Assembly: GCA_965219005.1 (NCBI GenBank)
Contig: CBDCMS010000004.1
Span: forward strand, 1,146,449 to 1,210,448
Direction of reading: 5' to 3'
Length of the DNA stretch: 64,000 nt
From: Acidobacteriota bacterium
GTDB lineage: Bacteria; Acidobacteriota; UBA6911; RPQK01; JAJDTT01
The position numbers were made by a program, and so were the translations under genes. The notes below the pieces were generated by a model that saw only the letters and a list, made by a program, of their open reading frames with translations, did no database searches and was not told where the DNA came from. Positions 1 to 64,000 of this stretch are shown here, in pieces. Every line of letters starts with the position of its first letter. Positions within the stretch are counted from its first letter, which is position 1.

Positions 1-1509
1 CTCCCGTGGCGGGGAGTACCTACCTCGAACCGCGTCTTTCAGAAACCATGTTGGAAAGAACTTCTCGATGATCGACTGATCAGGCGGTTTCGTCAGCAGG
101 GAGACGACCACCATGACAAGGGCCGAGACGGGCAGAATGATCGCTACAGCCATGACGCCCGTGCCTCCCACGGTGTATCCAGGCGATTCCCAGCCGCGGA
201 TGAAGAAGTAGCTCCACAAAACCACGACGCTCAGAACGGAACCAAAAGCACCGTACTTGGTGCTGCGTTTCCAGAACAAGGCCGCTGCGACCACTGGAAA
301 GAGTGAGGCGAAACCGGTGAACGACCAGACTCCCAGCTTGAAGATAGAGCGCTCGGCTACCAGCGAAAGCATGTAGATGAGAAGGACGATCCCAATAACG
401 AACAGCCTGCCGGCAAGCACCTGCTGTCTCTCTGTCATGCGGTTGCGGAATCGGTAGTGTTTGACGATGTCTTCGGTAAACATGCTTCCCAGGGCCAGGA
501 ACTGGGAGTCCAATGAGGACATCACCGCCGCCAGGACGCCAGCTCCCAGGAGGCCCGCCAGGAATTCAGGGGCGTGGAGGCCGATCATCTTGACCAGGAC
601 GGAGTTGGCGGCGGCGCCTTTCAGTTCCGGGAAGTCAATGCGCCCCATGATCCCCAGCAGCACGCTGGGCACCCAGACTGCGGCGATGCACACGGGATAG
701 AAAACCAGCGGATACCGGAACGATTCAGCGCGACGCGCCGAAAGCCAGTGCATGAACATGTGGGGGAACATGCCGACTGAGAGTGGAATACAGGTGTAGG
801 TGAGGAGCTTTATGGGAGAGATCAGTTCTCCCCGGATGAGCAACTCCGGATGGCTCTCGGCCACCAATCCCATCGCAGCCGAAAGGCCACCCAGCTTTCG
901 AACGATGAAGACGAAGGTTACAGCCCCCAGGACCATGAAGACCAGCGTCTGAAACGTATTGACCCAGGCCGTCGCCCTCAAGCCACTGGACGAGACGTAG
1001 GTGAGGACCACGCCACAGACCACCAGACCACCCAGCCAGTCTGGGATCTTTCCCTCGGTGATCTGGTTCAGAGTCAGTCCCCCTGCCATCACACCGATCA
1101 AGAGATAGGGAATGACCAGGCCCACCAGCACGATGAAGAGGACCAGACCCAGGTGGTCGGAGTCCCAGCGTTCCCGGAAATACTGGACCTGGGTGATATA
1201 GCCGTTCCGTTTGCCCAACCACCAGAGACGGGTACCCACGAAGAAGAAGACGCTGGGAATGATCAGAGCCGAGGACGATGCCATCAGCGCAAAGACTCCG
1301 ATTCCCTCGTGGTAGGCCTCCCCCGAGGCTCCTAGCAAGGCAAAAGCCGTCATGTTGGTGCCGAAGAGGGACATCAGCAGGATGAAGGGGCCGATCGTCC
1401 GAGTCGCCACGAAATAGTCTTCACCCGTACCGCGAAACAGACGGTGACTGAGTGCACCTATTGAGAGAACTGCCGCGAGATAGACGAAGATAACTGCGAT
1501 GATCACGGG
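1..1509 (-). CDS. Sodium:solute symporter (SSS family) transporter; GTG start at 1509, C-terminus runs off the window start
   Basis: My manual translation of the minus strand from the GTG at 1509 gives about 500 aa with no stop. It has 12-13 hydrophobic helices and SSS-like motifs (GTNMTAFALLGASGEAYHEGIG..., YFRERW). The ORF track missed it because it starts at GTG rather than ATG. Confidence 0.75.
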
Positions 1510-1549
1510 TCAATCCTCGACTGACGATGGTGGGTGTCGGTTGGCGGGC

Positions 1550-2553
1550 TCATCCTGAACTGGAATCGGACGACCTCGGACGCAGTAGGAGCAGGGCTCC
1601 CAGAAGGAGTACTCCCAACACCATCACCAGCAGTCCCAAACCCGAAAGCGTCGGGATCTCTTCAGGTGAGGCGGTCCTGAGAACACCCTGTCCCTTGAGG
1701 GCAGCGTTTGCGGCGGTGCTTCGTCCTTTGAGGAGCAAGCCATCCGGATCATTGCTGGTGATCTGCAAGCTAGCCGTCTTGGGCCCCACGCTGGTGGGGT
1801 TGAAGCTCACCGTCACCTGGTTGGTCTCTCCAGGGGACAAGCTGAACGGCGGCGCGGGTCCAGAGAACCCGTCGATGGAGAATTCGCCGGCATCCGGCCC
1901 GACCAGCGTGACTGCGGTGACCATCAGAACTGCACTGCCCACGTTCGAGATCGTGAATGTCTGGGTGGCGCTCGATTGAACGATGACCGCACCAAAGTCA
2001 TGCGGTCGTGGCGTCACGCCGATCTGTGGTGTGCCGGGTATTGAGGTGGCCGTTGGCGTTGCTGTATTTGTGAAGGTAGGGGAAGGAGTCGGAGTCGAGG
2101 TGCTGGTCGACGTCTGAGTTGCTGTGGCAGTCGGAGTATTGGTTGCCGTGCTCGTCGCAGTGGCTGTCGAGGTTGGTGTGGAGCTTGGACAAATCCCAAG
2201 GTAGTGACTGAGATCCGTGTCTTCCACCGGCTCCCCACCCTCTCCGTGGGATCCCGCCACAGTAGCACTATTTACGTACTGGCCCGCGACGGCAGTGCCC
2301 GTTGCGGTACAGGTCATCATCGGCTGACCGGAATCCAAGCGGTCGAACGGACAAGTAATAGGTCCCAACATGTCGTCGGAATGGTCACGACGTAGGTCCA
2401 GGTAACGCTGTCATCGCAGTTTATACTGGGGCCCGGCTGCGTGTCAGCATCGAACCCATTGGTATCCTTTTCAAGATCGAGTATCTGAGCTGAGGCCCAA
2501 CCGATAAAGGCTAGAGCACAGAGGGACCAAAGCAGCAGTCTGCCAATCTTCAC
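1550..2553 (-). CDS. Secreted cell-surface protein with signal peptide, an ASH/choice-of-anchor-D-like beta-sandwich domain, a Thr/Pro-rich linker and an IPTL-CTERM-like sorting tail. It appears frameshifted near 2375-2410
   Basis: There are two overlapping minus-strand ORFs in different frames. ORF 2317..2553 has a signal peptide (MKIGRLLLWSLCALAFIGWASA). ORF 1550..2371 has a TPTSTATATSTATNTPTATATQTSTSTSTPTPSPT linker, a TFTISNVG...SLQITSNDPDG domain, and the C-terminus EEIPTLSGLGLLVMVLGVLLLGALLLLRPRSS. The GTG start overlaps the stop of the upstream DUF3311 gene (GTGA). Confidence 0.5.
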
Positions 2554-2798
2554 GAGGATTCCTGATTGAGGGTGGAATTGTGGTCTTCGCGCTCGGTTGC
2601 CAGATGACGGGGCCAGGCTCGGCGAACCAATGCCAGCATCAAGAGTGAGGCGGCGACGCAGAAACCCATGTGGTAAACCAAGCCCACCGGTATTCCCGCT
2701 AGCAGTCGCGGATTATTCCAAAGCCACAGATCGTTGTGCAGCAGGTAGAGCGCTATCAGTACGAAGTAAAGTGCAGTTCTACGCGTAGATTCACTCAT
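2550..2798 (-). CDS. DUF3311-family small membrane protein, the usual partner of SSS transporters. The longest ORF runs to 2903; the Met at 2798 is the more likely start
   Basis: The sequence MSESTRRTALYFVLIALYLLHNDLWLWNNPRLLAGIPVGLVYHMGFCVAASLLMLALV is about 80 aa with two TM helices and LLHND.W.W...GIP motifs. It lies in the same operon as the SSS gene. Confidence 0.55.
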   Translation of the reverse strand: MSESTRRTALYFVLIALYLLHNDLWLWNNPRLLAGIPVGLVYHMGFCVAASLLMLALVRRAWPRHLATEREDHNSTLNQESS

Positions 2799-2977
2799 GT
2801 CGTTCAGTTGAAGCGCTGTAATTGCAACACATAGAACGCCTTGATCGCAAGCTCCGAGTGGATTTCCCTTCGAATCTCCTTCCGGGTTTGAGAGTCGTTT
2901 CATGTTAACCTACGAGGTTTGAAAGTTGCCGAGTGGGGACTGACCTGGAACGCTCGACGCAGAGTCAGCGGGGAATC

Positions 2978-4117
2978 ATGAAGTCTTTCGTCTTCGAGCC
3001 GCGAACCCGATTGGTGTTCGGTGAGGGCATACTGAACGACCTGGGTGTGACAGCCGCCGAGCTCGGTTTCAGCCGGACCCTACTGGTAGCGGACCCGGGC
3101 CTGGTCCAGGTGGGGCATGCCGAGAGGGCAATCGGCGTCTTGGCGAAGGCAGGAGTTGAAGCCACTCTTTTCCAGGACTTCGAAGCCGACCCTGATTCGG
3201 TCATGGTAGAGCGGGGTCGCCGCTTCGCCGAACCTCTGGGGATCGACTCCATCGTAGGTCTCGGAGGTGGCAGCTCGCTGGATTGCGCCAAGGGAATCAA
3301 CTTTCTGCTGACCAACGGTGGCGAGATGAAGGACTACCGGGGTTATGGTCAGGCACAACGCTCCATGCTCCCCATGATCGGGATTCCTACGACCGCCGGA
3401 ACCGGGAGCGAAGCCCAGTCCTACGCAGTCATCTCGGACTCCGAAACACACCTCAAAATGGCGTGTGGCGACGCCAAGGCCGCTTTTCGTGTCGCCATCC
3501 TCGACCCGGCCTTGACCCTCTCCCAGCCGGCCCAGGTAACCGCGGTGTCCGGATTTGATGCCATCGCTCATGCGGTGGAGACCTATGTCAGCGCAAAGCG
3601 GACCGAGCTATCGGCAACTTTTTCACGCGAGGCCTGGAGGTTGCTCGAAGCCAACTACGAGAGAGTTCTGTCCCACCCTGACGACGTCGAAGCCCGCGGC
3701 GCGATGCAGCTGGGAGCTTATTTCGCCGGCTGCGCCATCGAAAACTCCATGGTGGGAGCCGCCCACGCTTGCGCCAATCCTCTCTCTGCCCGATACGGTA
3801 CCCCCCACGGCGTGGCCATCGCGCTCCTACTCCCACACGTCGTACGCTGGAACCAGCCGGCTTCCGAGGACGGTTATGGCGAGCTCCTCAACTTTTCCAG
3901 CCGGAACTCGTCCAAATCTAGAGTGAGTTCCCTATCCCAGCGTCTGGAGCAGCTGATCGTCTGCGGCAACCTACCGGTAGGACTCCGCGAGGTCGGAGTC
4001 CGGGAATCGGATCTTCCGTTGATGGCTGAGGAAGCGGCACAACACTGGACTTCGCAATTCAATCCGCGGCCCCTGGATGTTGCCGGGGCACTCGAGGTGT
4101 ACCGGTGCGCCTTCTAA
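2978..4117 (+). CDS. Iron-containing alcohol dehydrogenase (Fe-ADH family)
   Basis: Carries the GGGSSLDCAKG, GIPTTAGTGSE and histidine-rich metal-site motifs. The ORF starts at 2933, and I picked the Met at 2978 (MKSFVFEP) as the likely start. Confidence 0.85.
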   Translation: MKSFVFEPRTRLVFGEGILNDLGVTAAELGFSRTLLVADPGLVQVGHAERAIGVLAKAGVEATLFQDFEADPDSVMVERGRRFAEPLGIDSIVGLGGGSSLDCAKGINFLLTNGGEMKDYRGYGQAQRSMLPMIGIPTTAGTGSEAQSYAVISDSETHLKMACGDAKAAFRVAILDPALTLSQPAQVTAVSGFDAIAHAVETYVSAKRTELSATFSREAWRLLEANYERVLSHPDDVEARGAMQLGAYFAGCAIENSMVGAAHACANPLSARYGTPHGVAIALLLPHVVRWNQPASEDGYGELLNFSSRNSSKSRVSSLSQRLEQLIVCGNLPVGLREVGVRESDLPLMAEEAAQHWTSQFNPRPLDVAGALEVYRCAF

Positions 4118-5217
4118 CCCTCTTGCTGCTGCTGGCGCCTTATCTGGTCCATCCAGGCGAGTCCGCCCCGGCCGACGACTGGCCCCAGTTCCGAGGGAGC
4201 TCGGGGCTCAGTGGAACCTCAGCTTCTGCCATCCCCGAGAAGCTCAAAGTAAAGTGGACGTACGATTGTGAAGAGGCGATTCAGTCCTCGGCAGCGATCC
4301 ATGGGGGAAGGGTATTCGTAGGATCGGTCTCAGGAGAGCTGACTGCACTCGACCTGCAGTCGGGCGAATTGCTTTGGAAGTACAAGGCCTCCGATGCCAT
4401 CGGCGAGTCCTCTCCCTGTGTCGAGAAGGGGACTGTCTATGTAGGAGACCTGGCGGGAAGCGTGCACGCTGTGTCGGTTAAGGATGGCAAGGGGATCTGG
4501 ACGTACGAGACGGAGGGCGAGCTCAAGGCCTCTCCCGTGGTTTCAGGTGACCGTGTCCTGATCGGATCTTACGACGGAATGCTCTACTGTCTGTCGGCAC
4601 AGGATGGCGCGCTGCTCTGGCAAGTTCAAACCGATGGCCCGGTTAACTGCACCGCGGGAATTGCGGATGGCATTGCCTATATCTCGGGCTGTGACGGCAT
4701 GCTGCGGGGCGTTCGAGTCTCAGACGGGGAGCAAGTGGTCTCAGTGGATATCGGCGCCTACACCGGAGCTTCTCCCGCCTTGGCCAACAACATGGCCGTA
4801 TTCGGCACCTTCGAAAATCGCGTGCTGGGGGTGGACCTCCTGGACAAAAGCGTGCGTTGGTCGTACGAGCATCCGGAGAAGAAGTTTCCCTTCTACTCTT
4901 CAGCGGCCCTGGCAGCTGGCAAGGCGGTGGTAGGAGGACGGGACAAGATGGTGCACTGTCTGGAAGCGGAGAGCGGGAAACTACTCTGGACCTTTGCTAC
5001 CAAAGGACGAGTGGAATCCTCCCCAGCTGTCGCCGCCGGCAGGGTATATGTGGGCTCCAAGGATGGGCGGTTCTACGTCCTCGATCTGGAGACAGGGAAG
5101 AAGCTTTGGGAGTTCCTGGCCGGGAGCCCCATCTCGGCGTCGCCGGCGTTGGCCGCGGGACACGTGGTCTTGGGATCAGAGGATGGCCTCCTCTATTGCT
5201 TCGGTGCCGACATGTAG
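4105..5217 (+). CDS. PQQ-like beta-propeller repeat protein (BamB-like), secreted
   Basis: Signal peptide MRLLTLLLLLAPYLVHPGESAPA. It has at least 6 repeats of the form G.VY.GS.DG.LYALD...G..LW. It overlaps the Fe-ADH stop by 13 bp, suggesting an operon. Confidence 0.8.
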   Translation: MRLLTLLLLLAPYLVHPGESAPADDWPQFRGSSGLSGTSASAIPEKLKVKWTYDCEEAIQSSAAIHGGRVFVGSVSGELTALDLQSGELLWKYKASDAIGESSPCVEKGTVYVGDLAGSVHAVSVKDGKGIWTYETEGELKASPVVSGDRVLIGSYDGMLYCLSAQDGALLWQVQTDGPVNCTAGIADGIAYISGCDGMLRGVRVSDGEQVVSVDIGAYTGASPALANNMAVFGTFENRVLGVDLLDKSVRWSYEHPEKKFPFYSSAALAAGKAVVGGRDKMVHCLEAESGKLLWTFATKGRVESSPAVAAGRVYVGSKDGRFYVLDLETGKKLWEFLAGSPISASPALAAGHVVLGSEDGLLYCFGADM

Positions 5218-5261
5218 GCTGACGACGGACCGATCCAGGCTGGGGGCGGGTGGGGTCGGGC

Positions 5262-5615
5262 TCAGGGTAGCGATTCCCTGTTACAGGGCGGGTGGTAGGC
5301 CGCAATCAGCCGGGTCCGGACGACAGCTCTCTCCTCCCGCGTGGACATCGGTATCAAGTGAACCCCGACCACGAGATTCTGGGCTGAGCCCGCCTGCCTG
5401 AGGCAGTAGGGGTATTTGTCGTGTGTTGTCAAAAAATCACGCTGTGCCAAGTTGGGAGATTCCTCGAAGTAAAGGGGTTTGAGGGAACCCGACGGCTGAA
5501 TCGCAAAGATCGCGAATAGTCCCGCTGTGGCAGGTGGAGCCCAGCTGCTTAATGCGATGGGTTCCTCGAAAAGGTAGCCTGCGCATCGGACTCTGGCATG
5601 AACGGTATACGCCAC
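5262..5615 (-). CDS. Hypothetical protein (117 aa), no recognisable family
   Basis: An ORF with a GTG start at 5615 and a TATACAAT -10-like box just upstream. Composition is coding-like, but it is a short ORF in high-GC DNA. Confidence 0.3.
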   Translation of the reverse strand: MAYTVHARVRCAGYLFEEPIALSSWAPPATAGLFAIFAIQPSGSLKPLYFEESPNLAQRDFLTTHDKYPYCLRQAGSAQNLVVGVHLIPMSTREERAVVRTRLIAAYHPPCNRESLP

Positions 5616-5810
5616 AATTAGTATTGTATATTAGCCGCGAAACTGTTGCCACTAGGAAAATCGGTGTCGAGAGTCCGGAGCCGTTTGCGTTCGGCGAAGA
5701 AACTTGATGTGGAAGCGGACGCTTGGGTACCTCTCGCTCCCTTAAGTTTCTTCTTCGGCCACCAGGCTGGATCATTCCAGTGAAGACTTTTCGGTCAGGG
5801 ATAGGGGGAA

Positions 5811-5888
5811 TTGTGCTGTTGTCCGGCTCTCTCCTCGGAACTTGGCCTCATATTGCTGACGGCTCAAGTCGTTCGCGGCTCTGTTTCG
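5811..5888 (+). repeat. Intergenic repeat family X, truncated copy (TGCTGTTGTCCGGCTCTCTCCTCGG...CAAGTCGTTCGCGGCTCTGTT)
   Basis: Near-identical cores recur at 16480-16622, 21563-21640, 48352-48493, and in reverse orientation at 21366-21478. Confidence 0.7.
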
Positions 5889-5945
5889 CTCTTACGTCAA
5901 TAGATGCCTTCCTCAGCGATGTTCAGACGTTCCGTCGGTTCGACG

Positions 5946-7250
5946 TTAGAGTCGAACCCAACGCCTGGCCTTCATCTCGAACCTGGGCAGGGTTCCCGGA
6001 GGAACGAGCGAAACCGGGATGCGGATTGATAGGACTTCTCGAAGCCTCTCTTGAAGGCGGGCGGTCAGCGCGTTCGGATCGGATGACGCCTGGGCCGGTT
6101 CGACCTGGATGGACAGATCGTGCAGGCCATCTGTCTGGCGTACCTGGACGCGATACTCGGCTATATCTGGCGTTGCTCGGAGGGTCTCCTCGATCGCGCT
6201 GGGAAAGATATTCACTCCTCGGACGATCACCATATCGTCGGTTCGTCCCAGGATCCCGCCGGTCAGGGCGAGGTCGTACCGCCCGCAGGCGCAGAGGGTC
6301 TCTCTCGCCCTCTCGACCAGGTCGCCGGTGCGATAGCGTAATAGGGGAGAGGCGGATCGTCCTAGAGTCGTGAGTACCAACTCTCCTCGTTCCCCCGGCC
6401 CGACCGCGCTTCCCGATTCAGGATCGATAACCTCCGGCAAATAGGCGGACTCAATAATGTGCAGGACTCCAGCCTGCCGGGGACAGCCGAAGCTCACGGG
6501 TCCGACTTCGGTCATTCCGTGCTGGTCCACTAGCTGGGCACCGTGCCAGAGCGTTTCGATTCGCGAGCGTGTGGGCGCTATGCCCGCTCCCGGCTCGCCG
6601 GCAGCAAAGATGGTTCTGACTCCTGCTCTCTCCAGCGGGATCCCCTCACTGGCAGCAATTTCACCCAGTCTTATGGCGTAGGTTGGCGTACAGCAGACGA
6701 CGCTGACCTCGTTTCCCAGCAGGATTCGCAGCCGGGCAGTGCTGCTCAGACCCCCACCGGGAAGGCAGAGACAGCCCATTCGCGCAGCGGCATCGAAGGC
6801 AGTCCAGAAGCCCAGGAAGGGAGCGAAGGAAAAGGCGAAGAAGATTCGATCGGATGGACCGACACCGGATGCTCTGTAAACCGTTTCCCAGTTGTCCAGC
6901 ATCCACTCCCAGCTCTCTGGCGTATCCAACCAGCGCAGCGGGGCACCGGTGGTGCCGCTCGTTTGGCAGAAGCGGCTGTACTTTTCCAGAGGGAAGGTCA
7001 GATTTGTCCCGTAGGGCGGATATGTTGCCTGGTCCCGAACCAGCTCCTCCTTGAGCGTAAACGGCATGCGGCTGGAGAAGTCCTGGAGACTGCTGCTGCC
7101 AGATCTGAATCCGGCTTGTCCAATTTGGCCGGAGTAAAAGTCGTTGTCTGAGACCAGCAGGGACAGCAACGCATTCAGCTTCGAGAGCTGTTGGGCCTCA
7201 ATCTCGCTTCGGTTCGGAAAAGGCGGGGGACCCTTGTCAACGGTACCCAT
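5946..7250 (-). CDS. Phenylacetate-CoA ligase family adenylate-forming enzyme (PaaK / F390-synthetase-like)
   Basis: Has the TSGTTGAP..RW AMP-binding P-loop and PaaK-like C-terminal half (GERGELVLTTL, YRTGD). 434 aa. Confidence 0.8.
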   Translation of the reverse strand: MGTVDKGPPPFPNRSEIEAQQLSKLNALLSLLVSDNDFYSGQIGQAGFRSGSSSLQDFSSRMPFTLKEELVRDQATYPPYGTNLTFPLEKYSRFCQTSGTTGAPLRWLDTPESWEWMLDNWETVYRASGVGPSDRIFFAFSFAPFLGFWTAFDAAARMGCLCLPGGGLSSTARLRILLGNEVSVVCCTPTYAIRLGEIAASEGIPLERAGVRTIFAAGEPGAGIAPTRSRIETLWHGAQLVDQHGMTEVGPVSFGCPRQAGVLHIIESAYLPEVIDPESGSAVGPGERGELVLTTLGRSASPLLRYRTGDLVERARETLCACGRYDLALTGGILGRTDDMVIVRGVNIFPSAIEETLRATPDIAEYRVQVRQTDGLHDLSIQVEPAQASSDPNALTARLQERLREVLSIRIPVSLVPPGTLPRFEMKARRWVRL

Positions 7251-7256
7251 GGGCGA

Positions 7257-7709
7257 TCAGCTCTGCGCCAGAAGCTCGGCGGGTGCGACATCAATCTTTG
7301 CGGCAATCTCAGCTGGTATCGGTACCGATACCATCCGGCCTCCGGGCTGTGTCACGTCGGCGCAAACGACGGTAAGCGAGCCCTCTGCCACCTCCAGAGT
7401 TCCTTCTTGAGTCTGTTTGTTGAAGTGGAAGAGGTAGCTCAGCGATTTCTCCCTCTTCTCTCGAACCAGAAGGTGAATCTCCACCTGGTCCTCGAAGCGC
7501 AGGGGGTGCCTGTAGTCGCACTCCGCACGAACTCGGGGCCAGCCCAGGACGCGGTCCCCATTTCTGGGGTGGACGGCCAGGCCGAGCGAGCGATAGAAGG
7601 CATGCTCTGTTTCTTCCATGTAGCGGAAGAAGTTGGCGAAGTGAACGATACCGGCCATGTCGGTGTCGACGAATTGGATTGGCCGTTGCAGCCTGAACTC
7701 GTATGCCAT
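7257..7709 (-). CDS. Hotdog-fold acyl-CoA thioesterase (4HBT/YbgC-like)
   Basis: 150 aa with FVDTDMAGIVHFANFFRYMEETEHAFYRSLG, typical of 4HBT thioesterases. Lies 7 bp downstream of the ligase gene. Confidence 0.8.
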   Translation of the reverse strand: MAYEFRLQRPIQFVDTDMAGIVHFANFFRYMEETEHAFYRSLGLAVHPRNGDRVLGWPRVRAECDYRHPLRFEDQVEIHLLVREKREKSLSYLFHFNKQTQEGTLEVAEGSLTVVCADVTQPGGRMVSVPIPAEIAAKIDVAPAELLAQS

Positions 7710-7712
7710 TGC

Positions 7713-9047
7713 TTAAACCGGAGAGGGATCGGCTGCGGTTTCGGTTCGGGAGGTCGAATCCGGCTGTCCCGGCATTTCATTGCGGCTGAGCAGTGTCCGA
7801 CCGTGAGTCAACGGATCCGGCAACGGGACCAGTTCGGCGGTGGCCGCAAAGAGCTGGTCGAAGTCCTTGAACAGGTTTCCGATCAGGCAGTCCGTGAGAT
7901 CTCCTCTCAGATGGGGATGCTTCTTCATGAGTTTGCGAAAGCTAAACTCCTTGTCGTAGAAGGCATAGACCAGTTTTCGCATGGCCTCGATTCCTCGGCA
8001 GAATTGGGTCCCATATTCCTGGAACTGGGCCGCGGAGAAGTCGTGGTTCAAGAACGCGGCATCCACCGCATCGGCTGCCCACTCGCCGCTCTTCAGAGCA
8101 AGGAAAACACCGGAAGAGAAAACCGGATCCAGGAAGGCGAAGGCATCACCGGTCAGGAGGAGACCATCCGCAGCCGAGTATCTTGAGCGGTATGAGTAGT
8201 CTCCGGTGACGCGGAAAGGACCACTGCGGCAACCCCTTGCCAGATGCTGTTTGATCCAGGCGTTGTTGCCGATCTCGCGCTCGAAGATCGCCTCCGGTTC
8301 CCGCTCTGCCTGGAACAGGTACTGCTTCTGAGCGACCAGGCCCACGCTCACCGTGTTCTCCGCCAAGGGTATGTACCAGAACCAACCCTTCTCCGGCAGA
8401 TAGGCGATCGTTGTGGCGCCCTCATCCAGGCCGGGATCGCGAAGCGCTCCTTCGTAGTAGGTCCAGATCGCGGTCCGATTGAGATGTTCGTCCCGGATGC
8501 GCCAGTGGTTCTTGTTGGCCGAGAAGGCCGCGCGTCCCGTGGCATCGACGGTCATGGGAGCGAGAAATTCACGAGTCGCTCCCGATTTATCAACCGCCCG
8601 CACCCCTACTACGACTCCGTCCCGGTGGACGAGCCCGGTTGCAGTCGTCTCCTCGAGCACAGAGGCTCCTTTGCGGCGGGCATTGTCGAGCAGCATCTGG
8701 TCGAACTCACTTCGCAGCACTTGCCAAGTGGTTGAGGCCTCGTGCTTGAGGTGTTGAAAGAAGTAGAAGGGTTGGGAGACATCTCCCGCCGTAGAAACGA
8801 ATTGAACGCTGTACTTCTTGGGAAACTGAGAGGTCTTGAGCCGATCCACCACCCCCAGGCGTTCGAGGGTGAAATAGCAGTAGGGCATCAGGGACTCACC
8901 TACGCTGTAGCGTGGAAATCTTTCCCGCTCCAGGACCAGTACGTCCCTACCTTTTTCAGCCAGGATGGCAGCCACAGTCGAGCCAGCCGGACCGCCTCCG
9001 ATGACCAGGACATCGTGATGTTCTCGGGTTTCGGAGGCCGTCATCAC
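7713..9047 (-). CDS. FAD-dependent oxidoreductase of the flavin-dependent halogenase / geranylgeranyl-reductase superfamily (halogenase-like)
   Basis: N-terminal VLVIGGGPAGS dinucleotide fold, GESL motif, and GWFWYIPL matching the WxWxIP signature of flavin-dependent halogenases. Confidence 0.7.
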   Translation of the reverse strand: MMTASETREHHDVLVIGGGPAGSTVAAILAEKGRDVLVLERERFPRYSVGESLMPYCYFTLERLGVVDRLKTSQFPKKYSVQFVSTAGDVSQPFYFFQHLKHEASTTWQVLRSEFDQMLLDNARRKGASVLEETTATGLVHRDGVVVGVRAVDKSGATREFLAPMTVDATGRAAFSANKNHWRIRDEHLNRTAIWTYYEGALRDPGLDEGATTIAYLPEKGWFWYIPLAENTVSVGLVAQKQYLFQAEREPEAIFEREIGNNAWIKQHLARGCRSGPFRVTGDYSYRSRYSAADGLLLTGDAFAFLDPVFSSGVFLALKSGEWAADAVDAAFLNHDFSAAQFQEYGTQFCRGIEAMRKLVYAFYDKEFSFRKLMKKHPHLRGDLTDCLIGNLFKDFDQLFAATAELVPLPDPLTHGRTLLSRNEMPGQPDSTSRTETAADPSPV

Positions 9048-9050
9048 CCC

Positions 9051-10412
9051 TCACGCATAGCGCGCATTGCGATGCTCCGGGAGAAAGAACTCAGGCAGGA
9101 GGCGATCTACCTGCAGCAGCCCCTGTCGAGTGAGAAGGACCGATCCGTTGGAAACTCGGAGGTATCCGCCTTCCTGAAGCCGTCTCAAAGGTGTGCTGAA
9201 TCGTTCCAGAATATCCGACTGGAACTTGTCCTGGAAATAGGCTCTTGTGACTTGTCCCAGTTTCAGCTGAAGGATTAGCTCCCTGATCAGGCCTTCTTCC
9301 CGGGTCGGTGTGAACGCTCGATGGATGGGCAGTTCGCCCCGCTTGATTCTGGCCATGTAGGGGCCGATATCGTGTTCGTTCTGGAAATGGGTGCCGCCGA
9401 TGTGAGCGAAAGATGCAACACCCAGAGCGATCATGTCGGCTCCCGACCACAATTGATCGCGGTAAACAAATCGGCTCTTCGCTGGATCCTTGACCGCCGT
9501 GTAGGCACTGCTCACGTGATAGCCCGCCTTTTCCAGTTGGGAGAAGGCAAAGTCGACCCACCTTCGTTTGGTGGGCCAATCTGCGACCGGAGCAACTTCG
9601 TTACCCTCGTCCTTCATGTTCTTGTAGATAGTCGTGTTGTACGGGACCTCCATCTGATAGATGGTGAGGCTGTCGGGCTCCAGGGTAAGGCTTTTCTCAA
9701 CACAGTCTTGCCAGTTCTCTTCGGTCTCACCGACCATCCCCGCGATCAGATCGATGTTTATTTGAGGAAACCCCAGCGACCTGGCGAACTCATAGGCGCG
9801 CCAGATCTCCTTGGATCGGTGTGCCCGCCCGTTGATTTCCAGGATACGGTCATCGAAGTTTTCGACTCCGAGGCTGAGCCGGGTCACGCCCAGATCGCGG
9901 ATGACTTGCAGCTTGCTTTCCGTGAGGGTCCCGGGCTCACACTCGAAAGTGATCTCACTTGCCTGCTTCCAGGGCAGAATCGCGCTCAGCCGCTCGGTCA
10001 AAGAGCGCAGCTGGCGGGTGGAGAGATAGGAGGGAGTGCCCCCGCCGAAGTAGATAAAGTCCAGATCCCGGTCCCCGATGAAAGACCGCGATGCATACAA
10101 TTCCAATTCCCGTACCAGGACATCTAGATAATCTTGGATTTCGCTGGAGTTCTTACCGGTGTAGACGCGGAAATAGCAGAAATGACAGCGCCTCCGGCAG
10201 AAGGGAATGTGCAGGTACATCCCCAGCGCGGTGGCTGGATCAGGGGGCCGCTCCAGCGCGGAGAGAGCTTCGCCCACGCGGTCGGGACTCCAGAAGGAAA
10301 AGGGAGGGTAAGTGGCGATAAAGTAGTTGCTGGCCGTAGTTTCCTCGGATGAGGTCAAGCCTTGTGACTCAGTCGCATTCAGTTCCATGAGAGCTACCGA
10401 TACTCCGACCAT
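9051..10412 (-). CDS. Radical SAM enzyme, HemN/HemW-like (oxygen-independent coproporphyrinogen-III oxidase family)
   Basis: CRRRCHFC (Cx3Cx2C) cluster near the N-terminus, GGGTPS motif, and a HemN_C-like C-terminal domain. 453 aa. Confidence 0.85.
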   Translation of the reverse strand: MVGVSVALMELNATESQGLTSSEETTASNYFIATYPPFSFWSPDRVGEALSALERPPDPATALGMYLHIPFCRRRCHFCYFRVYTGKNSSEIQDYLDVLVRELELYASRSFIGDRDLDFIYFGGGTPSYLSTRQLRSLTERLSAILPWKQASEITFECEPGTLTESKLQVIRDLGVTRLSLGVENFDDRILEINGRAHRSKEIWRAYEFARSLGFPQINIDLIAGMVGETEENWQDCVEKSLTLEPDSLTIYQMEVPYNTTIYKNMKDEGNEVAPVADWPTKRRWVDFAFSQLEKAGYHVSSAYTAVKDPAKSRFVYRDQLWSGADMIALGVASFAHIGGTHFQNEHDIGPYMARIKRGELPIHRAFTPTREEGLIRELILQLKLGQVTRAYFQDKFQSDILERFSTPLRRLQEGGYLRVSNGSVLLTRQGLLQVDRLLPEFFLPEHRNARYA

Positions 10413-10573
10413 TCTAACAGCAAAGGCTGGGAAGCAAATCGAATGACGTAGACGGCTCCAATGGGCACGTCAAGTGGACTGTAATACTTGAAGCGACTGG
10501 ATTTCAGGCGAGCAGATTGACGGGTCGTAGGGGCCGACCTAGTGGCGGCCCCTACGAATGAACGACGCACCAG

Positions 10574-11770
10574 CTAAGCTGCGATGAGCCCGTGCGGATC
10601 GATTACGAACTTTGTAGCCGCACCCCGATCAAAATCCTGATAGCCCTGCACGGCTTCGTCCAGCGAAATGACTTGTACGTTCACCGCTTTGGCGATCTGG
10701 ATCTTGTCATGGAGGATGCAGTTCATTAGCTGTCGATGGTATCTCATGACCGGACATTGGCCAGTCGTGAAATGATGGGATTTGGCCCAGCCCAGGCCTA
10801 TCCGGATGCTGAGCATCCCAATCTTGGCATTGTCATCGACTGCCCCCGGATCACCCGTGACGTAGAGACCCGGAATGCCGATGCCGCCGCCGGCGCGGGT
10901 GAGCTCCATGACCGAATTCAGCACGGTCGCGGGGTGTTCCTCGCCGGTTTGGCTTCCATGTCCCCGAGCTTCAAAGCCCACGCAGTCCACCGCGGCATCC
11001 ACTTCCGGTTCCCCGAGAATCTGCTCAATCTGATCCGCAGCAGTGGCATCTTTCCTCAAATCGATGGTCTCACAGCCGAAACTTCGTGCCTGCTCCAATC
11101 GTTCGGGAATGAGATCACCCACGATGACACACGCCGCTCCCAACAGATGGCAAGAGGCAGCAGAGGCCAATCCCACCGGACCGGCGCCGGCGATATAGAC
11201 CAGCGAACCTGGGCCCACTCCCGCTGTGACGGCACCATGATAGCCCGTCGGGAAGATGTCCGACAGCAGCGTGAGGTCCGCTATCTTGGCCATGGCCACG
11301 TCCTTTTCGGGCAACTTCAACAGATTAAAGTCGGCATAGGGGCACATGACATACTCGGCCTGCCCTCCGACCCAGCCGCCCATGTCGACGTAGCCGTAAG
11401 CCGACCCTGGCCGGGCTGGATTGACGTTCAAACAGATGCCGGTTTTCCCTTCCTTGCAGCTGCGGCAGCGGCCGCACGCAATATTGAAAGGCACCGAAAC
11501 GATGTCGCCCACCTTGATGAATTCGACATCATGACCGGCCTCAATCACCTCCCCGGTGATTTCATGGCCAAGGATCAGCCCCGCAGGCGCTGTTGTCCGG
11601 CCTCGAACCATGTGCTGATCACTTCCGCAGATGTTGGTAGAGACGATCTTCAAGATCACCCCGTGCTCACAAGACCGATTGCCCAAAGCCAACGTGGGGT
11701 AATCGATACTCTGGATTTCCACCACCCCCGGCCTGATGTAAGCGACCCCTCTATTGGTTGCCATGACCAA
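10574..11770 (-). CDS. fdhA: Glutathione-independent formaldehyde dehydrogenase (Zn-dependent MDR family)
   Basis: Strong match to Pseudomonas FdhA throughout (HGVILKIVSTNICGSDQHMVRGRTTA, GHEITGEVIE, AGAGPVGL Rossmann fold). 398 aa. Confidence 0.85.
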   Translation of the reverse strand: MVMATNRGVAYIRPGVVEIQSIDYPTLALGNRSCEHGVILKIVSTNICGSDQHMVRGRTTAPAGLILGHEITGEVIEAGHDVEFIKVGDIVSVPFNIACGRCRSCKEGKTGICLNVNPARPGSAYGYVDMGGWVGGQAEYVMCPYADFNLLKLPEKDVAMAKIADLTLLSDIFPTGYHGAVTAGVGPGSLVYIAGAGPVGLASAASCHLLGAACVIVGDLIPERLEQARSFGCETIDLRKDATAADQIEQILGEPEVDAAVDCVGFEARGHGSQTGEEHPATVLNSVMELTRAGGGIGIPGLYVTGDPGAVDDNAKIGMLSIRIGLGWAKSHHFTTGQCPVMRYHRQLMNCILHDKIQIAKAVNVQVISLDEAVQGYQDFDRGAATKFVIDPHGLIAA

Positions 11771-11906
11771 ATCCTCCTTCTAAAAAAAACCGACCAAAAA
11801 TAGAAACGACGTTCCTGATATAGACCCCAGATCCGATTTCGCCTAGTGTCCTCATGATGAAACACCAAAGCCTATCAGCTCTGGAACTCTGAATCCACTA
11901 TCGGTT

Positions 11907-14900
11907 CTATTCTGCGCGCAGCGACGGAATCAGGGGAGACCTTACGGCAGCGGCGACAGCTGCCAGGGAGGCGATCAGTCCAGCTGCGAGCACCGCCAAC
12001 AGCATCAGCCCAGTGGAGGTGGGGGAGAAGCTCCCGGGGCGCATCAGTAGTGCCGGAGTGACCGCAACCAGGGCGCAGCCGGCTCCCACACCCAATCCGC
12101 AGCAAAGCAGCAACAGGTTCTCGGCCAGGACCGAAATTGAGAGGTGGGAGGATCGGTATCCCACTGTCCGCATCAGGGCCAGCTCCTTCTTTCGTTCCAA
12201 AACATTCCGGAGCAGGACGGCACCAAGCCCCAGCGTTCCCAGGAGGAGACCCAGTCCTCCGAGGGCCTGGAAGGTTGAGAGATAGGTGTTCTCGACGCGG
12301 TGAAAGCCCGCTAAACGTTGGCGGCTCGCGACCACGTCGAAGCCATAGTCCGAGAGTCCATCCTCAAGGGCTCGCGAGGCCTCGGCCACTCTGGTTTCAG
12401 GAAGATCCAGCAGAAAGAAACGATAGCCCTCCTGGTCCGGGAAAAGGCGCAGAAAGTTCTCCTCCGAGATCAGGAGCTCTCCCTGCAGGACACTATCCGA
12501 GAGAGCGGCGACCAGCTTCAACCTGACGGGTTGCCGCCCACCCGAATCGAGCACGATCTCGTCGCCCAGGCCGAGGTGCAGCACATAGGCCATCGAAGTG
12601 GAATCGGCAATCGCGGGAATGGCTCCATCGGACGTCACGGACTCGAGCAAGAGCCAGGGATTCTGGATCTCTTCAGCGGTCGCAGCGAGTGATGACTGAA
12701 AGGAAAAGCGACCCTGCTCGACGAAATCAGCCGGGGCCCCGAGGATTCTGGGGTTGCGGGGCCGGTAGAGGTTCAGACAACTGGCGTCGTCTCCGGGACG
12801 GAAGCGCAGGCGCGAAAACGTCACCTGCTCCAAGCTGGCAATCGCATCCTGGGAGAGGTTCAGGTCCTCCTTGCCGGTGAGTGTATTGGGATTGTGGTAG
12901 AGGGGAAGGGAGGACTCGGCCAGCAAAGCAAAGCCTCCAACTCCTGAATGTCGATCCAGAGAAAGTTCGCCTTCCCGCCGGAACACGTCCACCGATACGA
13001 TGATGAAGGTAGCCACGGCGATCAGGGCAATGCAGAGAATCGAGCGCGAGGGACGGTAGCTTGCGTTTCGAAAACCAAGCAAAGCCAATGCTCGCACGCC
13101 CTGGCCTCGGACGAACCCTCTCCGACTGGCGAAGAGCCCGACCCAGAGGTAGCCGAGCAGGGCCACCAGCAATAAGATCCCGGCGCCAAAGAAGCTTCCG
13201 ACTGTGGCCATCCACTGTTGCCAGGCCCCCAGTAGCAGCAGGATCCCCAGCCCGGAGCAAAGGTAGGACAACAATAGGACCCTACGTTTTCGGAGCTTGG
13301 ATGGTTCCGGCCGTTCCAGGCTGCCCGCGAGCAGGCGCGTAGGTGAGATCCGGGCCAGCGTGCGCAAGGTCCCGACAATACAGAACAGGGCGGCAAGAAT
13401 GCTCAGGAGGCCACCCAGAATCAGGGACATCGGCACCACGTGGAGAGTGAGGCGTGTCGTCCCTACCGCCTCCACCCACCAGCTGCGGAGTCCCAACATC
13501 ATGAGCCAACCGTAAGCCACCGCTCCCGCGAGTCCCAGGGTGCTTCCCAGAGTTGCCAAGAGGGAGCCTTCAGCCAGAAACAGGCGTCTGATTCGGGGGA
13601 GAGGAAGCCCCACGGTACGCAGCAGTCCGACTTCCCGGAGGCGCTGTTCCACTCCTAGTTTGAAAAAAAGAACGGTCAGGAGCAGAGCAGAGACGACCAG
13701 GAAAAAGCTGAAGTAGAGAAAGTATTCTCCAAAGTTGGTGGCACCTCGTGAAGCTTCCAGCCCCTGATTCCGGATGGGGACGTGGGTAAAGCCCAGCTGC
13801 CACGGGTCCAACGACTCTTTAAGGTTCTCTCGGTACTCGGTCCGGACTTGCCCCAGATCGGAGTCCTGTGCAGGAATCAGCCTCAGGGAGGTGTAGGATC
13901 CATAGCGAGATCGCCACAACTCCTGGCCCTGGTCGAGAGCAATGAACGCCTTCGGCGTGGCCCGAAACTCGTCCCAGTATTCCTCATCCTGGGGACGCAC
14001 CCGAGCCAGTTCGATGGGGAACGGTGGGTCCCAATCTGAAACGCTCGACGTGTCGCTGATTCCCTGATACTCCGGCACCAGATCGTGATCCGCTGTGGTT
14101 TTTGTCAAGGGGATGATGCCCGCTAGCTTGAAGGAGCCGGTACGGGTTTGGAGACCTTCCTGATTGTCCCAGATGAAGTAGTCCAGGGAGAGTCGATCCC
14201 CTACAGCGCTCCCCAGGTCCCGAGCGGCCCAGTCGTTCAGCCAGATGGGTGGAGGTGGGGAGACTTCATGCGTCTCGGCGTTTTGCAGCTGGTTCGATTC
14301 CAGATAGCTTTGCAGGTCCGTGGCAGTCACAACCGAATAGGGGATTTCCGCTTCCTCGGAGCGGATGGTGTTTACGACGTAGCTGAAGACGGGCAGGGCA
14401 CTCATCCCCAATCGGCCAGCGGCCTCGATTCCAGCCTTGGCCAGCGTTTCGGTGAGCAGACCGCCTTTGCTCTCGAGAGAGAGGCTGGCACGGCGCGTGA
14501 GGATGCGGATCTGAAGGCCGATGTCTGCGAGCGAGTAGGCCTGGCGCAGCAGCCGATTGGTCACCACGCGGGCATCGGATAGGGTGCTGCGGGCGCCTTC
14601 GGTGCGCGAGAGAAGGATGATGTTCACCCGAGCCTCCTGCTGCAGGTTTTCCTGTAAGTGACTCAGTGGGACGAATACGGATCGGATGGATCCGTGGCGT
14701 GGATATATAGAAAACTCCCCAAGCTGGTCTTCCTCCAAGATTTCCTCGCAGCTCAAGCGCATGGTATGTCCTGGCTCATCCCGCCTCCCGTGGAGGGTCT
14801 CGCCCGGAGTTTCGCCTGGAAGCTCAACCGTGATCAGGATGGCATCCCCGACTGCGCTTCCGAGTTCCTGGGCCAGCCCCCGATTGAGCAGGGCAGCGCG

Positions 14901-15296
14901 GGTCCCGAGTTGCTTTCCAGGTTTTCGGTGAAGGCTCCAGAAGCGATCGTCCACTCCGTAGATCTGGATACCAGTGGCGCGGCGGCCACTGTTCTGATCC
15001 ACCGCCAGACCCTCCAGCACGATCAGGGGACAGGCAGCCTGGAAGAGGTTCGTGAAGTCTGTCTGGGACCGAAGACTACTGGCCAGATCTTCGCCAAAGA
15101 AGTGGGGTGCGGAAATGACGTCATCGGCCTCTCCCAATTGGCTCAAGACCATGGCACGTAAGCTACCCCGCACCGAATCGCCCACCATCAGGGCCCCGGT
15201 CAGGACGGCGGCTGCCACGCCCACTCCCAGGGTTACGACCAGGTTGATGCGCCAGTAGTAGAGCAGGTTTTTCCGTAGAAGCTGGCGTAGTTCCAT
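11907..15296 (-). CDS. ABC transporter permease with two FtsX-like domains (MacB/LolE-type), 1129 aa
   Basis: N-terminal TM helix plus large periplasmic domains and two 4-TM FtsX-like bundles. Its start overlaps the stop of the ATPase gene (ATGA at 15296). Confidence 0.75.
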   Translation of the reverse strand: MELRQLLRKNLLYYWRINLVVTLGVGVAAAVLTGALMVGDSVRGSLRAMVLSQLGEADDVISAPHFFGEDLASSLRSQTDFTNLFQAACPLIVLEGLAVDQNSGRRATGIQIYGVDDRFWSLHRKPGKQLGTRAALLNRGLAQELGSAVGDAILITVELPGETPGETLHGRRDEPGHTMRLSCEEILEEDQLGEFSIYPRHGSIRSVFVPLSHLQENLQQEARVNIILLSRTEGARSTLSDARVVTNRLLRQAYSLADIGLQIRILTRRASLSLESKGGLLTETLAKAGIEAAGRLGMSALPVFSYVVNTIRSEEAEIPYSVVTATDLQSYLESNQLQNAETHEVSPPPPIWLNDWAARDLGSAVGDRLSLDYFIWDNQEGLQTRTGSFKLAGIIPLTKTTADHDLVPEYQGISDTSSVSDWDPPFPIELARVRPQDEEYWDEFRATPKAFIALDQGQELWRSRYGSYTSLRLIPAQDSDLGQVRTEYRENLKESLDPWQLGFTHVPIRNQGLEASRGATNFGEYFLYFSFFLVVSALLLTVLFFKLGVEQRLREVGLLRTVGLPLPRIRRLFLAEGSLLATLGSTLGLAGAVAYGWLMMLGLRSWWVEAVGTTRLTLHVVPMSLILGGLLSILAALFCIVGTLRTLARISPTRLLAGSLERPEPSKLRKRRVLLLSYLCSGLGILLLLGAWQQWMATVGSFFGAGILLLVALLGYLWVGLFASRRGFVRGQGVRALALLGFRNASYRPSRSILCIALIAVATFIIVSVDVFRREGELSLDRHSGVGGFALLAESSLPLYHNPNTLTGKEDLNLSQDAIASLEQVTFSRLRFRPGDDASCLNLYRPRNPRILGAPADFVEQGRFSFQSSLAATAEEIQNPWLLLESVTSDGAIPAIADSTSMAYVLHLGLGDEIVLDSGGRQPVRLKLVAALSDSVLQGELLISEENFLRLFPDQEGYRFFLLDLPETRVAEASRALEDGLSDYGFDVVASRQRLAGFHRVENTYLSTFQALGGLGLLLGTLGLGAVLLRNVLERKKELALMRTVGYRSSHLSISVLAENLLLLCCGLGVGAGCALVAVTPALLMRPGSFSPTSTGLMLLAVLAAGLIASLAAVAAAVRSPLIPSLRAE

Positions 15297-15973
15297 CAGT
15301 TTGGCAAAAGCTCGCCGCCCCTGAGTTGGAAGCGCTCTGGGAACCTTTTACCCAACTCAGCATTGTGGGTGACTACGATCAGCATGTTCTGCTGGCGGCG
15401 GTGAAGGTCGAAGAGAAGGTCGGCCACGATCTGGGCGGAATCACTGTCCAGATTGCCGGTAGGCTCATCACAGAGCAGCAGCAGGGGGTCATGGATCAGG
15501 GCTCGGGCCAGGGCGACGCGCTGTCGTTCTCCTCCGGACAGCTGGGCGGGGCGGTGATCTGTTCGGTCCGCGAGCCCAATCTGGCTCAGGAGGGTGCGCG
15601 CTCGATCTTCCCAACCGCCTTCGCTTCTGGGAGCCTGAGGGACCAAGGTCGGGATGAGGACGTTTTCCAGGACCGTACACTGCGGCAGGAGGCAGTGATC
15701 CTGGAAGACGAACCCGATCTGGCGATTCCTGAGGGCAGCCAGTTCCTTCTCTTCCATTTCGAACGGATTCTGGCCCTCCAGTAGGACCGTACCACCGGAA
15801 GGAGGCTCCAGCGCTCCAAGTATGTGAAGTAACGTGCTCTTGCCGCTGCCGGAAGGACCCATGATGGAGGCAGAGCTTCCGCGAGCCAGGGAAAGGGAAA
15901 TCCCGGAAAGGATCCGAAGGGGTCCGTGGGGAGTCGTATATTCTTTTTCCAGATTATCGGCCTGAAGAGCCAT
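15296..15973 (-). CDS. ABC transporter ATP-binding protein (LolD/MacB-type)
   Basis: Walker [10 protein letters not shown], signature LSGGERQR, Walker [13 protein letters not shown] and a Q-loop. Confidence 0.9.
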
Positions 15974-16045
15974 CAGCCTTCCTTTGAAGTGATCATAGGT
16001 TGTCCTGGCTTCCCGCCGGATTGATCCTATCTGATCAGTTCATCC

Positions 16046-16322
16046 CTTAGTACACTGGAACGTAAATACGGCAACGTTTGTGGCGAGCGCGACGGTGTCG
16101 AGGGCGCGAAGCGACGACGCAGCCATACCTTTGCGTATTGCAAGGAGGAGCGACACCATCGGCCCGTCCCGTCGCCACCCGGAGGGCAGATGGGGGTTGT
16201 GGACGATCTCTGCGTTGGTCGTCGTCGAAGATGGCCAAGCATCGTCTTCCTCCTCCTGCCTTGACCTCGCCTCACAAGCCCCATCTGCAAACGTTGCCGT
16301 ATTTACGTTCCAGTGTACTTAG
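16046..16322. mobile_element. MITE-like or inverton-like element (277 bp) with perfect 35-bp terminal inverted repeats CTTAGTACACTGGAACGTAAATACGGCAACGTTTG; copy 1
   Basis: TIRs lie at 16046-16080 and 16288-16322. A second copy at 48004-48293 has the same TIRs but its ~210-bp interior is the reverse complement, while the right-hand flank is directly repeated. Confidence 0.8.
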
Positions 16323-16435
16323 TCTGGATCATTCAGATTCTTCACGAACAAGGGCAAAAAGTCTTTCCTTCGATATTCTGCGGTTCAGCATTTCCACCGG
16401 TTGCGCCGGATCGTACAGGAAAGCAACTCCTCGAG

Positions 16436-16473
16436 CCATGGAAGCCTGAAGCGCGAGCGAGGGGTTGGGGACC
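16436..16473. repeat. Single arm of a GC-rich palindromic repeat (CCATGGAAGCCTGAAGCGCGAGCGAGGGGTTGGGGACC)
   Basis: The same sequence forms both arms of a ~90-bp perfect hairpin at 60522-60611. Confidence 0.6.
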
Positions 16474-16479
16474 TGCGAG

Positions 16480-16622
16480 ATTCTGCTGTTGTCCAGCTCT
16501 CTCCTCGAAACGTGGGGCTTACTGCTAACGAGTCAAGTCGTTCGCGGCTCTGTTGGCTGCAGCTGTTTCCGGTACTGTTCACTGATCACTTCACCACTGC
16601 TCACTATTCAAGTTTCAGCATA
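16480..16622 (+). repeat. Intergenic repeat family X, full-length copy
   Basis: About 140 bp and roughly 90% identical to 48352-48493. Its core is shared with 5811-5888 and 21563-21640. Confidence 0.75.
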
Positions 16623-17895
16623 GCGTCTCGTAGATCGCAAGCGTGCGCTCAGCCATCTGCTCCGCGCTATAGTGTTCTCGGATTGCCTGCCTTCCATTCT
16701 TGCTCAGTTTCTCTGCCAGGTCCGGGTCCTGTGCTATCGAAAGAATGCCTTCGACGATGCTGTCGGGGTTGTCCGGATCGACCAGAAGTCCGCCTCCGGT
16801 CTTCTCTATGATCTCCGGGTAGGCGCCGCGACGTGGCTGAACAACGGGAACTCCACTCGCCATCGCCTCCAGTAGATACATGCCCTTGGGCTCGCCATAC
16901 GAAGCCGGTACGGATAAGACGTCCAGGTTGCTGAGGAACTCGACCTTCTCGGCTCGGCTCAGGATTCCCCTGTAGCGGAACTGCTGTGCCAGGCCCCAGC
17001 CCTGGATCTGCCGCTCAACCTTTCTCAAGTAGGTTCTCTGAGCCGGGGCCAGATAGCCCGCAACCTCTAGTCGGGCGTCAGCTAGCTTACCCTGAGTCAA
17101 GGCTCTAAAGGCTTCACCCAGGAGATGCAGTCCCTTCTCGGGGACAATTCGGGCCAGGTAGCCGATGGTAAACGGGTCCGTCTTCGGTTTTCTGGATTCA
17201 TTGTAGTCGCGCCAGTGGATGCCCAGCGGGACCACATGGATCTTGTCAGTCGGAATGTTCAGGTAGTCGGACATGAAGTCGGCGTGATAGCGGCTCACGG
17301 CGATGAAGGCATCCACCGACCCGATGTTGGAACGGATCAGCTCCAAGGCTCGTTCCTGGAAACGCTGGGGAAGGCTCTGTAGGAACAGGTCCTCTCCCTG
17401 AAGGGTGCAGCAGATGGGACAGCCAGTCGCCTCCTTGAGCGAGGGAGCAAGGCCGAGAAAGAGGCTGTTCCCCAGGTTGACGATGTCAGGAGAGGGATGA
17501 GATCGAAGCCACTCGACCAGCTTTGCGAGCTCCTTGCGCTGAAGACCCTCTTCGCCTCGTAAAACCGAGACGGTGAGGTCCCCCAGGGCCTCCGGGTTGG
17601 TCTTCAGGGCCCATCTAGAGGCCAGATTGAGAGCTAGAGGGGAATCCCAGATTCGGTCCAGGAACCGGGGCGTGTGTCGAAACACAGAAAAGTGCTGTTG
17701 AAGGTAGACGTTGATACCGCCGAAGAAGATGGCGTCCTGGCTCACGTTGGGCTCGTCGGTGAGGGTGGGCGTATATAGCGGCAGCAGTTCCACCTCGTGA
17801 CCGCGCGACATTAATTCCGTTGCCAGTGCGTTGTCCCGGATGCACGCTCCGCAGTACATACCGCCGGCGCCTGCCGTGATGTAGGTGATCCTCAT
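16615..17895 (-). CDS. Glycosyltransferase family 4 (GT-B, glycosyl transferase group 1)
   Basis: 426 aa with a C-terminal GT4 domain containing the E..GL.LLEAMASG.PVV motif. Confidence 0.8.
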   Translation of the reverse strand: MRITYITAGAGGMYCGACIRDNALATELMSRGHEVELLPLYTPTLTDEPNVSQDAIFFGGINVYLQQHFSVFRHTPRFLDRIWDSPLALNLASRWALKTNPEALGDLTVSVLRGEEGLQRKELAKLVEWLRSHPSPDIVNLGNSLFLGLAPSLKEATGCPICCTLQGEDLFLQSLPQRFQERALELIRSNIGSVDAFIAVSRYHADFMSDYLNIPTDKIHVVPLGIHWRDYNESRKPKTDPFTIGYLARIVPEKGLHLLGEAFRALTQGKLADARLEVAGYLAPAQRTYLRKVERQIQGWGLAQQFRYRGILSRAEKVEFLSNLDVLSVPASYGEPKGMYLLEAMASGVPVVQPRRGAYPEIIEKTGGGLLVDPDNPDSIVEGILSIAQDPDLAEKLSKNGRQAIREHYSAEQMAERTLAIYETLC

Positions 17896-18168
17896 ACGGT
17901 GCCTATCTCGGTCGGACTTGAACCGGAAGCCAGCCCGCTATGTTTTTCTTACCACAACGACAGGACGAGCACGATATCTAATTGAGCTGAGACCTTTCCT
18001 CCCAGCCCGACGACACTCTTCGCGCTGCATCGCTGAACCCGGCTCTGGGCCCGTCAGCAGTTGGTTCGCATCTACAATTGTGCTAGGATTCGGTGTCTTT
18101 CCGACGCGACCATGCATTTTTTCTCGAATCCAGATCGGGCTTTTTTAGCTGCACGCGGGCAGTCCGGA

Positions 18169-21100
18169 CCAATGATCGCTCTGCTCCTGCTCATCAATCT
18201 GTTGTGTCTCCAGGCACCGGCTTCAGGCCAGAACCTGTGGGCTTCTGTTGGAGGACGGATCACGAACGCCCAACAGGTGCCGGTGGCGAAAGCGATGGTC
18301 ACCCTCAGCCAGGAAGCGACGAACCGGACTCGCGCGATGATAAGCGGCTCCCGGGGCAGGGTCTTCTTCTCGCTTCTTCCACCTGGATCGTACCGAATGA
18401 CCGTGGAGTTGCAGGGCTTCAGGAAGCACGTGGAGCGATTCGATCTCAGAGTGAATCAGCGCGCATACCTTGAGGTTCAGCTACAGGAGGGGAATCTGGA
18501 CGAAGCGGTCGTGGTGGTGGCGGAGAGGGCTAGTTTACAGCGAGATACTGCGGCTCTCGGGACGGTGATCGAGAACCACCAGATCACGGGATTGCCTCTC
18601 GATGGGCGAAATTTCTATGAACTAAGTCTCTTGCTGCCGGGTTCCTCTCCGGCGGCACCCGGGTCGGCCGGCTCTGCCAGAGGAGATCTTGCGCTCAGTG
18701 TGAGTGGCTCCCGGGAAGATGCCAACAGCTTTCTGCTGGACGGGGTCTACAACATCGATCCCAAGCTCAACACCTTCGGTGTCAGTCCGCCGGTTGACGC
18801 CATCCAGGAGTTCGAGGTGCTCACCCATTCCTACGACGCATCGTTTGGACGCAGTGTCGGGGGGCAGATCAACGTCGTTCTGAAATCGGGAACCAACGAT
18901 GTTCACGGGACCGTCTACGGGTTCTTTCGAAACGCCGTTCTGGACGCGCGAAACTTCTTCGCACCTGTCGGAGAACCGGATCCGGAATACCGTCGCAACC
19001 AATTCGGAGGCTCGGTGGGAGGGGCCGTTGTAGCTGATCGGACCTTCTTTTTCGCCGACTATGAGGGGAGGCGTGTACGTCAGGGGATCACCCGAACGAC
19101 CACGGTGCCGACCCAACTGGAGCGCTCGGGAGACTTCTCCCAATCGGGCTTGCCTCCTAGAGATCCATTTACCGGTCAACCTTTCCCCGGAGCCAAGATC
19201 CCGGCGTCGCGGCTGCATCCTATCGGCTCTGCCCTGGCCGCGCTCTATCCGCTACCCAACCGCGGCACCTCAGCTCAGAACTTTGTCTCCTCACCGATTC
19301 TGCGGGATCGAGACGACCATTTCGATTTTCGAATAGACCACTCGCTGACCCAGTCTTCGGACTTGAGCCTGAGATACAGCTTCGCTGACAGGGATCTGTT
19401 CGAGCCTTTTTCAGGCACCCTTTTCTCGGCGGTTCCCGGCTATGGCACCGACGTCCCTCGCCGCGCACAGAACCTGATGCTGAGTGAGACCCACGTTTTC
19501 TCTGCGTCCCTGCTGAATCAGGTGCGGTTGGGATTCAATCGGGTAGCGGCAGGAGCCTTTCAAGAGAATCTCGGGAACAGTATCAATCAGAGCGTGGGCT
19601 TGCCCGAGCTTTCCGAGAATCCCAGAGATGTTGGCTTGAGCTTCATTTCAATCGGCGGTTTCTCACCCCTCGGAGACGAGTTCAACAACCCTCAGCACAG
19701 CGTCTCGAATCTGTTCCAGATCTCAGACCAGCTGACCTGGGTGCGGGGGGATCATCTGTTTCAGTTGGGGGCTGACTTTCACACGCTTCAGCAGAATGGT
19801 TATAGGGATGTTCAGTCACGCGGCTTCCTGAACTTTCTGGATCAGGCCTTTACCGGGAACGCGCTGGCGGACCTGCTCTTGGGTTTCCCAGCCCTGACCG
19901 GCGGCGCCAGCCTGGACAATCACCAGCATCTGCGGACGAAGAGCTACAACTTCTTTTTTCAAGACCAGTTCAGGGTTCGGTCGAATCTGTCTATCTCGGC
20001 AGGCATCCGCTACGAGTTCAACTCACCTCCGGTTGATGCGGAGGATCGGGCCAACGTCTACGATTTGGAGCGCCGGGAATTGGCTGGAGTGGGAACCAAC
20101 GGTGTTCCCCGCGGCGGCTACCAGTCCGATCGCAGCAACTGGGGACCGCGACTGGGTCTGGCTTGGTCGTTGGACAGCAGAGATGAGCGAGTCCTGCGGG
20201 CGGGGTACGGCGTTTACTTTGACCAGTCGGCTCTTGCCCCTGGGGAAGGGCTCTACTTCAATCCTCCATTCTTTGACTTCAAACTTTTCTTTTCTCTCCC
20301 TGGTTTGCCGTTGACGCTGGACGACCCGTTCCCGGCCTTCTTCCCGCTAAGTTTGCCTTCATCGGTCCTGGCATTTCAGCGCGATCTGCGGAGCGCCTAC
20401 GTGCAGCATTGGAGTCTCAGCCTGCAGCAAAGGCTGGGAGAGGCGCAGACGATGGAGCTAAGCTATGTAGGCTCCAAGGGAACCAAGCTGCTGACGGCCC
20501 GGGATATCAACCAGCCCGAGCCCTCTCCAGCGGAGTTCAACCTTCGACCTGACCCCCGATTCGCAGACATCAATCTGCTGGAATCCCGCGCTGGTTCGAC
20601 CTATCATGCGCTGCAAGTTAGGTTCCGCCGGACGCTGAGCTCTCAGTTTTCGTTCCTGGGTTCCTATACCTGGTCCAAGTCGCTGGACGACGCTTCCAAC
20701 TTCTTCAGCAGCGCAGGGGATCCCAATTTCCCCCAGGATAGCTTCGACGTCAGGGCGGAGAAGGGTCGTTCCAACTTCGATTTGAGACACCGATTGTCCC
20801 TGAGCTACTCCTACCAACTCCCAGTCGGCAGAGGCCACGCTTTTCTGGGGAGTCATGGCTGGCTCTCCAGTTTCCTGGCAGATTGGCAGACCTTCGGGAT
20901 CCTGACCTTTCAGACTGGACGCCCCTTTACCGTGGCCCTGCTCTCCGAGATCGACAACAGCAACACGGGAAGGTCGATTCTAGGTTTCGGCGCCAACGAT
21001 CGACCCCATCGACTCGCAGATGGCCGCGTCGACCGGCCGACGCCGGAGCGCTGGTTCGAAGTCGGGGCCTTCAGCTTTCCAAGCTTCGGAAGTTTCGGCA

Positions 21101-21336
21101 ACTCAGGGAGGAATATCCTGGACGGTCCCGGTTTTCAAAGTATCAACCTCTCGCTAGTGAAGAACGCCCAGCTGGACGAAAACGTGACGCTGCAGCTCCG
21201 ACTGGAGTCCTTCAATCTTTTCAATCGCTCCAATTTCGACCTGCCCGATATCTTCATGGGATCCCCCACCTTCGGCAGGGTCCTATCGGCCCAGGATCCC
21301 CGCCGCATCCAGTTGGGCGTGAAATTCCTGTTTTAG
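18169..21336 (+). CDS. TonB-dependent outer-membrane receptor with an N-terminal carboxypeptidase-regulatory-like domain
   Basis: Signal peptide MIALLLLINLLCLQAPASG, a CarbopepD_reg-like domain (ITNAQQVPVAKAMVTL...LPPGSYRMTVE), a plug domain, a long beta-barrel, and a C-terminal aromatic residue (KFLF). The ORF starts at 18061, and I picked the Met at 18169 as the likely start. Confidence 0.8.
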   Translation, partial: PMIALLLLINLLCLQAPASGQNLWASVGGRITNAQQVPVAKAMVTLSQEATNRTRAMISGSRGRVFFSLLPPGSYRMTVELQGFRKHVERFDLRVNQRAYLEVQLQEGNLDEAVVVVAERASLQRDTAALGTVIENHQITGLPLDGRNFYELSLLLPGSSPAAPGSAGSARGDLALSVSGSREDANSFLLDGVYNIDPKLNTFGVSPPVDAIQEFEVLTHSYDASFGRSVGGQINVVLKSGTNDVHGTVYGFFRNAVLDARNFFAPVGEPDPEYRRNQFGGSVGGAVVADRTFFFADYEGRRVRQGITRTTTVPTQLERSGDFSQSGLPPRDPFTGQPFPGAKIPASRLHPIGSALAALYPLPNRGTSAQNFVSSPILRDRDDHFDFRIDHSLTQSSDLSLRYSFADRDLFEPFSGTLFSAVPGYGTDVPRRAQNLMLSETHVFSASLLNQVRLGFNRVAAGAFQENLGNSINQSVGLPELSENPRDVGLSFISIGGFSPLGDEFNNPQHSVSNLFQISDQLTWVRGDHLFQLGADFHTLQQNGYRDVQSRGFLNFLDQAFTGNALADLLLGFPALTGGASLDNHQHLRTKSYNFFFQDQFRVRSNLSISAGIRYEFNSPPVDAEDRANVYDLERRELAGVGTNGVPRGGYQSDRSNWGPRLGLAWSLDSRDERVLRAGYGVYFDQSALAPGEGLYFNPPFFDFKLFFSLPGLPLTLDDPFPAFFPLSLPSSVLAFQRDLRSAYVQHWSLSLQQRLGEAQTMELSYVGSKGTKLLTARDINQPEPSPAEFNLRPDPRFADINLLESRAGSTYHALQVRFRRTLSSQFSFLGSYTWSKSLDDASNFFSSAGDPNFPQDSFDVRAEKGRSNFDLRHRLSLSYSYQLPVGRGHAFLGSHGWLSSFLADWQTFGILTFQTGRPFTVALLSEIDNSNTGRSILGFGANDRPHRLADGRVDRPTPERWFEVGAFSFPSFGSFGNSGRNILDGPGFQSINLSLVKNAQLDENVTLQLRLESFNLFNRSNFDLPDIFMGSPTFGRVLSAQDPRRIQLGVKFLF

Positions 21337-21365
21337 TGCTTCTGGGTCCTCTTGGCGAATCTAAC

Positions 21366-21640
21366 CTGAAACTTGAATAGCGAGCAGTACCAGAACCGCC
21401 GGGGCCAACGGAGCCGCGAGCGACTTGACGTGTCTGCAAGGTGGACCCCATTTTCGAGGAGCGACCGGTCAGCAGCACCTTTTTCCGCTTGTTGAGCCAG
21501 AGGTTTCCTTCTGGAATGATCCGATTCGCGCGTAGGGGGCATTGGGCTTGCGGCTGAGAATCGTGCTGTTGTCTACCGCTTTCTCCTCGGAACTTGACCC
21601 CATTCTACAGACCCTGACAGTCGCGCGCGGCTCTGTTGAT
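21366..21640. repeat. Inverted pair of family-X repeats forming a ~275-bp imperfect palindrome between convergent genes
   Basis: 21366-21478 is the reverse complement of the X consensus, with an internal deletion. 21563-21640 is X in forward orientation. The two arms are separated by about 85 bp. Confidence 0.65.
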
Positions 21641-21697
21641 CTCGCTGACAAAATACTGATTGAGATGAAGACAGACAAAGTTTCTTCAACGACGAGA

Positions 21698-22258
21698 TCA
21701 GCAGCTGGCGGGCAACCGTTTTCGGCTCAGACCAATTCGGTAGACGTAGAAAGTGCAGAGAATCAGTGGGATCACCGCCAACACGAAGGCATAAGCAAAG
21801 GGCTGTGCCGCCAGCGTGGACACGGTTGCCAAGGCGGCGCCCAGAGAAAGTTTGTTTTCCAGAGCACCACGAGCGACTTCATCGATACCAAAGCCACCGC
21901 TGCTGCCACCAGGAACGAATTGAGAGCGAAGTAGAGGAGACTGCAGACCAGCGCCTTTACGACCACCGAGACCCAAGGTCTCCTCTTGCCAGAGCATTCC
22001 TCCCTGGAGCTGATCGAAGAGTCTACCCGCGGCGAAAGTAGCCACTGCCAACTGGGCCATATTGAAAAGATACTTATAGAGTCTCTTGATCCTGACTCGG
22101 GCGCTGCTGATCGTCCCCTCTATGAGGGCGATTGCCACTGCGACGTGAGGCCCGAAGAGAAAGAGGCCCGCAAAGATGCAGAAGTCGCTGATGCTGATGG
22201 ACAGCGAGCCCTTTTTGCATCGGACCAGGGGGATCTTCAACGCAAAACTGCCGGTCAC
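21698..22258 (-). CDS. Hypothetical polytopic membrane protein (186 aa)
   Basis: An ORF with 4-5 predicted hydrophobic helices. No family recognised. Confidence 0.35.
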   Translation of the reverse strand: MTGSFALKIPLVRCKKGSLSISISDFCIFAGLFLFGPHVAVAIALIEGTISSARVRIKRLYKYLFNMAQLAVATFAAGRLFDQLQGGMLWQEETLGLGGRKGAGLQSPLLRSQFVPGGSSGGFGIDEVARGALENKLSLGAALATVSTLAAQPFAYAFVLAVIPLILCTFYVYRIGLSRKRLPASC

Positions 22259-22483
22259 GACAGTCAGACCTGCAAGGTAGAGCCACTGCCAGGAGGTACA
22301 GCTATGATCTGAGAAAAGCAGTGCAGCGCGATTCCAAATCCCGTGGCCATGACGGCCAGGATGTACACCCTGGCGTGCACCGGTAGGGCATCCTTGAAGA
22401 ATAGTCTGCTGCTTTTCTTCATTTCTGTTGTGTTGCGGTTCTTCATTCTTTTCACGCTCAGCGATGCTGATCGCTTCAACGCT

Positions 22484-24376
22484 CTAGCGCTGGTTGAGCC
22501 CCGCCGGATCCCCTCTCAGAGTAGAGTCCGACCAGAGGATGGAATCCGACCACAAGATCGAGTCCGACCACAGGATACTATCCGACCAGAGGATGGAATC
22601 CGACCATAAGATCGAGTCCGACCACAAGATCGAGTCCGACCACAAGATCGAATCGGACCACATGATGCTGTCCGACCACAGAATGCTATCCGGAGCAAAG
22701 AGCCCGTCGGACCAGAGGATCGAATCCGACCAGAGGATCGAATCGGACCACAACCTTCCGTCTCCCCAGAGGCCCATCTGCTTCGAGTCGATCTGGGACG
22801 TGAACACGATCCGGTCGGCAAAAGCAAAGGCTCCACCTGCCCACACCTTCTCGTCGCCCAGGAACCAGAAGGGACGAACCCCCTTGCGAAGTTTCCGACT
22901 GCTCACGTTGATCTGTTTCGCCACCTGCACGGAGGTCAAGGCGTTGACCAGACCGTTGCCCTGTTCCAGCATATGAGGCTGCGTCAGTTTGACGGCGCTG
23001 GCCAGTAGAATGGCCTTTACCAGCCTGGGGGTGAGCTTCTTGTTTGCACTTAGCATGAGCGCTACCGTGCCGCTCACGTAACCGGTTGCCATGCTGGAAC
23101 CGCTCAAAGCCGTGTGGGTGGCGTCGATCCTTAGCTCTGGATAGTGCCGATCGATGTAGCTTTCCGGTGCCAGAAATGAGGCGATTGCGTTACCCGGTGC
23201 GCAGAGATCGGGTTTGAACAGTCCGTCGATGTAGGTAGCGCCGCGCGATCCGTAGCTGGTGGCGACGTCGTCCGAGTGGGTTGCGGTTGCCATGATATTC
23301 AGGGGCGCAACCGTGATCACTGCCGGGTCGTTTCCGGGACTGGTGATACCTCCCCAGATCTTTGGGTGTGCACTCGTTTTTCCCAGGTTTCCGGCGGAAA
23401 CCACGGTCACGATTCCGGCGTGCACCATCCGCTCGACTGCCTGGCACAACGGATCCTGCTTGTAGGACTCGACCGGAGGGTGACCCAGAGCAAGATTGGC
23501 TACCTTGATCTTGTACTTTTTCCTGTTTCGGATGGTCCAGTCGATGGCTTTGAGCAGGTTGCTGGTCAGCCCCGCTCCTTCGGGGCCCACCACCTTCAAG
23601 ACGACCAGTTTCGCCCGGGGAGCGACTCCCCGATACCTGCCCCTGTGTTTACGGCCGTCGCCGGCGATGATGCCGGCCATATGGGTTCCGTGTCCGTAGC
23701 CGTCTTCGGTAGCCGTCCCATTCTTGTCGGGCTTACTATCGATAGGAGCCTTGTCGGTCGTCCCTACGCTGATGATACTGTCGGTCAGTTTCGCTGGTCC
23801 TCCCTGGGTGAAATCCACGGCAACTTTGATCCAGGAACGACCCCTCATGTCCGGATGCTTGGCGACGCCCGAGTCAAAGACGGCGACCGTAACTCCAGAT
23901 CCCTTGAATTTGGCGTCATGTACGTGGTCGGCGCCGATCGCGCTCAGCGCGACCGGGGCGAAGGAGATCTGCTTAGGTGCTTGCCCTTTGTGAGTGGGAT
24001 GGATAACCGCATCCAGCGTGACGTACTCCACCAGGGGCGATCTCAGGACCTGATCTATCTGCTGACCTGTTAGCCGAGCGGTATATCCGTTGACCCCTGA
24101 GATGAGGTTGTCGACGCTCTGCCCACGCTGCCTTTGCAGCGACTGAGTGCGGGCAAAGAAGTCCGGTTTTACCTGGACGATGACCGGGATGGGATAGCCG
24201 TAGTGGGGATTGCTTAGAATGAAGTCCACTTCCTGTCTGAGCATCGGGGAGACTTTCCCAGAAGACTCTGATCCAGGACCTCTTTCCGCAACGGAGAATG
24301 CGAAGAAAAGAGGGAGACCGAGAACGGCTAGAATCAGTTTCGAAGCGAATCGGTGCCTACCTAGATGCTGTTTCAT
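22484..24376 (-). CDS. S8 family serine peptidase (subtilisin-like), secreted, with a C-terminal (ILWSDS)n hexapeptide tandem-repeat tail
   Basis: Signal peptide, Asp box (VAVFDSGV), His box (GHGTHMAGIIAG) and Ser box (GSSMATGYVSGTVALM). The ORF extends to 24415, and I picked the Met at 24376 (MKQHLG) as the likely start. Confidence 0.85.
   Translation of the reverse strand: MKQHLGRHRFASKLILAVLGLPLFFAFSVAERGPGSESSGKVSPMLRQEVDFILSNPHYGYPIPVIVQVKPDFFARTQSLQRQRGQSVDNLISGVNGYTARLTGQQIDQVLRSPLVEYVTLDAVIHPTHKGQAPKQISFAPVALSAIGADHVHDAKFKGSGVTVAVFDSGVAKHPDMRGRSWIKVAVDFTQGGPAKLTDSIISVGTTDKAPIDSKPDKNGTATEDGYGHGTHMAGIIAGDGRKHRGRYRGVAPRAKLVVLKVVGPEGAGLTSNLLKAIDWTIRNRKKYKIKVANLALGHPPVESYKQDPLCQAVERMVHAGIVTVVSAGNLGKTSAHPKIWGGITSPGNDPAVITVAPLNIMATATHSDDVATSYGSRGATYIDGLFKPDLCAPGNAIASFLAPESYIDRHYPELRIDATHTALSGSSMATGYVSGTVALMLSANKKLTPRLVKAILLASAVKLTQPHMLEQGNGLVNALTSVQVAKQINVSSRKLRKGVRPFWFLGDEKVWAGGAFAFADRIVFTSQIDSKQMGLWGDGRLWSDSILWSDSILWSDGLFAPDSILWSDSIMWSDSILWSDSILWSDSILWSDSILWSDSILWSDSILWSDSILWSDSTLRGDPAGLNQR
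22510..22790. repeat. 18-bp tandem repeat (about 15 copies) encoding the ILWSDS hexapeptide within the 3' end of the S8 peptidase gene
   Basis: Visible as GAATCCGACCACAAGATC / GAGTCCGACCACAAGATC units. The protein tail reads ...LWSDSILWSDSILWSDSILWSDSIL... Confidence 0.85.
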
Positions 24377-24640
24377 CACAAAACCTTTCTGGTTTCGCGA
24401 ATCCAGCTTCGGCAACTGATCGACCTTATTGCGAGGGCAACGTAGGTCTCAGCTTTGCGCCCCGAGGCTTTCGCACGGGTGGCCCTTTCGGCGTGGCTGC
24501 GAAGACTACGCTGTCAGCAAAAAGCTCTATTTGATGTTCTGAAAACTAACTTCCTCACAATGGGTCTTTTCGGACGGTTCGACCGAAAACTTTAGGGGCA
24601 GTTTCCAAAGTGCGATGCGGCTGGTTGGACCCCATTCGTA

Positions 24641-24718
24641 GGGGTGGCCTCCAGGCCGCCCATCTCGAGCCAAAGGCTCGAAGGAAGAAAAGACGGCGGC
24701 GCGGAGGCCACCGCCACG
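24641..24718. repeat. REP-like GC-rich hairpin repeat (GGTGGCCTCCAGGCCGCC ... GGCGGCGCGGAGGCCACCGCCACG)
   Basis: Related palindromes lie at 51790-51866 and 58691-58770. Confidence 0.6.
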
Positions 24719-24836
24719 TCCCTCGTCCGAGGTTTCTTTAATGAACGATCCGGCGCAGTCGGGGGCGTGGCTAACCAGGAACTCATTCCACCGTTCCTTA
24801 ATGGACGCGAGGTAGTCTGCCGATCCAGATTGCAAG

Positions 24837-25508
24837 ATGCATAGCGCAGAAAGTGAGATAGCGGATCCACTGCTCGAATGCTGTAGGAAGAAAGCCCCGG
24901 TGACGATTATGTCCACCATGGGGGTCTTCCAGGGTGAGTTTGTGGCTGTCTCTTCCGGTGACGTCCTTATTGATCTCTTCCAGGGCGAAGAGGAACAGAT
25001 CTGTCGCCCGCTGTCGAGATGCTGCGTTGTTTTCAGCCAACAGAATCAAAGCAAGGTTTTCCTGGCCACGGTGAAGGACTGTATCAAGCCGGAAGCCTCG
25101 GCTCGTCCGCTGGTGGTTTTGTCAAGGGTTTCAGACATAGCCACGGGGGAGAGCAGAGCAGCCTGGCGTGTGCCCCTTCGTCGTGACAATGAGTTGTCCG
25201 TTCGCGTTGTCGATGAGGACAAGAGAGTCTGGCACCCTGAAGCCGTGGACATCAGTTTAACGGGGATTCTGATCAGGTTTCACAAGGACGACGTTCCCGA
25301 CCTCGATGTAGGTGCCTGGGTCGCTCTGGAGTTACGGCTGAACCAACACGAGGTAAAGCTTCCAGCTGACATACGGCGTCGGGATGGACGACTGTACGGC
25401 CTCTTCTTCCCCTACGATTTACACGGGGGGGAGATTACTTCGTCCAACACGCTGCGCCAGGTCGTCAATGAGCTTGAGAGGCAGTGGCTTGGCCGGCATA
25501 TAAGGTGA
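24837..25508 (+). CDS. PilZ-domain c-di-GMP binding protein (YcgR-like, with an N-terminal PilZN-like region)
   Basis: RVPLRR (RxxxR) followed 25 aa later by DISLTG (DxSxxG). 223 aa as called, and the true start may be the Met at 24909. Confidence 0.6.
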   Translation: MHSAESEIADPLLECCRKKAPVTIMSTMGVFQGEFVAVSSGDVLIDLFQGEEEQICRPLSRCCVVFSQQNQSKVFLATVKDCIKPEASARPLVVLSRVSDIATGESRAAWRVPLRRDNELSVRVVDEDKRVWHPEAVDISLTGILIRFHKDDVPDLDVGAWVALELRLNQHEVKLPADIRRRDGRLYGLFFPYDLHGGEITSSNTLRQVVNELERQWLGRHIR

Positions 25509-26074
25509 CTTGTCCACGACCGGCGCTGGGCCTCAGGAAGCGAGCCTTCCAATTGATTCCGAACCTCGACAGAGCGCACCAGACCTCGCGCGCGGACCTT
25601 CCACCGATCCTGCCGGCTGACATTCTGTGCTTCTCAATCCAGACTCGGATGAGCTCTTGCCTCCCGGATCTCATCGATCCGACAAAAAACGCTTCTTTTA
25701 GTACCAGTTAACCACAGTTCGTGAGCTAAAGATCCACCCGGAAACATCCGATAAGTCGGAGGAGGCTAGGGGGAAATACTGCCCGGATGGAGAGGTGTGG
25801 GACGACTCAGACTACCTGAAACGGGCTCTGTTCGACCTATACCTACACTGAGGGTGGATGTGGATGATCGGCCTCCAAGCCTTCACTGCCGAAGGCTATC
25901 CGCAAACGAGCTGTGTGGCGGCTTGGCCGAAGTGTGGGAGCGAAACGCTTGATTGATCGACGCTCCAACAAGAAGCCAGTAGGTGTGACTGTGGCAATAC
26001 CCGTAGGTCGAAGCCCAGTACATCTCGAAAGTCAGTTCAGGCCAGGACCAGCACGCCACTCTCGGATCGACCCT

Positions 26075-29000
26075 ATGACCCTCGCAGCTCTTGGCAGATT
26101 AAAGATCCTACCGATTTTCTTTATGTTTGCCATTCTATGCTCGGCTCCCGCCGCTGCTGCGACCTTGAATTCCGTCCAGTCCGGCACCACCACCATAACG
26201 GGGGGCTCAAAGACCGTCACGATCACCTCCGTCGATACCAGCAAGGCATTCCTCGTCTTTTCCACCCGCCAAAACGAGGAAGAACCCGATGAAGTGCAGA
26301 TCTCGGGGCAGATCACGAACGCAACGACTCTTACTTTCGACCGGGCTGCCGACGAAAAAACTATCAATGTCACCTGGTATGTAGCCGAGTTCACGAGCGG
26401 GGTCTCGGTCCAGCGCGGTCGGGACACCGTCTCCTCAAGTACTGTCAATGTCAGCCTCACCAGCGTAGATACTTCGAAAAGCTTTGCTCTAATTTCGCTC
26501 GAGTCGGCGGTCAATGACAACAGCTATAGCGCCGATAATTTTGTCAGGGCCAAGATCACGAGCAGCACCAACCTCCAATTGCAGGCCGTCACTCCAAACG
26601 CCAGTCTTGCCGTCGAGTGGCAGGTGGTGGAGTTCACGGATTCTAGTGTTCAAACCGGAGATGTCGAGTTTCAAACAGGGGATTCCTCAAAGACCTACAC
26701 CCTCACCGGTGTGGACACGACTAAATCCTGGTTGATCTACACCTACAAGAGTCAAGATGGGACCAGTACCGACATCGGCCAGAAAATGGTCCGCGGTCAG
26801 ATTACGAATGCTACGACCCTCACCTTTGACCGCGACAACACTGGCCAGACCATAGATCTGTCGTGGTTTCTTGTCGAATTCACCGATGGAACCATTGTCC
26901 AGCACAATTCGGAACCCTTCTCCACCAGCGAAACACAGAATGACGTGACGATTACCGCAATCGATACCAGCCGTGCGATTGCGGTGGGCGGTAACTTCCT
27001 CAAAGGTGGAAAGACTCCCAATACGACTTTGGGGGATCCCAGCCCTGCTTGGTTCACTTTGGATTTGACCAGTACCACGAACTTGCGGATGACGCGTGGA
27101 GCCACTCAAACTTCCACCGCAGACGTGGGCTGGTTTGTCATCGATTTCTTGGGTGATGTCCCGGGGTCTACGGTTACCGAGAGTGGCGGTTATACACAAG
27201 TTGACGAGTCTGGGACTACCGATACTTTCACGGTGGTGTTGGATGTACAGCCGGCTACCGACGTAGTGCTCCTGGTCTCGAGCGGCGATACCGGCGAGGC
27301 GACGGTGGACAAGTCCTCTCTGACCTTCACCAACGCCAATTGGACCACGGCCCAGACCGTGACCGTTACGGGCGTCGACGATGTCCCGCAAGACGGGCAT
27401 CAAAACTTCAACGTGACATTGAGCGTCGACGATGCCAACTCGGACGATGCCTATGACCCGGTGGCCGATCAAACTGTCAGCGTCTGGACCACCGACGACG
27501 ACCTGGGACCCGTCCAGCTGAATTCCGTCCAGTCCGGCACCACCACCCTGACGGGGACCTCGCAGACTGCCGCGATCACCTCTGTCGATACCAGCAAGGC
27601 CTTTCTCGTCTTTGGGGTCAACGTCAACGAGAATGAACCAACAAAGGCTCAGATCTCGGGGCAAATCACGAATTCGACGACCCTGACATTTGCACGAATC
27701 GCTACCGGAAATACTGTCACGATCACCTGGCAGGTCGTCGAGTTTGCCAGCGGAGTATCCGTACAGCGGGGCGCCGCCGATATCTCGGGAACCGGGTATC
27801 CGGCCAACGCCACTCTGGTGGCGGTTAACATTGCCAAGAGCTTCCCAATCATCAGCCATCGAACCGACGGCAGCTCGTTCGACGCCAATGATTTCTGGAA
27901 GGCGAAGATCACCTCCCCCACGAATCTAGAGATGGATGCCGACAACGATCCAGATGTGGGCTTTATCGAATGGCAAGTGGTCGAGTATTCCGACGCCAGT
28001 GTCCAGCAGGGAGACCTATCCTTTGCCTCGGGAGACGCCTCGAAAACCGACACCGTAACCAGTGTGGATACTTCCAAGTCCTGGCTCATCTACAGCTACG
28101 ATACGCTAACTGGCACGATCGCGGACATTGGTCAGAAGCTGATCCGTGGGCGCCTGACCAATTCCACGACTCTCACCTTCGACCGGAACAACACGGGAGT
28201 CACTGCTGACCTTTCCTGGTATCTGGTCGAGTTCTCCGACTTAACGACAACCCAGCACGGCTCCCAGAGTTTCACTACCGGCGAGACCCAGAAGAACGTC
28301 ACCATCAGCAGCGTGGAGACGGCGGAATCCATCGCGGCAGGTGGCTACTATGCCCGGGGAGGCAGGTCCTCCTACAGCGGAGACGACAATCCCGGTGTAG
28401 GCTGGTTTACGTTAGATCTCACCAGCTCGACCAACCTCCAGATCGACCGGGAGCTCACGGGGTCGGCCACTGCCGACCTGGGCTGGTTTGTGGTCGAGTT
28501 CAACCAGGCGTCCTTCACGGTGACCGAGTCGGGTGGCTCCACGTCGGTCGCCGAGCCGGGGACTACAGATACGTTCACGGTTGTCCTCGACGAGAAACCA
28601 AACTCCAACGTGGTCTTCAACGTGAGCAGCGGAGACACCGGTGAGGCGACGGTCAATGTCAGTTCGCTGACGTTCACGACGGCCAACTGGAGCACGGCGC
28701 AGACCGTAACGGTTACGGGAGTCGATGACGACATCATCGATGGGAACCAGAATACGACCCTGACCATCAGCGTGGACGATGCCAACTCGGATGACTACTT
28801 CGATCCCCTGGCCGACCAGACCGTGAGTGCGACGACGACCGATGATGATGTGGCCGGCTTCACGGTAGTCGAGTCAGGCGGCTCCACGACGGTGGCGGAG
28901 TCCGGAACGACGGACACCTTCACGGCGGTGCTGGATGCCGAACCCGATTCCAACGTCGTGATCACGGTCGCGAGCGCGGACACGGGAGAGGCGACGGTCA

Positions 29001-32000
29001 ACGTCTCCTCGCTCACGTTTACACCGGCTAACTGGGACACGGCGCAAACGGTCACGGTCACGGGAGTCGACGACGACCTGGACGACGGGAACCAGAACAC
29101 GCTGATCACGATGAGCATCGATGATGCCAACTCCGACGACAACTTCGACCCGTTGTCAGATCAGACCGTGAGCACCACCACGGTGGACGATGACGTCTCC
29201 GGATTCACTCTAGTGGAGTCCTCAGGCTCGACCTCGGTGAATGAATCGGGAACGACCGATACGTTCACGGCGGTACTAGATGCGGAGCCCACCTCCAATG
29301 TGGTGATCCTGGTGAGCAGCGCCGACACCGGGGAAGCAACGGTCGATCTCTCCTTGCTGACCTTCACGCCCGCCAACTGGGATACGGCACAGACGGTGAC
29401 GGTCACGGGTGTAGACGATGACCTGGACGACGGCGACCAGAATACCCTGATCACACTTTCGATCGACGACATCAACTCCGATGACACCTTCGATCCCTTA
29501 CCCGATCAGACGGTGAGCGCAACCACGGTGGACGATGACGTCTCCGGCTTCACGATAGTCGAGTCGGGTGGATCGACTTCGGTGAATGAATCGGGCACCA
29601 CCGATACCTTCACGGCTGTGTTGGACGCGGAGCCCATCTCCAATGTGGTGATCCTGGTGAGTAGCGCCGACACCGGGGAAGCGACGGTCGACGTCTCGTT
29701 GCTGACCTTTACGCCCGCCAACTGGGATACGGCACAGACAGTCACGGTCACGGGTGTAGACGATGACCTGGATGACGGCGACCAGAACACGCTGATCACG
29801 CTTTCGATCGACGACATCAACTCCGATGACACGTTCGATCCGTTGGCCGACCAGACCGTCAGCGCCACGACGGTGGACGATGATGCCTCCGGCTTCACGA
29901 TCGTGGAGTCCTCAGGATCGACCTCGGTGAATGAATCGGGCACGACGGATACCTTCACGGCAGTGCTGGACGCGGAGCCGACTTCTAATGTCGTGATCCT
30001 GGTGAGCAGCGCCGACACGGGAGAAGCAACGGTCGATGTCTCCCTGCTGACCTTCACACCAGCCAACTGGGATACGGCGCAGACGGTGACGGTCACGGGC
30101 GTAGACGACGACCTGGACGATGGGGACCAGAACACCCTGATCACACTTTCGATCGATGACATCAACTCCGATGACACCTTCGATCCCCTGGCCGATCAGA
30201 CGGTCAGCGCTACCACAGTAGACGATGATGCCTCGGGCTTCACGATCGTCGAGTCGGGCGGCACCTCGGTGAATGAATCCGGCACCACCGACACGTTCAC
30301 GGCGGTGCTCGACGCCGAGCCGACCTCCAATGTTGTGATCCTGGTGAGTAGCGCGGACACCGGGGAAGCGACGGTCGACGTCTCGTTGCTGACCTTTACG
30401 CCAGCCAACTGGGATACCGCACAGACGGTCACAGTCACGGGAGTGGACGATGACCTGGACGACGGCGACCAGAATACCCTGATCACACTTTCGATAGACG
30501 ACATCAACTCCGACGATACCTTCGATCCCCTGGCCGATCAGACGGTGAGCGCTACCACGGTGGACGATGACGCCTCCGGCTTCACGATCGTGGAGTCGGG
30601 TGGGACTTCGGTGAATGAATCGGGCACCACCGATACCTTCACGGCAGTGCTCGACGCGGAGCCGACCTCCAATGTGGTGATCCTGGTCAGCAGCGCCGAC
30701 ACGGGAGAAGCGACGGTTGACGTCTCGTTGCTGACCTTCACGCCAGCGAACTGGGATACCGCGCAGACGGTCACGGTTACAGGAGTAGACGATGACCTGG
30801 ACGACGGCGACCAGAATACCCTGATCACACTTTCGATCGACGACATCAACTCCGATGACACGTTCGATCCCTTACCCGATCAGACGGTGAGCGCAACCAC
30901 GGTGGACGATGACGCCTCCGGCTTCACGATCGTGGAGTCGGGTGGGACTTCGGTGAATGAATCGGGCACCACCGATACCTTCACGGCGGTGTTGGACGCC
31001 GAGCCCACCTCCAATGTGGTGATCCTGGTGAGCAGTGCCGACACTGGGGAAGCCACGGTCGATGTTTCGCTGCTGACGTTTACGCCCGCCAACTGGGATA
31101 CGGCACAGACGGTCACCGTCACGGGAGTGGACGATGACCTGGACGACGGCGACCAAAACACCCTGATCACGCTGAGTATCGATGACGCGAACTCGGATGA
31201 CACCTTCGATCCCTTGGCCGACCAGACCGTGAGTGCGACCACGGTGGACGATGACGCCTCGGGCTTCACGATCGTCGAGTCGGGCGGCACCTCGGTGAAT
31301 GAATCGGGCACCACCGATACCTTCACGGCGGTGTTAGACGCCGAGCCCACCTCCAATGTGGTGATCCTGGTGAGCAGTGCCGACACCGGGGAAGCGACGG
31401 TCGACGCCTCGTTGCTGACCTTCACGCCAGGCAACTGGGATACCGCACAGACGGTCACGGTCACCGGAGTAGACGATGACCTGGACGACGGCGACCAGAA
31501 CACCCTGATCACACTTTCGATAGACGACATCAACTCCGATGACACCTTCGATCCCTTACCCGATCAGACCGTCAGCGCCACGACGGTCGACGATGACGCT
31601 TCGGGCTTCACGATCGTCGAGTCAGGCGGCACCTCGGTCAACGAATCGGGCACCACCGACACGTTCACGGCGGTGTTGGACGCGGAGCCCACCTCCAATG
31701 TGGTGATCCTGGTGAGCAGCGCCGATACCGGAGAAGCAACGGTCGATGTCTCCTTGCTGACCTTTACGCCCGCCAACTGGGATACCGCGCAGACGGTCAC
31801 GGTCACCGGAGTAGACGATGACCTGGACGACGGCGACCAGAACACCCTGATCACACTTTCGATAGACGACATCAACTCCGATGACACCTTCGATCCCTTA
31901 CCCGATCAGACCGTCAGCGCCACGACGGTCGACGATGACGCTTCGGGCTTCACGATCGTCGAGTCAGGCGGCACCTCGGTCAACGAATCGGGCACCACCG

Positions 32001-35000
32001 ACACGTTCACGGCGGTGTTGGACGCGGAGCCCACCTCCAATGTGGTGATCCTGGTGAGCAGCGCCGACACTGGGGAAGCCACGGTCGATGTTTCGCTGCT
32101 GACGTTTACGCCCGCCAACTGGGATACGGCACAGACGGTCACCGTCACGGGTGTCGACGATGATCTCGATGATGGCGACCAGAACACGCTGATCACTCTT
32201 TCGATCGACGACATCAACTCCGATGACACCTTCGATCCCTTACCCGATCAGACGGTCAGCGCTACCACGGTGGACGATGACGCTTCCGGATTCACGATCG
32301 TTGAATCAAGTGGATCGACCTCGGTGAATGAATCGGGCACCACCGATACCTTCACGGCGGTGTTAGACGCGGAGCCCACCTCCAATGTTGTGATCCTGGT
32401 AAGCAGCGCCGACACCGGGGAAGCGACGGTCGATGTCTCGTTACTGACCTTCACGCCAGCGAACTGGGATACGGCGCAGACGGTCACGGTCACCGGAGTA
32501 GACGATGACCTGGACGACGGAGACCAAAACACCCTGATCACGCTGAGTATCGATGACGCGAACTCGGATGACACCTTCGATCCCTTGGCCGACCAGACGG
32601 TCAATGCCACCACGGTGGACAATGACGCCTCGGGATTCACGATCGTGGAGTCGGGTGGGACTTCGGTAAATGAATCGGGCACCACCGATACCTTCACGGC
32701 GGTGCTGGACGCGGAGCCGATCTCCAATGTCGTGATCCTGGTCAGCAGCGCGGACACCGGGGAAGCGACGGTAAACGTCTCTTCGCTGACGTTTACGCCG
32801 GCCAACTGGGATACCGCACAGACAGTGACGGTCACGGGAGTAGACGACGACCTGGACGACGGAGACCAAAACACCCTGATCACGCTGAGTATCGATGACG
32901 CGAACTCGGATGACACCTTCGATCCCTTACCCGATCAGACGGTCAATGCCACCACGGTGGACGATGACGCCTCGGGATTCACGATCGTGGAGTCGGGTGG
33001 GACTTCGGTAAATGAATCCGGAACGACGGATATCTTCACGGCGGTACTGACGGCGGAGCCCACCTCCAATGTGGTGATCCTGGTCAGCAGCGCGGACACC
33101 GGGGAAGCGACGGTAAACGTCTCTTCGCTGACGTTTACGCCGGCCAACTGGGATACCGCACAGACAGTGACGGTCACGGGAGTAGACGATGACCTGGACG
33201 ATGGCGACCAGAACACGCTAATCACTCTTTCGATAGACGACATCAACTCCGATGACACCTTCGATCCCCTGGCCGATCAGACGGTGAGCGCAACCACGGT
33301 GGATGATGATGCTTCCGGCTTCACGATCGTGGAGTCCTCAGGATCGACCTCGGTGAATGAATCGGGCACGACGGATACCTTCACGGCGGTGTTGGACGCC
33401 GAGCCGACCTCCAATGTGGTGATCCTGGTGAGTAGCGCCGACACCGGGGAAGCGACGGTCGACGCCTCCCTGCTGACGTTTACGCCCGCCAACTGGGATA
33501 CGGCACAGACGGTCACGGTCACGGGTATCGATGACGACCTGGATGACGGAGACCAGAACACACTGATTACGCTTTCGATTGATGACATTAACTCCGACGA
33601 TACCTTCGACCCCCTACCCGATCAGACCGTGAGCGCCACGACGGTGGACGATGACGCCTCTGGTTTCACGATCGTGGAGTCGGGCGGCACCTCGGTGAAT
33701 GAATCCGGTACGACCGATACGTTCACGGCGGTGCTGGACGCGGAGCCGACCTCCAATGTCGTGATCCTGGTGAGCAGCGCCGATACCGGAGAAGCGACGG
33801 TCGACGTCTCCCTGCTGACGTTTACGCCCGCCAACTGGGATACCGGACAGACGGTCACGGTTACAGGAGTCGACGACGACCTGGATGACGGCGACCAGAA
33901 CACCCTGATCACACTTTCGATAGACGACATCAACTCCGATGACACGTTCGATCCCTTACCCGATCAGACGGTCAGCGCTACCACGGTGGACGATGACGCC
34001 TCCGGCTTCACGATCGTGGAGTCGGGTGGGACTTCGGTAAATGAATCGGGCACCACCGATACCTTCACGGCGGTGCTGGACGCGGAGCCGACCTCCAATG
34101 TGGTGATCCTGGTCAGCAGTGCCGACACGGGAGAAGCGACGGTTGACGTCTCGTTGCTGACCTTCACGACCGCCAACTGGGATACCGCGCAGACGGTCAC
34201 GGTCACGGGTGTGGACGACGACCTCGACGACGGGGATCAGAATACGCTGATCACGCTTTCGATAGACGATGCCAACTCCGACGATACGTTCGATCCCCTG
34301 GCCGATCAGACGGTGAGCGCCACCACGGTGGACGATGACGCCTCCGGATTCACGATCGTGGAATCTGGTGGGTCGACTTCAGTAGATGAATCCGGGACTA
34401 CGGATACGTTCACGGCGGTGTTGGACGCCGAGCCGACCTTCAATGTGGTGATCCTGGTGAGTAGCGCCGACACCGGGGAAGCGACGGTAAACGTCTCTTC
34501 GCTGACGTTTACGCCCGCCAACTGGGATACCGCACAGACGGTCACGGTCACGGGAGTAGACGATGACCTGGACGACGGCGACCAGAACACCCTGATCACA
34601 CTTTCGATCGATGACATCAACTCCGATGACACGTTCGATCCCTTACCCGATCAGACCGTCAGCGCTACCACGGTGGACGATGATGCCTCCGGCTTCACGA
34701 TCGTGGAGTCCTCAGGATCGACCTCGGTGAATGAATCAGGTACGACGGATACGTTCTCGGCGGTGCTCGATGCGGAGCCCACCTCCAATGTGGTGATCCT
34801 GGTCAGCAGCGCCGACACGGGAGAAGCGACGGTTGACGTCTCGTTGCTGACCTTCACGCCCGCCAACTGGGATACCGCACAGACGGTCACGGTTACTGGA
34901 GTAGACGATGACCTGGACGATGGTGACCAGAATACCCTGATCACCTTGAGTATCGATGACGCGAACTCGGATGACACCTTCGACCCCTTGGCCGACCAGA

Positions 35001-35638
35001 CCGTCAGCGCCACGACGGTCGACGATGACGCTTCGGGCTTCACGATAGTCGAGTCGGGTGGGACTTCGGTGAATGAATCGGGCACCACCGATACCTTCAC
35101 GGCAGTGCTGGACGCGGAGCCGACTTCCAATGTCGTGATCCTGGTGAGCAGCGCCGATACGGGAGAAGCGACGGTCGACGTCTCGTTGCTGACCTTCACG
35201 CCAGCCAACTGGGACACGGCGCAGACGGTGACGGTCACGGGTATCGATGACGACCTGGATGACGGAGACCAGAACACACTGATTACGCTTTCGATTGATG
35301 ATATTAACTCCGACGATAGTTTCGATCCCTTGCCCGATCAGACGGTCAGTGCCACGACGGTGGACGATGACGCTTCCGGTTTCACAATCGTGGAGTCCTC
35401 AGGTTCGACGTCGGTGAATGAATCGGGCACGACGGATAACTTCACGGCAGTTTTGACGGTGGAGCCCACCTCCAATGTGGTGATCCTGGTGAGCAGCGCC
35501 GACACCGGGGAAGCGACGGTCGACGTCTCCCTGCTGACGTTTACGCCCGCCAACTGGGATACGGCGCAGACGGTCACGGTCACGGGTGTAGACGATGACC
35601 TGGACGACGGCGACCAGAATACCCTGATCACACTTTAG
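26075..35638 (+). CDS. Giant secreted repeat protein (adhesin-like), N-terminal segment. It ends at an in-frame TAG (35636-35638) that interrupts an otherwise continuous ~7,350-codon frame
   Basis: Signal peptide MTLAALGRLKILPIFFMFAILCSAPAAAA. Two ~450-aa N-terminal duplicated modules are followed by 114-aa tandem repeats starting near 28.5 kb, carrying acidic DDDLDDGDQ and DDxNSDD motifs. The ORF starts at 25913, and I picked the Met at 26075 as the likely start. Confidence 0.85.
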   Translation: MTLAALGRLKILPIFFMFAILCSAPAAAATLNSVQSGTTTITGGSKTVTITSVDTSKAFLVFSTRQNEEEPDEVQISGQITNATTLTFDRAADEKTINVTWYVAEFTSGVSVQRGRDTVSSSTVNVSLTSVDTSKSFALISLESAVNDNSYSADNFVRAKITSSTNLQLQAVTPNASLAVEWQVVEFTDSSVQTGDVEFQTGDSSKTYTLTGVDTTKSWLIYTYKSQDGTSTDIGQKMVRGQITNATTLTFDRDNTGQTIDLSWFLVEFTDGTIVQHNSEPFSTSETQNDVTITAIDTSRAIAVGGNFLKGGKTPNTTLGDPSPAWFTLDLTSTTNLRMTRGATQTSTADVGWFVIDFLGDVPGSTVTESGGYTQVDESGTTDTFTVVLDVQPATDVVLLVSSGDTGEATVDKSSLTFTNANWTTAQTVTVTGVDDVPQDGHQNFNVTLSVDDANSDDAYDPVADQTVSVWTTDDDLGPVQLNSVQSGTTTLTGTSQTAAITSVDTSKAFLVFGVNVNENEPTKAQISGQITNSTTLTFARIATGNTVTITWQVVEFASGVSVQRGAADISGTGYPANATLVAVNIAKSFPIISHRTDGSSFDANDFWKAKITSPTNLEMDADNDPDVGFIEWQVVEYSDASVQQGDLSFASGDASKTDTVTSVDTSKSWLIYSYDTLTGTIADIGQKLIRGRLTNSTTLTFDRNNTGVTADLSWYLVEFSDLTTTQHGSQSFTTGETQKNVTISSVETAESIAAGGYYARGGRSSYSGDDNPGVGWFTLDLTSSTNLQIDRELTGSATADLGWFVVEFNQASFTVTESGGSTSVAEPGTTDTFTVVLDEKPNSNVVFNVSSGDTGEATVNVSSLTFTTANWSTAQTVTVTGVDDDIIDGNQNTTLTISVDDANSDDYFDPLADQTVSATTTDDDVAGFTVVESGGSTTVAESGTTDTFTAVLDAEPDSNVVITVASADTGEATVNVSSLTFTPANWDTAQTVTVTGVDDDLDDGNQNTLITMSIDDANSDDNFDPLSDQTVSTTTVDDDVSGFTLVESSGSTSVNESGTTDTFTAVLDAEPTSNVVILVSSADTGEATVDLSLLTFTPANWDTAQTVTVTGVDDDLDDGDQNTLITLSIDDINSDDTFDPLPDQTVSATTVDDDVSGFTIVESGGSTSVNESGTTDTFTAVLDAEPISNVVILVSSADTGEATVDVSLLTFTPANWDTAQTVTVTGVDDDLDDGDQNTLITLSIDDINSDDTFDPLADQTVSATTVDDDASGFTIVESSGSTSVNESGTTDTFTAVLDAEPTSNVVILVSSADTGEATVDVSLLTFTPANWDTAQTVTVTGVDDDLDDGDQNTLITLSIDDINSDDTFDPLADQTVSATTVDDDASGFTIVESGGTSVNESGTTDTFTAVLDAEPTSNVVILVSSADTGEATVDVSLLTFTPANWDTAQTVTVTGVDDDLDDGDQNTLITLSIDDINSDDTFDPLADQTVSATTVDDDASGFTIVESGGTSVNESGTTDTFTAVLDAEPTSNVVILVSSADTGEATVDVSLLTFTPANWDTAQTVTVTGVDDDLDDGDQNTLITLSIDDINSDDTFDPLPDQTVSATTVDDDASGFTIVESGGTSVNESGTTDTFTAVLDAEPTSNVVILVSSADTGEATVDVSLLTFTPANWDTAQTVTVTGVDDDLDDGDQNTLITLSIDDANSDDTFDPLADQTVSATTVDDDASGFTIVESGGTSVNESGTTDTFTAVLDAEPTSNVVILVSSADTGEATVDASLLTFTPGNWDTAQTVTVTGVDDDLDDGDQNTLITLSIDDINSDDTFDPLPDQTVSATTVDDDASGFTIVESGGTSVNESGTTDTFTAVLDAEPTSNVVILVSSADTGEATVDVSLLTFTPANWDTAQTVTVTGVDDDLDDGDQNTLITLSIDDINSDDTFDPLPDQTVSATTVDDDASGFTIVESGGTSVNESGTTDTFTAVLDAEPTSNVVILVSSADTGEATVDVSLLTFTPANWDTAQTVTVTGVDDDLDDGDQNTLITLSIDDINSDDTFDPLPDQTVSATTVDDDASGFTIVESSGSTSVNESGTTDTFTAVLDAEPTSNVVILVSSADTGEATVDVSLLTFTPANWDTAQTVTVTGVDDDLDDGDQNTLITLSIDDANSDDTFDPLADQTVNATTVDNDASGFTIVESGGTSVNESGTTDTFTAVLDAEPISNVVILVSSADTGEATVNVSSLTFTPANWDTAQTVTVTGVDDDLDDGDQNTLITLSIDDANSDDTFDPLPDQTVNATTVDDDASGFTIVESGGTSVNESGTTDIFTAVLTAEPTSNVVILVSSADTGEATVNVSSLTFTPANWDTAQTVTVTGVDDDLDDGDQNTLITLSIDDINSDDTFDPLADQTVSATTVDDDASGFTIVESSGSTSVNESGTTDTFTAVLDAEPTSNVVILVSSADTGEATVDASLLTFTPANWDTAQTVTVTGIDDDLDDGDQNTLITLSIDDINSDDTFDPLPDQTVSATTVDDDASGFTIVESGGTSVNESGTTDTFTAVLDAEPTSNVVILVSSADTGEATVDVSLLTFTPANWDTGQTVTVTGVDDDLDDGDQNTLITLSIDDINSDDTFDPLPDQTVSATTVDDDASGFTIVESGGTSVNESGTTDTFTAVLDAEPTSNVVILVSSADTGEATVDVSLLTFTTANWDTAQTVTVTGVDDDLDDGDQNTLITLSIDDANSDDTFDPLADQTVSATTVDDDASGFTIVESGGSTSVDESGTTDTFTAVLDAEPTFNVVILVSSADTGEATVNVSSLTFTPANWDTAQTVTVTGVDDDLDDGDQNTLITLSIDDINSDDTFDPLPDQTVSATTVDDDASGFTIVESSGSTSVNESGTTDTFSAVLDAEPTSNVVILVSSADTGEATVDVSLLTFTPANWDTAQTVTVTGVDDDLDDGDQNTLITLSIDDANSDDTFDPLADQTVSATTVDDDASGFTIVESGGTSVNESGTTDTFTAVLDAEPTSNVVILVSSADTGEATVDVSLLTFTPANWDTAQTVTVTGIDDDLDDGDQNTLITLSIDDINSDDSFDPLPDQTVSATTVDDDASGFTIVESSGSTSVNESGTTDNFTAVLTVEPTSNVVILVSSADTGEATVDVSLLTFTPANWDTAQTVTVTGVDDDLDDGDQNTLITL

Positions 35639-38600
35639 ATCGACGACATCAACTCCGATGATACGTTCGATCCCTTACCCGATCAGACGGTCAGCGCTAC
35701 CACGGTGGACGATGACGCCTCGGGATTCACAGTGGTGGAATCGAGTGGATCGACGTCGGTAGATGAATCGGGGACGACCGATACCGTCACGGTGGTACTG
35801 GATGCAGAGCCCGCCTCCAACGTGGTGATTACGACAACGAGTGGAGATACCGGCGAAGCGACCGTGGGTGTGTCCTCGTTGACCTTCACCCCGGCCAACT
35901 GGAATACCGCACAGCCGGTGACGGTCACGGGGGTGGACGACGACCTGGACGACGGCGACCAGAGCACGCTGATCACCCTGAGTATCGACGATGCCAACTC
36001 CGATGACAGCTTCGATCCCTTGGCTGATCAGACGGTCAACGCCACTACGGTGGATGATGACGCCTCCGGATTTACGATCGTGGAGTCGGGTGGATCGACT
36101 TCGGTGAATGAATCCGGCACGACGGATACCTTCACAGCGGTACTAACAGCGGAGCCAGCCACGAATGTTGTGATCCTGGTCAGCAGCGCTGACAGCGGCG
36201 AAGCGACCGTGAACGTGTCCTCGCTGACCTTTACGTCCGCCAATTGGAATACCGCGCAGACGGTCACAGTGACGGGAGTGGACGACGACCTGGACGACGG
36301 CGACCAGAGCACGCTGATCACCCTGAGTATCGATGATGCCAACTCCGATGACAGTTTTGATCCCTTGGCCGATCAGACGGTGAGTGCCACCACGGTGGAC
36401 GATGACGCCTCGGGATTCACCGTGGTGGAGTCCAGCGGGTCGACGTCGGTGAATGAGTCCGGCACGACGGATAGCTTTACAGTTGTCCTGACAGCAGAGC
36501 CAAGTTCCAACGTCGTGATTCTGGTGAGCAGCGCCGACACCGGTGAAGCGACGGTCGATCTCTCCCTCCTGACCTTCACCCCAGTCAACTGGGACACAGC
36601 GCAAGCGGTAACCGTTACGGGTGTGGACGACGACCTGGATGACGGCGACCAGAGTACGCTGATCACGCTTTCGATAGACGACGCCAACTCGGATGACACC
36701 TTCGATCCGTTGTCAGATCAGACGGTCAACGCCACTACGGTGGACGATGACGCCTCGGGATTCACAGTGGTGGAATCGAGCGGATCGACCTCGGTGAATG
36801 AATCGGGCACGACGGATAGCTTTACAGTTGTCCTGACAGCAGAGCCAAGTTCCAACGTCGTGATTCTGGTGAGCAGTGCCGATACCGGCGAAGCGACCGT
36901 GGGTGTGTCCTCGTTGACTTTCACGCCGGCCAACTGGAATACCGCACAGCCGGTGACGGTCACGGGAGTGGACGACGACCTGGACGACGGCGACCAGAGT
37001 ACGCTGATCACGCTTTCGATAGACGACGCCAACTCGGATGACACCTTCGATCCGTTGTCAGATCAGACGGTGAGTGCCACTACGGTGGACGATGACGCCT
37101 CGGGATTCACAGTGGTGGAGTCCAGCGGGTCGACGTCGGTGAATGAATCCGGCACGACGGATACCTTCACAGCGGTGCTAACAGCGGAGCCAGCCACGAA
37201 TGTAGTGATCCTGGTGAGCAGTGCCGATACCGGCGAAGCGACCGTGGGTGTGTCCTCGTTGACCTTCACCCCGGCCAACTGGAATACCGCACAGCCGGTG
37301 ACGGTCACGGGAGTGGACGACGACCTGGACGACGGCGACCAGAGCACGCTGATCACGCTGTCGATAGACGACGCCAACTCCGACGATTCCTTCGATCCGT
37401 TGTCAGATCAGACGGTCAACGCCACTACGGTGGACGATGACGCCTCGGGATTCACAGTGGTGGAATCGAGTGGATCGACCTCGGTGAATGAATCGGGTAC
37501 GACGGATAGCTTTACAGTTGTCCTGACAGCAGAGCCAAGTTCCAACGTCGTGATTCTGGTGAGCAGTGCCGATACCGGCGAAGCGACCGTGGGTGTGTCC
37601 TCGTTGACCTTCACCCCGGCCAACTGGAATACCGCACAGACGGTCACGGTCACCGGAGTAGACGATGACCTGGACGATGGCGACCAGAACACCCTGATCA
37701 CACTTTCGATCGACGACATCAACTCCGATGACACGTTCGATCCCTTGGCCGATCAGACGGTGAGTGCCACCACGGTGGACGATGACGCCTCGGGATTCAC
37801 GGTGGTGGAATCCAGCGGATCGACCTCGGTGAATGAAGCGGGCACGACGGATAGCTTTACAGTTGTCCTGACAGCAGAGCCAAGTTCCAACGTCGTGATT
37901 CTGGTGAGCAGTGCCGATACCGGCGAAGCGACCGTGGGTGTGTCCTCGTTGACCTTCACGCCGGCCAACTGGAATACCGCACAGCCGGTGACGGTCACGG
38001 GAGTGGACGACGACCTGGACGACGGCGACCAGAGTACGCTGATCACGCTTTCGATAGACGAGGCCAACTCCGACGATTCCTTCGATCCGTTGTCAGATCA
38101 GACGGTGAGTGTGACCACGGTGGACGATGATGTTGGCGGCTTCACGGTCGTGGAATCCAGCGGATCGACCTCAGTGGATGAATCGGGTACGACGGATACC
38201 TTCAGCGTGGTGCTGGCGGCGGAGCCAGCCTCGAACGTCGTGATCATGGTCGGCAGTGCAGATACGGGCGAAGCCACCGTGGACCAGGCGACGTTGACGT
38301 TCGTGCCGGGGAGCTGGAACACGCCTCAGGTGGTGACGGTGACCGGCGTCGATGATGATCTGGTCGACGGCGATCAGACTACGCTCGTCACGCTGTCAAT
38401 CGACGACGCCAACTCGGATGACACTTTTGATCCCTTGGCCGATCAGACGGTGAGTGTGACCACCACCGATGATGATGCGGCCGGCTTCACGGTGGTGGAG
38501 GCGGCGGGATCGACGTCGGTAAGCGAGTCGGGCACGACGGACACGTTCACAGTAGTTCTCACGGCAGAGCCTGCCTCCAACGTCGTGATCCTGGTCAGCA

Positions 38601-41600
38601 GTGCAGATACGGGCGAAGCCACCGTGGACCAAGCGACGCTGACGTTCGCACCGGGGACCTGGAACACGCCTCAAGTGGTGACGGTGACCGGTGTTGATGA
38701 TGATCTTGTTGACGGCGACCAGAGTACGCTCGTCACGCTGTCAATCGACGACGCCAACTCGGATGACACTTTTGATCCCTTGGCCGATCAGACGGTGAGT
38801 GTGACCACCACCGATGATGATGCGGCCGGCTTCACGGTGGTGGAGGCGGCGGGATCGACGTCGGTAAGCGAGTCGGGCACGACGGACACGTTCACAGTAG
38901 TTCTCACGGCAGAGCCTGCCTCCAACGTCGTGATCCTGGTCAGCAGTGCAGATACGGGCGAAGCCACCGTGGACCAAGCGACGCTGACGTTCGCACCGGG
39001 GAATTGGAACACGCCTCAGTTGGTGACGGTGACGGGAGTAGACGACGATTTGGTCGATGGCGACCAGAGTACGCTCGTCACGCTGAGCGTCGATGACGCC
39101 AACTCCGATGACACCTTCGATCCGCTGGCCGACCAGACGGTGAGTGTGACCACGACGGATGACGATGCGGCGGGCTTCACTGTGTTGGAGACGGCGGGAT
39201 CGACGTCGGTAAGCGAGTCGGGCACGACGGACACCCTTACAGTAGTTCTCACGGCAGAGCCTGCCTCCAACGTGGTGATCACGGTCGGCAGTGCCGATAC
39301 GGGCGAAGCCACGGTGGACCAAGCGACGCTGACGTTCGCACCGGGGACCTGGAACACGCCTCAGGTGGTGACGGTGACCGGCGTTGATGATGATCTGGTC
39401 GACGGCGACCAGAGTACGCTAATCACGCTGAACGTCGATGACGCCAACTCCGATGACAGCTTCGATCCCTTGGCTGACCAGACGGTCAATGCGACGACGA
39501 CGGATGATGACGCAGCCGGCTTTACAGTGGCGGAGACAGGCGGATCGACGTCGGTCAGCGAGTCGGGTACCACGGACACCTTTACAGTGGTCCTGACGGC
39601 AGAGCCGGCCTCTAGCGTGGTGATTCTGGTCAGCAGTGCCGATACGGGTGAGGTCACCGTGGACCAAGCGGCGTTGACATTTGCGCCGGGCAACTGGAGC
39701 ACGCCTCAGGTGGTGACGGTGACCGGTGTCGATGATGATCTCGTTGATGGCGATCAGACTACGCTCGTCACGCTGAGTGTTGATGACGCCACCTCGGATG
39801 ACACATTCGATCCCCTGGCTGACCAGACGGTGAGTGTGACCACCACCGATGATGATGCGGCCGGCTTCACGGTGTTGGAGACGGCGGGATCGACGTCGGT
39901 AAGCGAGTCGGGAACGACGGACACGTTCACAGTAGTTCTCACGGCAGAGCCTGCCTCTAACGTGGTGATCACGGTGGGCAGTGCCGATACGGGCGAAGCC
40001 ACGGTGGATCAGGCGGCGCTGACATTTGCGCCGGGCAACTGGAGCACGCCTCAGGTGGTGGCGGTGACCGGTGTCGATGATGATCTGGTCGACGGCGATC
40101 AGACTACGCTCGTCACGCTGAGCGTTGATGATGCCACCTCGGATGACACATTCGATCCCCTGGCTGACCAGACGGTGAGTGTCACGACCACGGACGATGA
40201 TGCGGCGGGCTTTACGGTGCTGGAGACGGGCGGATCGACTTCGGTGAGCGAGACAGGAACGACGGACACCTTCACAGTGGTGTTGACGGCGGAGCCGGCG
40301 TCCAGTGTCGTGATTCTGGTCAGCAGCGCCGATACGGGTGAGGCCACGGTGGATCAGTCAGCGGTGACGTTCACGCCGGCCAACTGGAATGCTCCACAGA
40401 TACTGACGGTCACCGGCATCGACGATGATCTGGTCGACGGCGACCAGAGGACGCTCGTCACCCTGAGCGTCGATGACGCCAATTCCGATGACGACTTCGA
40501 TCCTCTGGCCGACCAGACGGTGAGTGTGACTACGACGGACGATGACGCAGCCGGATTCACGGTAGGCGAGACGGGCGGATCGACTTCGGTGAGCGAAACA
40601 GGAACGACGGACACCTTCACAGTGGTGTTGACGGCGGAGCCGGCGTCCAACGTGGTGATCCTGGTCAGCAGCGCCGATACGGGTGAGGCCACGGTGGATC
40701 AGTCAGTCCTGACGTTCACGCCGGCCAACTGGAATGCTCCACAGATACTGACAGTGACCGGCATCGACGATGATCTGGTCGACGGCGACCAGACTACGCT
40801 CGTCACCCTGAGCGTCGATGACGCCAACTCGGATGACAGTTTTGATCCACTGGCTGATCAGACGGTGAGCGCGACCACGACGGATGACGATGCGGCCGGC
40901 TTCACCGTGTTGGAGACGGCGGGATCGACGTCGGTAAGCGAGTCGGGAACGACGGACACGTTCACAGTAGTTCTCACGGCAGAGCCTGCCTCCAACGTGG
41001 TGATCACGGTCGGCAGTGCAGATACGGGCGAAGCCACCGTGGACCAAGCGACGCTGACGTTCGCACCGGGGAACTGGAACACGCCTCAGGTGGTGACGGT
41101 GACCGGCGTCGACGATGATCTCGTCGACGGCGACCAGACCACGCTCGTCACACAGTCTATTGATGACGCCAACTCGGATGACGCCTTCGATCCCCTGGCC
41201 GACCAGACAGTCAGTGCGACCACCACGGATGATGACGCGGCCGGTTTCACGGTGTTGGAGACGGCGGGATCGACGTCGGTAAGCGAGTCGGGAACGACGG
41301 ACACGTTCACAGTAGTTCTCACGGCAGAGCCTGCCTCCAACGTGGTGATTCTGGTCAGCAGTGCCGATACGGGTGAGGCCACGGTGGATCAGTCAGCGGT
41401 GACGTTCACGGCGGCCAACTGGAATGCACCACAGATACTGACGGTCACCGGCATCGACGATGATCTGGTCGACGGCGACCAGAGTACGCTCGTCACCCTG
41501 AGCGTCGATGACGCCAATTCCGATGACACCTTCGATCCCCTGGCTAACCAGACGGTGAATGTGACCATCACCGATGATGATGCGGCCGGCTTTACGGTGG

Positions 41601-44600
41601 CAGAGACAGATGGATCGACGTCGATCAGCGAGACGGGAACGACGGATACCTTCAGTGTAGCCCTCGCAGCTGAGCCAGTCTCCAACGTGGTGGTCCTGGT
41701 CGTCAGTGCCGATACAGGTGAGGCCACGGTGGATCAGGCGGCGCTGACGTTCACGCCGGCGAACTGGAATGCTCCACAGATGCTGACAGTGACGGGCGTC
41801 GATGATGATCTTGTCGACGGCGACCAGAGTACGCTCTTCACGCTGTCGATCGACGACACCAACTCGGATGACGCCTTCGATCCGGTAGCGGACCAGTCGG
41901 TGACGGTCACCACGACCGATGATGACGCGGCTGGCTTTGCGGTCGTAGAGACGTCGGGCTCGACCTCAGTGAACGAGTCGGGCACCACGGACACCTTCAG
42001 TGTAGCCCTGGCCGCAGAGCCGACTTCCAACGTAGTGATCCTCCTCAGCAGCGCCGATACGGGCGAAGCCACGGTGGGTCAGGCGACGCTGACCTTCACG
42101 CCGGCAAGCTGGAACGTCGCCCAGATCGTCACCGTCACCGGCGTAGACGACCAAATCGTCGATGGAGATCAGAATAGCAGCATCTCCCTCAGCATTGACG
42201 ATGCAAGCTCCGCCGACAGTTTTGACTCACTGCCTGATCAGACGGTCTCGGTCTCGACGGTCGATGACGACAACGCCGGCTTTAGCGTAGTCGAGTCAGG
42301 GGGCTCAAGCGAAGTGGACGAGTCCGGAAAGAAGGACAGCTTCACGGTCCAGCTCACCAGACAGCCGCTTTCGGATGTAGTGATCTCAGTGACCAGCGGA
42401 GATACCAGCGAAGTCACCGCCAGCCCCGCCAGCCTGACCTTCGGCCTCGGCAACTGGCAGGTCCCCCAACAAGTCCAGCTGACCGGAGTAAACGACCAGG
42501 TTGCCGACCAGGACAAGACGGTCCAGATTGCGCTGAGTGTTCTCGACGCCAGCTCCGACGACGCCTGGGATGATCTTTCCGACCAAACGGTCTCGGTGAA
42601 GAATGTGAACGACGATCCAGCCGGCTTCATCGTTACCCAGAGCAACGGATCCACCCGCGTGGACGAGTCCAAGACTACCGATAAGGTGACGGTGGCTCTC
42701 AAGAATGAGCCGAGCTCGAACGTGGTGGTGGTGGTAAGCACTTCTGATCCGGGAGAAGCGGAAATCAATCCGGGCTTCCTGACCTTCACTCCTGCCACCT
42801 GGGACATCCCTCAGGAGATCGTCGTAACTGGCGTTGACGACGATCTCCTGGATGGAAGTCAGAGCTCGGTTGTGACCCTGAAGATCGATGATGCCAACTC
42901 GGACGATGCCTTCGATTCCCTGCCTGACCAAAGCATCAACGTTACGGTTACCGACGACGACGAAGCCGGTTTTATTGTCACCGAGAACGGGGGCTCCACC
43001 GAGGTGGAGGAGTCCGGGAGCACCGATACGTTTACCGTGGTTCTGCGGGTTGAGCCTGGGTCTGACGTGGTGGTGGCAATCGAGAGCGAAGACGTCACGG
43101 AAGTCCGAGTCAGTCCAACTTCCCTGACATTCACGCCCGCCAACTGGAACGTGACGCAGCGGGTCAACCTTGTCGGCGTCGATGACACTCTGGCTGACGG
43201 AGACAAAGACACCTCGATCTACGTGAAGGTGGACGGCTCCAGCTCGGATAATGCATTCGCCGGCGTGCCCGACCAGAGCGTCACCGTGACCACAATCGAC
43301 GACGACCCTGCCGGTTTTCGGGTGGAGGAGTCCGAGGGCTTTACCGAGGCAGCTGAATCCGGCGTAACTGACACCTTCTCAGTCGTGTTGGAGGCGCAGC
43401 CGGAGTCGGATGTCGTCCTGAGCGTCACGAGTGCGGACAGTTCCGAAGTGACCGTAAACAGGGATTCCCTGGTCTTCACGACCGAGAATTGGAACGTCCC
43501 ACAGCAGGTCACGGTGAGCGCTGTTGATGACGACCTGATCGACGGCTCGAAAAGCGTTTGGGTGACGGTCGGCGTGAACATCGACTCCTCGGCCGATCCC
43601 TTCGACGCCTTGCCCGATCAAAGGCTCCAGGTGTCGTCCCGAGACAATGACGCCGCCGGCTTCTCGGTCAGCGAAAGCGAGGGATCGACCCAGACCAAGG
43701 AATCGGAAGACCCTGACAGCTTTACCGTGGTTCTCAACGCCAGGCCCGAGTCGAACGTGGCTATCAAGATCGCACACAGCGATCAGTCGGAACTTGCGGT
43801 GATTCCAAATGTCCTGACCTTTACGCCAGACAACTGGTCTGTCCCCCAACAGGTGAATGTGCAAGCCGTGAACGACGATTGGATCGACGGCGATAAGACC
43901 CATCAGCTGACCCTCAGCGTGGACGAGCTACTCTCGGCCAGCAGCTTCCACGCTGCCGCGGATCAAGTGCTCGAAGTGACCGTCCTCGACAATGATCTGC
44001 CTGGTTTCACGACACGCGAATCGAACGGCTCCACTCAGGTCGATGAATCGGGCAGCACCGATCCCACGGAGACTAGCGTGAGCCCGACAGTCCTGAGCTA
44101 CGGACGCAGCAACTGGACAGAGGCACAGGTGGTGACCGTGACCGGGGTAGACGACGAGGAAGCCGATGGGATCCGGACGAGTAACGTGCTCTTCAGCATT
44201 GATGATGCCAGATCCCATCCTGCCTTCCATCATCTCTCGGACAAAGCCATCCAGGTGGCGACGACTGATGATGATACGGCAGGCTTCACCGTAACCGAGT
44301 CCGGCGACGGCACCCGAGTAGAAGAATCCAATGGGACCGATGTGCTGACCGTCGTCCTGAACCGGGAGCCTGGCGGCCGGGTGTTGCTTCGAGTAAGCAG
44401 CTCTGATCTAACCGAAGTTGTTGTCAATCTGCCTTTCCTCACCTTTACGCCGGCCAACTGGTCTCAGGCGCAGTCCGTTACCGTGATTGGAGTCGACGAC
44501 GATGTGGTAGACGGGGACAAAACGACGCTCCTGAGTATCGCTGTCGATGATGCTCTCTCGGACGATCTTTTTGATCCACTGCCGGCCCAGACGGTCCAGG

Positions 44601-44620
44601 TGACGACCCTGGATGATGAC
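28490..44620 (+). repeat. Tandem array of about 47 copies of a 342-bp (114-aa) repeat inside the giant gene. There are at least 4 subfamily blocks (about 28.5-35.7, 35.7-38.1, 38.1-42.0 and 42.0-44.6 kb)
   Basis: Strict 342-bp periodicity is shown by the period-342 antisense stop-free ORFs and repeated peptide units. Adjacent copies in the first block are more than 95% identical at the nucleotide level. Confidence 0.9.
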
Positions 44621-47600
44621 CAGGCTGGTGTCAGGATCGCCTCTGATGGGTCGGGCGCTGCGGCCGAGGGTGGTGGGGCCTATGCCTATGATGTCATGCT
44701 CACCGCGCGGCCCTCATCCAGTGTCTCGGTGACCCTAGACCCGGACGATCAAACGGACCTGGGCAACGGAGCGGGTGTGCCTTCGATCCTTGTATTCGGG
44801 CCGACTCAATGGGCAACAGCCCAGAGAGTTACCGTGGTAGCCGTCGACGACGATCTGACCGAAGGGGAGCATACTTCGACGATTCGTCATTCATCGCGAA
44901 GCAGTGATGCCGACTTCGATCGTGTCTCCATCCCGGTCGTTGTCGTTACCATTACCGACGACGACGATGACAAGGTCGATGTAGGTGTCGTTACACTGGT
45001 GGACGACAGGAACCCGGAAGAAGGTCAGAAGATCAAGTACTCAATCGCCGTCACCAACCACGGTCCGGCGGATGCTTCCGAGGTCATCGTAAGCGATCAC
45101 TTGCCTGAAGGAGTGACCCTGACCTCGGTCAACCCGTCGCAGGGAAGCTACGATGGGTCCGGCCTTTGGGAGGTCGGTAAGCTGATCAGCGGTAAGACCG
45201 CCAGCTTGATTCTGGAGGCCGTGGTCGAGAGTGAAACAGAGGGTCGAGAGATCCAGAACATTGCGAGCGTGGTATCCGTGCAAGAGGAGGACTCGAACAT
45301 CAGCAACAACTCGGACAGCATTGATATCGTGGTGGGAGGCAACACGGAAATCGATCTTTCCGTCACCCAAGAATGCTCTTCCGCTTCGGTGGCGGCCGGT
45401 GGAACGCTCGTCTTTACGCTGGAGATTCTGAACCAGAGTAGCTCGGTGGCGACCGGAGTGAAGCTTGATGATGCACTGCCCCCGGAGGTAACTCTGGTTT
45501 CGGCTATACCCAGTCAGGGAGCCTGCTCCACCGACGGTAAAACGCTGCAGTGCGAAGTTGGCAAATTGTCCGCCGGCGGCAGAGTTACCATTCAGCTGGT
45601 GGTGAAAGTTCTTGCTGACACCCAGGGGACCATTACCAACACTGCAGCGGTCAAGGGAGGAGAAGAGGATCCAGATCCATCGAACAATGCCTCCTCGGCC
45701 GACGCTGAGGTGGATGAAGACAGTGATTCCGATGGGGTCACCAACCCGGTGGAGGAGGCAGCGCCCCGGGGTGGTGACGCCAACGCCGACGGAGTTGCCG
45801 ACAGCCAACAGCGCCACGTCGTCTCTCTGCGCAATGCGGCCGATGGAACCTACGTGACGCTGGTCTCTCCAGAGGGGACCTTCTTCAGGGATACGATGAG
45901 CCTGGGGCTCGATGACAGCGGAGTGCTGGGAGCTACCTCCACGGCTTTGCCGGCTAATGTCCAACTACCTCTGGGCCTGTTTGACTTCACGCTGCGCGGC
46001 ATCGCTACAGGAAGTGCGGTCGAGATCGAGCTGCTGGTTCACTCAGAGACAGCGACCAACGGCTATTACAAACTGGGACCCACCCCGGAAAGCAGTCGCA
46101 CCCACTGGTACGCCTTCAACTTCGACGGGGACACCGGTGCCGAGGTCGATGGCGACTCAATCGTTCTCCACTTCGTTGATGGTGAACTGGGCGATGATGA
46201 CTTGAGTGCCGACGGGCAGATCCAAGACGCAGGGGGCCCCGTCCTCTTGACCCACTCCGACGTCTCCCTTCTAGCCACAGGATTTGGCCACCCGGCACAG
46301 GTGGGTGAGCGCTTGACCTGCAGCTTTACAGTTGCCAACTTCGGTCCTGCGCCAGCCCAGGGGGTTGTGCTACGGAACTGGCTGGACCAGGGACTGAGCT
46401 TCTCGGGTTCCAGCCTGTCGGAGAGCGCCTGCCGTGGGTCCGGCGACGGCTTCGAGTGCCGGCTGGACAACCTCGCCCCCGGTGACTCGATCAGCCTGGA
46501 GATTGAGCTCGAAGTCACCGAGATCGGAACCTTGACTCACGTGGCCGAGGTGAGTGCCGTCGAGCCGGATCCCAACCCGTCCAACAACCGGATCGAGCTG
46601 GAAGCACAGATTATAGCTCCCTTGATCATTCCCGCATCGGTGGATCTGGGGAATCGATTCTTCGAAAACACCTATGTGGGTGTGGCCCTGATGAATCCGC
46701 AACCCCACGTCAACCCGGTCAGCGTCGAGCTTCGCGACGCTCAGGGAGTCCCACTCCAGAGCGGAGGTTTCGGAAACTCGCTTCCGACCCTGGGACAGAA
46801 CGCCCTGCGAACGGAGCAGATTGTTGATTTGCATCAGGAAGTGGCTGCTCTGATTGCCCAGGGTGAGCAGGGCAATCTCCAAGGCTTCTTCATGTTGGGT
46901 GACTACCCAATGCAAAAGCTCGATGGTCTGGGAGGCCAGCTGGAAAGATCCGCAGAACTGTACTTTTCTTCGGTGGTTCAAGGCAGCGAAGCAGCGACCC
47001 TCTTCTTCCTGTTCAACCCGTCCAGGGAGGAGAGTTCAGGGGCGAGTTTCAGACTATTCGATGCCTCGGGATATCTGCTTGATGAGACTTCGCTGCTGAT
47101 TGCTCCATCGGGTTCGGTTCTGGGCGACTTGGAAGAGATCCTGGGCTGGGAAGTGAGGGTCAGCAATGGCTATGTCGAGATCACGGCCGACCTTCCGCTC
47201 CGGGGTGCCGCCTTCAGGGGTGATTCGGAGACGATTTCCGCTCTTCCGGGAAGAGCAGGCCCGCCGCTCAGGAAGCTGATAGCGCCTCACTTCTTCTTTA
47301 GTGCCGATGGCGATGACACCGAGATCCATTTGTTGAACGTCGACCCTGGCGAAGCCACCGTTACGCTCACGGTTGTGAGTGACAGCGGGGGGCTGCTGGC
47401 CACCCATGAGTTGGTTCTCGATCCTGGACAGCTTCGGGTGGAGAGTGTCCGGAAACTGGTCGAGGCCCTCTCTCCCGTAGCGCCAGAACGAGCAAGCGGC
47501 TACCTTCTGCTGGACGTGACGCCTAACGATGTACGGCAGGTTTTGAAGAAGGGTGCACGTTTGATCGGAAGTGTGAGCTTCAACCTCGGGGGCGGCAGGG

Positions 47601-47968
47601 TTCGATCCAGCTTGCCTTTGGTCGAAACAGGTAGAACCGAGACCCTCTACCTTCAGGTGTCCCAGTCAAGCGAGCTCGAGATGTTCACCGGATTCGCCAT
47701 CCTCAATATCGGTGAAGAAAGTAGCCGGGTAACGGTGCAGGCATTCGACGAAGATGGAGCCAAAACGGTCGAAATAGAATTCGATGTGGATCCGGGCCAG
47801 CGTACGGTTGGGCTGCTCGACGATCACGTTTTCTTCGGTCCAGAGTTCAAGCAGGTCAAGGGTCACGTCAAGGTGCTGAGTACCCATCCGGTCGTGACCT
47901 TCGCTCTCTTCGGAGATGACCACGGGAGATTCCTGTCCGCCATCGAGGGACAAGCGCCGCTTCGCTGA
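35705..47968 (+). CDS. Giant secreted repeat protein, C-terminal segment. It is in frame with 26075..35638 and continues the repeats, then carries DUF11-like conserved-repeat domains, a thrombospondin-type-3-like Asp-rich segment and a ~600-aa C-terminal region
   Basis: The frame is continuous with the upstream segment apart from the single TAG. The repeat units continue immediately (the 66 bp between the TAG and the first Met encode an ordinary repeat segment). The C-terminal part has VTNHGPADASEVIVSDHLPEGVTL (DUF11-like), DEDSDSDGVTNP and ADGVADSQQ motifs. Confidence 0.85.
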   Translation: MDDDASGFTVVESSGSTSVDESGTTDTVTVVLDAEPASNVVITTTSGDTGEATVGVSSLTFTPANWNTAQPVTVTGVDDDLDDGDQSTLITLSIDDANSDDSFDPLADQTVNATTVDDDASGFTIVESGGSTSVNESGTTDTFTAVLTAEPATNVVILVSSADSGEATVNVSSLTFTSANWNTAQTVTVTGVDDDLDDGDQSTLITLSIDDANSDDSFDPLADQTVSATTVDDDASGFTVVESSGSTSVNESGTTDSFTVVLTAEPSSNVVILVSSADTGEATVDLSLLTFTPVNWDTAQAVTVTGVDDDLDDGDQSTLITLSIDDANSDDTFDPLSDQTVNATTVDDDASGFTVVESSGSTSVNESGTTDSFTVVLTAEPSSNVVILVSSADTGEATVGVSSLTFTPANWNTAQPVTVTGVDDDLDDGDQSTLITLSIDDANSDDTFDPLSDQTVSATTVDDDASGFTVVESSGSTSVNESGTTDTFTAVLTAEPATNVVILVSSADTGEATVGVSSLTFTPANWNTAQPVTVTGVDDDLDDGDQSTLITLSIDDANSDDSFDPLSDQTVNATTVDDDASGFTVVESSGSTSVNESGTTDSFTVVLTAEPSSNVVILVSSADTGEATVGVSSLTFTPANWNTAQTVTVTGVDDDLDDGDQNTLITLSIDDINSDDTFDPLADQTVSATTVDDDASGFTVVESSGSTSVNEAGTTDSFTVVLTAEPSSNVVILVSSADTGEATVGVSSLTFTPANWNTAQPVTVTGVDDDLDDGDQSTLITLSIDEANSDDSFDPLSDQTVSVTTVDDDVGGFTVVESSGSTSVDESGTTDTFSVVLAAEPASNVVIMVGSADTGEATVDQATLTFVPGSWNTPQVVTVTGVDDDLVDGDQTTLVTLSIDDANSDDTFDPLADQTVSVTTTDDDAAGFTVVEAAGSTSVSESGTTDTFTVVLTAEPASNVVILVSSADTGEATVDQATLTFAPGTWNTPQVVTVTGVDDDLVDGDQSTLVTLSIDDANSDDTFDPLADQTVSVTTTDDDAAGFTVVEAAGSTSVSESGTTDTFTVVLTAEPASNVVILVSSADTGEATVDQATLTFAPGNWNTPQLVTVTGVDDDLVDGDQSTLVTLSVDDANSDDTFDPLADQTVSVTTTDDDAAGFTVLETAGSTSVSESGTTDTLTVVLTAEPASNVVITVGSADTGEATVDQATLTFAPGTWNTPQVVTVTGVDDDLVDGDQSTLITLNVDDANSDDSFDPLADQTVNATTTDDDAAGFTVAETGGSTSVSESGTTDTFTVVLTAEPASSVVILVSSADTGEVTVDQAALTFAPGNWSTPQVVTVTGVDDDLVDGDQTTLVTLSVDDATSDDTFDPLADQTVSVTTTDDDAAGFTVLETAGSTSVSESGTTDTFTVVLTAEPASNVVITVGSADTGEATVDQAALTFAPGNWSTPQVVAVTGVDDDLVDGDQTTLVTLSVDDATSDDTFDPLADQTVSVTTTDDDAAGFTVLETGGSTSVSETGTTDTFTVVLTAEPASSVVILVSSADTGEATVDQSAVTFTPANWNAPQILTVTGIDDDLVDGDQRTLVTLSVDDANSDDDFDPLADQTVSVTTTDDDAAGFTVGETGGSTSVSETGTTDTFTVVLTAEPASNVVILVSSADTGEATVDQSVLTFTPANWNAPQILTVTGIDDDLVDGDQTTLVTLSVDDANSDDSFDPLADQTVSATTTDDDAAGFTVLETAGSTSVSESGTTDTFTVVLTAEPASNVVITVGSADTGEATVDQATLTFAPGNWNTPQVVTVTGVDDDLVDGDQTTLVTQSIDDANSDDAFDPLADQTVSATTTDDDAAGFTVLETAGSTSVSESGTTDTFTVVLTAEPASNVVILVSSADTGEATVDQSAVTFTAANWNAPQILTVTGIDDDLVDGDQSTLVTLSVDDANSDDTFDPLANQTVNVTITDDDAAGFTVAETDGSTSISETGTTDTFSVALAAEPVSNVVVLVVSADTGEATVDQAALTFTPANWNAPQMLTVTGVDDDLVDGDQSTLFTLSIDDTNSDDAFDPVADQSVTVTTTDDDAAGFAVVETSGSTSVNESGTTDTFSVALAAEPTSNVVILLSSADTGEATVGQATLTFTPASWNVAQIVTVTGVDDQIVDGDQNSSISLSIDDASSADSFDSLPDQTVSVSTVDDDNAGFSVVESGGSSEVDESGKKDSFTVQLTRQPLSDVVISVTSGDTSEVTASPASLTFGLGNWQVPQQVQLTGVNDQVADQDKTVQIALSVLDASSDDAWDDLSDQTVSVKNVNDDPAGFIVTQSNGSTRVDESKTTDKVTVALKNEPSSNVVVVVSTSDPGEAEINPGFLTFTPATWDIPQEIVVTGVDDDLLDGSQSSVVTLKIDDANSDDAFDSLPDQSINVTVTDDDEAGFIVTENGGSTEVEESGSTDTFTVVLRVEPGSDVVVAIESEDVTEVRVSPTSLTFTPANWNVTQRVNLVGVDDTLADGDKDTSIYVKVDGSSSDNAFAGVPDQSVTVTTIDDDPAGFRVEESEGFTEAAESGVTDTFSVVLEAQPESDVVLSVTSADSSEVTVNRDSLVFTTENWNVPQQVTVSAVDDDLIDGSKSVWVTVGVNIDSSADPFDALPDQRLQVSSRDNDAAGFSVSESEGSTQTKESEDPDSFTVVLNARPESNVAIKIAHSDQSELAVIPNVLTFTPDNWSVPQQVNVQAVNDDWIDGDKTHQLTLSVDELLSASSFHAAADQVLEVTVLDNDLPGFTTRESNGSTQVDESGSTDPTETSVSPTVLSYGRSNWTEAQVVTVTGVDDEEADGIRTSNVLFSIDDARSHPAFHHLSDKAIQVATTDDDTAGFTVTESGDGTRVEESNGTDVLTVVLNREPGGRVLLRVSSSDLTEVVVNLPFLTFTPANWSQAQSVTVIGVDDDVVDGDKTTLLSIAVDDALSDDLFDPLPAQTVQVTTLDDDQAGVRIASDGSGAAAEGGGAYAYDVMLTARPSSSVSVTLDPDDQTDLGNGAGVPSILVFGPTQWATAQRVTVVAVDDDLTEGEHTSTIRHSSRSSDADFDRVSIPVVVVTITDDDDDKVDVGVVTLVDDRNPEEGQKIKYSIAVTNHGPADASEVIVSDHLPEGVTLTSVNPSQGSYDGSGLWEVGKLISGKTASLILEAVVESETEGREIQNIASVVSVQEEDSNISNNSDSIDIVVGGNTEIDLSVTQECSSASVAAGGTLVFTLEILNQSSSVATGVKLDDALPPEVTLVSAIPSQGACSTDGKTLQCEVGKLSAGGRVTIQLVVKVLADTQGTITNTAAVKGGEEDPDPSNNASSADAEVDEDSDSDGVTNPVEEAAPRGGDANADGVADSQQRHVVSLRNAADGTYVTLVSPEGTFFRDTMSLGLDDSGVLGATSTALPANVQLPLGLFDFTLRGIATGSAVEIELLVHSETATNGYYKLGPTPESSRTHWYAFNFDGDTGAEVDGDSIVLHFVDGELGDDDLSADGQIQDAGGPVLLTHSDVSLLATGFGHPAQVGERLTCSFTVANFGPAPAQGVVLRNWLDQGLSFSGSSLSESACRGSGDGFECRLDNLAPGDSISLEIELEVTEIGTLTHVAEVSAVEPDPNPSNNRIELEAQIIAPLIIPASVDLGNRFFENTYVGVALMNPQPHVNPVSVELRDAQGVPLQSGGFGNSLPTLGQNALRTEQIVDLHQEVAALIAQGEQGNLQGFFMLGDYPMQKLDGLGGQLERSAELYFSSVVQGSEAATLFFLFNPSREESSGASFRLFDASGYLLDETSLLIAPSGSVLGDLEEILGWEVRVSNGYVEITADLPLRGAAFRGDSETISALPGRAGPPLRKLIAPHFFFSADGDDTEIHLLNVDPGEATVTLTVVSDSGGLLATHELVLDPGQLRVESVRKLVEALSPVAPERASGYLLLDVTPNDVRQVLKKGARLIGSVSFNLGGGRVRSSLPLVETGRTETLYLQVSQSSELEMFTGFAILNIGEESSRVTVQAFDEDGAKTVEIEFDVDPGQRTVGLLDDHVFFGPEFKQVKGHVKVLSTHPVVTFALFGDDHGRFLSAIEGQAPLR

Positions 47969-48003
47969 GGGTTATCGCCTTTCTCCATCCAGCGCAGCAA
48001 ACC

Positions 48004-48293
48004 AAGTTTCATCCTTAGTACACAGGAACGTAAATACGGCAACGTTTGCAGATGGGGCTTGTGAGGCGAGGTCAAGGCAGGAGGAGGAAGACGATGCTTG
48101 GCCATCTTCGACGACGACCAACGCAGAGATCGTCCACAACCCCCATCTGCCCTGCGGGTGGCGACGGGACGGGCCGATGGCTTTGTCGCTCCTCCTGGCA
48201 ATACGCGAGAGTATGGCTTCGTCGTCGCTTCGTGCCCTCGACACCGTCGCGCTCACCACAAACGTCGCCGTATTTACGTTCCAGTGTACTTAG
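48004..48293. mobile_element. MITE-like or inverton-like element, copy 2 (290 bp). It has the same 35-bp TIRs as 16046-16322, with its interior in the opposite orientation
   Basis: TIRs lie at 48004-48038 and 48259-48293. The interior is the reverse complement of the copy-1 interior (a few mismatches, one small indel). It sits 36 bp after the giant gene stop. Confidence 0.8.
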
Positions 48294-48351
48294 CACGGCC
48301 ACCGGCTGCGCCGGATCGTACAGGAAAGAAACTTCTCGCGGTTCCGGAAGG

Positions 48352-48493
48352 TCTTGCTGTTGTCCGGCTCTCTCCTCGGTGCTTCGGCTCATCTTGCAGA
48401 CAAATCAAGTCGTTCGCGGCTCTGTTGCCTGCAGCTGTTTCCGGTACTGTTCACTGATCACTTCATCACTGTTCACTATTCAAGTTTCAGCTT
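48352..48493 (+). repeat. Intergenic repeat family X, full-length copy. It lies in the promoter region of the downstream hydrolase gene
   Basis: About 90% identical to 16480-16622. Confidence 0.75.
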
Positions 48494-48563
48494 AGCCCTG
48501 GCGCCGGATGGTCCTCGGCTTGCGCCTTGCCATCGGAATCGTTCTGTAGGATGATTCCGTCTC

Positions 48564-50435
48564 ATGCTCGTCTCACGCGTCCTCCTGGTCGTCGGCCTGC
48601 TTTGGCTCTTTTCCCAACCTATCGCTCTGGCCCAGGACTATCGCCATCTCGATGAGGAGCACACTCTCAGGGTCTATGCGAATCTGGAAGAGTGGCTGGG
48701 TCGGGCAGAGGAGTTACGTACCCGTATTCTCATCAGTGCTGGCCTCTGGCCGCTGCCGGCACGGACTCCACTCAACGCCAAGTGCTCAGAACCACTGGGC
48801 CGCAAAGGGTATACGGTCCAGAACGTATCGCTGGAAACCCATCCTGGATTCTATCTGGTAGGGAACCTCTACCGACCGCTGGGACAGCCACAGCCCTACC
48901 CTGCAATCCTCTCGCCTCACGGACATTGGAAGAACGGCCGCTTCGAGGATCGTCCACTTTCATCGGTCCCGGGTCGCGCCATCAACTTCGCTCGCCGTGG
49001 GTCGATCGTCTTTTCCTATTCGATGATTGGCTACAACGAGACCAAAGACCTGTTCCCCCACCGATTTGATGAGCCCCGTCAGCAGTTGTGGGGATTCGGT
49101 GCGCTCGGGCTTCAGCTCTGGAACAGTCTGAGAGCCCTGGATTTTCTGGTCTCGCTTCCCGACGTTGATTCGGATCGAATTGGTCTCACCGGCGCTTCGG
49201 GCGGCGGTACCCAGACCTTTCTCCTGGCCGCCGTCGATCAGCGCGTTCGGGTTGCGGCACCTGTGAACATGATCTCCGCCCACTTTCAGGGGGGCTGCAT
49301 TTGCGAGAATGCCCCGCTTCTCAGATTGGATGCCAACAATGTCGAAATCGGGGCCCTCATGGCGCCCCGACCCCTGATGCTGATATCCACGAGCGGTGAT
49401 TGGACCGCCAAGACGCCGACGGTTGAATTTCCGGCTATCCGGGCGATCTACCGTCTTTTCGATGCTGAAGACCGGGTTGCCAACGCACACTTTCACTACG
49501 AACACAACTACAATCAGGACACCAGGGAAGCGGTCTATGGCTGGTTCTCGCGCTGGCTGCAGGGAAAGGAACTGAGGGAAGAAGAGCCCTTCCAGGTGGA
49601 GCCGGAGGCGGATCTGCAGGTCTCTCTGCCAGTCCCGCCTCTTCCGCTGGCGGAGCTGTTTGCGAACTTTGTCCTGAAGGCGAAGGGCCAGGTTGATTTG
49701 CACCGACCCTCCGGTTGGAGCGGGCTGTCTCGCTTTCGCAAGACCTTCGGAACGGCACTCCACCACGCCCTCGCGGCGAGTGTGGATCCTGTCGATCTGA
49801 AGCTGCGGGTCCTTGCTCCTGAGTCGAGAACCCGGGCCACTCGAGCCGTCCTGGTGGTCCATCCTCGGGCTCAGGCCAACGCGGCCGAGGCCCAGGAGCT
49901 TGCCGAGGCCTACAGGGAGCAGGGCTGGCTGGCGTTTCTCCTGAATCCCTACCCAGAGGGAGAGGAGTTTTTGCCCCCGGAGGCCGTGAAGTATTGGACA
50001 ACCTACAACCCCACAGTGGCTTCCCAGCGGATCGCTCTGGTTCGGCTGGGACTTAAGAAGATCCTCCGGCGGGCCGATGTCCTCAGTGTCGATCTTGTGG
50101 GAGTGGGGGAGGCGGGAGCCTGGGCCCTGCTAGGGGAGGCTACAGGGCCAAAGGTGCGCCGTACCATCGTTGATCTCGAGGGATTCTCCACCGAGTCCGA
50201 CGACCTTTTCTTGAAAAAGCTCTTCGTCCCATTGCTGCGGCGTGCCGGTGACTTCAGAACCGCTACTGCGATGCTCGTCCCGACTGGACTGACCCTCTGC
50301 GGCTCGGCAGACGACTCTCTCAAACAGTGGTGTGAAGAAGTATACAAGGCGGTGGGAGCGGCTGACATGCTTCGCTTCGAGGCCGACAGCGCTGTCAAGG
50401 TCGCAGGCGCCTATACTCAGGCCTTGCAGCCGTAA
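48564..50435 (+). CDS. Secreted alpha/beta-hydrolase fold esterase (acetyl-xylan-esterase or dienelactone-hydrolase-like)
   Basis: Signal peptide MLVSRVLLVVGLLWLFSQPIALA and a nucleophile elbow GLTGASGGG (GxSxG). 623 aa. Confidence 0.6.
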   Translation: MLVSRVLLVVGLLWLFSQPIALAQDYRHLDEEHTLRVYANLEEWLGRAEELRTRILISAGLWPLPARTPLNAKCSEPLGRKGYTVQNVSLETHPGFYLVGNLYRPLGQPQPYPAILSPHGHWKNGRFEDRPLSSVPGRAINFARRGSIVFSYSMIGYNETKDLFPHRFDEPRQQLWGFGALGLQLWNSLRALDFLVSLPDVDSDRIGLTGASGGGTQTFLLAAVDQRVRVAAPVNMISAHFQGGCICENAPLLRLDANNVEIGALMAPRPLMLISTSGDWTAKTPTVEFPAIRAIYRLFDAEDRVANAHFHYEHNYNQDTREAVYGWFSRWLQGKELREEEPFQVEPEADLQVSLPVPPLPLAELFANFVLKAKGQVDLHRPSGWSGLSRFRKTFGTALHHALAASVDPVDLKLRVLAPESRTRATRAVLVVHPRAQANAAEAQELAEAYREQGWLAFLLNPYPEGEEFLPPEAVKYWTTYNPTVASQRIALVRLGLKKILRRADVLSVDLVGVGEAGAWALLGEATGPKVRRTIVDLEGFSTESDDLFLKKLFVPLLRRAGDFRTATAMLVPTGLTLCGSADDSLKQWCEEVYKAVGAADMLRFEADSAVKVAGAYTQALQP

Positions 50436-50450
50436 AAGGAAGGTTCTCTG

Positions 50451-51788
50451 ATGCCGTCTGATCTCGACAAACGCCAGCTGGCGCCGCGGGGATTCTGGCC
50501 CGTCCTGAAGCAGCTGGGGCCGGGTCTCATCATCTCCGGCTCAATCGTGGGCTCCGGAGAGCTGATCGCAACCACCACGCTGGGCGCGAGAGTCGGGTTC
50601 GAGGCGCTTTGGCTGATCCTGATCAGCTGTGGCATCAAGGTCATTGTCCAGGAGGAACTGGGGCGCTACGTCGTCTCCTCGGGGGAGACCACCCTCAGAG
50701 GTCTGGACCGGATCCCCGGTCCTCGCTGGCGGGTGTCCTGGGTGGTCTGGGTCTGGTGGATCATGACCCTGGGCGTGATCATCCAGAGTGGAGGAATCGT
50801 CGGAGGCGTGGGGCAGGTGTTCCATCTGGTTTTGCCCCAGCTGAGCGTGGAAGCCTGGACGGTCGTGGCTGCCGCTATTGTCGCGATCTCGCTGTTTCGC
50901 GGGCGTTACAGTCTGGTCGAGGGAGCCTGTACCTTCATGGTGGTCAGTTTCACCTTCGTCACCATCGCCTGCGTCGCTCTTCTTTTCTGGACTCCCTATA
51001 GAGTGAGCCCGGAACAGATCATCGCCGGACTGAAATTTTCTCTTCCCGAGGGTGGTTTAGCGATCGCGTTCGCAGCCTTTGGAATCACCGGTGTGGGTGC
51101 CACCGAACTGATCATGTATCCCTACTGGTGTCTGGAGAAGGGATATGCCCGCTTCGTCGGTGAGAAAGACGGCTCGGCCGAGTGGTTGGAGCGGGCCCAG
51201 GGATGGATTCGGGTGATGAAGGCCGACGTGCTGATGGCCATGGTGGTCTACACGACCGCTACTGTTGCCTTCTACATCCTGGGGGCTGCGGTGCTCTACG
51301 GGATGGGAATGATGCCATCGGGCTACGAGATGATCGGCACGCTCTCCAGCATGTATACCACGACCTTGGGAAACTGGGCTTTCTATCTTTTTCTGCTGGG
51401 AGCCTTTTTCGTCCTCTTCTCCACGCTTTTCGCGGGAGCCGCATCCAACTCTCGGGTGATTGTCGATTTTCTCCAGCTGGTCGGTCTCGCGAAGATCCAG
51501 GGCGAGCGGAGACTCGCGGCCTGGCGTCTGGGTACGGTGATCGTGTTGCTGACCCTCTATATAATCCTCCACTCCTGGATCACGCAGCCGGTTTTCATGG
51601 TCATCATTGGAGGGGTCGTGCAGGCCTCGATGCTGCCTGTCATTGGCTTCTCAGCCCTCTACCTCCGCTACAAGCACACGGACCCAGCGGTGCAACCCGG
51701 ACTCCTGACCGACGTCCTCTTGTGGGTCTGTTCCAGCCTGATGCTGGCCTTCGCGGTGTACAGCGTGATTACCCGGCTACTAGCGTAG
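50451..51788 (+). CDS. Polytopic membrane transporter, Nramp-superfamily-like (11-12 TM), but lacking the canonical DPGN/MPH motifs
   Basis: GPGLIISGSIVGSGELIATTTLGA at the TM1 position resembles the Nramp layout. The protein is 445 aa and highly hydrophobic. Confidence 0.45.
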   Translation: MPSDLDKRQLAPRGFWPVLKQLGPGLIISGSIVGSGELIATTTLGARVGFEALWLILISCGIKVIVQEELGRYVVSSGETTLRGLDRIPGPRWRVSWVVWVWWIMTLGVIIQSGGIVGGVGQVFHLVLPQLSVEAWTVVAAAIVAISLFRGRYSLVEGACTFMVVSFTFVTIACVALLFWTPYRVSPEQIIAGLKFSLPEGGLAIAFAAFGITGVGATELIMYPYWCLEKGYARFVGEKDGSAEWLERAQGWIRVMKADVLMAMVVYTTATVAFYILGAAVLYGMGMMPSGYEMIGTLSSMYTTTLGNWAFYLFLLGAFFVLFSTLFAGAASNSRVIVDFLQLVGLAKIQGERRLAAWRLGTVIVLLTLYIILHSWITQPVFMVIIGGVVQASMLPVIGFSALYLRYKHTDPAVQPGLLTDVLLWVCSSLMLAFAVYSVITRLLA

Positions 51789-51789
51789 C

Positions 51790-51866
51790 TTTGGCCTCCA
51801 GGCCGAAGTTTTTTCTTCTTTCGAGCCTGTGGCTCAAGGAACGGCGGCCTGGAGACCACCGCTACG
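51790..51866. repeat. REP-like GC-rich hairpin repeat between convergent genes
   Basis: GGCCTCCAGGCCG ... CGGCGGCCTGGAGACCACCGCTACG. Same family as 24641-24718 and 58691-58770. Confidence 0.6.
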
Positions 51867-51882
51867 ACTTCCGCATCAGCTT

Positions 51883-52626
51883 TCAGTTTTTCTCAAAGAT
51901 GATTACGTGTTGGCGTGGAAGCCGGTCTATCGTCTCGACCCAGCGCAGTGGCTGCGGAGCCATCTCCAGCTTGACCTGTTTTTCACTCATCTTGTGGAGT
52001 CGCTTGATCGGAACGGAAGGATCCTCGGCCCGATACTCGACGAATACGACTCGCCCTCCCGGTTTCAGGCCTCGGCAGATTGCCTGCATCATCTCCCAGG
52101 GGTAGGCAAACTCGTGGTAGACGTCGACCATGAGTACCAGATCGAGTGATCCCGCGGGCAGCTTCGGATCCTTTTCCTCACCCAGAATCATTTCGACGTT
52201 GCCGACCCCACGTTCCTTGATCCGCTGCCCCAGGATCTGGAGCATTTCGGGCTGGATGTCGATCGCCAGTACTCGCCCCTTTACCCCAACCTCTCGCGAG
52301 AGCAGGAACGTGAAGACTCCACTCCCGGCGCCGATATCGGCTACGACCTGGCCCAGGCCTATCTCGAGAGCATCGATCGTAAGCGAGGGCCTCTCTTCCT
52401 GCTCGCGTTCCGGACGGTCCAACCAATTGGCGCCCTGGTGACCCATCACATGAGAGATCTCTCGGCCCATATAGAACTTGCCGATGCCCTGCGGGTCGTG
52501 ATCTTCTCGGTACTCGTATCGAGAGCTCGATTGAGGTTTCTGGGAGGACTTCTGGGTCTCCGGGTAGAGTCCGTGGGAGCAGGCCAAGGAGGCGACGGTC
52601 AAGAAAGCGAGGAATCGTGTGGACAT
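51883..52626 (-). CDS. Class I SAM-dependent methyltransferase with an N-terminal signal peptide
   Basis: VADIGAGSGVFTFLLS (motif I GxGxG) and an acidic motif II (VLAIDI). Confidence 0.75.
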   Translation of the reverse strand: MSTRFLAFLTVASLACSHGLYPETQKSSQKPQSSSRYEYREDHDPQGIGKFYMGREISHVMGHQGANWLDRPEREQEERPSLTIDALEIGLGQVVADIGAGSGVFTFLLSREVGVKGRVLAIDIQPEMLQILGQRIKERGVGNVEMILGEEKDPKLPAGSLDLVLMVDVYHEFAYPWEMMQAICRGLKPGGRVVFVEYRAEDPSVPIKRLHKMSEKQVKLEMAPQPLRWVETIDRLPRQHVIIFEKN

Positions 52627-52632
52627 AGGAGA

Positions 52633-53913
52633 TTACTCGTGACCCTCGTTTCTCCACCATCGGCACTCGAGGGAGCCCCTCTCGGCGCAGGCTGCGATGT
52701 CCAGATCTGAGTCTCCATCCAGGTCAGCCAGTATCACCTGGTTGGCGTTCTTCCAGTTGTCCTTTACCATGTGCTCGGTCCAGGGACCGCTGGGATCGCC
52801 GCTGTTTTCGTACCAGAGGACCTGCCCCGGTCTGGAGAATCCAGTGGCCACGACATCCATATCTCCATCCCCGTCCAGGTCGCCGGCCACCGCCTCGAAG
52901 GCTTCGTTCAGGCGGTCCGAGATGACGTGTCGGGTCCAGCCGTTTTTGTGAACCCCGTCGTTTTCGTACCAGACGATGTGGTGGTTGTAAGACTGAGTGA
53001 ACTCGGGTCTGTTCTTCCCCCGCTCGGGTTTCACCTGGTCTCCCTGGTGCATGGACCCCCAGGCTCCCAGCGCCATAACGACGTCCAGGTCCCCGTCCCC
53101 GTCGATGTCCGCAGGCTCCCCGTGAATGGGAGCATGGGTTGCCTCGATGACGTGTTTTACCCATTCTTCGGAAGCCGGGTTTCCCGGGTTCTGGTACCAG
53201 ATGACCTGGTTCGCGGTACGGCTGGTTCCCAAAAGATCCGGGTCTCCGTCCCCGTCGAAATCAGCGGCGCGAATGGTCCGGGTTTCTCCGACATCGATCT
53301 CGATGGCGCGCTTCGTCCACTCGCCCTCCGCTGGTGTTCCATCATTCTCGAACCAGGAAAACTGATTGCCCAGACGCCAGCCGGAGCCTGCTGCGTCCAG
53401 GTCGCCATCCCCATCCAGGTCGACCAGTTCGACGTCATACGCTCCGGGCAGGTTGCCCTGAGCGATGATGTGCCGAGGCCACAACTTGCCATCCCCAGGG
53501 GTTCCGCCATTCTCGAACCAGAGGAGGTCTCCGAACTTGTTCTTCACGATGGCCACGTCGGGATCTCCGTCCCCATCGATGTCGCCGATTCGATGTCGCT
53601 CCAGACGTTCAGGATCCTTCTCCTGGATCAAGTGTCGTTTGAAGCTGCCTGATCCGTCGTTCTCGAACCAGTACAGCTTGTTATGCGTCTCCGCGTCCGC
53701 ACTGGTTAGATCCAGATCTCCGTCCCCATCCAGATCGGCGGCGGCGATGCCGAAGGGGTAGGTGTAGCCGTCCATGATCAGATGCTCGGTGAACCGGAGT
53801 TCCGTCTGCGGCTTTTCCCCTTTTGGCGAAACTGTTTCTACATCGCTCTGAGTGCAGCCGACCAGGAGGAGAAGCGAACCTAGTGCTGACCCGTTCGAAA
53901 GCGTCTTGTTCAT
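52633..53913 (-). CDS. FG-GAP/VCBS repeat lipoprotein (integrin-alpha-like beta-propeller)
   Basis: Lipoprotein signal (LLLLVGC) and repeated DxDGDGDxD calcium-binding FG-GAP motifs (DLDGDGDLD, DIDGDGDPD, DFDGDGDPD). Confidence 0.75.
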   Translation of the reverse strand: MNKTLSNGSALGSLLLLVGCTQSDVETVSPKGEKPQTELRFTEHLIMDGYTYPFGIAAADLDGDGDLDLTSADAETHNKLYWFENDGSGSFKRHLIQEKDPERLERHRIGDIDGDGDPDVAIVKNKFGDLLWFENGGTPGDGKLWPRHIIAQGNLPGAYDVELVDLDGDGDLDAAGSGWRLGNQFSWFENDGTPAEGEWTKRAIEIDVGETRTIRAADFDGDGDPDLLGTSRTANQVIWYQNPGNPASEEWVKHVIEATHAPIHGEPADIDGDGDLDVVMALGAWGSMHQGDQVKPERGKNRPEFTQSYNHHIVWYENDGVHKNGWTRHVISDRLNEAFEAVAGDLDGDGDMDVVATGFSRPGQVLWYENSGDPSGPWTEHMVKDNWKNANQVILADLDGDSDLDIAACAERGSLECRWWRNEGHE

Positions 53914-54019
53914 GAGTCCTTTCCTGTTCTTCTTCTTCGGGAAGAAATACTATCCGGAATCTGGGACAATCATCGAGGGCGAAGAGATAACCTGCTGGAT
54001 AAAGCAACCAAGAGGCCTT

Positions 54020-54415
54020 ATGAAGAATATTGTCGATCTTCTGGACGAACCTGATACCACCGTGGCCGTCGTAGGCGCTACCGACAACCCCTCGAAATAC
54101 GGAAGTATTATCTATCGTGACTTGAAACGTAAGGGGTTTACCGTCTTTCCTGTGAATCCCAATCGGTCCACCGTCGACGGAGACCCAACCTATAGTCATC
54201 TTCAGGACCTTACCCAGCGGCCGAGCATCGTCAATATCGTCGTCCCGCCCGCAGCCACCCTAGAGATCCTGGATCAGTGCCTGGAGCTGGGCTTGATGAA
54301 CGTGTGGCTGCAGCCAGGTGCGGAGACTCCAGAGGCCCTGGGGTTCCTGCAGCAGCACAGTTTCAATTATCTGGCGAATGCATGCATCATGGTCGAGAGC
54401 AGGATGAACGCCTGA
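54020..54415 (+). CDS. CoA-binding domain protein (YccU-like)
   Basis: VAVVGATDNPSKYGSIIYRDLKRKGFTVFPVNP is typical of the CoA_binding_2 family. The ORF starts at 53852, and I picked the Met at 54020 as the likely start, giving 132 aa. Confidence 0.75.
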   Translation: MKNIVDLLDEPDTTVAVVGATDNPSKYGSIIYRDLKRKGFTVFPVNPNRSTVDGDPTYSHLQDLTQRPSIVNIVVPPAATLEILDQCLELGLMNVWLQPGAETPEALGFLQQHSFNYLANACIMVESRMNA

Positions 54416-55832
54416 CCTGGACTGCCTCTCGGATCGCTTCCAGTTTAGGATCGCTCAGATACCCGTAGCGGTTGATCCAGAAGCCGTAACGACCTGCAGC
54501 CTGCCCTGCCATCAACCTTTTCCGGAAGTCTTCCAGGGGTCCATAGCCGTGTGTCAGGACCAGGACCGGTGTCGAGCCCGCCTCCTCCTGAGCCCGTAGG
54601 ATCTTGCGCGACATGGCCTCCAGTCCCACCGGGTGTGGTTCTTCCGTTTCCGGGTAGTGATAGGCGTCGCAGCTGGAGAGTCCACCGCCATCGATCAGGT
54701 CCAGCCAGCTCTCCAAGGCGCCTACGAGTGCTGTGTCCGACACCTGTGGATTGGCTTTTCGAATGCTATCGGCATAGAAGCGGAGCATCATGGGCCAATG
54801 CATGGTGTAAAGCTTGACGCTGATGGCGGTGCTGTGAGCGCCCGCGCGGCGATAGTCCATGCCCGAGGCCAGATTCCAGGGGGGAGGGAAGGCGTTGGGC
54901 ATGAGTTCCATATGGCTGCCACCAGCCTCTGTCAGCGTCTTTCGAGCCTTCTGGAGAAATTGCTCTACCAGCATGGCCTTGAACCGAACCCAGTCGCCGA
55001 TTGCTGCTCTCTCGGAGAGAAATCGAAGTAGCAGGGGACTGCCCTCTTCGGGACCTGACCAAGTGATCAGATCGGAGTCTGTCAGCTGGCCCTGGAGTTT
55101 GCGGTAGAGATCTCCCACCGTTCGGCGCATCCCATCGAAGTCCAGACCCAGTCTCCGGGCTGCTCTTCCTGCGTGATCGCTGAAGTCCAGGAAGATGTCA
55201 TCGAGAAAATAGGGAGGGTACTCAGGCCAATCCAGGCGCAGACCGTCGATCCTCGGGTAGTTCGCGCACAGGTCCCGGATCAAGGCCTGGAGATAGCCCT
55301 GAATACGAGGGCTGGCAAGACTCCCGTTACGGGCAAGGCGCCGGGTGGGCAAAGAGCCGTCCGGCAAGAGAGGCCGGTCGTCTCCCTCGGGTCCCCCAAA
55401 CTGAACCCGGTAACCCGGTGGAATTGCTGCCTGTACCTGAAGGTAGACTCGCAGACCCCGTGCTTGCGCTTTTTCGATGAACTCGTGTAACAGGTGGCCG
55501 TGACTCCGAGTGAGGAGTGAGGGCGCAGGCGGCTGATATCGCAGTCCCTGATAGAGGGTCTTCGAAGGCTCGAAGCTGGGCGCCGTACGCACCCAGAGGT
55601 CACGTTTCCCCCAAAGGGGACGCTCCAGAAACCTGACCTTCCCAGCTCCAGCGTCGTCAGGCGGCTCCCGGCTGCCGTCCTGCTCGGAGGCAGGTTCCAT
55701 CAAGTAGGGCGACGTGGCAACGGCGGTGACTCCCGCCTTGTCAACCAGGTTGTCGAGAACTCCGTCGACGGTCTCGGATTGGAGATACTCAGGCATCACC
55801 GTGATGCCGACGAAGCTGTCAATCGAGCCCAT
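54387..55832 (-). CDS. Hypothetical protein (481 aa), possibly a glycoside-hydrolase-like TIM-barrel
   Basis: A long ORF with coding-like composition. It has no signal peptide and no confident family match. Confidence 0.45.
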   Translation of the reverse strand: MGSIDSFVGITVMPEYLQSETVDGVLDNLVDKAGVTAVATSPYLMEPASEQDGSREPPDDAGAGKVRFLERPLWGKRDLWVRTAPSFEPSKTLYQGLRYQPPAPSLLTRSHGHLLHEFIEKAQARGLRVYLQVQAAIPPGYRVQFGGPEGDDRPLLPDGSLPTRRLARNGSLASPRIQGYLQALIRDLCANYPRIDGLRLDWPEYPPYFLDDIFLDFSDHAGRAARRLGLDFDGMRRTVGDLYRKLQGQLTDSDLITWSGPEEGSPLLLRFLSERAAIGDWVRFKAMLVEQFLQKARKTLTEAGGSHMELMPNAFPPPWNLASGMDYRRAGAHSTAISVKLYTMHWPMMLRFYADSIRKANPQVSDTALVGALESWLDLIDGGGLSSCDAYHYPETEEPHPVGLEAMSRKILRAQEEAGSTPVLVLTHGYGPLEDFRKRLMAGQAAGRYGFWINRYGYLSDPKLEAIREAVQVRRSSCSRP

Positions 55833-55988
55833 TATGAGGGGAGTATACTCGCGTACAAGTTAGCGTATGGTCCGAAAGTGTTGCTAGCAGCACTTTCTGC
55901 GTCGGTTACTGCTCGATGAGATTTCTGCCTGGTGAGGGGTTGGAGAATAGCTTGGCCCTCGAGACACGCTTATTGTCGAGATCAAGAG

Positions 55989-57239
55989 ATGCGAATAGGA
56001 ATGCCTTTCTTCTGTTGGTTTGCTCTCCCGTTTCTGACGCTGTGGACGGGATGTAGCCTTGAGAAGGCGGAGCCGGAGCATCTAGCCGCCGTGCGCGCGA
56101 AACTGGAGCAAGGCCTATCGGTCAAGGTCGTTTGTTTCGGGGACAGCGTTACCGGGTTGTACTACCACACCGGGGGGAGACGTGCCTACACCGATCTGCT
56201 GGCGCTGGCGCTCCGCCGATCCTTTCCTGAGGCATCGATTACCGCGATCAATGCGGGCATAAGCGGAAACGACACGCGAGATGCCCTGGCACGGATCACC
56301 GAAGATGTCTTGAGCCACGAGGCCGACCTGGTGACGGTGATGTTTGGGCTCAATGACATGACCAAGGTGCCACTGGACGAATTCAAAGCCAACCTCATCG
56401 AGATCATCAAGAGGTGCAGAGCCAGCGGTGCGGAGGTGCTTCTCTCCACTCCCAACAACGTGATCGCTACTCCCCGGCGGCCCATCGAAAAGCTCGTCCT
56501 CTATTGCGAGGTCATCAGGCAGGTAAGCCGTCAAGAGGGGGTAGCTTTGGCGGACTGCTATGCTGCCCTGGAGACAATGCGGGAGCGTCACCCTCGGGGA
56601 TGGCGTCTGTTTTTGAGCGACGAGATTCATCCCAACCTGGAGGGACATAAGAGAATCGCCGAACTACTCGCGGCCGCCGTCAGTGGGGATGCTGTCAGTC
56701 TGAACGACGTGGGACCCTCGCAGCCTGCCATCCCACTCACCCTGGACTCGATTCGGAAGGGAGCGCCTCTCAAGATTCTGGCGATGACACCTTTGGATCA
56801 GTCACTAGCACCAGTTCTGGATCAGGTGGCTCCAGACTCTCCCGTCGAGATCATCCCCTGGCCGACCGAGGGCAAGTCACTGCTGGAGCTGGAGGCTGAC
56901 GCCAAGTCGCGCGTCCGCGCCTTGAAACCGGATCTGGTGGTGGTGGGCGTTCCCGGTGATACGAAGGTCGCCAGTGAAGAAGAGTTTATCCGCAGCTTTA
57001 CCTGGACACTCAACTGGTCCCTGAGTTTCGGCACTCAGGAGTGGGACTGCATCGTGGTCCATCCCAACGTGGTCGATCCCCAGGCTGGGGATTCCGACCG
57101 CGACGAATTGATCCGCCGGCTGGTCCGTGCCCAGGATCTGACTCTGGTGGATCGAGCAGATCCCGATGCTGAAGTCGGGGAGATCCTGCTAAGCTGGCTG
57201 AGAGCCCAGGACAGCGATGCGCTGGAATCGGCGAACTGA
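55989..57239 (+). CDS. SGNH/GDSL hydrolase family lipoprotein
   Basis: The GDS block (VVCFGDSVT), the Gly/Asn blocks (GISGNDT, FGLND) and a late DxxH-like block. Lipobox LWTGC. Confidence 0.75.
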   Translation: MRIGMPFFCWFALPFLTLWTGCSLEKAEPEHLAAVRAKLEQGLSVKVVCFGDSVTGLYYHTGGRRAYTDLLALALRRSFPEASITAINAGISGNDTRDALARITEDVLSHEADLVTVMFGLNDMTKVPLDEFKANLIEIIKRCRASGAEVLLSTPNNVIATPRRPIEKLVLYCEVIRQVSRQEGVALADCYAALETMRERHPRGWRLFLSDEIHPNLEGHKRIAELLAAAVSGDAVSLNDVGPSQPAIPLTLDSIRKGAPLKILAMTPLDQSLAPVLDQVAPDSPVEIIPWPTEGKSLLELEADAKSRVRALKPDLVVVGVPGDTKVASEEEFIRSFTWTLNWSLSFGTQEWDCIVVHPNVVDPQAGDSDRDELIRRLVRAQDLTLVDRADPDAEVGEILLSWLRAQDSDALESAN

Positions 57240-57301
57240 ATGGGTTTGCGGCGTAGAGTAATCTTTCCCACATCGGACCGAATCAGAAAGGGAGACGAAG
57301 T

Positions 57302-58651
57302 ATGAGCTCACAGAGTCGTCGTGGATTCCTGAAAAAGTCGGCGGGCCTGGCCACCGGCGTTACACTTGCGGCAGGAGTGCCGACCTCAGCCACCGCCATT
57401 TCTTCATCCCGCGTCCTGGGAGCCAATAATCGAATTCGAATCGGTTTGATTGGCAGTGGAGGCCGGGGCGGGAGCGACCTGAAACAATTTGTGAAGATCG
57501 AAGGGATCCAGTGCGTCGCCCTCTGCGACGTGGACACCGCGCAGATGGAAAAGACACAATCCCAGATCCTCGATCCGGTCGGACAAAAGGCAGAGCAGCA
57601 GACACAGGATTTTCGTCGGCTCCTGGACCGGACCGATCTGGATGCGGTTATCGTAGCCACTCCCGATCACTGGCACGCCATACCCACCGTCATGGCCTGC
57701 CAATCGGGCAAGGACGTGTATGTGGAGAAGCCACTTGCGCTGACCATCCACGAGGGCCGGGTCATGGTCGACGCTGCCCGCAAATACGATCGGGTGGTCC
57801 AGATGGGGACCCAGCAGCGGAGCGCCCCCCACTTTTCAGATGCCGTGGAGTACGTCAAGAGTGGCAAGCTGGGCAAGATTCGCCTGGTGCGGTCCTGGGC
57901 CTACCTGGACTGGAAGGGGGAAATGCCGGCCCAACCCGACGGTCCGCCTCCCGCAGGAGTGGACTACGACCTGTGGCTCGGACCAGCGGCTGAGAAGCCC
58001 TTCAATCCGAATCGTTTTCACTTTTCCTTTCGCTGGTACTGGGACTACTCCGGCGGTCTCATGACCGACTGGGGAGCCCATATGATCGACATCGCCAACT
58101 GGGCCATGGACCTGAAGGCGCCGCGCTCAGCGGTCTCCGTAGGGGGCAAGTTCGGCTATCCTCAAGATGCCATGGAGACTCCCGATACGCAGCAGGTGAT
58201 CTGGGGGTTCGACGAGGACTTCAGCATGGTCTGGGAGCATGCCCTGGGTGTGGGACGAGGACCCGAGGCCCGCGAGCACGGGGTCCAGTTCCATGGAAAC
58301 GAGGGGGTGCTGATAGTCGACCGGCATGGCTGGGAGGTCCACCCGGAGACCGACAAGATCGACAAGGACGTACGCGAATTCCGCTCGTTGGGAAAGCCCC
58401 GCCACAACATCAAGACCTACGCCTACCACCTGACGCACGTTGAGAACTTCGTCGACTGCATGCGCTCCAGAGAGCGTCCCAACGCGGACGTTGAGATCGG
58501 TCACAATTCCATGATTGCCTGTCACCTGGGGAACATCGCCTTCCGTGTGGGTCGTAAGGTGGAGTGGGACATCGACGGCGAAAAAGTGGTGGGCGATCGG
58601 GAGGCAGCCCGCCTGGTCAAGAAAGAATACCGCTCACCCTGGAAGTTGTAA
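57302..58651 (+). CDS. Gfo/Idh/MocA family oxidoreductase, Tat-secreted
   Basis: Twin-arginine signal MSSQSRRGFLKKSAGLATGVTLAAG, a Rossmann fold GLIGSGGRG, and the family's conserved EKP motif. Confidence 0.85.
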   Translation: MSSQSRRGFLKKSAGLATGVTLAAGVPTSATAISSSRVLGANNRIRIGLIGSGGRGGSDLKQFVKIEGIQCVALCDVDTAQMEKTQSQILDPVGQKAEQQTQDFRRLLDRTDLDAVIVATPDHWHAIPTVMACQSGKDVYVEKPLALTIHEGRVMVDAARKYDRVVQMGTQQRSAPHFSDAVEYVKSGKLGKIRLVRSWAYLDWKGEMPAQPDGPPPAGVDYDLWLGPAAEKPFNPNRFHFSFRWYWDYSGGLMTDWGAHMIDIANWAMDLKAPRSAVSVGGKFGYPQDAMETPDTQQVIWGFDEDFSMVWEHALGVGRGPEAREHGVQFHGNEGVLIVDRHGWEVHPETDKIDKDVREFRSLGKPRHNIKTYAYHLTHVENFVDCMRSRERPNADVEIGHNSMIACHLGNIAFRVGRKVEWDIDGEKVVGDREAARLVKKEYRSPWKL

Positions 58652-58690
58652 GGCGATGTTTCCGTGTGGATGAAATTTTCAGCCGAGGGT

Positions 58691-58770
58691 CGTGGCGGTG
58701 GTCTCCAGGCCGCCGTTTTCTTCGTTCGAGACTTTGGTCGACGCACGGCGGCCTGGAGACCACCGCCACG
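58691..58770. repeat. REP-like GC-rich hairpin with perfect 25-bp arms (CGTGGCGGTGGTCTCCAGGCCGCCG / CGGCGGCCTGGAGACCACCGCCACG)
   Basis: A perfect inverted repeat separated by a ~30-nt loop, sitting between convergent genes. Confidence 0.7.
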
Positions 58771-58810
58771 TCCAAAGGAGGCCCAACCGAAGTCTCAGTG
58801 CCAATCTCAT

Positions 58811-60385
58811 CTACTCCTGGAACTGAAAGGCATAGAGCTTACAGTTCCTTAGCTTGAAGTGGAGACTCACGTCCTTTCCGGCCAGTCTCGAGACGTCCTG
58901 GTTACCCTTCCAGGAGACCGGAAAGGCGACGTTGTTGCCGCTCAGCGGATCGGAGTCATCCAGTCTGAATCCTTCGACCGGATTCCCCTCCTTGTCCCGG
59001 ACCTCAACCAGCGCTTCTCCGCCGGCACTGGTGTCCAGGTTCAACTCCAACCGATTGCCGTCAAAGCGAATCGGAGGCGTCGTGAGCCAGCCTCCCTGGT
59101 AATCCGCATCCGCCGAGACGAACCCATCAAGTCGCATGATGGCCCTGGAGACCGCCGACTGCTTCCCTCCAGGATGGGGGTCTACACGGGAGGCGTGGTC
59201 CCAGTTGGTTCCGACGTAGTAGATCCAGATCTCGTTGCCCATTCTGATCGGGTGGGGAAGTCCCCACACCCACTTGGAGGCAAAGGTGCCAGCGTGACCC
59301 AGGCGGAGGAAGGATTGGCGCTCTCCCAGGCGTTTAAAGTTCTTTCCGTCCCGGCTCACAGCCAGTTGGACATCCGCTGTGACAGGCCACCTCGGCCGGT
59401 AGTGGTAATAGATGGGCACCATGGCGAAGTAGGCGTCCTGTGCTTCCTGGTAACGGAAGACGCCGGTGCCGTAGAAATCCAGAGAAAGGGGACCGACGAC
59501 TGTATAGCCCGGTCCGAAAACGGTTTCGACTCGATGGGCCTCCTCAGAGGCCTTGGAGCGCAGACGCTTGGGAAGAAAGTTCATCAAAGGAGCCAGATCC
59601 CGGGAATCGGGCCTTATGACCAGCTGAAACTTTTCCCAGTGAAGCATGTCGTCTGATTCGTTGTACCCCACCATACGAGGATGTACCTCTCGGCTGTAGC
59701 CTCGGTAGCGCCCGATACGGGGTTCCCAGAACCAGCTGGGCTGAGTGTCGGCCGCCCTGAGGCCGGTGGGAACGGTCTCTTCCAGATGCCAATGGATCCC
59801 GTCGGCCGAATACCAGAAAGCGTTGCCCCCCTTGCGGGTGCCTGGCACGGTGTAGAGCTTGGACCAGGACTTGTAGCGCTTCTCGGGAGGACAGTTCGGG
59901 TTGGTGTCCCGAGCTACGGACCCACCTCCCACCGTCATCAGGGAGAGATCGGTGGGCATGACCAGGTTGTTCTCTTTGGATCCGTTGAGCTCCACCAGGC
60001 CTAGAATCGGTTTTTCGAAATGAATGCCATCTCGAGACTCTGCGTAGCATAAGCCCCGGAAGCCCTGTCCCGGCCGTCCCTTGTCAGTGTAGAGGTCGTA
60101 CCAGAGGCGGATTCGGGGACCGTCGGGTCCGTCTTCTTTCAGCACGCTGCCATAGACGTGGATGTTGGCGCCCTGCTCCCAGGGCTGGTCGACCACGACC
60201 AGAGGTTCGCCTGTCTGATAGGGAGGATTCATCCGAAGGCTGATGCCGTCACTGGATGCGATGAACCTTTGGTCCACAAAGAGCTGTTTCTGGTGTCCTA
60301 CGTCTAATGTCGCCGCCTCAATCTGCGCGGTGAAGACACTGTGTGCCAAAAGAACCACAAATAAACCGATCGCCCGCTTTGCCAT
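58811..60385 (-). CDS. Secreted hypothetical protein (524 aa), possibly a beta-propeller glycosidase-like fold
   Basis: Signal peptide MAKRAIGLFVVLLAHSVFTAQIEAA. It is Trp/Tyr-rich and has coding-like composition. The family call is not confident. Confidence 0.55.
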   Translation of the reverse strand: MAKRAIGLFVVLLAHSVFTAQIEAATLDVGHQKQLFVDQRFIASSDGISLRMNPPYQTGEPLVVVDQPWEQGANIHVYGSVLKEDGPDGPRIRLWYDLYTDKGRPGQGFRGLCYAESRDGIHFEKPILGLVELNGSKENNLVMPTDLSLMTVGGGSVARDTNPNCPPEKRYKSWSKLYTVPGTRKGGNAFWYSADGIHWHLEETVPTGLRAADTQPSWFWEPRIGRYRGYSREVHPRMVGYNESDDMLHWEKFQLVIRPDSRDLAPLMNFLPKRLRSKASEEAHRVETVFGPGYTVVGPLSLDFYGTGVFRYQEAQDAYFAMVPIYYHYRPRWPVTADVQLAVSRDGKNFKRLGERQSFLRLGHAGTFASKWVWGLPHPIRMGNEIWIYYVGTNWDHASRVDPHPGGKQSAVSRAIMRLDGFVSADADYQGGWLTTPPIRFDGNRLELNLDTSAGGEALVEVRDKEGNPVEGFRLDDSDPLSGNNVAFPVSWKGNQDVSRLAGKDVSLHFKLRNCKLYAFQFQE

Positions 60386-60521
60386 GAGAAACTCTCCTTG
60401 ATTCGCCGTGCCTGACAGTCTACTCCGAGCCGTCGTAATTCTAATAGTCTCTGACTCGAAACTTCATTGGGCTGTTCCTGAGGAACAAGGGGGTAACGCA
60501 TTGATTCAGTGATCTTTTGGT

Positions 60522-60611
60522 CATGGAAGCCTGAAGCGCAAGCGAGGGTTTGGGAATCGGCAAGATCTTACTCAGGTCCCCAACCCCTCGCTTGCGCATC
60601 AGGCTTCCATG
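60522..60611. repeat. Roughly 90-bp near-perfect palindrome (35-bp arms) just upstream of the IS insertion
   Basis: Arms CCATGGAAGCCTGAAGCGCAAGCGAGGGTTTGGGAA and its complement. One arm recurs at 16436-16473. Confidence 0.7.
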
Positions 60612-60635
60612 GCTCGGGAAGTTTCTTTCTCGAAT

Positions 60636-61635
60636 CTGGTTATGCACTTAACTCCGGAAAAAGTCACCACCACCTAGTAAAAAAGGTGAGAGACAGGAGG
60701 TGAGTGGATGTACGAAAAGATGAATTTGTTGGAGTTTCAAGAGCGTTTTGCCACAGAAGAAGCTTGTCTGAGTTACCTGATGCAGAAACGCTGGCCGGAA
60801 GGATTTGTCTGTCCCCGTTGTGGGGGTCAAGGAGGCTACTGGTTGCAGCACCGGCGATTGATGGAGTGTCGCCAATGCCGGTATCAGGCTTCTTCCACCG
60901 CCGGGACGATTTTCCACAAGACGCGGGTGCCCCTGAGATATTGGTTTTGGACCATCTTCTTGATGAGCCGTTGCAAAGCGGGCTACTCGATGAAGGGACT
61001 GCAGAAGCTGCTGGGAATCGGAAGCTATCGGACGGTCTGGATGATGGGACATAAGATCCGACAAGCCATGGCCAAACGTAATGACTGCTACCAATTAAGT
61101 CACCTGGTGGAGCTGGATGACTCTTTCTTTGGAGGCCGACGACGAGGGAGAAATCGTCGGGGTCGCAAGCGAGGACGAGGGACCGAAGGCAAGGCCAAAG
61201 TTCTGGCCGCGGTGGAGATAACGAAAGCCGGGGGGCCGAGGTTTCTAAGTCTGGATGTGGTCGATAACATAACCAGCGACAATGTGAAGCGGGTCGCCTG
61301 GGCGAGGATCGACCCCGGAGCTCAGATCCGAAGCGACGCCTATCACGCGTTTGTCGGTTTAGCTCAAGCCGGCTACCAGCATGAACGCGTCCGGCTCGAG
61401 TGGGTGGGGATGGGTTTTGAACAGTTCCCATGGGTTCACACCCTCATTTCCAACTGCAAGACTCAGCTCCAAGGGACTCAGAAAGCGGTCAGCCTCAAGC
61501 ACCTTCAACGTTACCTGGCTGAGTTTTGTTACCGTTTCAATCGTCGTTTCTGGGAATCCGAGCTCTTCGACCGTCTCCTGACAGCCTGTTCGCTCTATCC
61601 CACCGTCACCTATCCGGAGTTAAGTGCATAACCAG
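60636..61635 (+). mobile_element. IS1595-family insertion sequence (1000 bp) with 22-bp terminal inverted repeats CTGGTTATGCACTTAACTCCGG and a 9-bp target-site duplication TTCTCGAAT
   Basis: IR-L 60636-60657 and IR-R 61614-61635. Direct repeats TTCTCGAAT at 60627-60635 and 61637-61645. The transposase stop lies inside IR-R. Confidence 0.85.
60708..61631 (+). CDS. IS1595-family (ISXO2-like) DDE transposase
   Basis: N-terminal zinc-ribbon (CPRCGGQGGYWLQHRRLMECRQCRYQ) plus a DDE_Tnp_IS1595-type C-terminal domain. 307 aa. Confidence 0.9.
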   Translation: MYEKMNLLEFQERFATEEACLSYLMQKRWPEGFVCPRCGGQGGYWLQHRRLMECRQCRYQASSTAGTIFHKTRVPLRYWFWTIFLMSRCKAGYSMKGLQKLLGIGSYRTVWMMGHKIRQAMAKRNDCYQLSHLVELDDSFFGGRRRGRNRRGRKRGRGTEGKAKVLAAVEITKAGGPRFLSLDVVDNITSDNVKRVAWARIDPGAQIRSDAYHAFVGLAQAGYQHERVRLEWVGMGFEQFPWVHTLISNCKTQLQGTQKAVSLKHLQRYLAEFCYRFNRRFWESELFDRLLTACSLYPTVTYPELSA

Positions 61636-61691
61636 ATTCTCGAATGGGGCCAGCATCACTGGGGTCGACACTCCGAGCCAGGAGAACCTCT

Positions 61692-62789
61692 TCATGGCCT
61701 GACGGCAACTCGAAGCGAGTGGGTGCTGATAGCGTAGTGGAAAGCCTCGTCGGCGTCGTTGAGAGCGAAACTATCCGACACCAGTTCCGAGAAAGGATAC
61801 TCGTTCTGGCACCGGGACAGGAACTCGACGGCATCGGCAAGATCCCGGGGAGCGTAGTTGTGGATGCCCTGGATGGTCAACAGGCGTCTCACAATCGTCT
61901 CGGCCGCAGCCGAAAAAGGGGGACCCGGAAAGACTGCTCCGACCAGCGCATAGCGTCCACCAGTCCGCAAGAGCGGTAGGCCCGTTTCCACAGCACTTGC
62001 GGCGCCGCACAGCTCGATGGCCAGATCGACGCCGCGTCCTGAGGTCAACTGCTCAACTGTCTCGCGAAGCTCGGATACGTTATCGGCTACCTTGACGCAT
62101 CGGGTTGCCCCGAAGCGCTGGGCCAACGCCAGGCGGCGTGGCTCAAGGTCGCAAGCGATTACTTCGCGCGCTCCTTGGCTACGGGCCATGGCACAGGCGG
62201 TCAATCCCAGCATACCGGCACCCTGGATCAGGACAACTGAGTCCTGGCAGCTGCCGGCAACACCTAGCGCCGCGGCTACGGTTGCGGTGGCGCAGTTCAC
62301 CGGACACGCCACCTCATCGGACAATCCATCCGGTAGTGGGATCAGCGTGGATCCGGCTGCCAGATGACAGTACTCAGCCAAGCCTCCGCTGAGCGAGTGC
62401 TCGGCGATAAGTTGCTGATGTCCATATTTGAACAGTCTTTCGCACTTCTGGGGAAGGTCACGTTCACAGAAGAAACAGCTGCCGCAGCTCGAGGCAATTG
62501 ACCAGGTGACCCTGTCGCCTATTCGTGCAGTCTGGCCTGTGTAATCTTGAATCGGTTCGCCGGGACCCAGGGCCTCGATCCGGCCGAGTATTTCGTGCCC
62601 CAGGATGGTGGGTGTCGGCGTCGGGCGATGTCCCTGATAAGTGTGCAGATCGCTTCCGCAGAGGGTGCAGCAGCTTACTCGGATGAGTGCTTCTCCTTCG
62701 CGAAGCTCTGGGAGGGGCAGGGATTGGATCTCTAGTGGCTGATCGGGACCAGTGAACAATGCTGCCCTGCAGGTAGCTGACATCGGCAA
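61692..62789 (-). CDS. Zinc-dependent alcohol dehydrogenase (MDR family, threonine/sorbitol-dehydrogenase-like)
   Basis: CGSDLH..GHE catalytic Zn motif, a structural Zn site CGSCFFCERDLPQKC, and a Rossmann fold GAGMLG. Confidence 0.85.
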   Translation of the reverse strand: MPMSATCRAALFTGPDQPLEIQSLPLPELREGEALIRVSCCTLCGSDLHTYQGHRPTPTPTILGHEILGRIEALGPGEPIQDYTGQTARIGDRVTWSIASSCGSCFFCERDLPQKCERLFKYGHQQLIAEHSLSGGLAEYCHLAAGSTLIPLPDGLSDEVACPVNCATATVAAALGVAGSCQDSVVLIQGAGMLGLTACAMARSQGAREVIACDLEPRRLALAQRFGATRCVKVADNVSELRETVEQLTSGRGVDLAIELCGAASAVETGLPLLRTGGRYALVGAVFPGPPFSAAAETIVRRLLTIQGIHNYAPRDLADAVEFLSRCQNEYPFSELVSDSFALNDADEAFHYAISTHSLRVAVRP

Positions 62790-62804
62790 TGTAGTATCGC
62801 TCTG

Positions 62805-64000
62805 TTATCTCCGCACAAACAATGCAGTCAAGGCACCGATGAGGCATGCAGCCGCCACGATAGGAAACACCAGGGCCGTGTTGTCATTGTTGATCTCGAT
62901 GACCCTTCCAATCAAGGGTTCTCCCAGGCCGGCTACCACATAGGCACATGTGTTCATGACGCCGATACCAGTTCCGGCGCGTTGGGTGCCGAGCAGGTCA
63001 GGAGCGAGTGCCCAGAAAGTCGATTGTGGACCGTAGGCAAAGAATCCGCAGAGGAAGAGAATCGGGATTCCAGCCCAGTGTCCTTGTGGCACATAGAACA
63101 TGGCCATGGCGGCGATTGCGGCGATTGCCATAAAGGTGGTGATGACGCCCGATCGCCTGGATCCAAAAAGACGATCCGAAATCCAACCACTGCTCAGAGC
63201 CCCCAGCGCCATTCCCATCGGCAGGGCGATTGTGATCCATCTGCCTCCCAGGCTGTCCTTGTAATGTTGGCCCAGAAAATAGACCGGGACCCAGACCAGG
63301 AGACCGTAACGAGCCATATTCTGAAAGCCGATGGCCAGGCTTGCGATCATGAAACGCCAGTTGCTCAAGACGTGGCGGTATCGCTCTGCCGATGTCTCTT
63401 CAGCCTCTACCCCTGGCTTTTCGGTCTCGGCCTCACCATTTTGCTCAATCGGTGGGAAGCCCAGATCCTGGGGACGATTGCGCGCCACCAGGAAATACAC
63501 TCCGCCGCCCAGCAGCAGAAGCAGCACTGGTAACCGAAAGATCCATCGCCAATCCAGCTGGAACACGTCTAACACCAGTAGTGAGGTGGCGAAGGAAAGG
63601 ACGGATGACATGCCTGCCGCAAAGACATAGAGTCCGAATGCTTTACCTCGCTCGTGGCGCGGCCACCAATTCGAGATGACACGGCTTCCCGGAGCCCAGC
63701 CCATCGACTGAAAGTACCCATTGACGGCCCAGGGGGTGATCAGACTTCCGAATCCGGTGGCGAAACTGACCGTCCAGTTGGTAGCACAGGAGAGCAGGGC
63801 CCCGAGGCTCATCATCCGGCGCCCGCCGAAACGATCGCCTAGATTACCGTTGATTGCCTGGCCGACGGCGTAGCTCCAGAGCAGCGCCGCGCTCACCCAA
63901 CCCAAGACCTCCTTCGAGAGGCCCAGCTCCTTTTCGATACCGGGGATGGCAAAGCCGAACGTCTGTCGACCCGTGTAATAGAACAGGTAGCAGAACATGG
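62805..64000 (-). CDS. MFS transporter, organophosphate:Pi antiporter family (GlpT/UhpC-like). Partial, since the N-terminus lies beyond the window end
   Basis: NGYFQSMGWAPGSRVISNWWPRHERG matches the GlpT signature GWFQGMGWPPCGR..WW..ERG. Also has a GFPPIE loop and 12-TM character. Confidence 0.8.
   Translation of the reverse strand, partial: MFCYLFYYTGRQTFGFAIPGIEKELGLSKEVLGWVSAALLWSYAVGQAINGNLGDRFGGRRMMSLGALLSCATNWTVSFATGFGSLITPWAVNGYFQSMGWAPGSRVISNWWPRHERGKAFGLYVFAAGMSSVLSFATSLLVLDVFQLDWRWIFRLPVLLLLLGGGVYFLVARNRPQDLGFPPIEQNGEAETEKPGVEAEETSAERYRHVLSNWRFMIASLAIGFQNMARYGLLVWVPVYFLGQHYKDSLGGRWITIALPMGMALGALSSGWISDRLFGSRRSGVITTFMAIAAIAAMAMFYVPQGHWAGIPILFLCGFFAYGPQSTFWALAPDLLGTQRAGTGIGVMNTCAYVVAGLGEPLIGRVIEINNDNTALVFPIVAAACLIGALTALFVRR

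Follow-up and report, generated by a model that had tools for sequence, protein, structure and literature searches.

Several bacteria encode giant adhesins composed of tandem Ig-like repeats, such as Salmonella SiiE, Pseudomonas LapA and Marinomonas MpIBP. These proteins are type I secretion substrates that carry C-terminal RTX or secretion signals and are made without an N-terminal Sec signal. In MpIBP, the repeats are nearly identical in DNA. The protein examined here is encoded by a giant gene in a 64-kb window (the whole stretch of 64,000 nucleotides that was analysed) and resembles these adhesins in being very long and acidic, in containing Ig-like beta-sandwich repeats of ~100–115 aa, tens of them in tandem, and in having distinct N- and C-terminal regions. 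It differs from them in its N-terminal sequence, which appears signal-like, and in its C-terminus, which carries a DUF5719-like module together with DUF11 and choice-of-anchor U domains. No Pfam or NCBIfam match to RTX (HemolysinCabind) was found in its C-terminal 1955 aa. Unlike those of MpIBP, its repeats have diverged in DNA, with a dS of about 0.66. Given the lack of an RTX match and the apparently Sec-like N-terminus, the gene was not assigned to the class of type I-secreted RTX giant adhesins.

According to the preliminary description, a single in-frame TAG splits one 22-kb gene whose frame is otherwise continuous from 26075 to 47968, leaving ORFs of 3241 and 4087 aa. The translation bears out the first two points: from ATG to TGA, the plus strand reads through 7297 codons, and the sole internal stop is codon 3188, a TAG at 35636–35638 within the ATC ACA CTT TAG ATC GAC stretch (35621–35644). 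The two ORFs, 25913–35638 (3241 aa, GTG) and 35705–47968 (4087 aa), do share the same frame, but the length of the first needs revision. The most likely start of the giant gene is the ATG at 26075, which yields 3187 aa rather than 3241 and matches the recorded product of the source contig; the GTG at 25913 is a less likely start. The remaining two frames contain 310 and 415 stops over the giant gene, so an open frame of such length is far beyond chance. A further 4109 codons stay open 3' of the TAG, and no additional stops or frameshifts were found in the translation of 35639–47968. Judged from this frame and from the sister assemblies described below, the two ORFs are one gene, and the uninterrupted ORF of 7297 codons is its normal state. 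The features of the gene and its product are listed in Table 1.

Table 1. Coordinates of the giant gene, its interruption and the predicted parts of its product (window positions).
Feature	Coordinates	Strand	Basis and remarks
Complete giant gene	26075–47968	+	7297 codons + TGA; one interruption in the source assembly
Probable Sec signal peptide, MTLAALGRLKILPIFFMFAILCSAPAAAA	26075–26161	+	Basic n-region, hydrophobic core and AAA motif in translation
Upstream ORF	26075–35638	+	3187 aa, 331 kDa; the product if the TAG is real; P0252, source contig only
Ig-like, Calx-beta-like repeat array, 114–115 aa	28856–44626	+	39 regular copies to 42277, then divergent
Repeat 20, TAG-bearing, final copy of the upstream 'A-type' block	35378–35722	+	Repeat boundaries
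Internal TAG, codon 3188	35636–35638	+	Base 35637 is A; C in both sister assemblies
Gene remainder 3' of the TAG	35639–47968	+	Recorded by the gene caller as 35732–47968, GTG, 4078 aa (P0251), without its own signal peptide
Three DUF11 (CLIPPER) domains	44978–46624	+	PF01345, E 1e-77, 258 bits against a cutoff of 24.6, three stretches
Choice-of-anchor U domain	~45950–46243	+	NF041766 (NCBIfam), 67 bits against a cutoff of 32
Conserved C-terminal module, 447 aa, DUF5719-related	46625–47965	+	Homologue search, model

The conceptual full product has a mass of 755 kDa and a pI of 4.05. The predicted signal peptide is followed by two related N-terminal modules, roughly 450–500 aa each, for which no family was found in Pfam or NCBIfam. 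Homologues of these modules were found at 52–56% identity in MAGs assigned to Gammaproteobacteria, Vicinamibacterales and even Thermoplasmata. Searches of genome and metagenome contigs with the N-terminal module retrieved distant homologues only (at most 57–58% identity), the species itself being absent from those collections.

The array comprises about 47 repeats in total. A single repeat, modelled with AlphaFold2 from an alignment of 24 copies, adopts a beta-sandwich (pLDDT 95), in which the stop corresponds to residue 87 of 115, inside the second-to-last beta-strand (residues 80–88). No match to the PDB was found by sequence. Foldseek placed the model close to Ig-like folds, including the Calx-beta domain CBD1, with a TM-score of about 0.6. 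The predicted fold superposes on CBD1 of NCX1 and CALX (3gin, 3e9t, 2dpk and 3rb7) at 14–22% identity, and several database homologues of the repeats have precomputed matches to Calx-beta (PF03160) or are named Calx-beta. However, a Pfam scan of three repeats gave no PF03160 match, only marginal hits to TcdB_toxin_midN, NUP210 Ig and CsgH, and generic Ig-like folds fit equally well, PapD-like and MSP domains scoring the same as CBD1. Homologue searches with the repeats returned proteins only up to about 1780 aa, many of them with frameshifted tails and none near-identical.

The giant protein exceeds the PF01345 gathering score and belongs to the DUF11 (CLIPPER) surface-protein class. For the C-terminal module, 1130 representative homologues were retrieved (E<=1e-3), almost all of which have the module at their extreme C-terminus, and these proteins carry Big_9, cadherin-like, PKD or DUF11 domains. 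PF18986 (DUF5719) matched 23 of 33 aligned homologues. The model of the module consists of several compact beta-sandwich domains (pLDDT 94, pTM 0.92) and had no global match in the PDB (TM<=0.2); a literature search on DUF5719 and on the assembly accession numbers found nothing. If the stop is real, the downstream ORF, which has no signal peptide, would be unlikely to yield an independent functional product.

The repeats have a period of 345 bp, and Tandem Repeats Finder counted 39.2 copies between 28622 and 42112. It had been proposed that the stop arose by a single C-to-A change in an array of near-identical repeats, every other copy of which would read the same six codons with TCG in place of TAG. 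The first point agrees with the array: the homologous codon is Ser in 37 of 39 repeats (TCG in 20, AGT in 7, AGC in 7, TCA in 2 and TCT in 1), the last two copies having one Asn and the one TAG, and TAG is a single C-to-A step from TCG, the commonest codon. The uniformity of the array does not hold, as the exact 18-mer, ATCACACTTTCGATCGAC, is present in only three other copies (CTTTCGATCGAC is found in five). Near-identity applies at the protein level only: in the upstream block (repeats 2–20), amino acid identity is about 96%, whereas nucleotide identity is about 87% (dS 0.66, dN/dS 0.04). The downstream repeat blocks have dN/dS values of 0.11–0.13. The repeats have, therefore, evolved under strong purifying selection on both sides of the stop (dN/dS 0.04–0.13).

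This divergence makes the copies distinguishable around the stop. The TAG-bearing copy has at least 32 nucleotide differences from any other 345-bp copy, and exact identity with another copy across the site, once C is restored at 35637, extends over no more than 86 bp. The next, distinct repeat block begins ~90 bp from the TAG. At the homologous position, A is absent from all 38 other copies and could not, therefore, have been introduced by misplaced reads.

The 90% cluster of the giant-gene products contains P0254, P0253 and P0255 in addition to the two products of the source contig (4,241,329 bp, NCBI and ENA), the only contig for which those two are recorded. P0254 (7297 aa) is intact and is encoded on the ENA contig ctg836547_12x_l (ERZ25067264; 2,723,759 bp), while P0253 (4110 aa) and P0255 (3097 aa) are both encoded on ctg255031_4x_l (ERZ25072670; 174,181 bp); we refer to these as the 12x and 4x contigs. 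P0254 differs from the conceptual translation of the window at three residues only (P828S, stop-3188-S and K7259E). Ser at codon 3188 is also present in P0253, and the codon is TCG in both contigs. Over 47.9 kb (16075–64000), the window and the 12x contig are separated by five substitutions and no indels. The substitutions lie at 16895, 28556, 35637, 47849 and 60987. The 4x and 12x contigs agree with each other at the first four sites, which makes the window alleles there private; at 60987, the 4x contig has the window allele. Three of the four private substitutions are transitions, and all four alter a protein: one lies in a glycosyltransferase (G334D) and three lie in the giant gene (S828P, S3188-stop and E7259K). 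From the TAG to the end of the gene (35639–47968, 12.3 kb), the sole difference from the intact orthologue is the one at 47849. Near 35637, the three assemblies are otherwise identical, the closest further variable positions being 31638 and 36547. As read from these assemblies, the A at 35637 is private to the source assembly and Ser represents the ancestral state.

The same comparison revealed what assembly faults look like in this gene family. In the 4x contig, clustered differences at 38338–38597 form a patch that is 98.6% identical to another copy of the repeat (window 40749–41035) and contains three one-base insertions that break the frame. This patch is a genuine case of repeat confusion, unlike the lone substitution at 35637. 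A more distant relative, ctg564737_20x_l (ERZ25068966), whose repeats are about 88% identical in protein, has its orthologue in five pieces, with frame changes, out-of-register junctions and a ~600-bp stretch riddled with deletions. The pattern of single-base indel errors is present in both the 4x contig and ctg564737_20x_l. The suffixes 4x, 12x and 20x, together with _l, probably denote coverage and linearity, a naming style that suggests the use of a long-read metagenome assembler.

The explanations offered at the outset were a nonsense mutation of recent date and an error of either assembly or consensus. The comparisons confirm that a single gene carries a private A and weaken mis-assembly through near-identical repeats. 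We favour a very recent, real nonsense allele at codon 3188, which we regard as the probable explanation. In the population behind the source contig, one C-to-A substitution would have converted TCG (Ser) into TAG. The change would be very recent, as there is no decay downstream and the intact gene persists in strains that are 99.99% identical. Translation would end inside repeat 20, giving a secreted fragment that would retain its signal peptide and N-terminal modules along with 19 complete repeats, and would lack the distal ~27 Ig-like repeats, the three DUF11 domains, the choice-of-anchor U domain and the conserved C-terminal module. We infer both that the A is present in the DNA, rather than being a base-calling error, and its effect on the protein. 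The differences between the window and the 12x contig look like true single-nucleotide variants, because they include no indel and the known type of error is the single-base indel.

The favoured nonsense allele resembles the strain-specific nonsense alleles, or young pseudogenes, of large genes for bacterial surface proteins and adhesins. One base creates the stop in a long ORF that is intact elsewhere, near-identical strains have the uninterrupted allele, and secondary decay is absent. The ORFs flanking the stop share a frame, the array spans the stop and relatives have a sense codon at this position. It differs from those pseudogenes in that the allele is known here from assembled consensus sequence. 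The frequency of such a change can be put in numbers. Among random substitutions in the giant gene, 2.2% would create a stop, and the probability of one nonsense change among the three private changes in this gene is about 0.06; a private nonsense change is, therefore, mildly unexpected under any neutral model. As the repeats are under strong purifying selection, a knockout would normally be selected against. The chance that all four private differences alter a protein is about 0.32, and this pattern is equally compatible with random errors and with very young mutations.

The main alternative, less likely and still a real possibility, is an isolated error of consensus or base calling at 35637, the organism having TCG and making the full 7297-aa protein. 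The A is a singleton against C in both near-identical assemblies, all four private differences are non-synonymous, and the gene is under strong purifying selection and undecayed 3' of the stop, all of which would suit such an error. In addition, contigs of the same naming style have low-quality stretches in this giant-gene family, and giant genes are known to be broken in long-read assemblies (10.1101/2023.11.21.568195). West-Roberts et al. described giant genes ended early by single-base indels in such assemblies, and two neighbouring giant ORFs that became one after local assembly correction (10.1101/2023.11.21.568195). The present locus resembles these split genes in that two adjacent in-frame giant ORFs are one gene. 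However, the interruption here is a substitution, and the region otherwise matches an independent assembly. The error types documented or observed are the single-base indel and the patch from another copy, not the lone substitution, and no indels separate the window from the 12x assembly over 47.9 kb. Reads from other copies cannot supply the A, which is absent from all of them, and the site can be placed uniquely and lies ~90 bp from the start of the next, distinct repeat block. The single 4.24-Mb source contig also suggests good coverage.

A variant of the nonsense reading, in which the TAG is real and favoured by selection, so that the population of one host or site of this uncultured bacterium, probably a member of Acidobacteriota, sheds the distal 4100 residues of its giant surface protein, appears improbable. 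The advantage might, for example, lie in escaping recognition of the C-terminal part by a phage or host factor. Under the same reading, the broken orthologues elsewhere would reflect frequent natural loss rather than assembly noise.

Mis-assembly or collapse among near-identical repeats, producing a chimeric copy that bears the stop, is very improbable. It draws some plausibility from the 39-copy array with its highly similar protein repeats and from the 4x assembly, which does hold a patch from a different copy. However, the length of the array and all its bases except 35637 match an independently assembled contig (7297 codons, no indels). The low DNA identity between copies and the short exact match over the site also leave little scope for confusion, and chimeras can only recombine existing variants, among which the A is not found.

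TAG was said to act as a normal stop elsewhere, for example at 5215–5217. This TAG does end the ORF 4105–5217, and the codon also ends the genes at 18397–21336, 22484–24244 (minus strand) and 50451–51788, as given by gene calls transferred from the sister contig. Between 16.6 and 57.2 kb, TAG is the terminator of 3 of the 14 mapped genes. Since it ends at least three neighbouring genes, TAG is not recoded here; since the sister assemblies encode Ser at codon 3188, the stop is neither conserved nor programmed. Both results count against recoding of the stop codon and against reassignment of TAG. Decoding of the TAG by programmed read-through, a suppressor tRNA or pyrrolysine, with the full-length protein being made, is very unlikely: it would account for the long open frame beyond the stop, but it has against it the ordinary Ser codon (TCG) in both sister assemblies, the Ser that predominates at the homologous position of the repeats, the TAG terminators of at least three well-supported neighbouring genes and a search of the 64-kb window for tRNA genes that found none. 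Jointly, mis-assembly and recoding carry a very small share of the probability.

As for the genomic context, the GC content is 59%. A gene for a PilZ protein lies immediately upstream of the giant gene. Other neighbours encode a subtilase, a TonB-dependent-like outer-membrane barrel with CarboxypepD_reg, an Nramp transporter and several IS transposases. An adjacent adenosylhomocysteinase has its best named match in Acidobacteriota, at 80% identity, which makes this phylum a tentative assignment.

For annotation, the locus is to be treated as one 7297-codon gene whose internal stop is flagged, rather than as a pair of giant genes. The case also offers a practical way to tell true variants from repeat-driven assembly artefacts. 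Where the copies of an array differ clearly at synonymous sites, a lone substitution found in no other copy suggests either a true variant or a random error; artefacts are indicated by indels and by patches taken from other copies. A stop of this kind, or an error in one base, is in itself an ordinary event in a giant repeat gene. If real, the stop would capture the onset of the loss of a 755-kDa surface protein.

Repeats 2-20 of the giant gene (array at 28856-42277 of the window) share 96% identity at the protein level but only 87% at the DNA level, their copies being diversified in codon usage. With a dS of 0.66 and a dN/dS of 0.04, these sequence comparisons indicate that the array is old, and that its constancy comes from selection on the protein rather than from recent homogenisation. 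Codon diversification may have the added effect of reducing recombination between copies.

Each of the four substitutions found only in this assembly, including the one that creates the internal stop codon, alters a protein, and the giant gene contains three of them. With so few changes this is not significant: the probability of finding no synonymous change among four is about 0.32.

Broken orthologues were also found in related contigs. One repeat of the 4x sister contig has a segment (approximately 22264-22530 of locus L024, corresponding to 38338-38597 of the window) replaced by sequence with 98.6% identity to the copy seven repeats downstream and with three one-base insertions, splitting the gene into products of 4110, 98 and 3097 aa. 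This patch is an example of a repeat-confusion error or of gene conversion. The orthologue in a more distant relative (L022, 1-23001, on a contig with the suffix 20x) is in five pieces of 1230, 906, 1862, 1187 and 3147 aa. Its reading frame changes, one repeat junction is out of register, and a stretch of about 600 bp (9280-10000) is riddled with deletions. Many database homologues end in frameshifted tails.

Features of the giant gene and its surroundings, with the substitutions private to this assembly
Feature	Window position	Remarks
PilZ-domain (c-di-GMP-binding) protein gene	24900-25508	same strand as giant gene, ~570 bp upstream
Two related N-terminal modules	26162-28500	homologues in loci L002-L011
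Conserved C-terminal module, 447 aa	46625-47965	related to DUF5719
G334D	16895	
S828P	28556	
S3188*	35637	
E7259K	47849	

The N-terminal modules matched no family in Pfam or NCBIfam. Homologues that are 52-56% identical to them come from MAGs with the labels Gammaproteobacteria, Chromatiaceae, Vicinamibacterales and, in one case, a Thermoplasmata archaeon, a spread that could reflect either wide transfer or bin contamination. The C-terminal module has 1130 representative homologues, almost always located at the extreme C-terminus of varied, surface-type proteins, which also carry Big_9, cadherin-like, PKD and DUF11 domains. Its confidently predicted structure (pLDDT 94) consists of packed beta-sandwiches, and the model has no global match in the PDB. 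The module may have an anchoring or sorting role.

Several IS transposases (IS1595, DDE_Tnp_1 and DDE_3; window 60708-61631 and L025/L026) flank the region. Just past the right end of the window, at positions 2400-4600 of L025 and L026, a DDE_Tnp_1 element differs in position and orientation between the 4x and 12x sister contigs, which suggests recent IS activity. The proximity of the PilZ gene hints at c-di-GMP-linked control of the giant surface protein.
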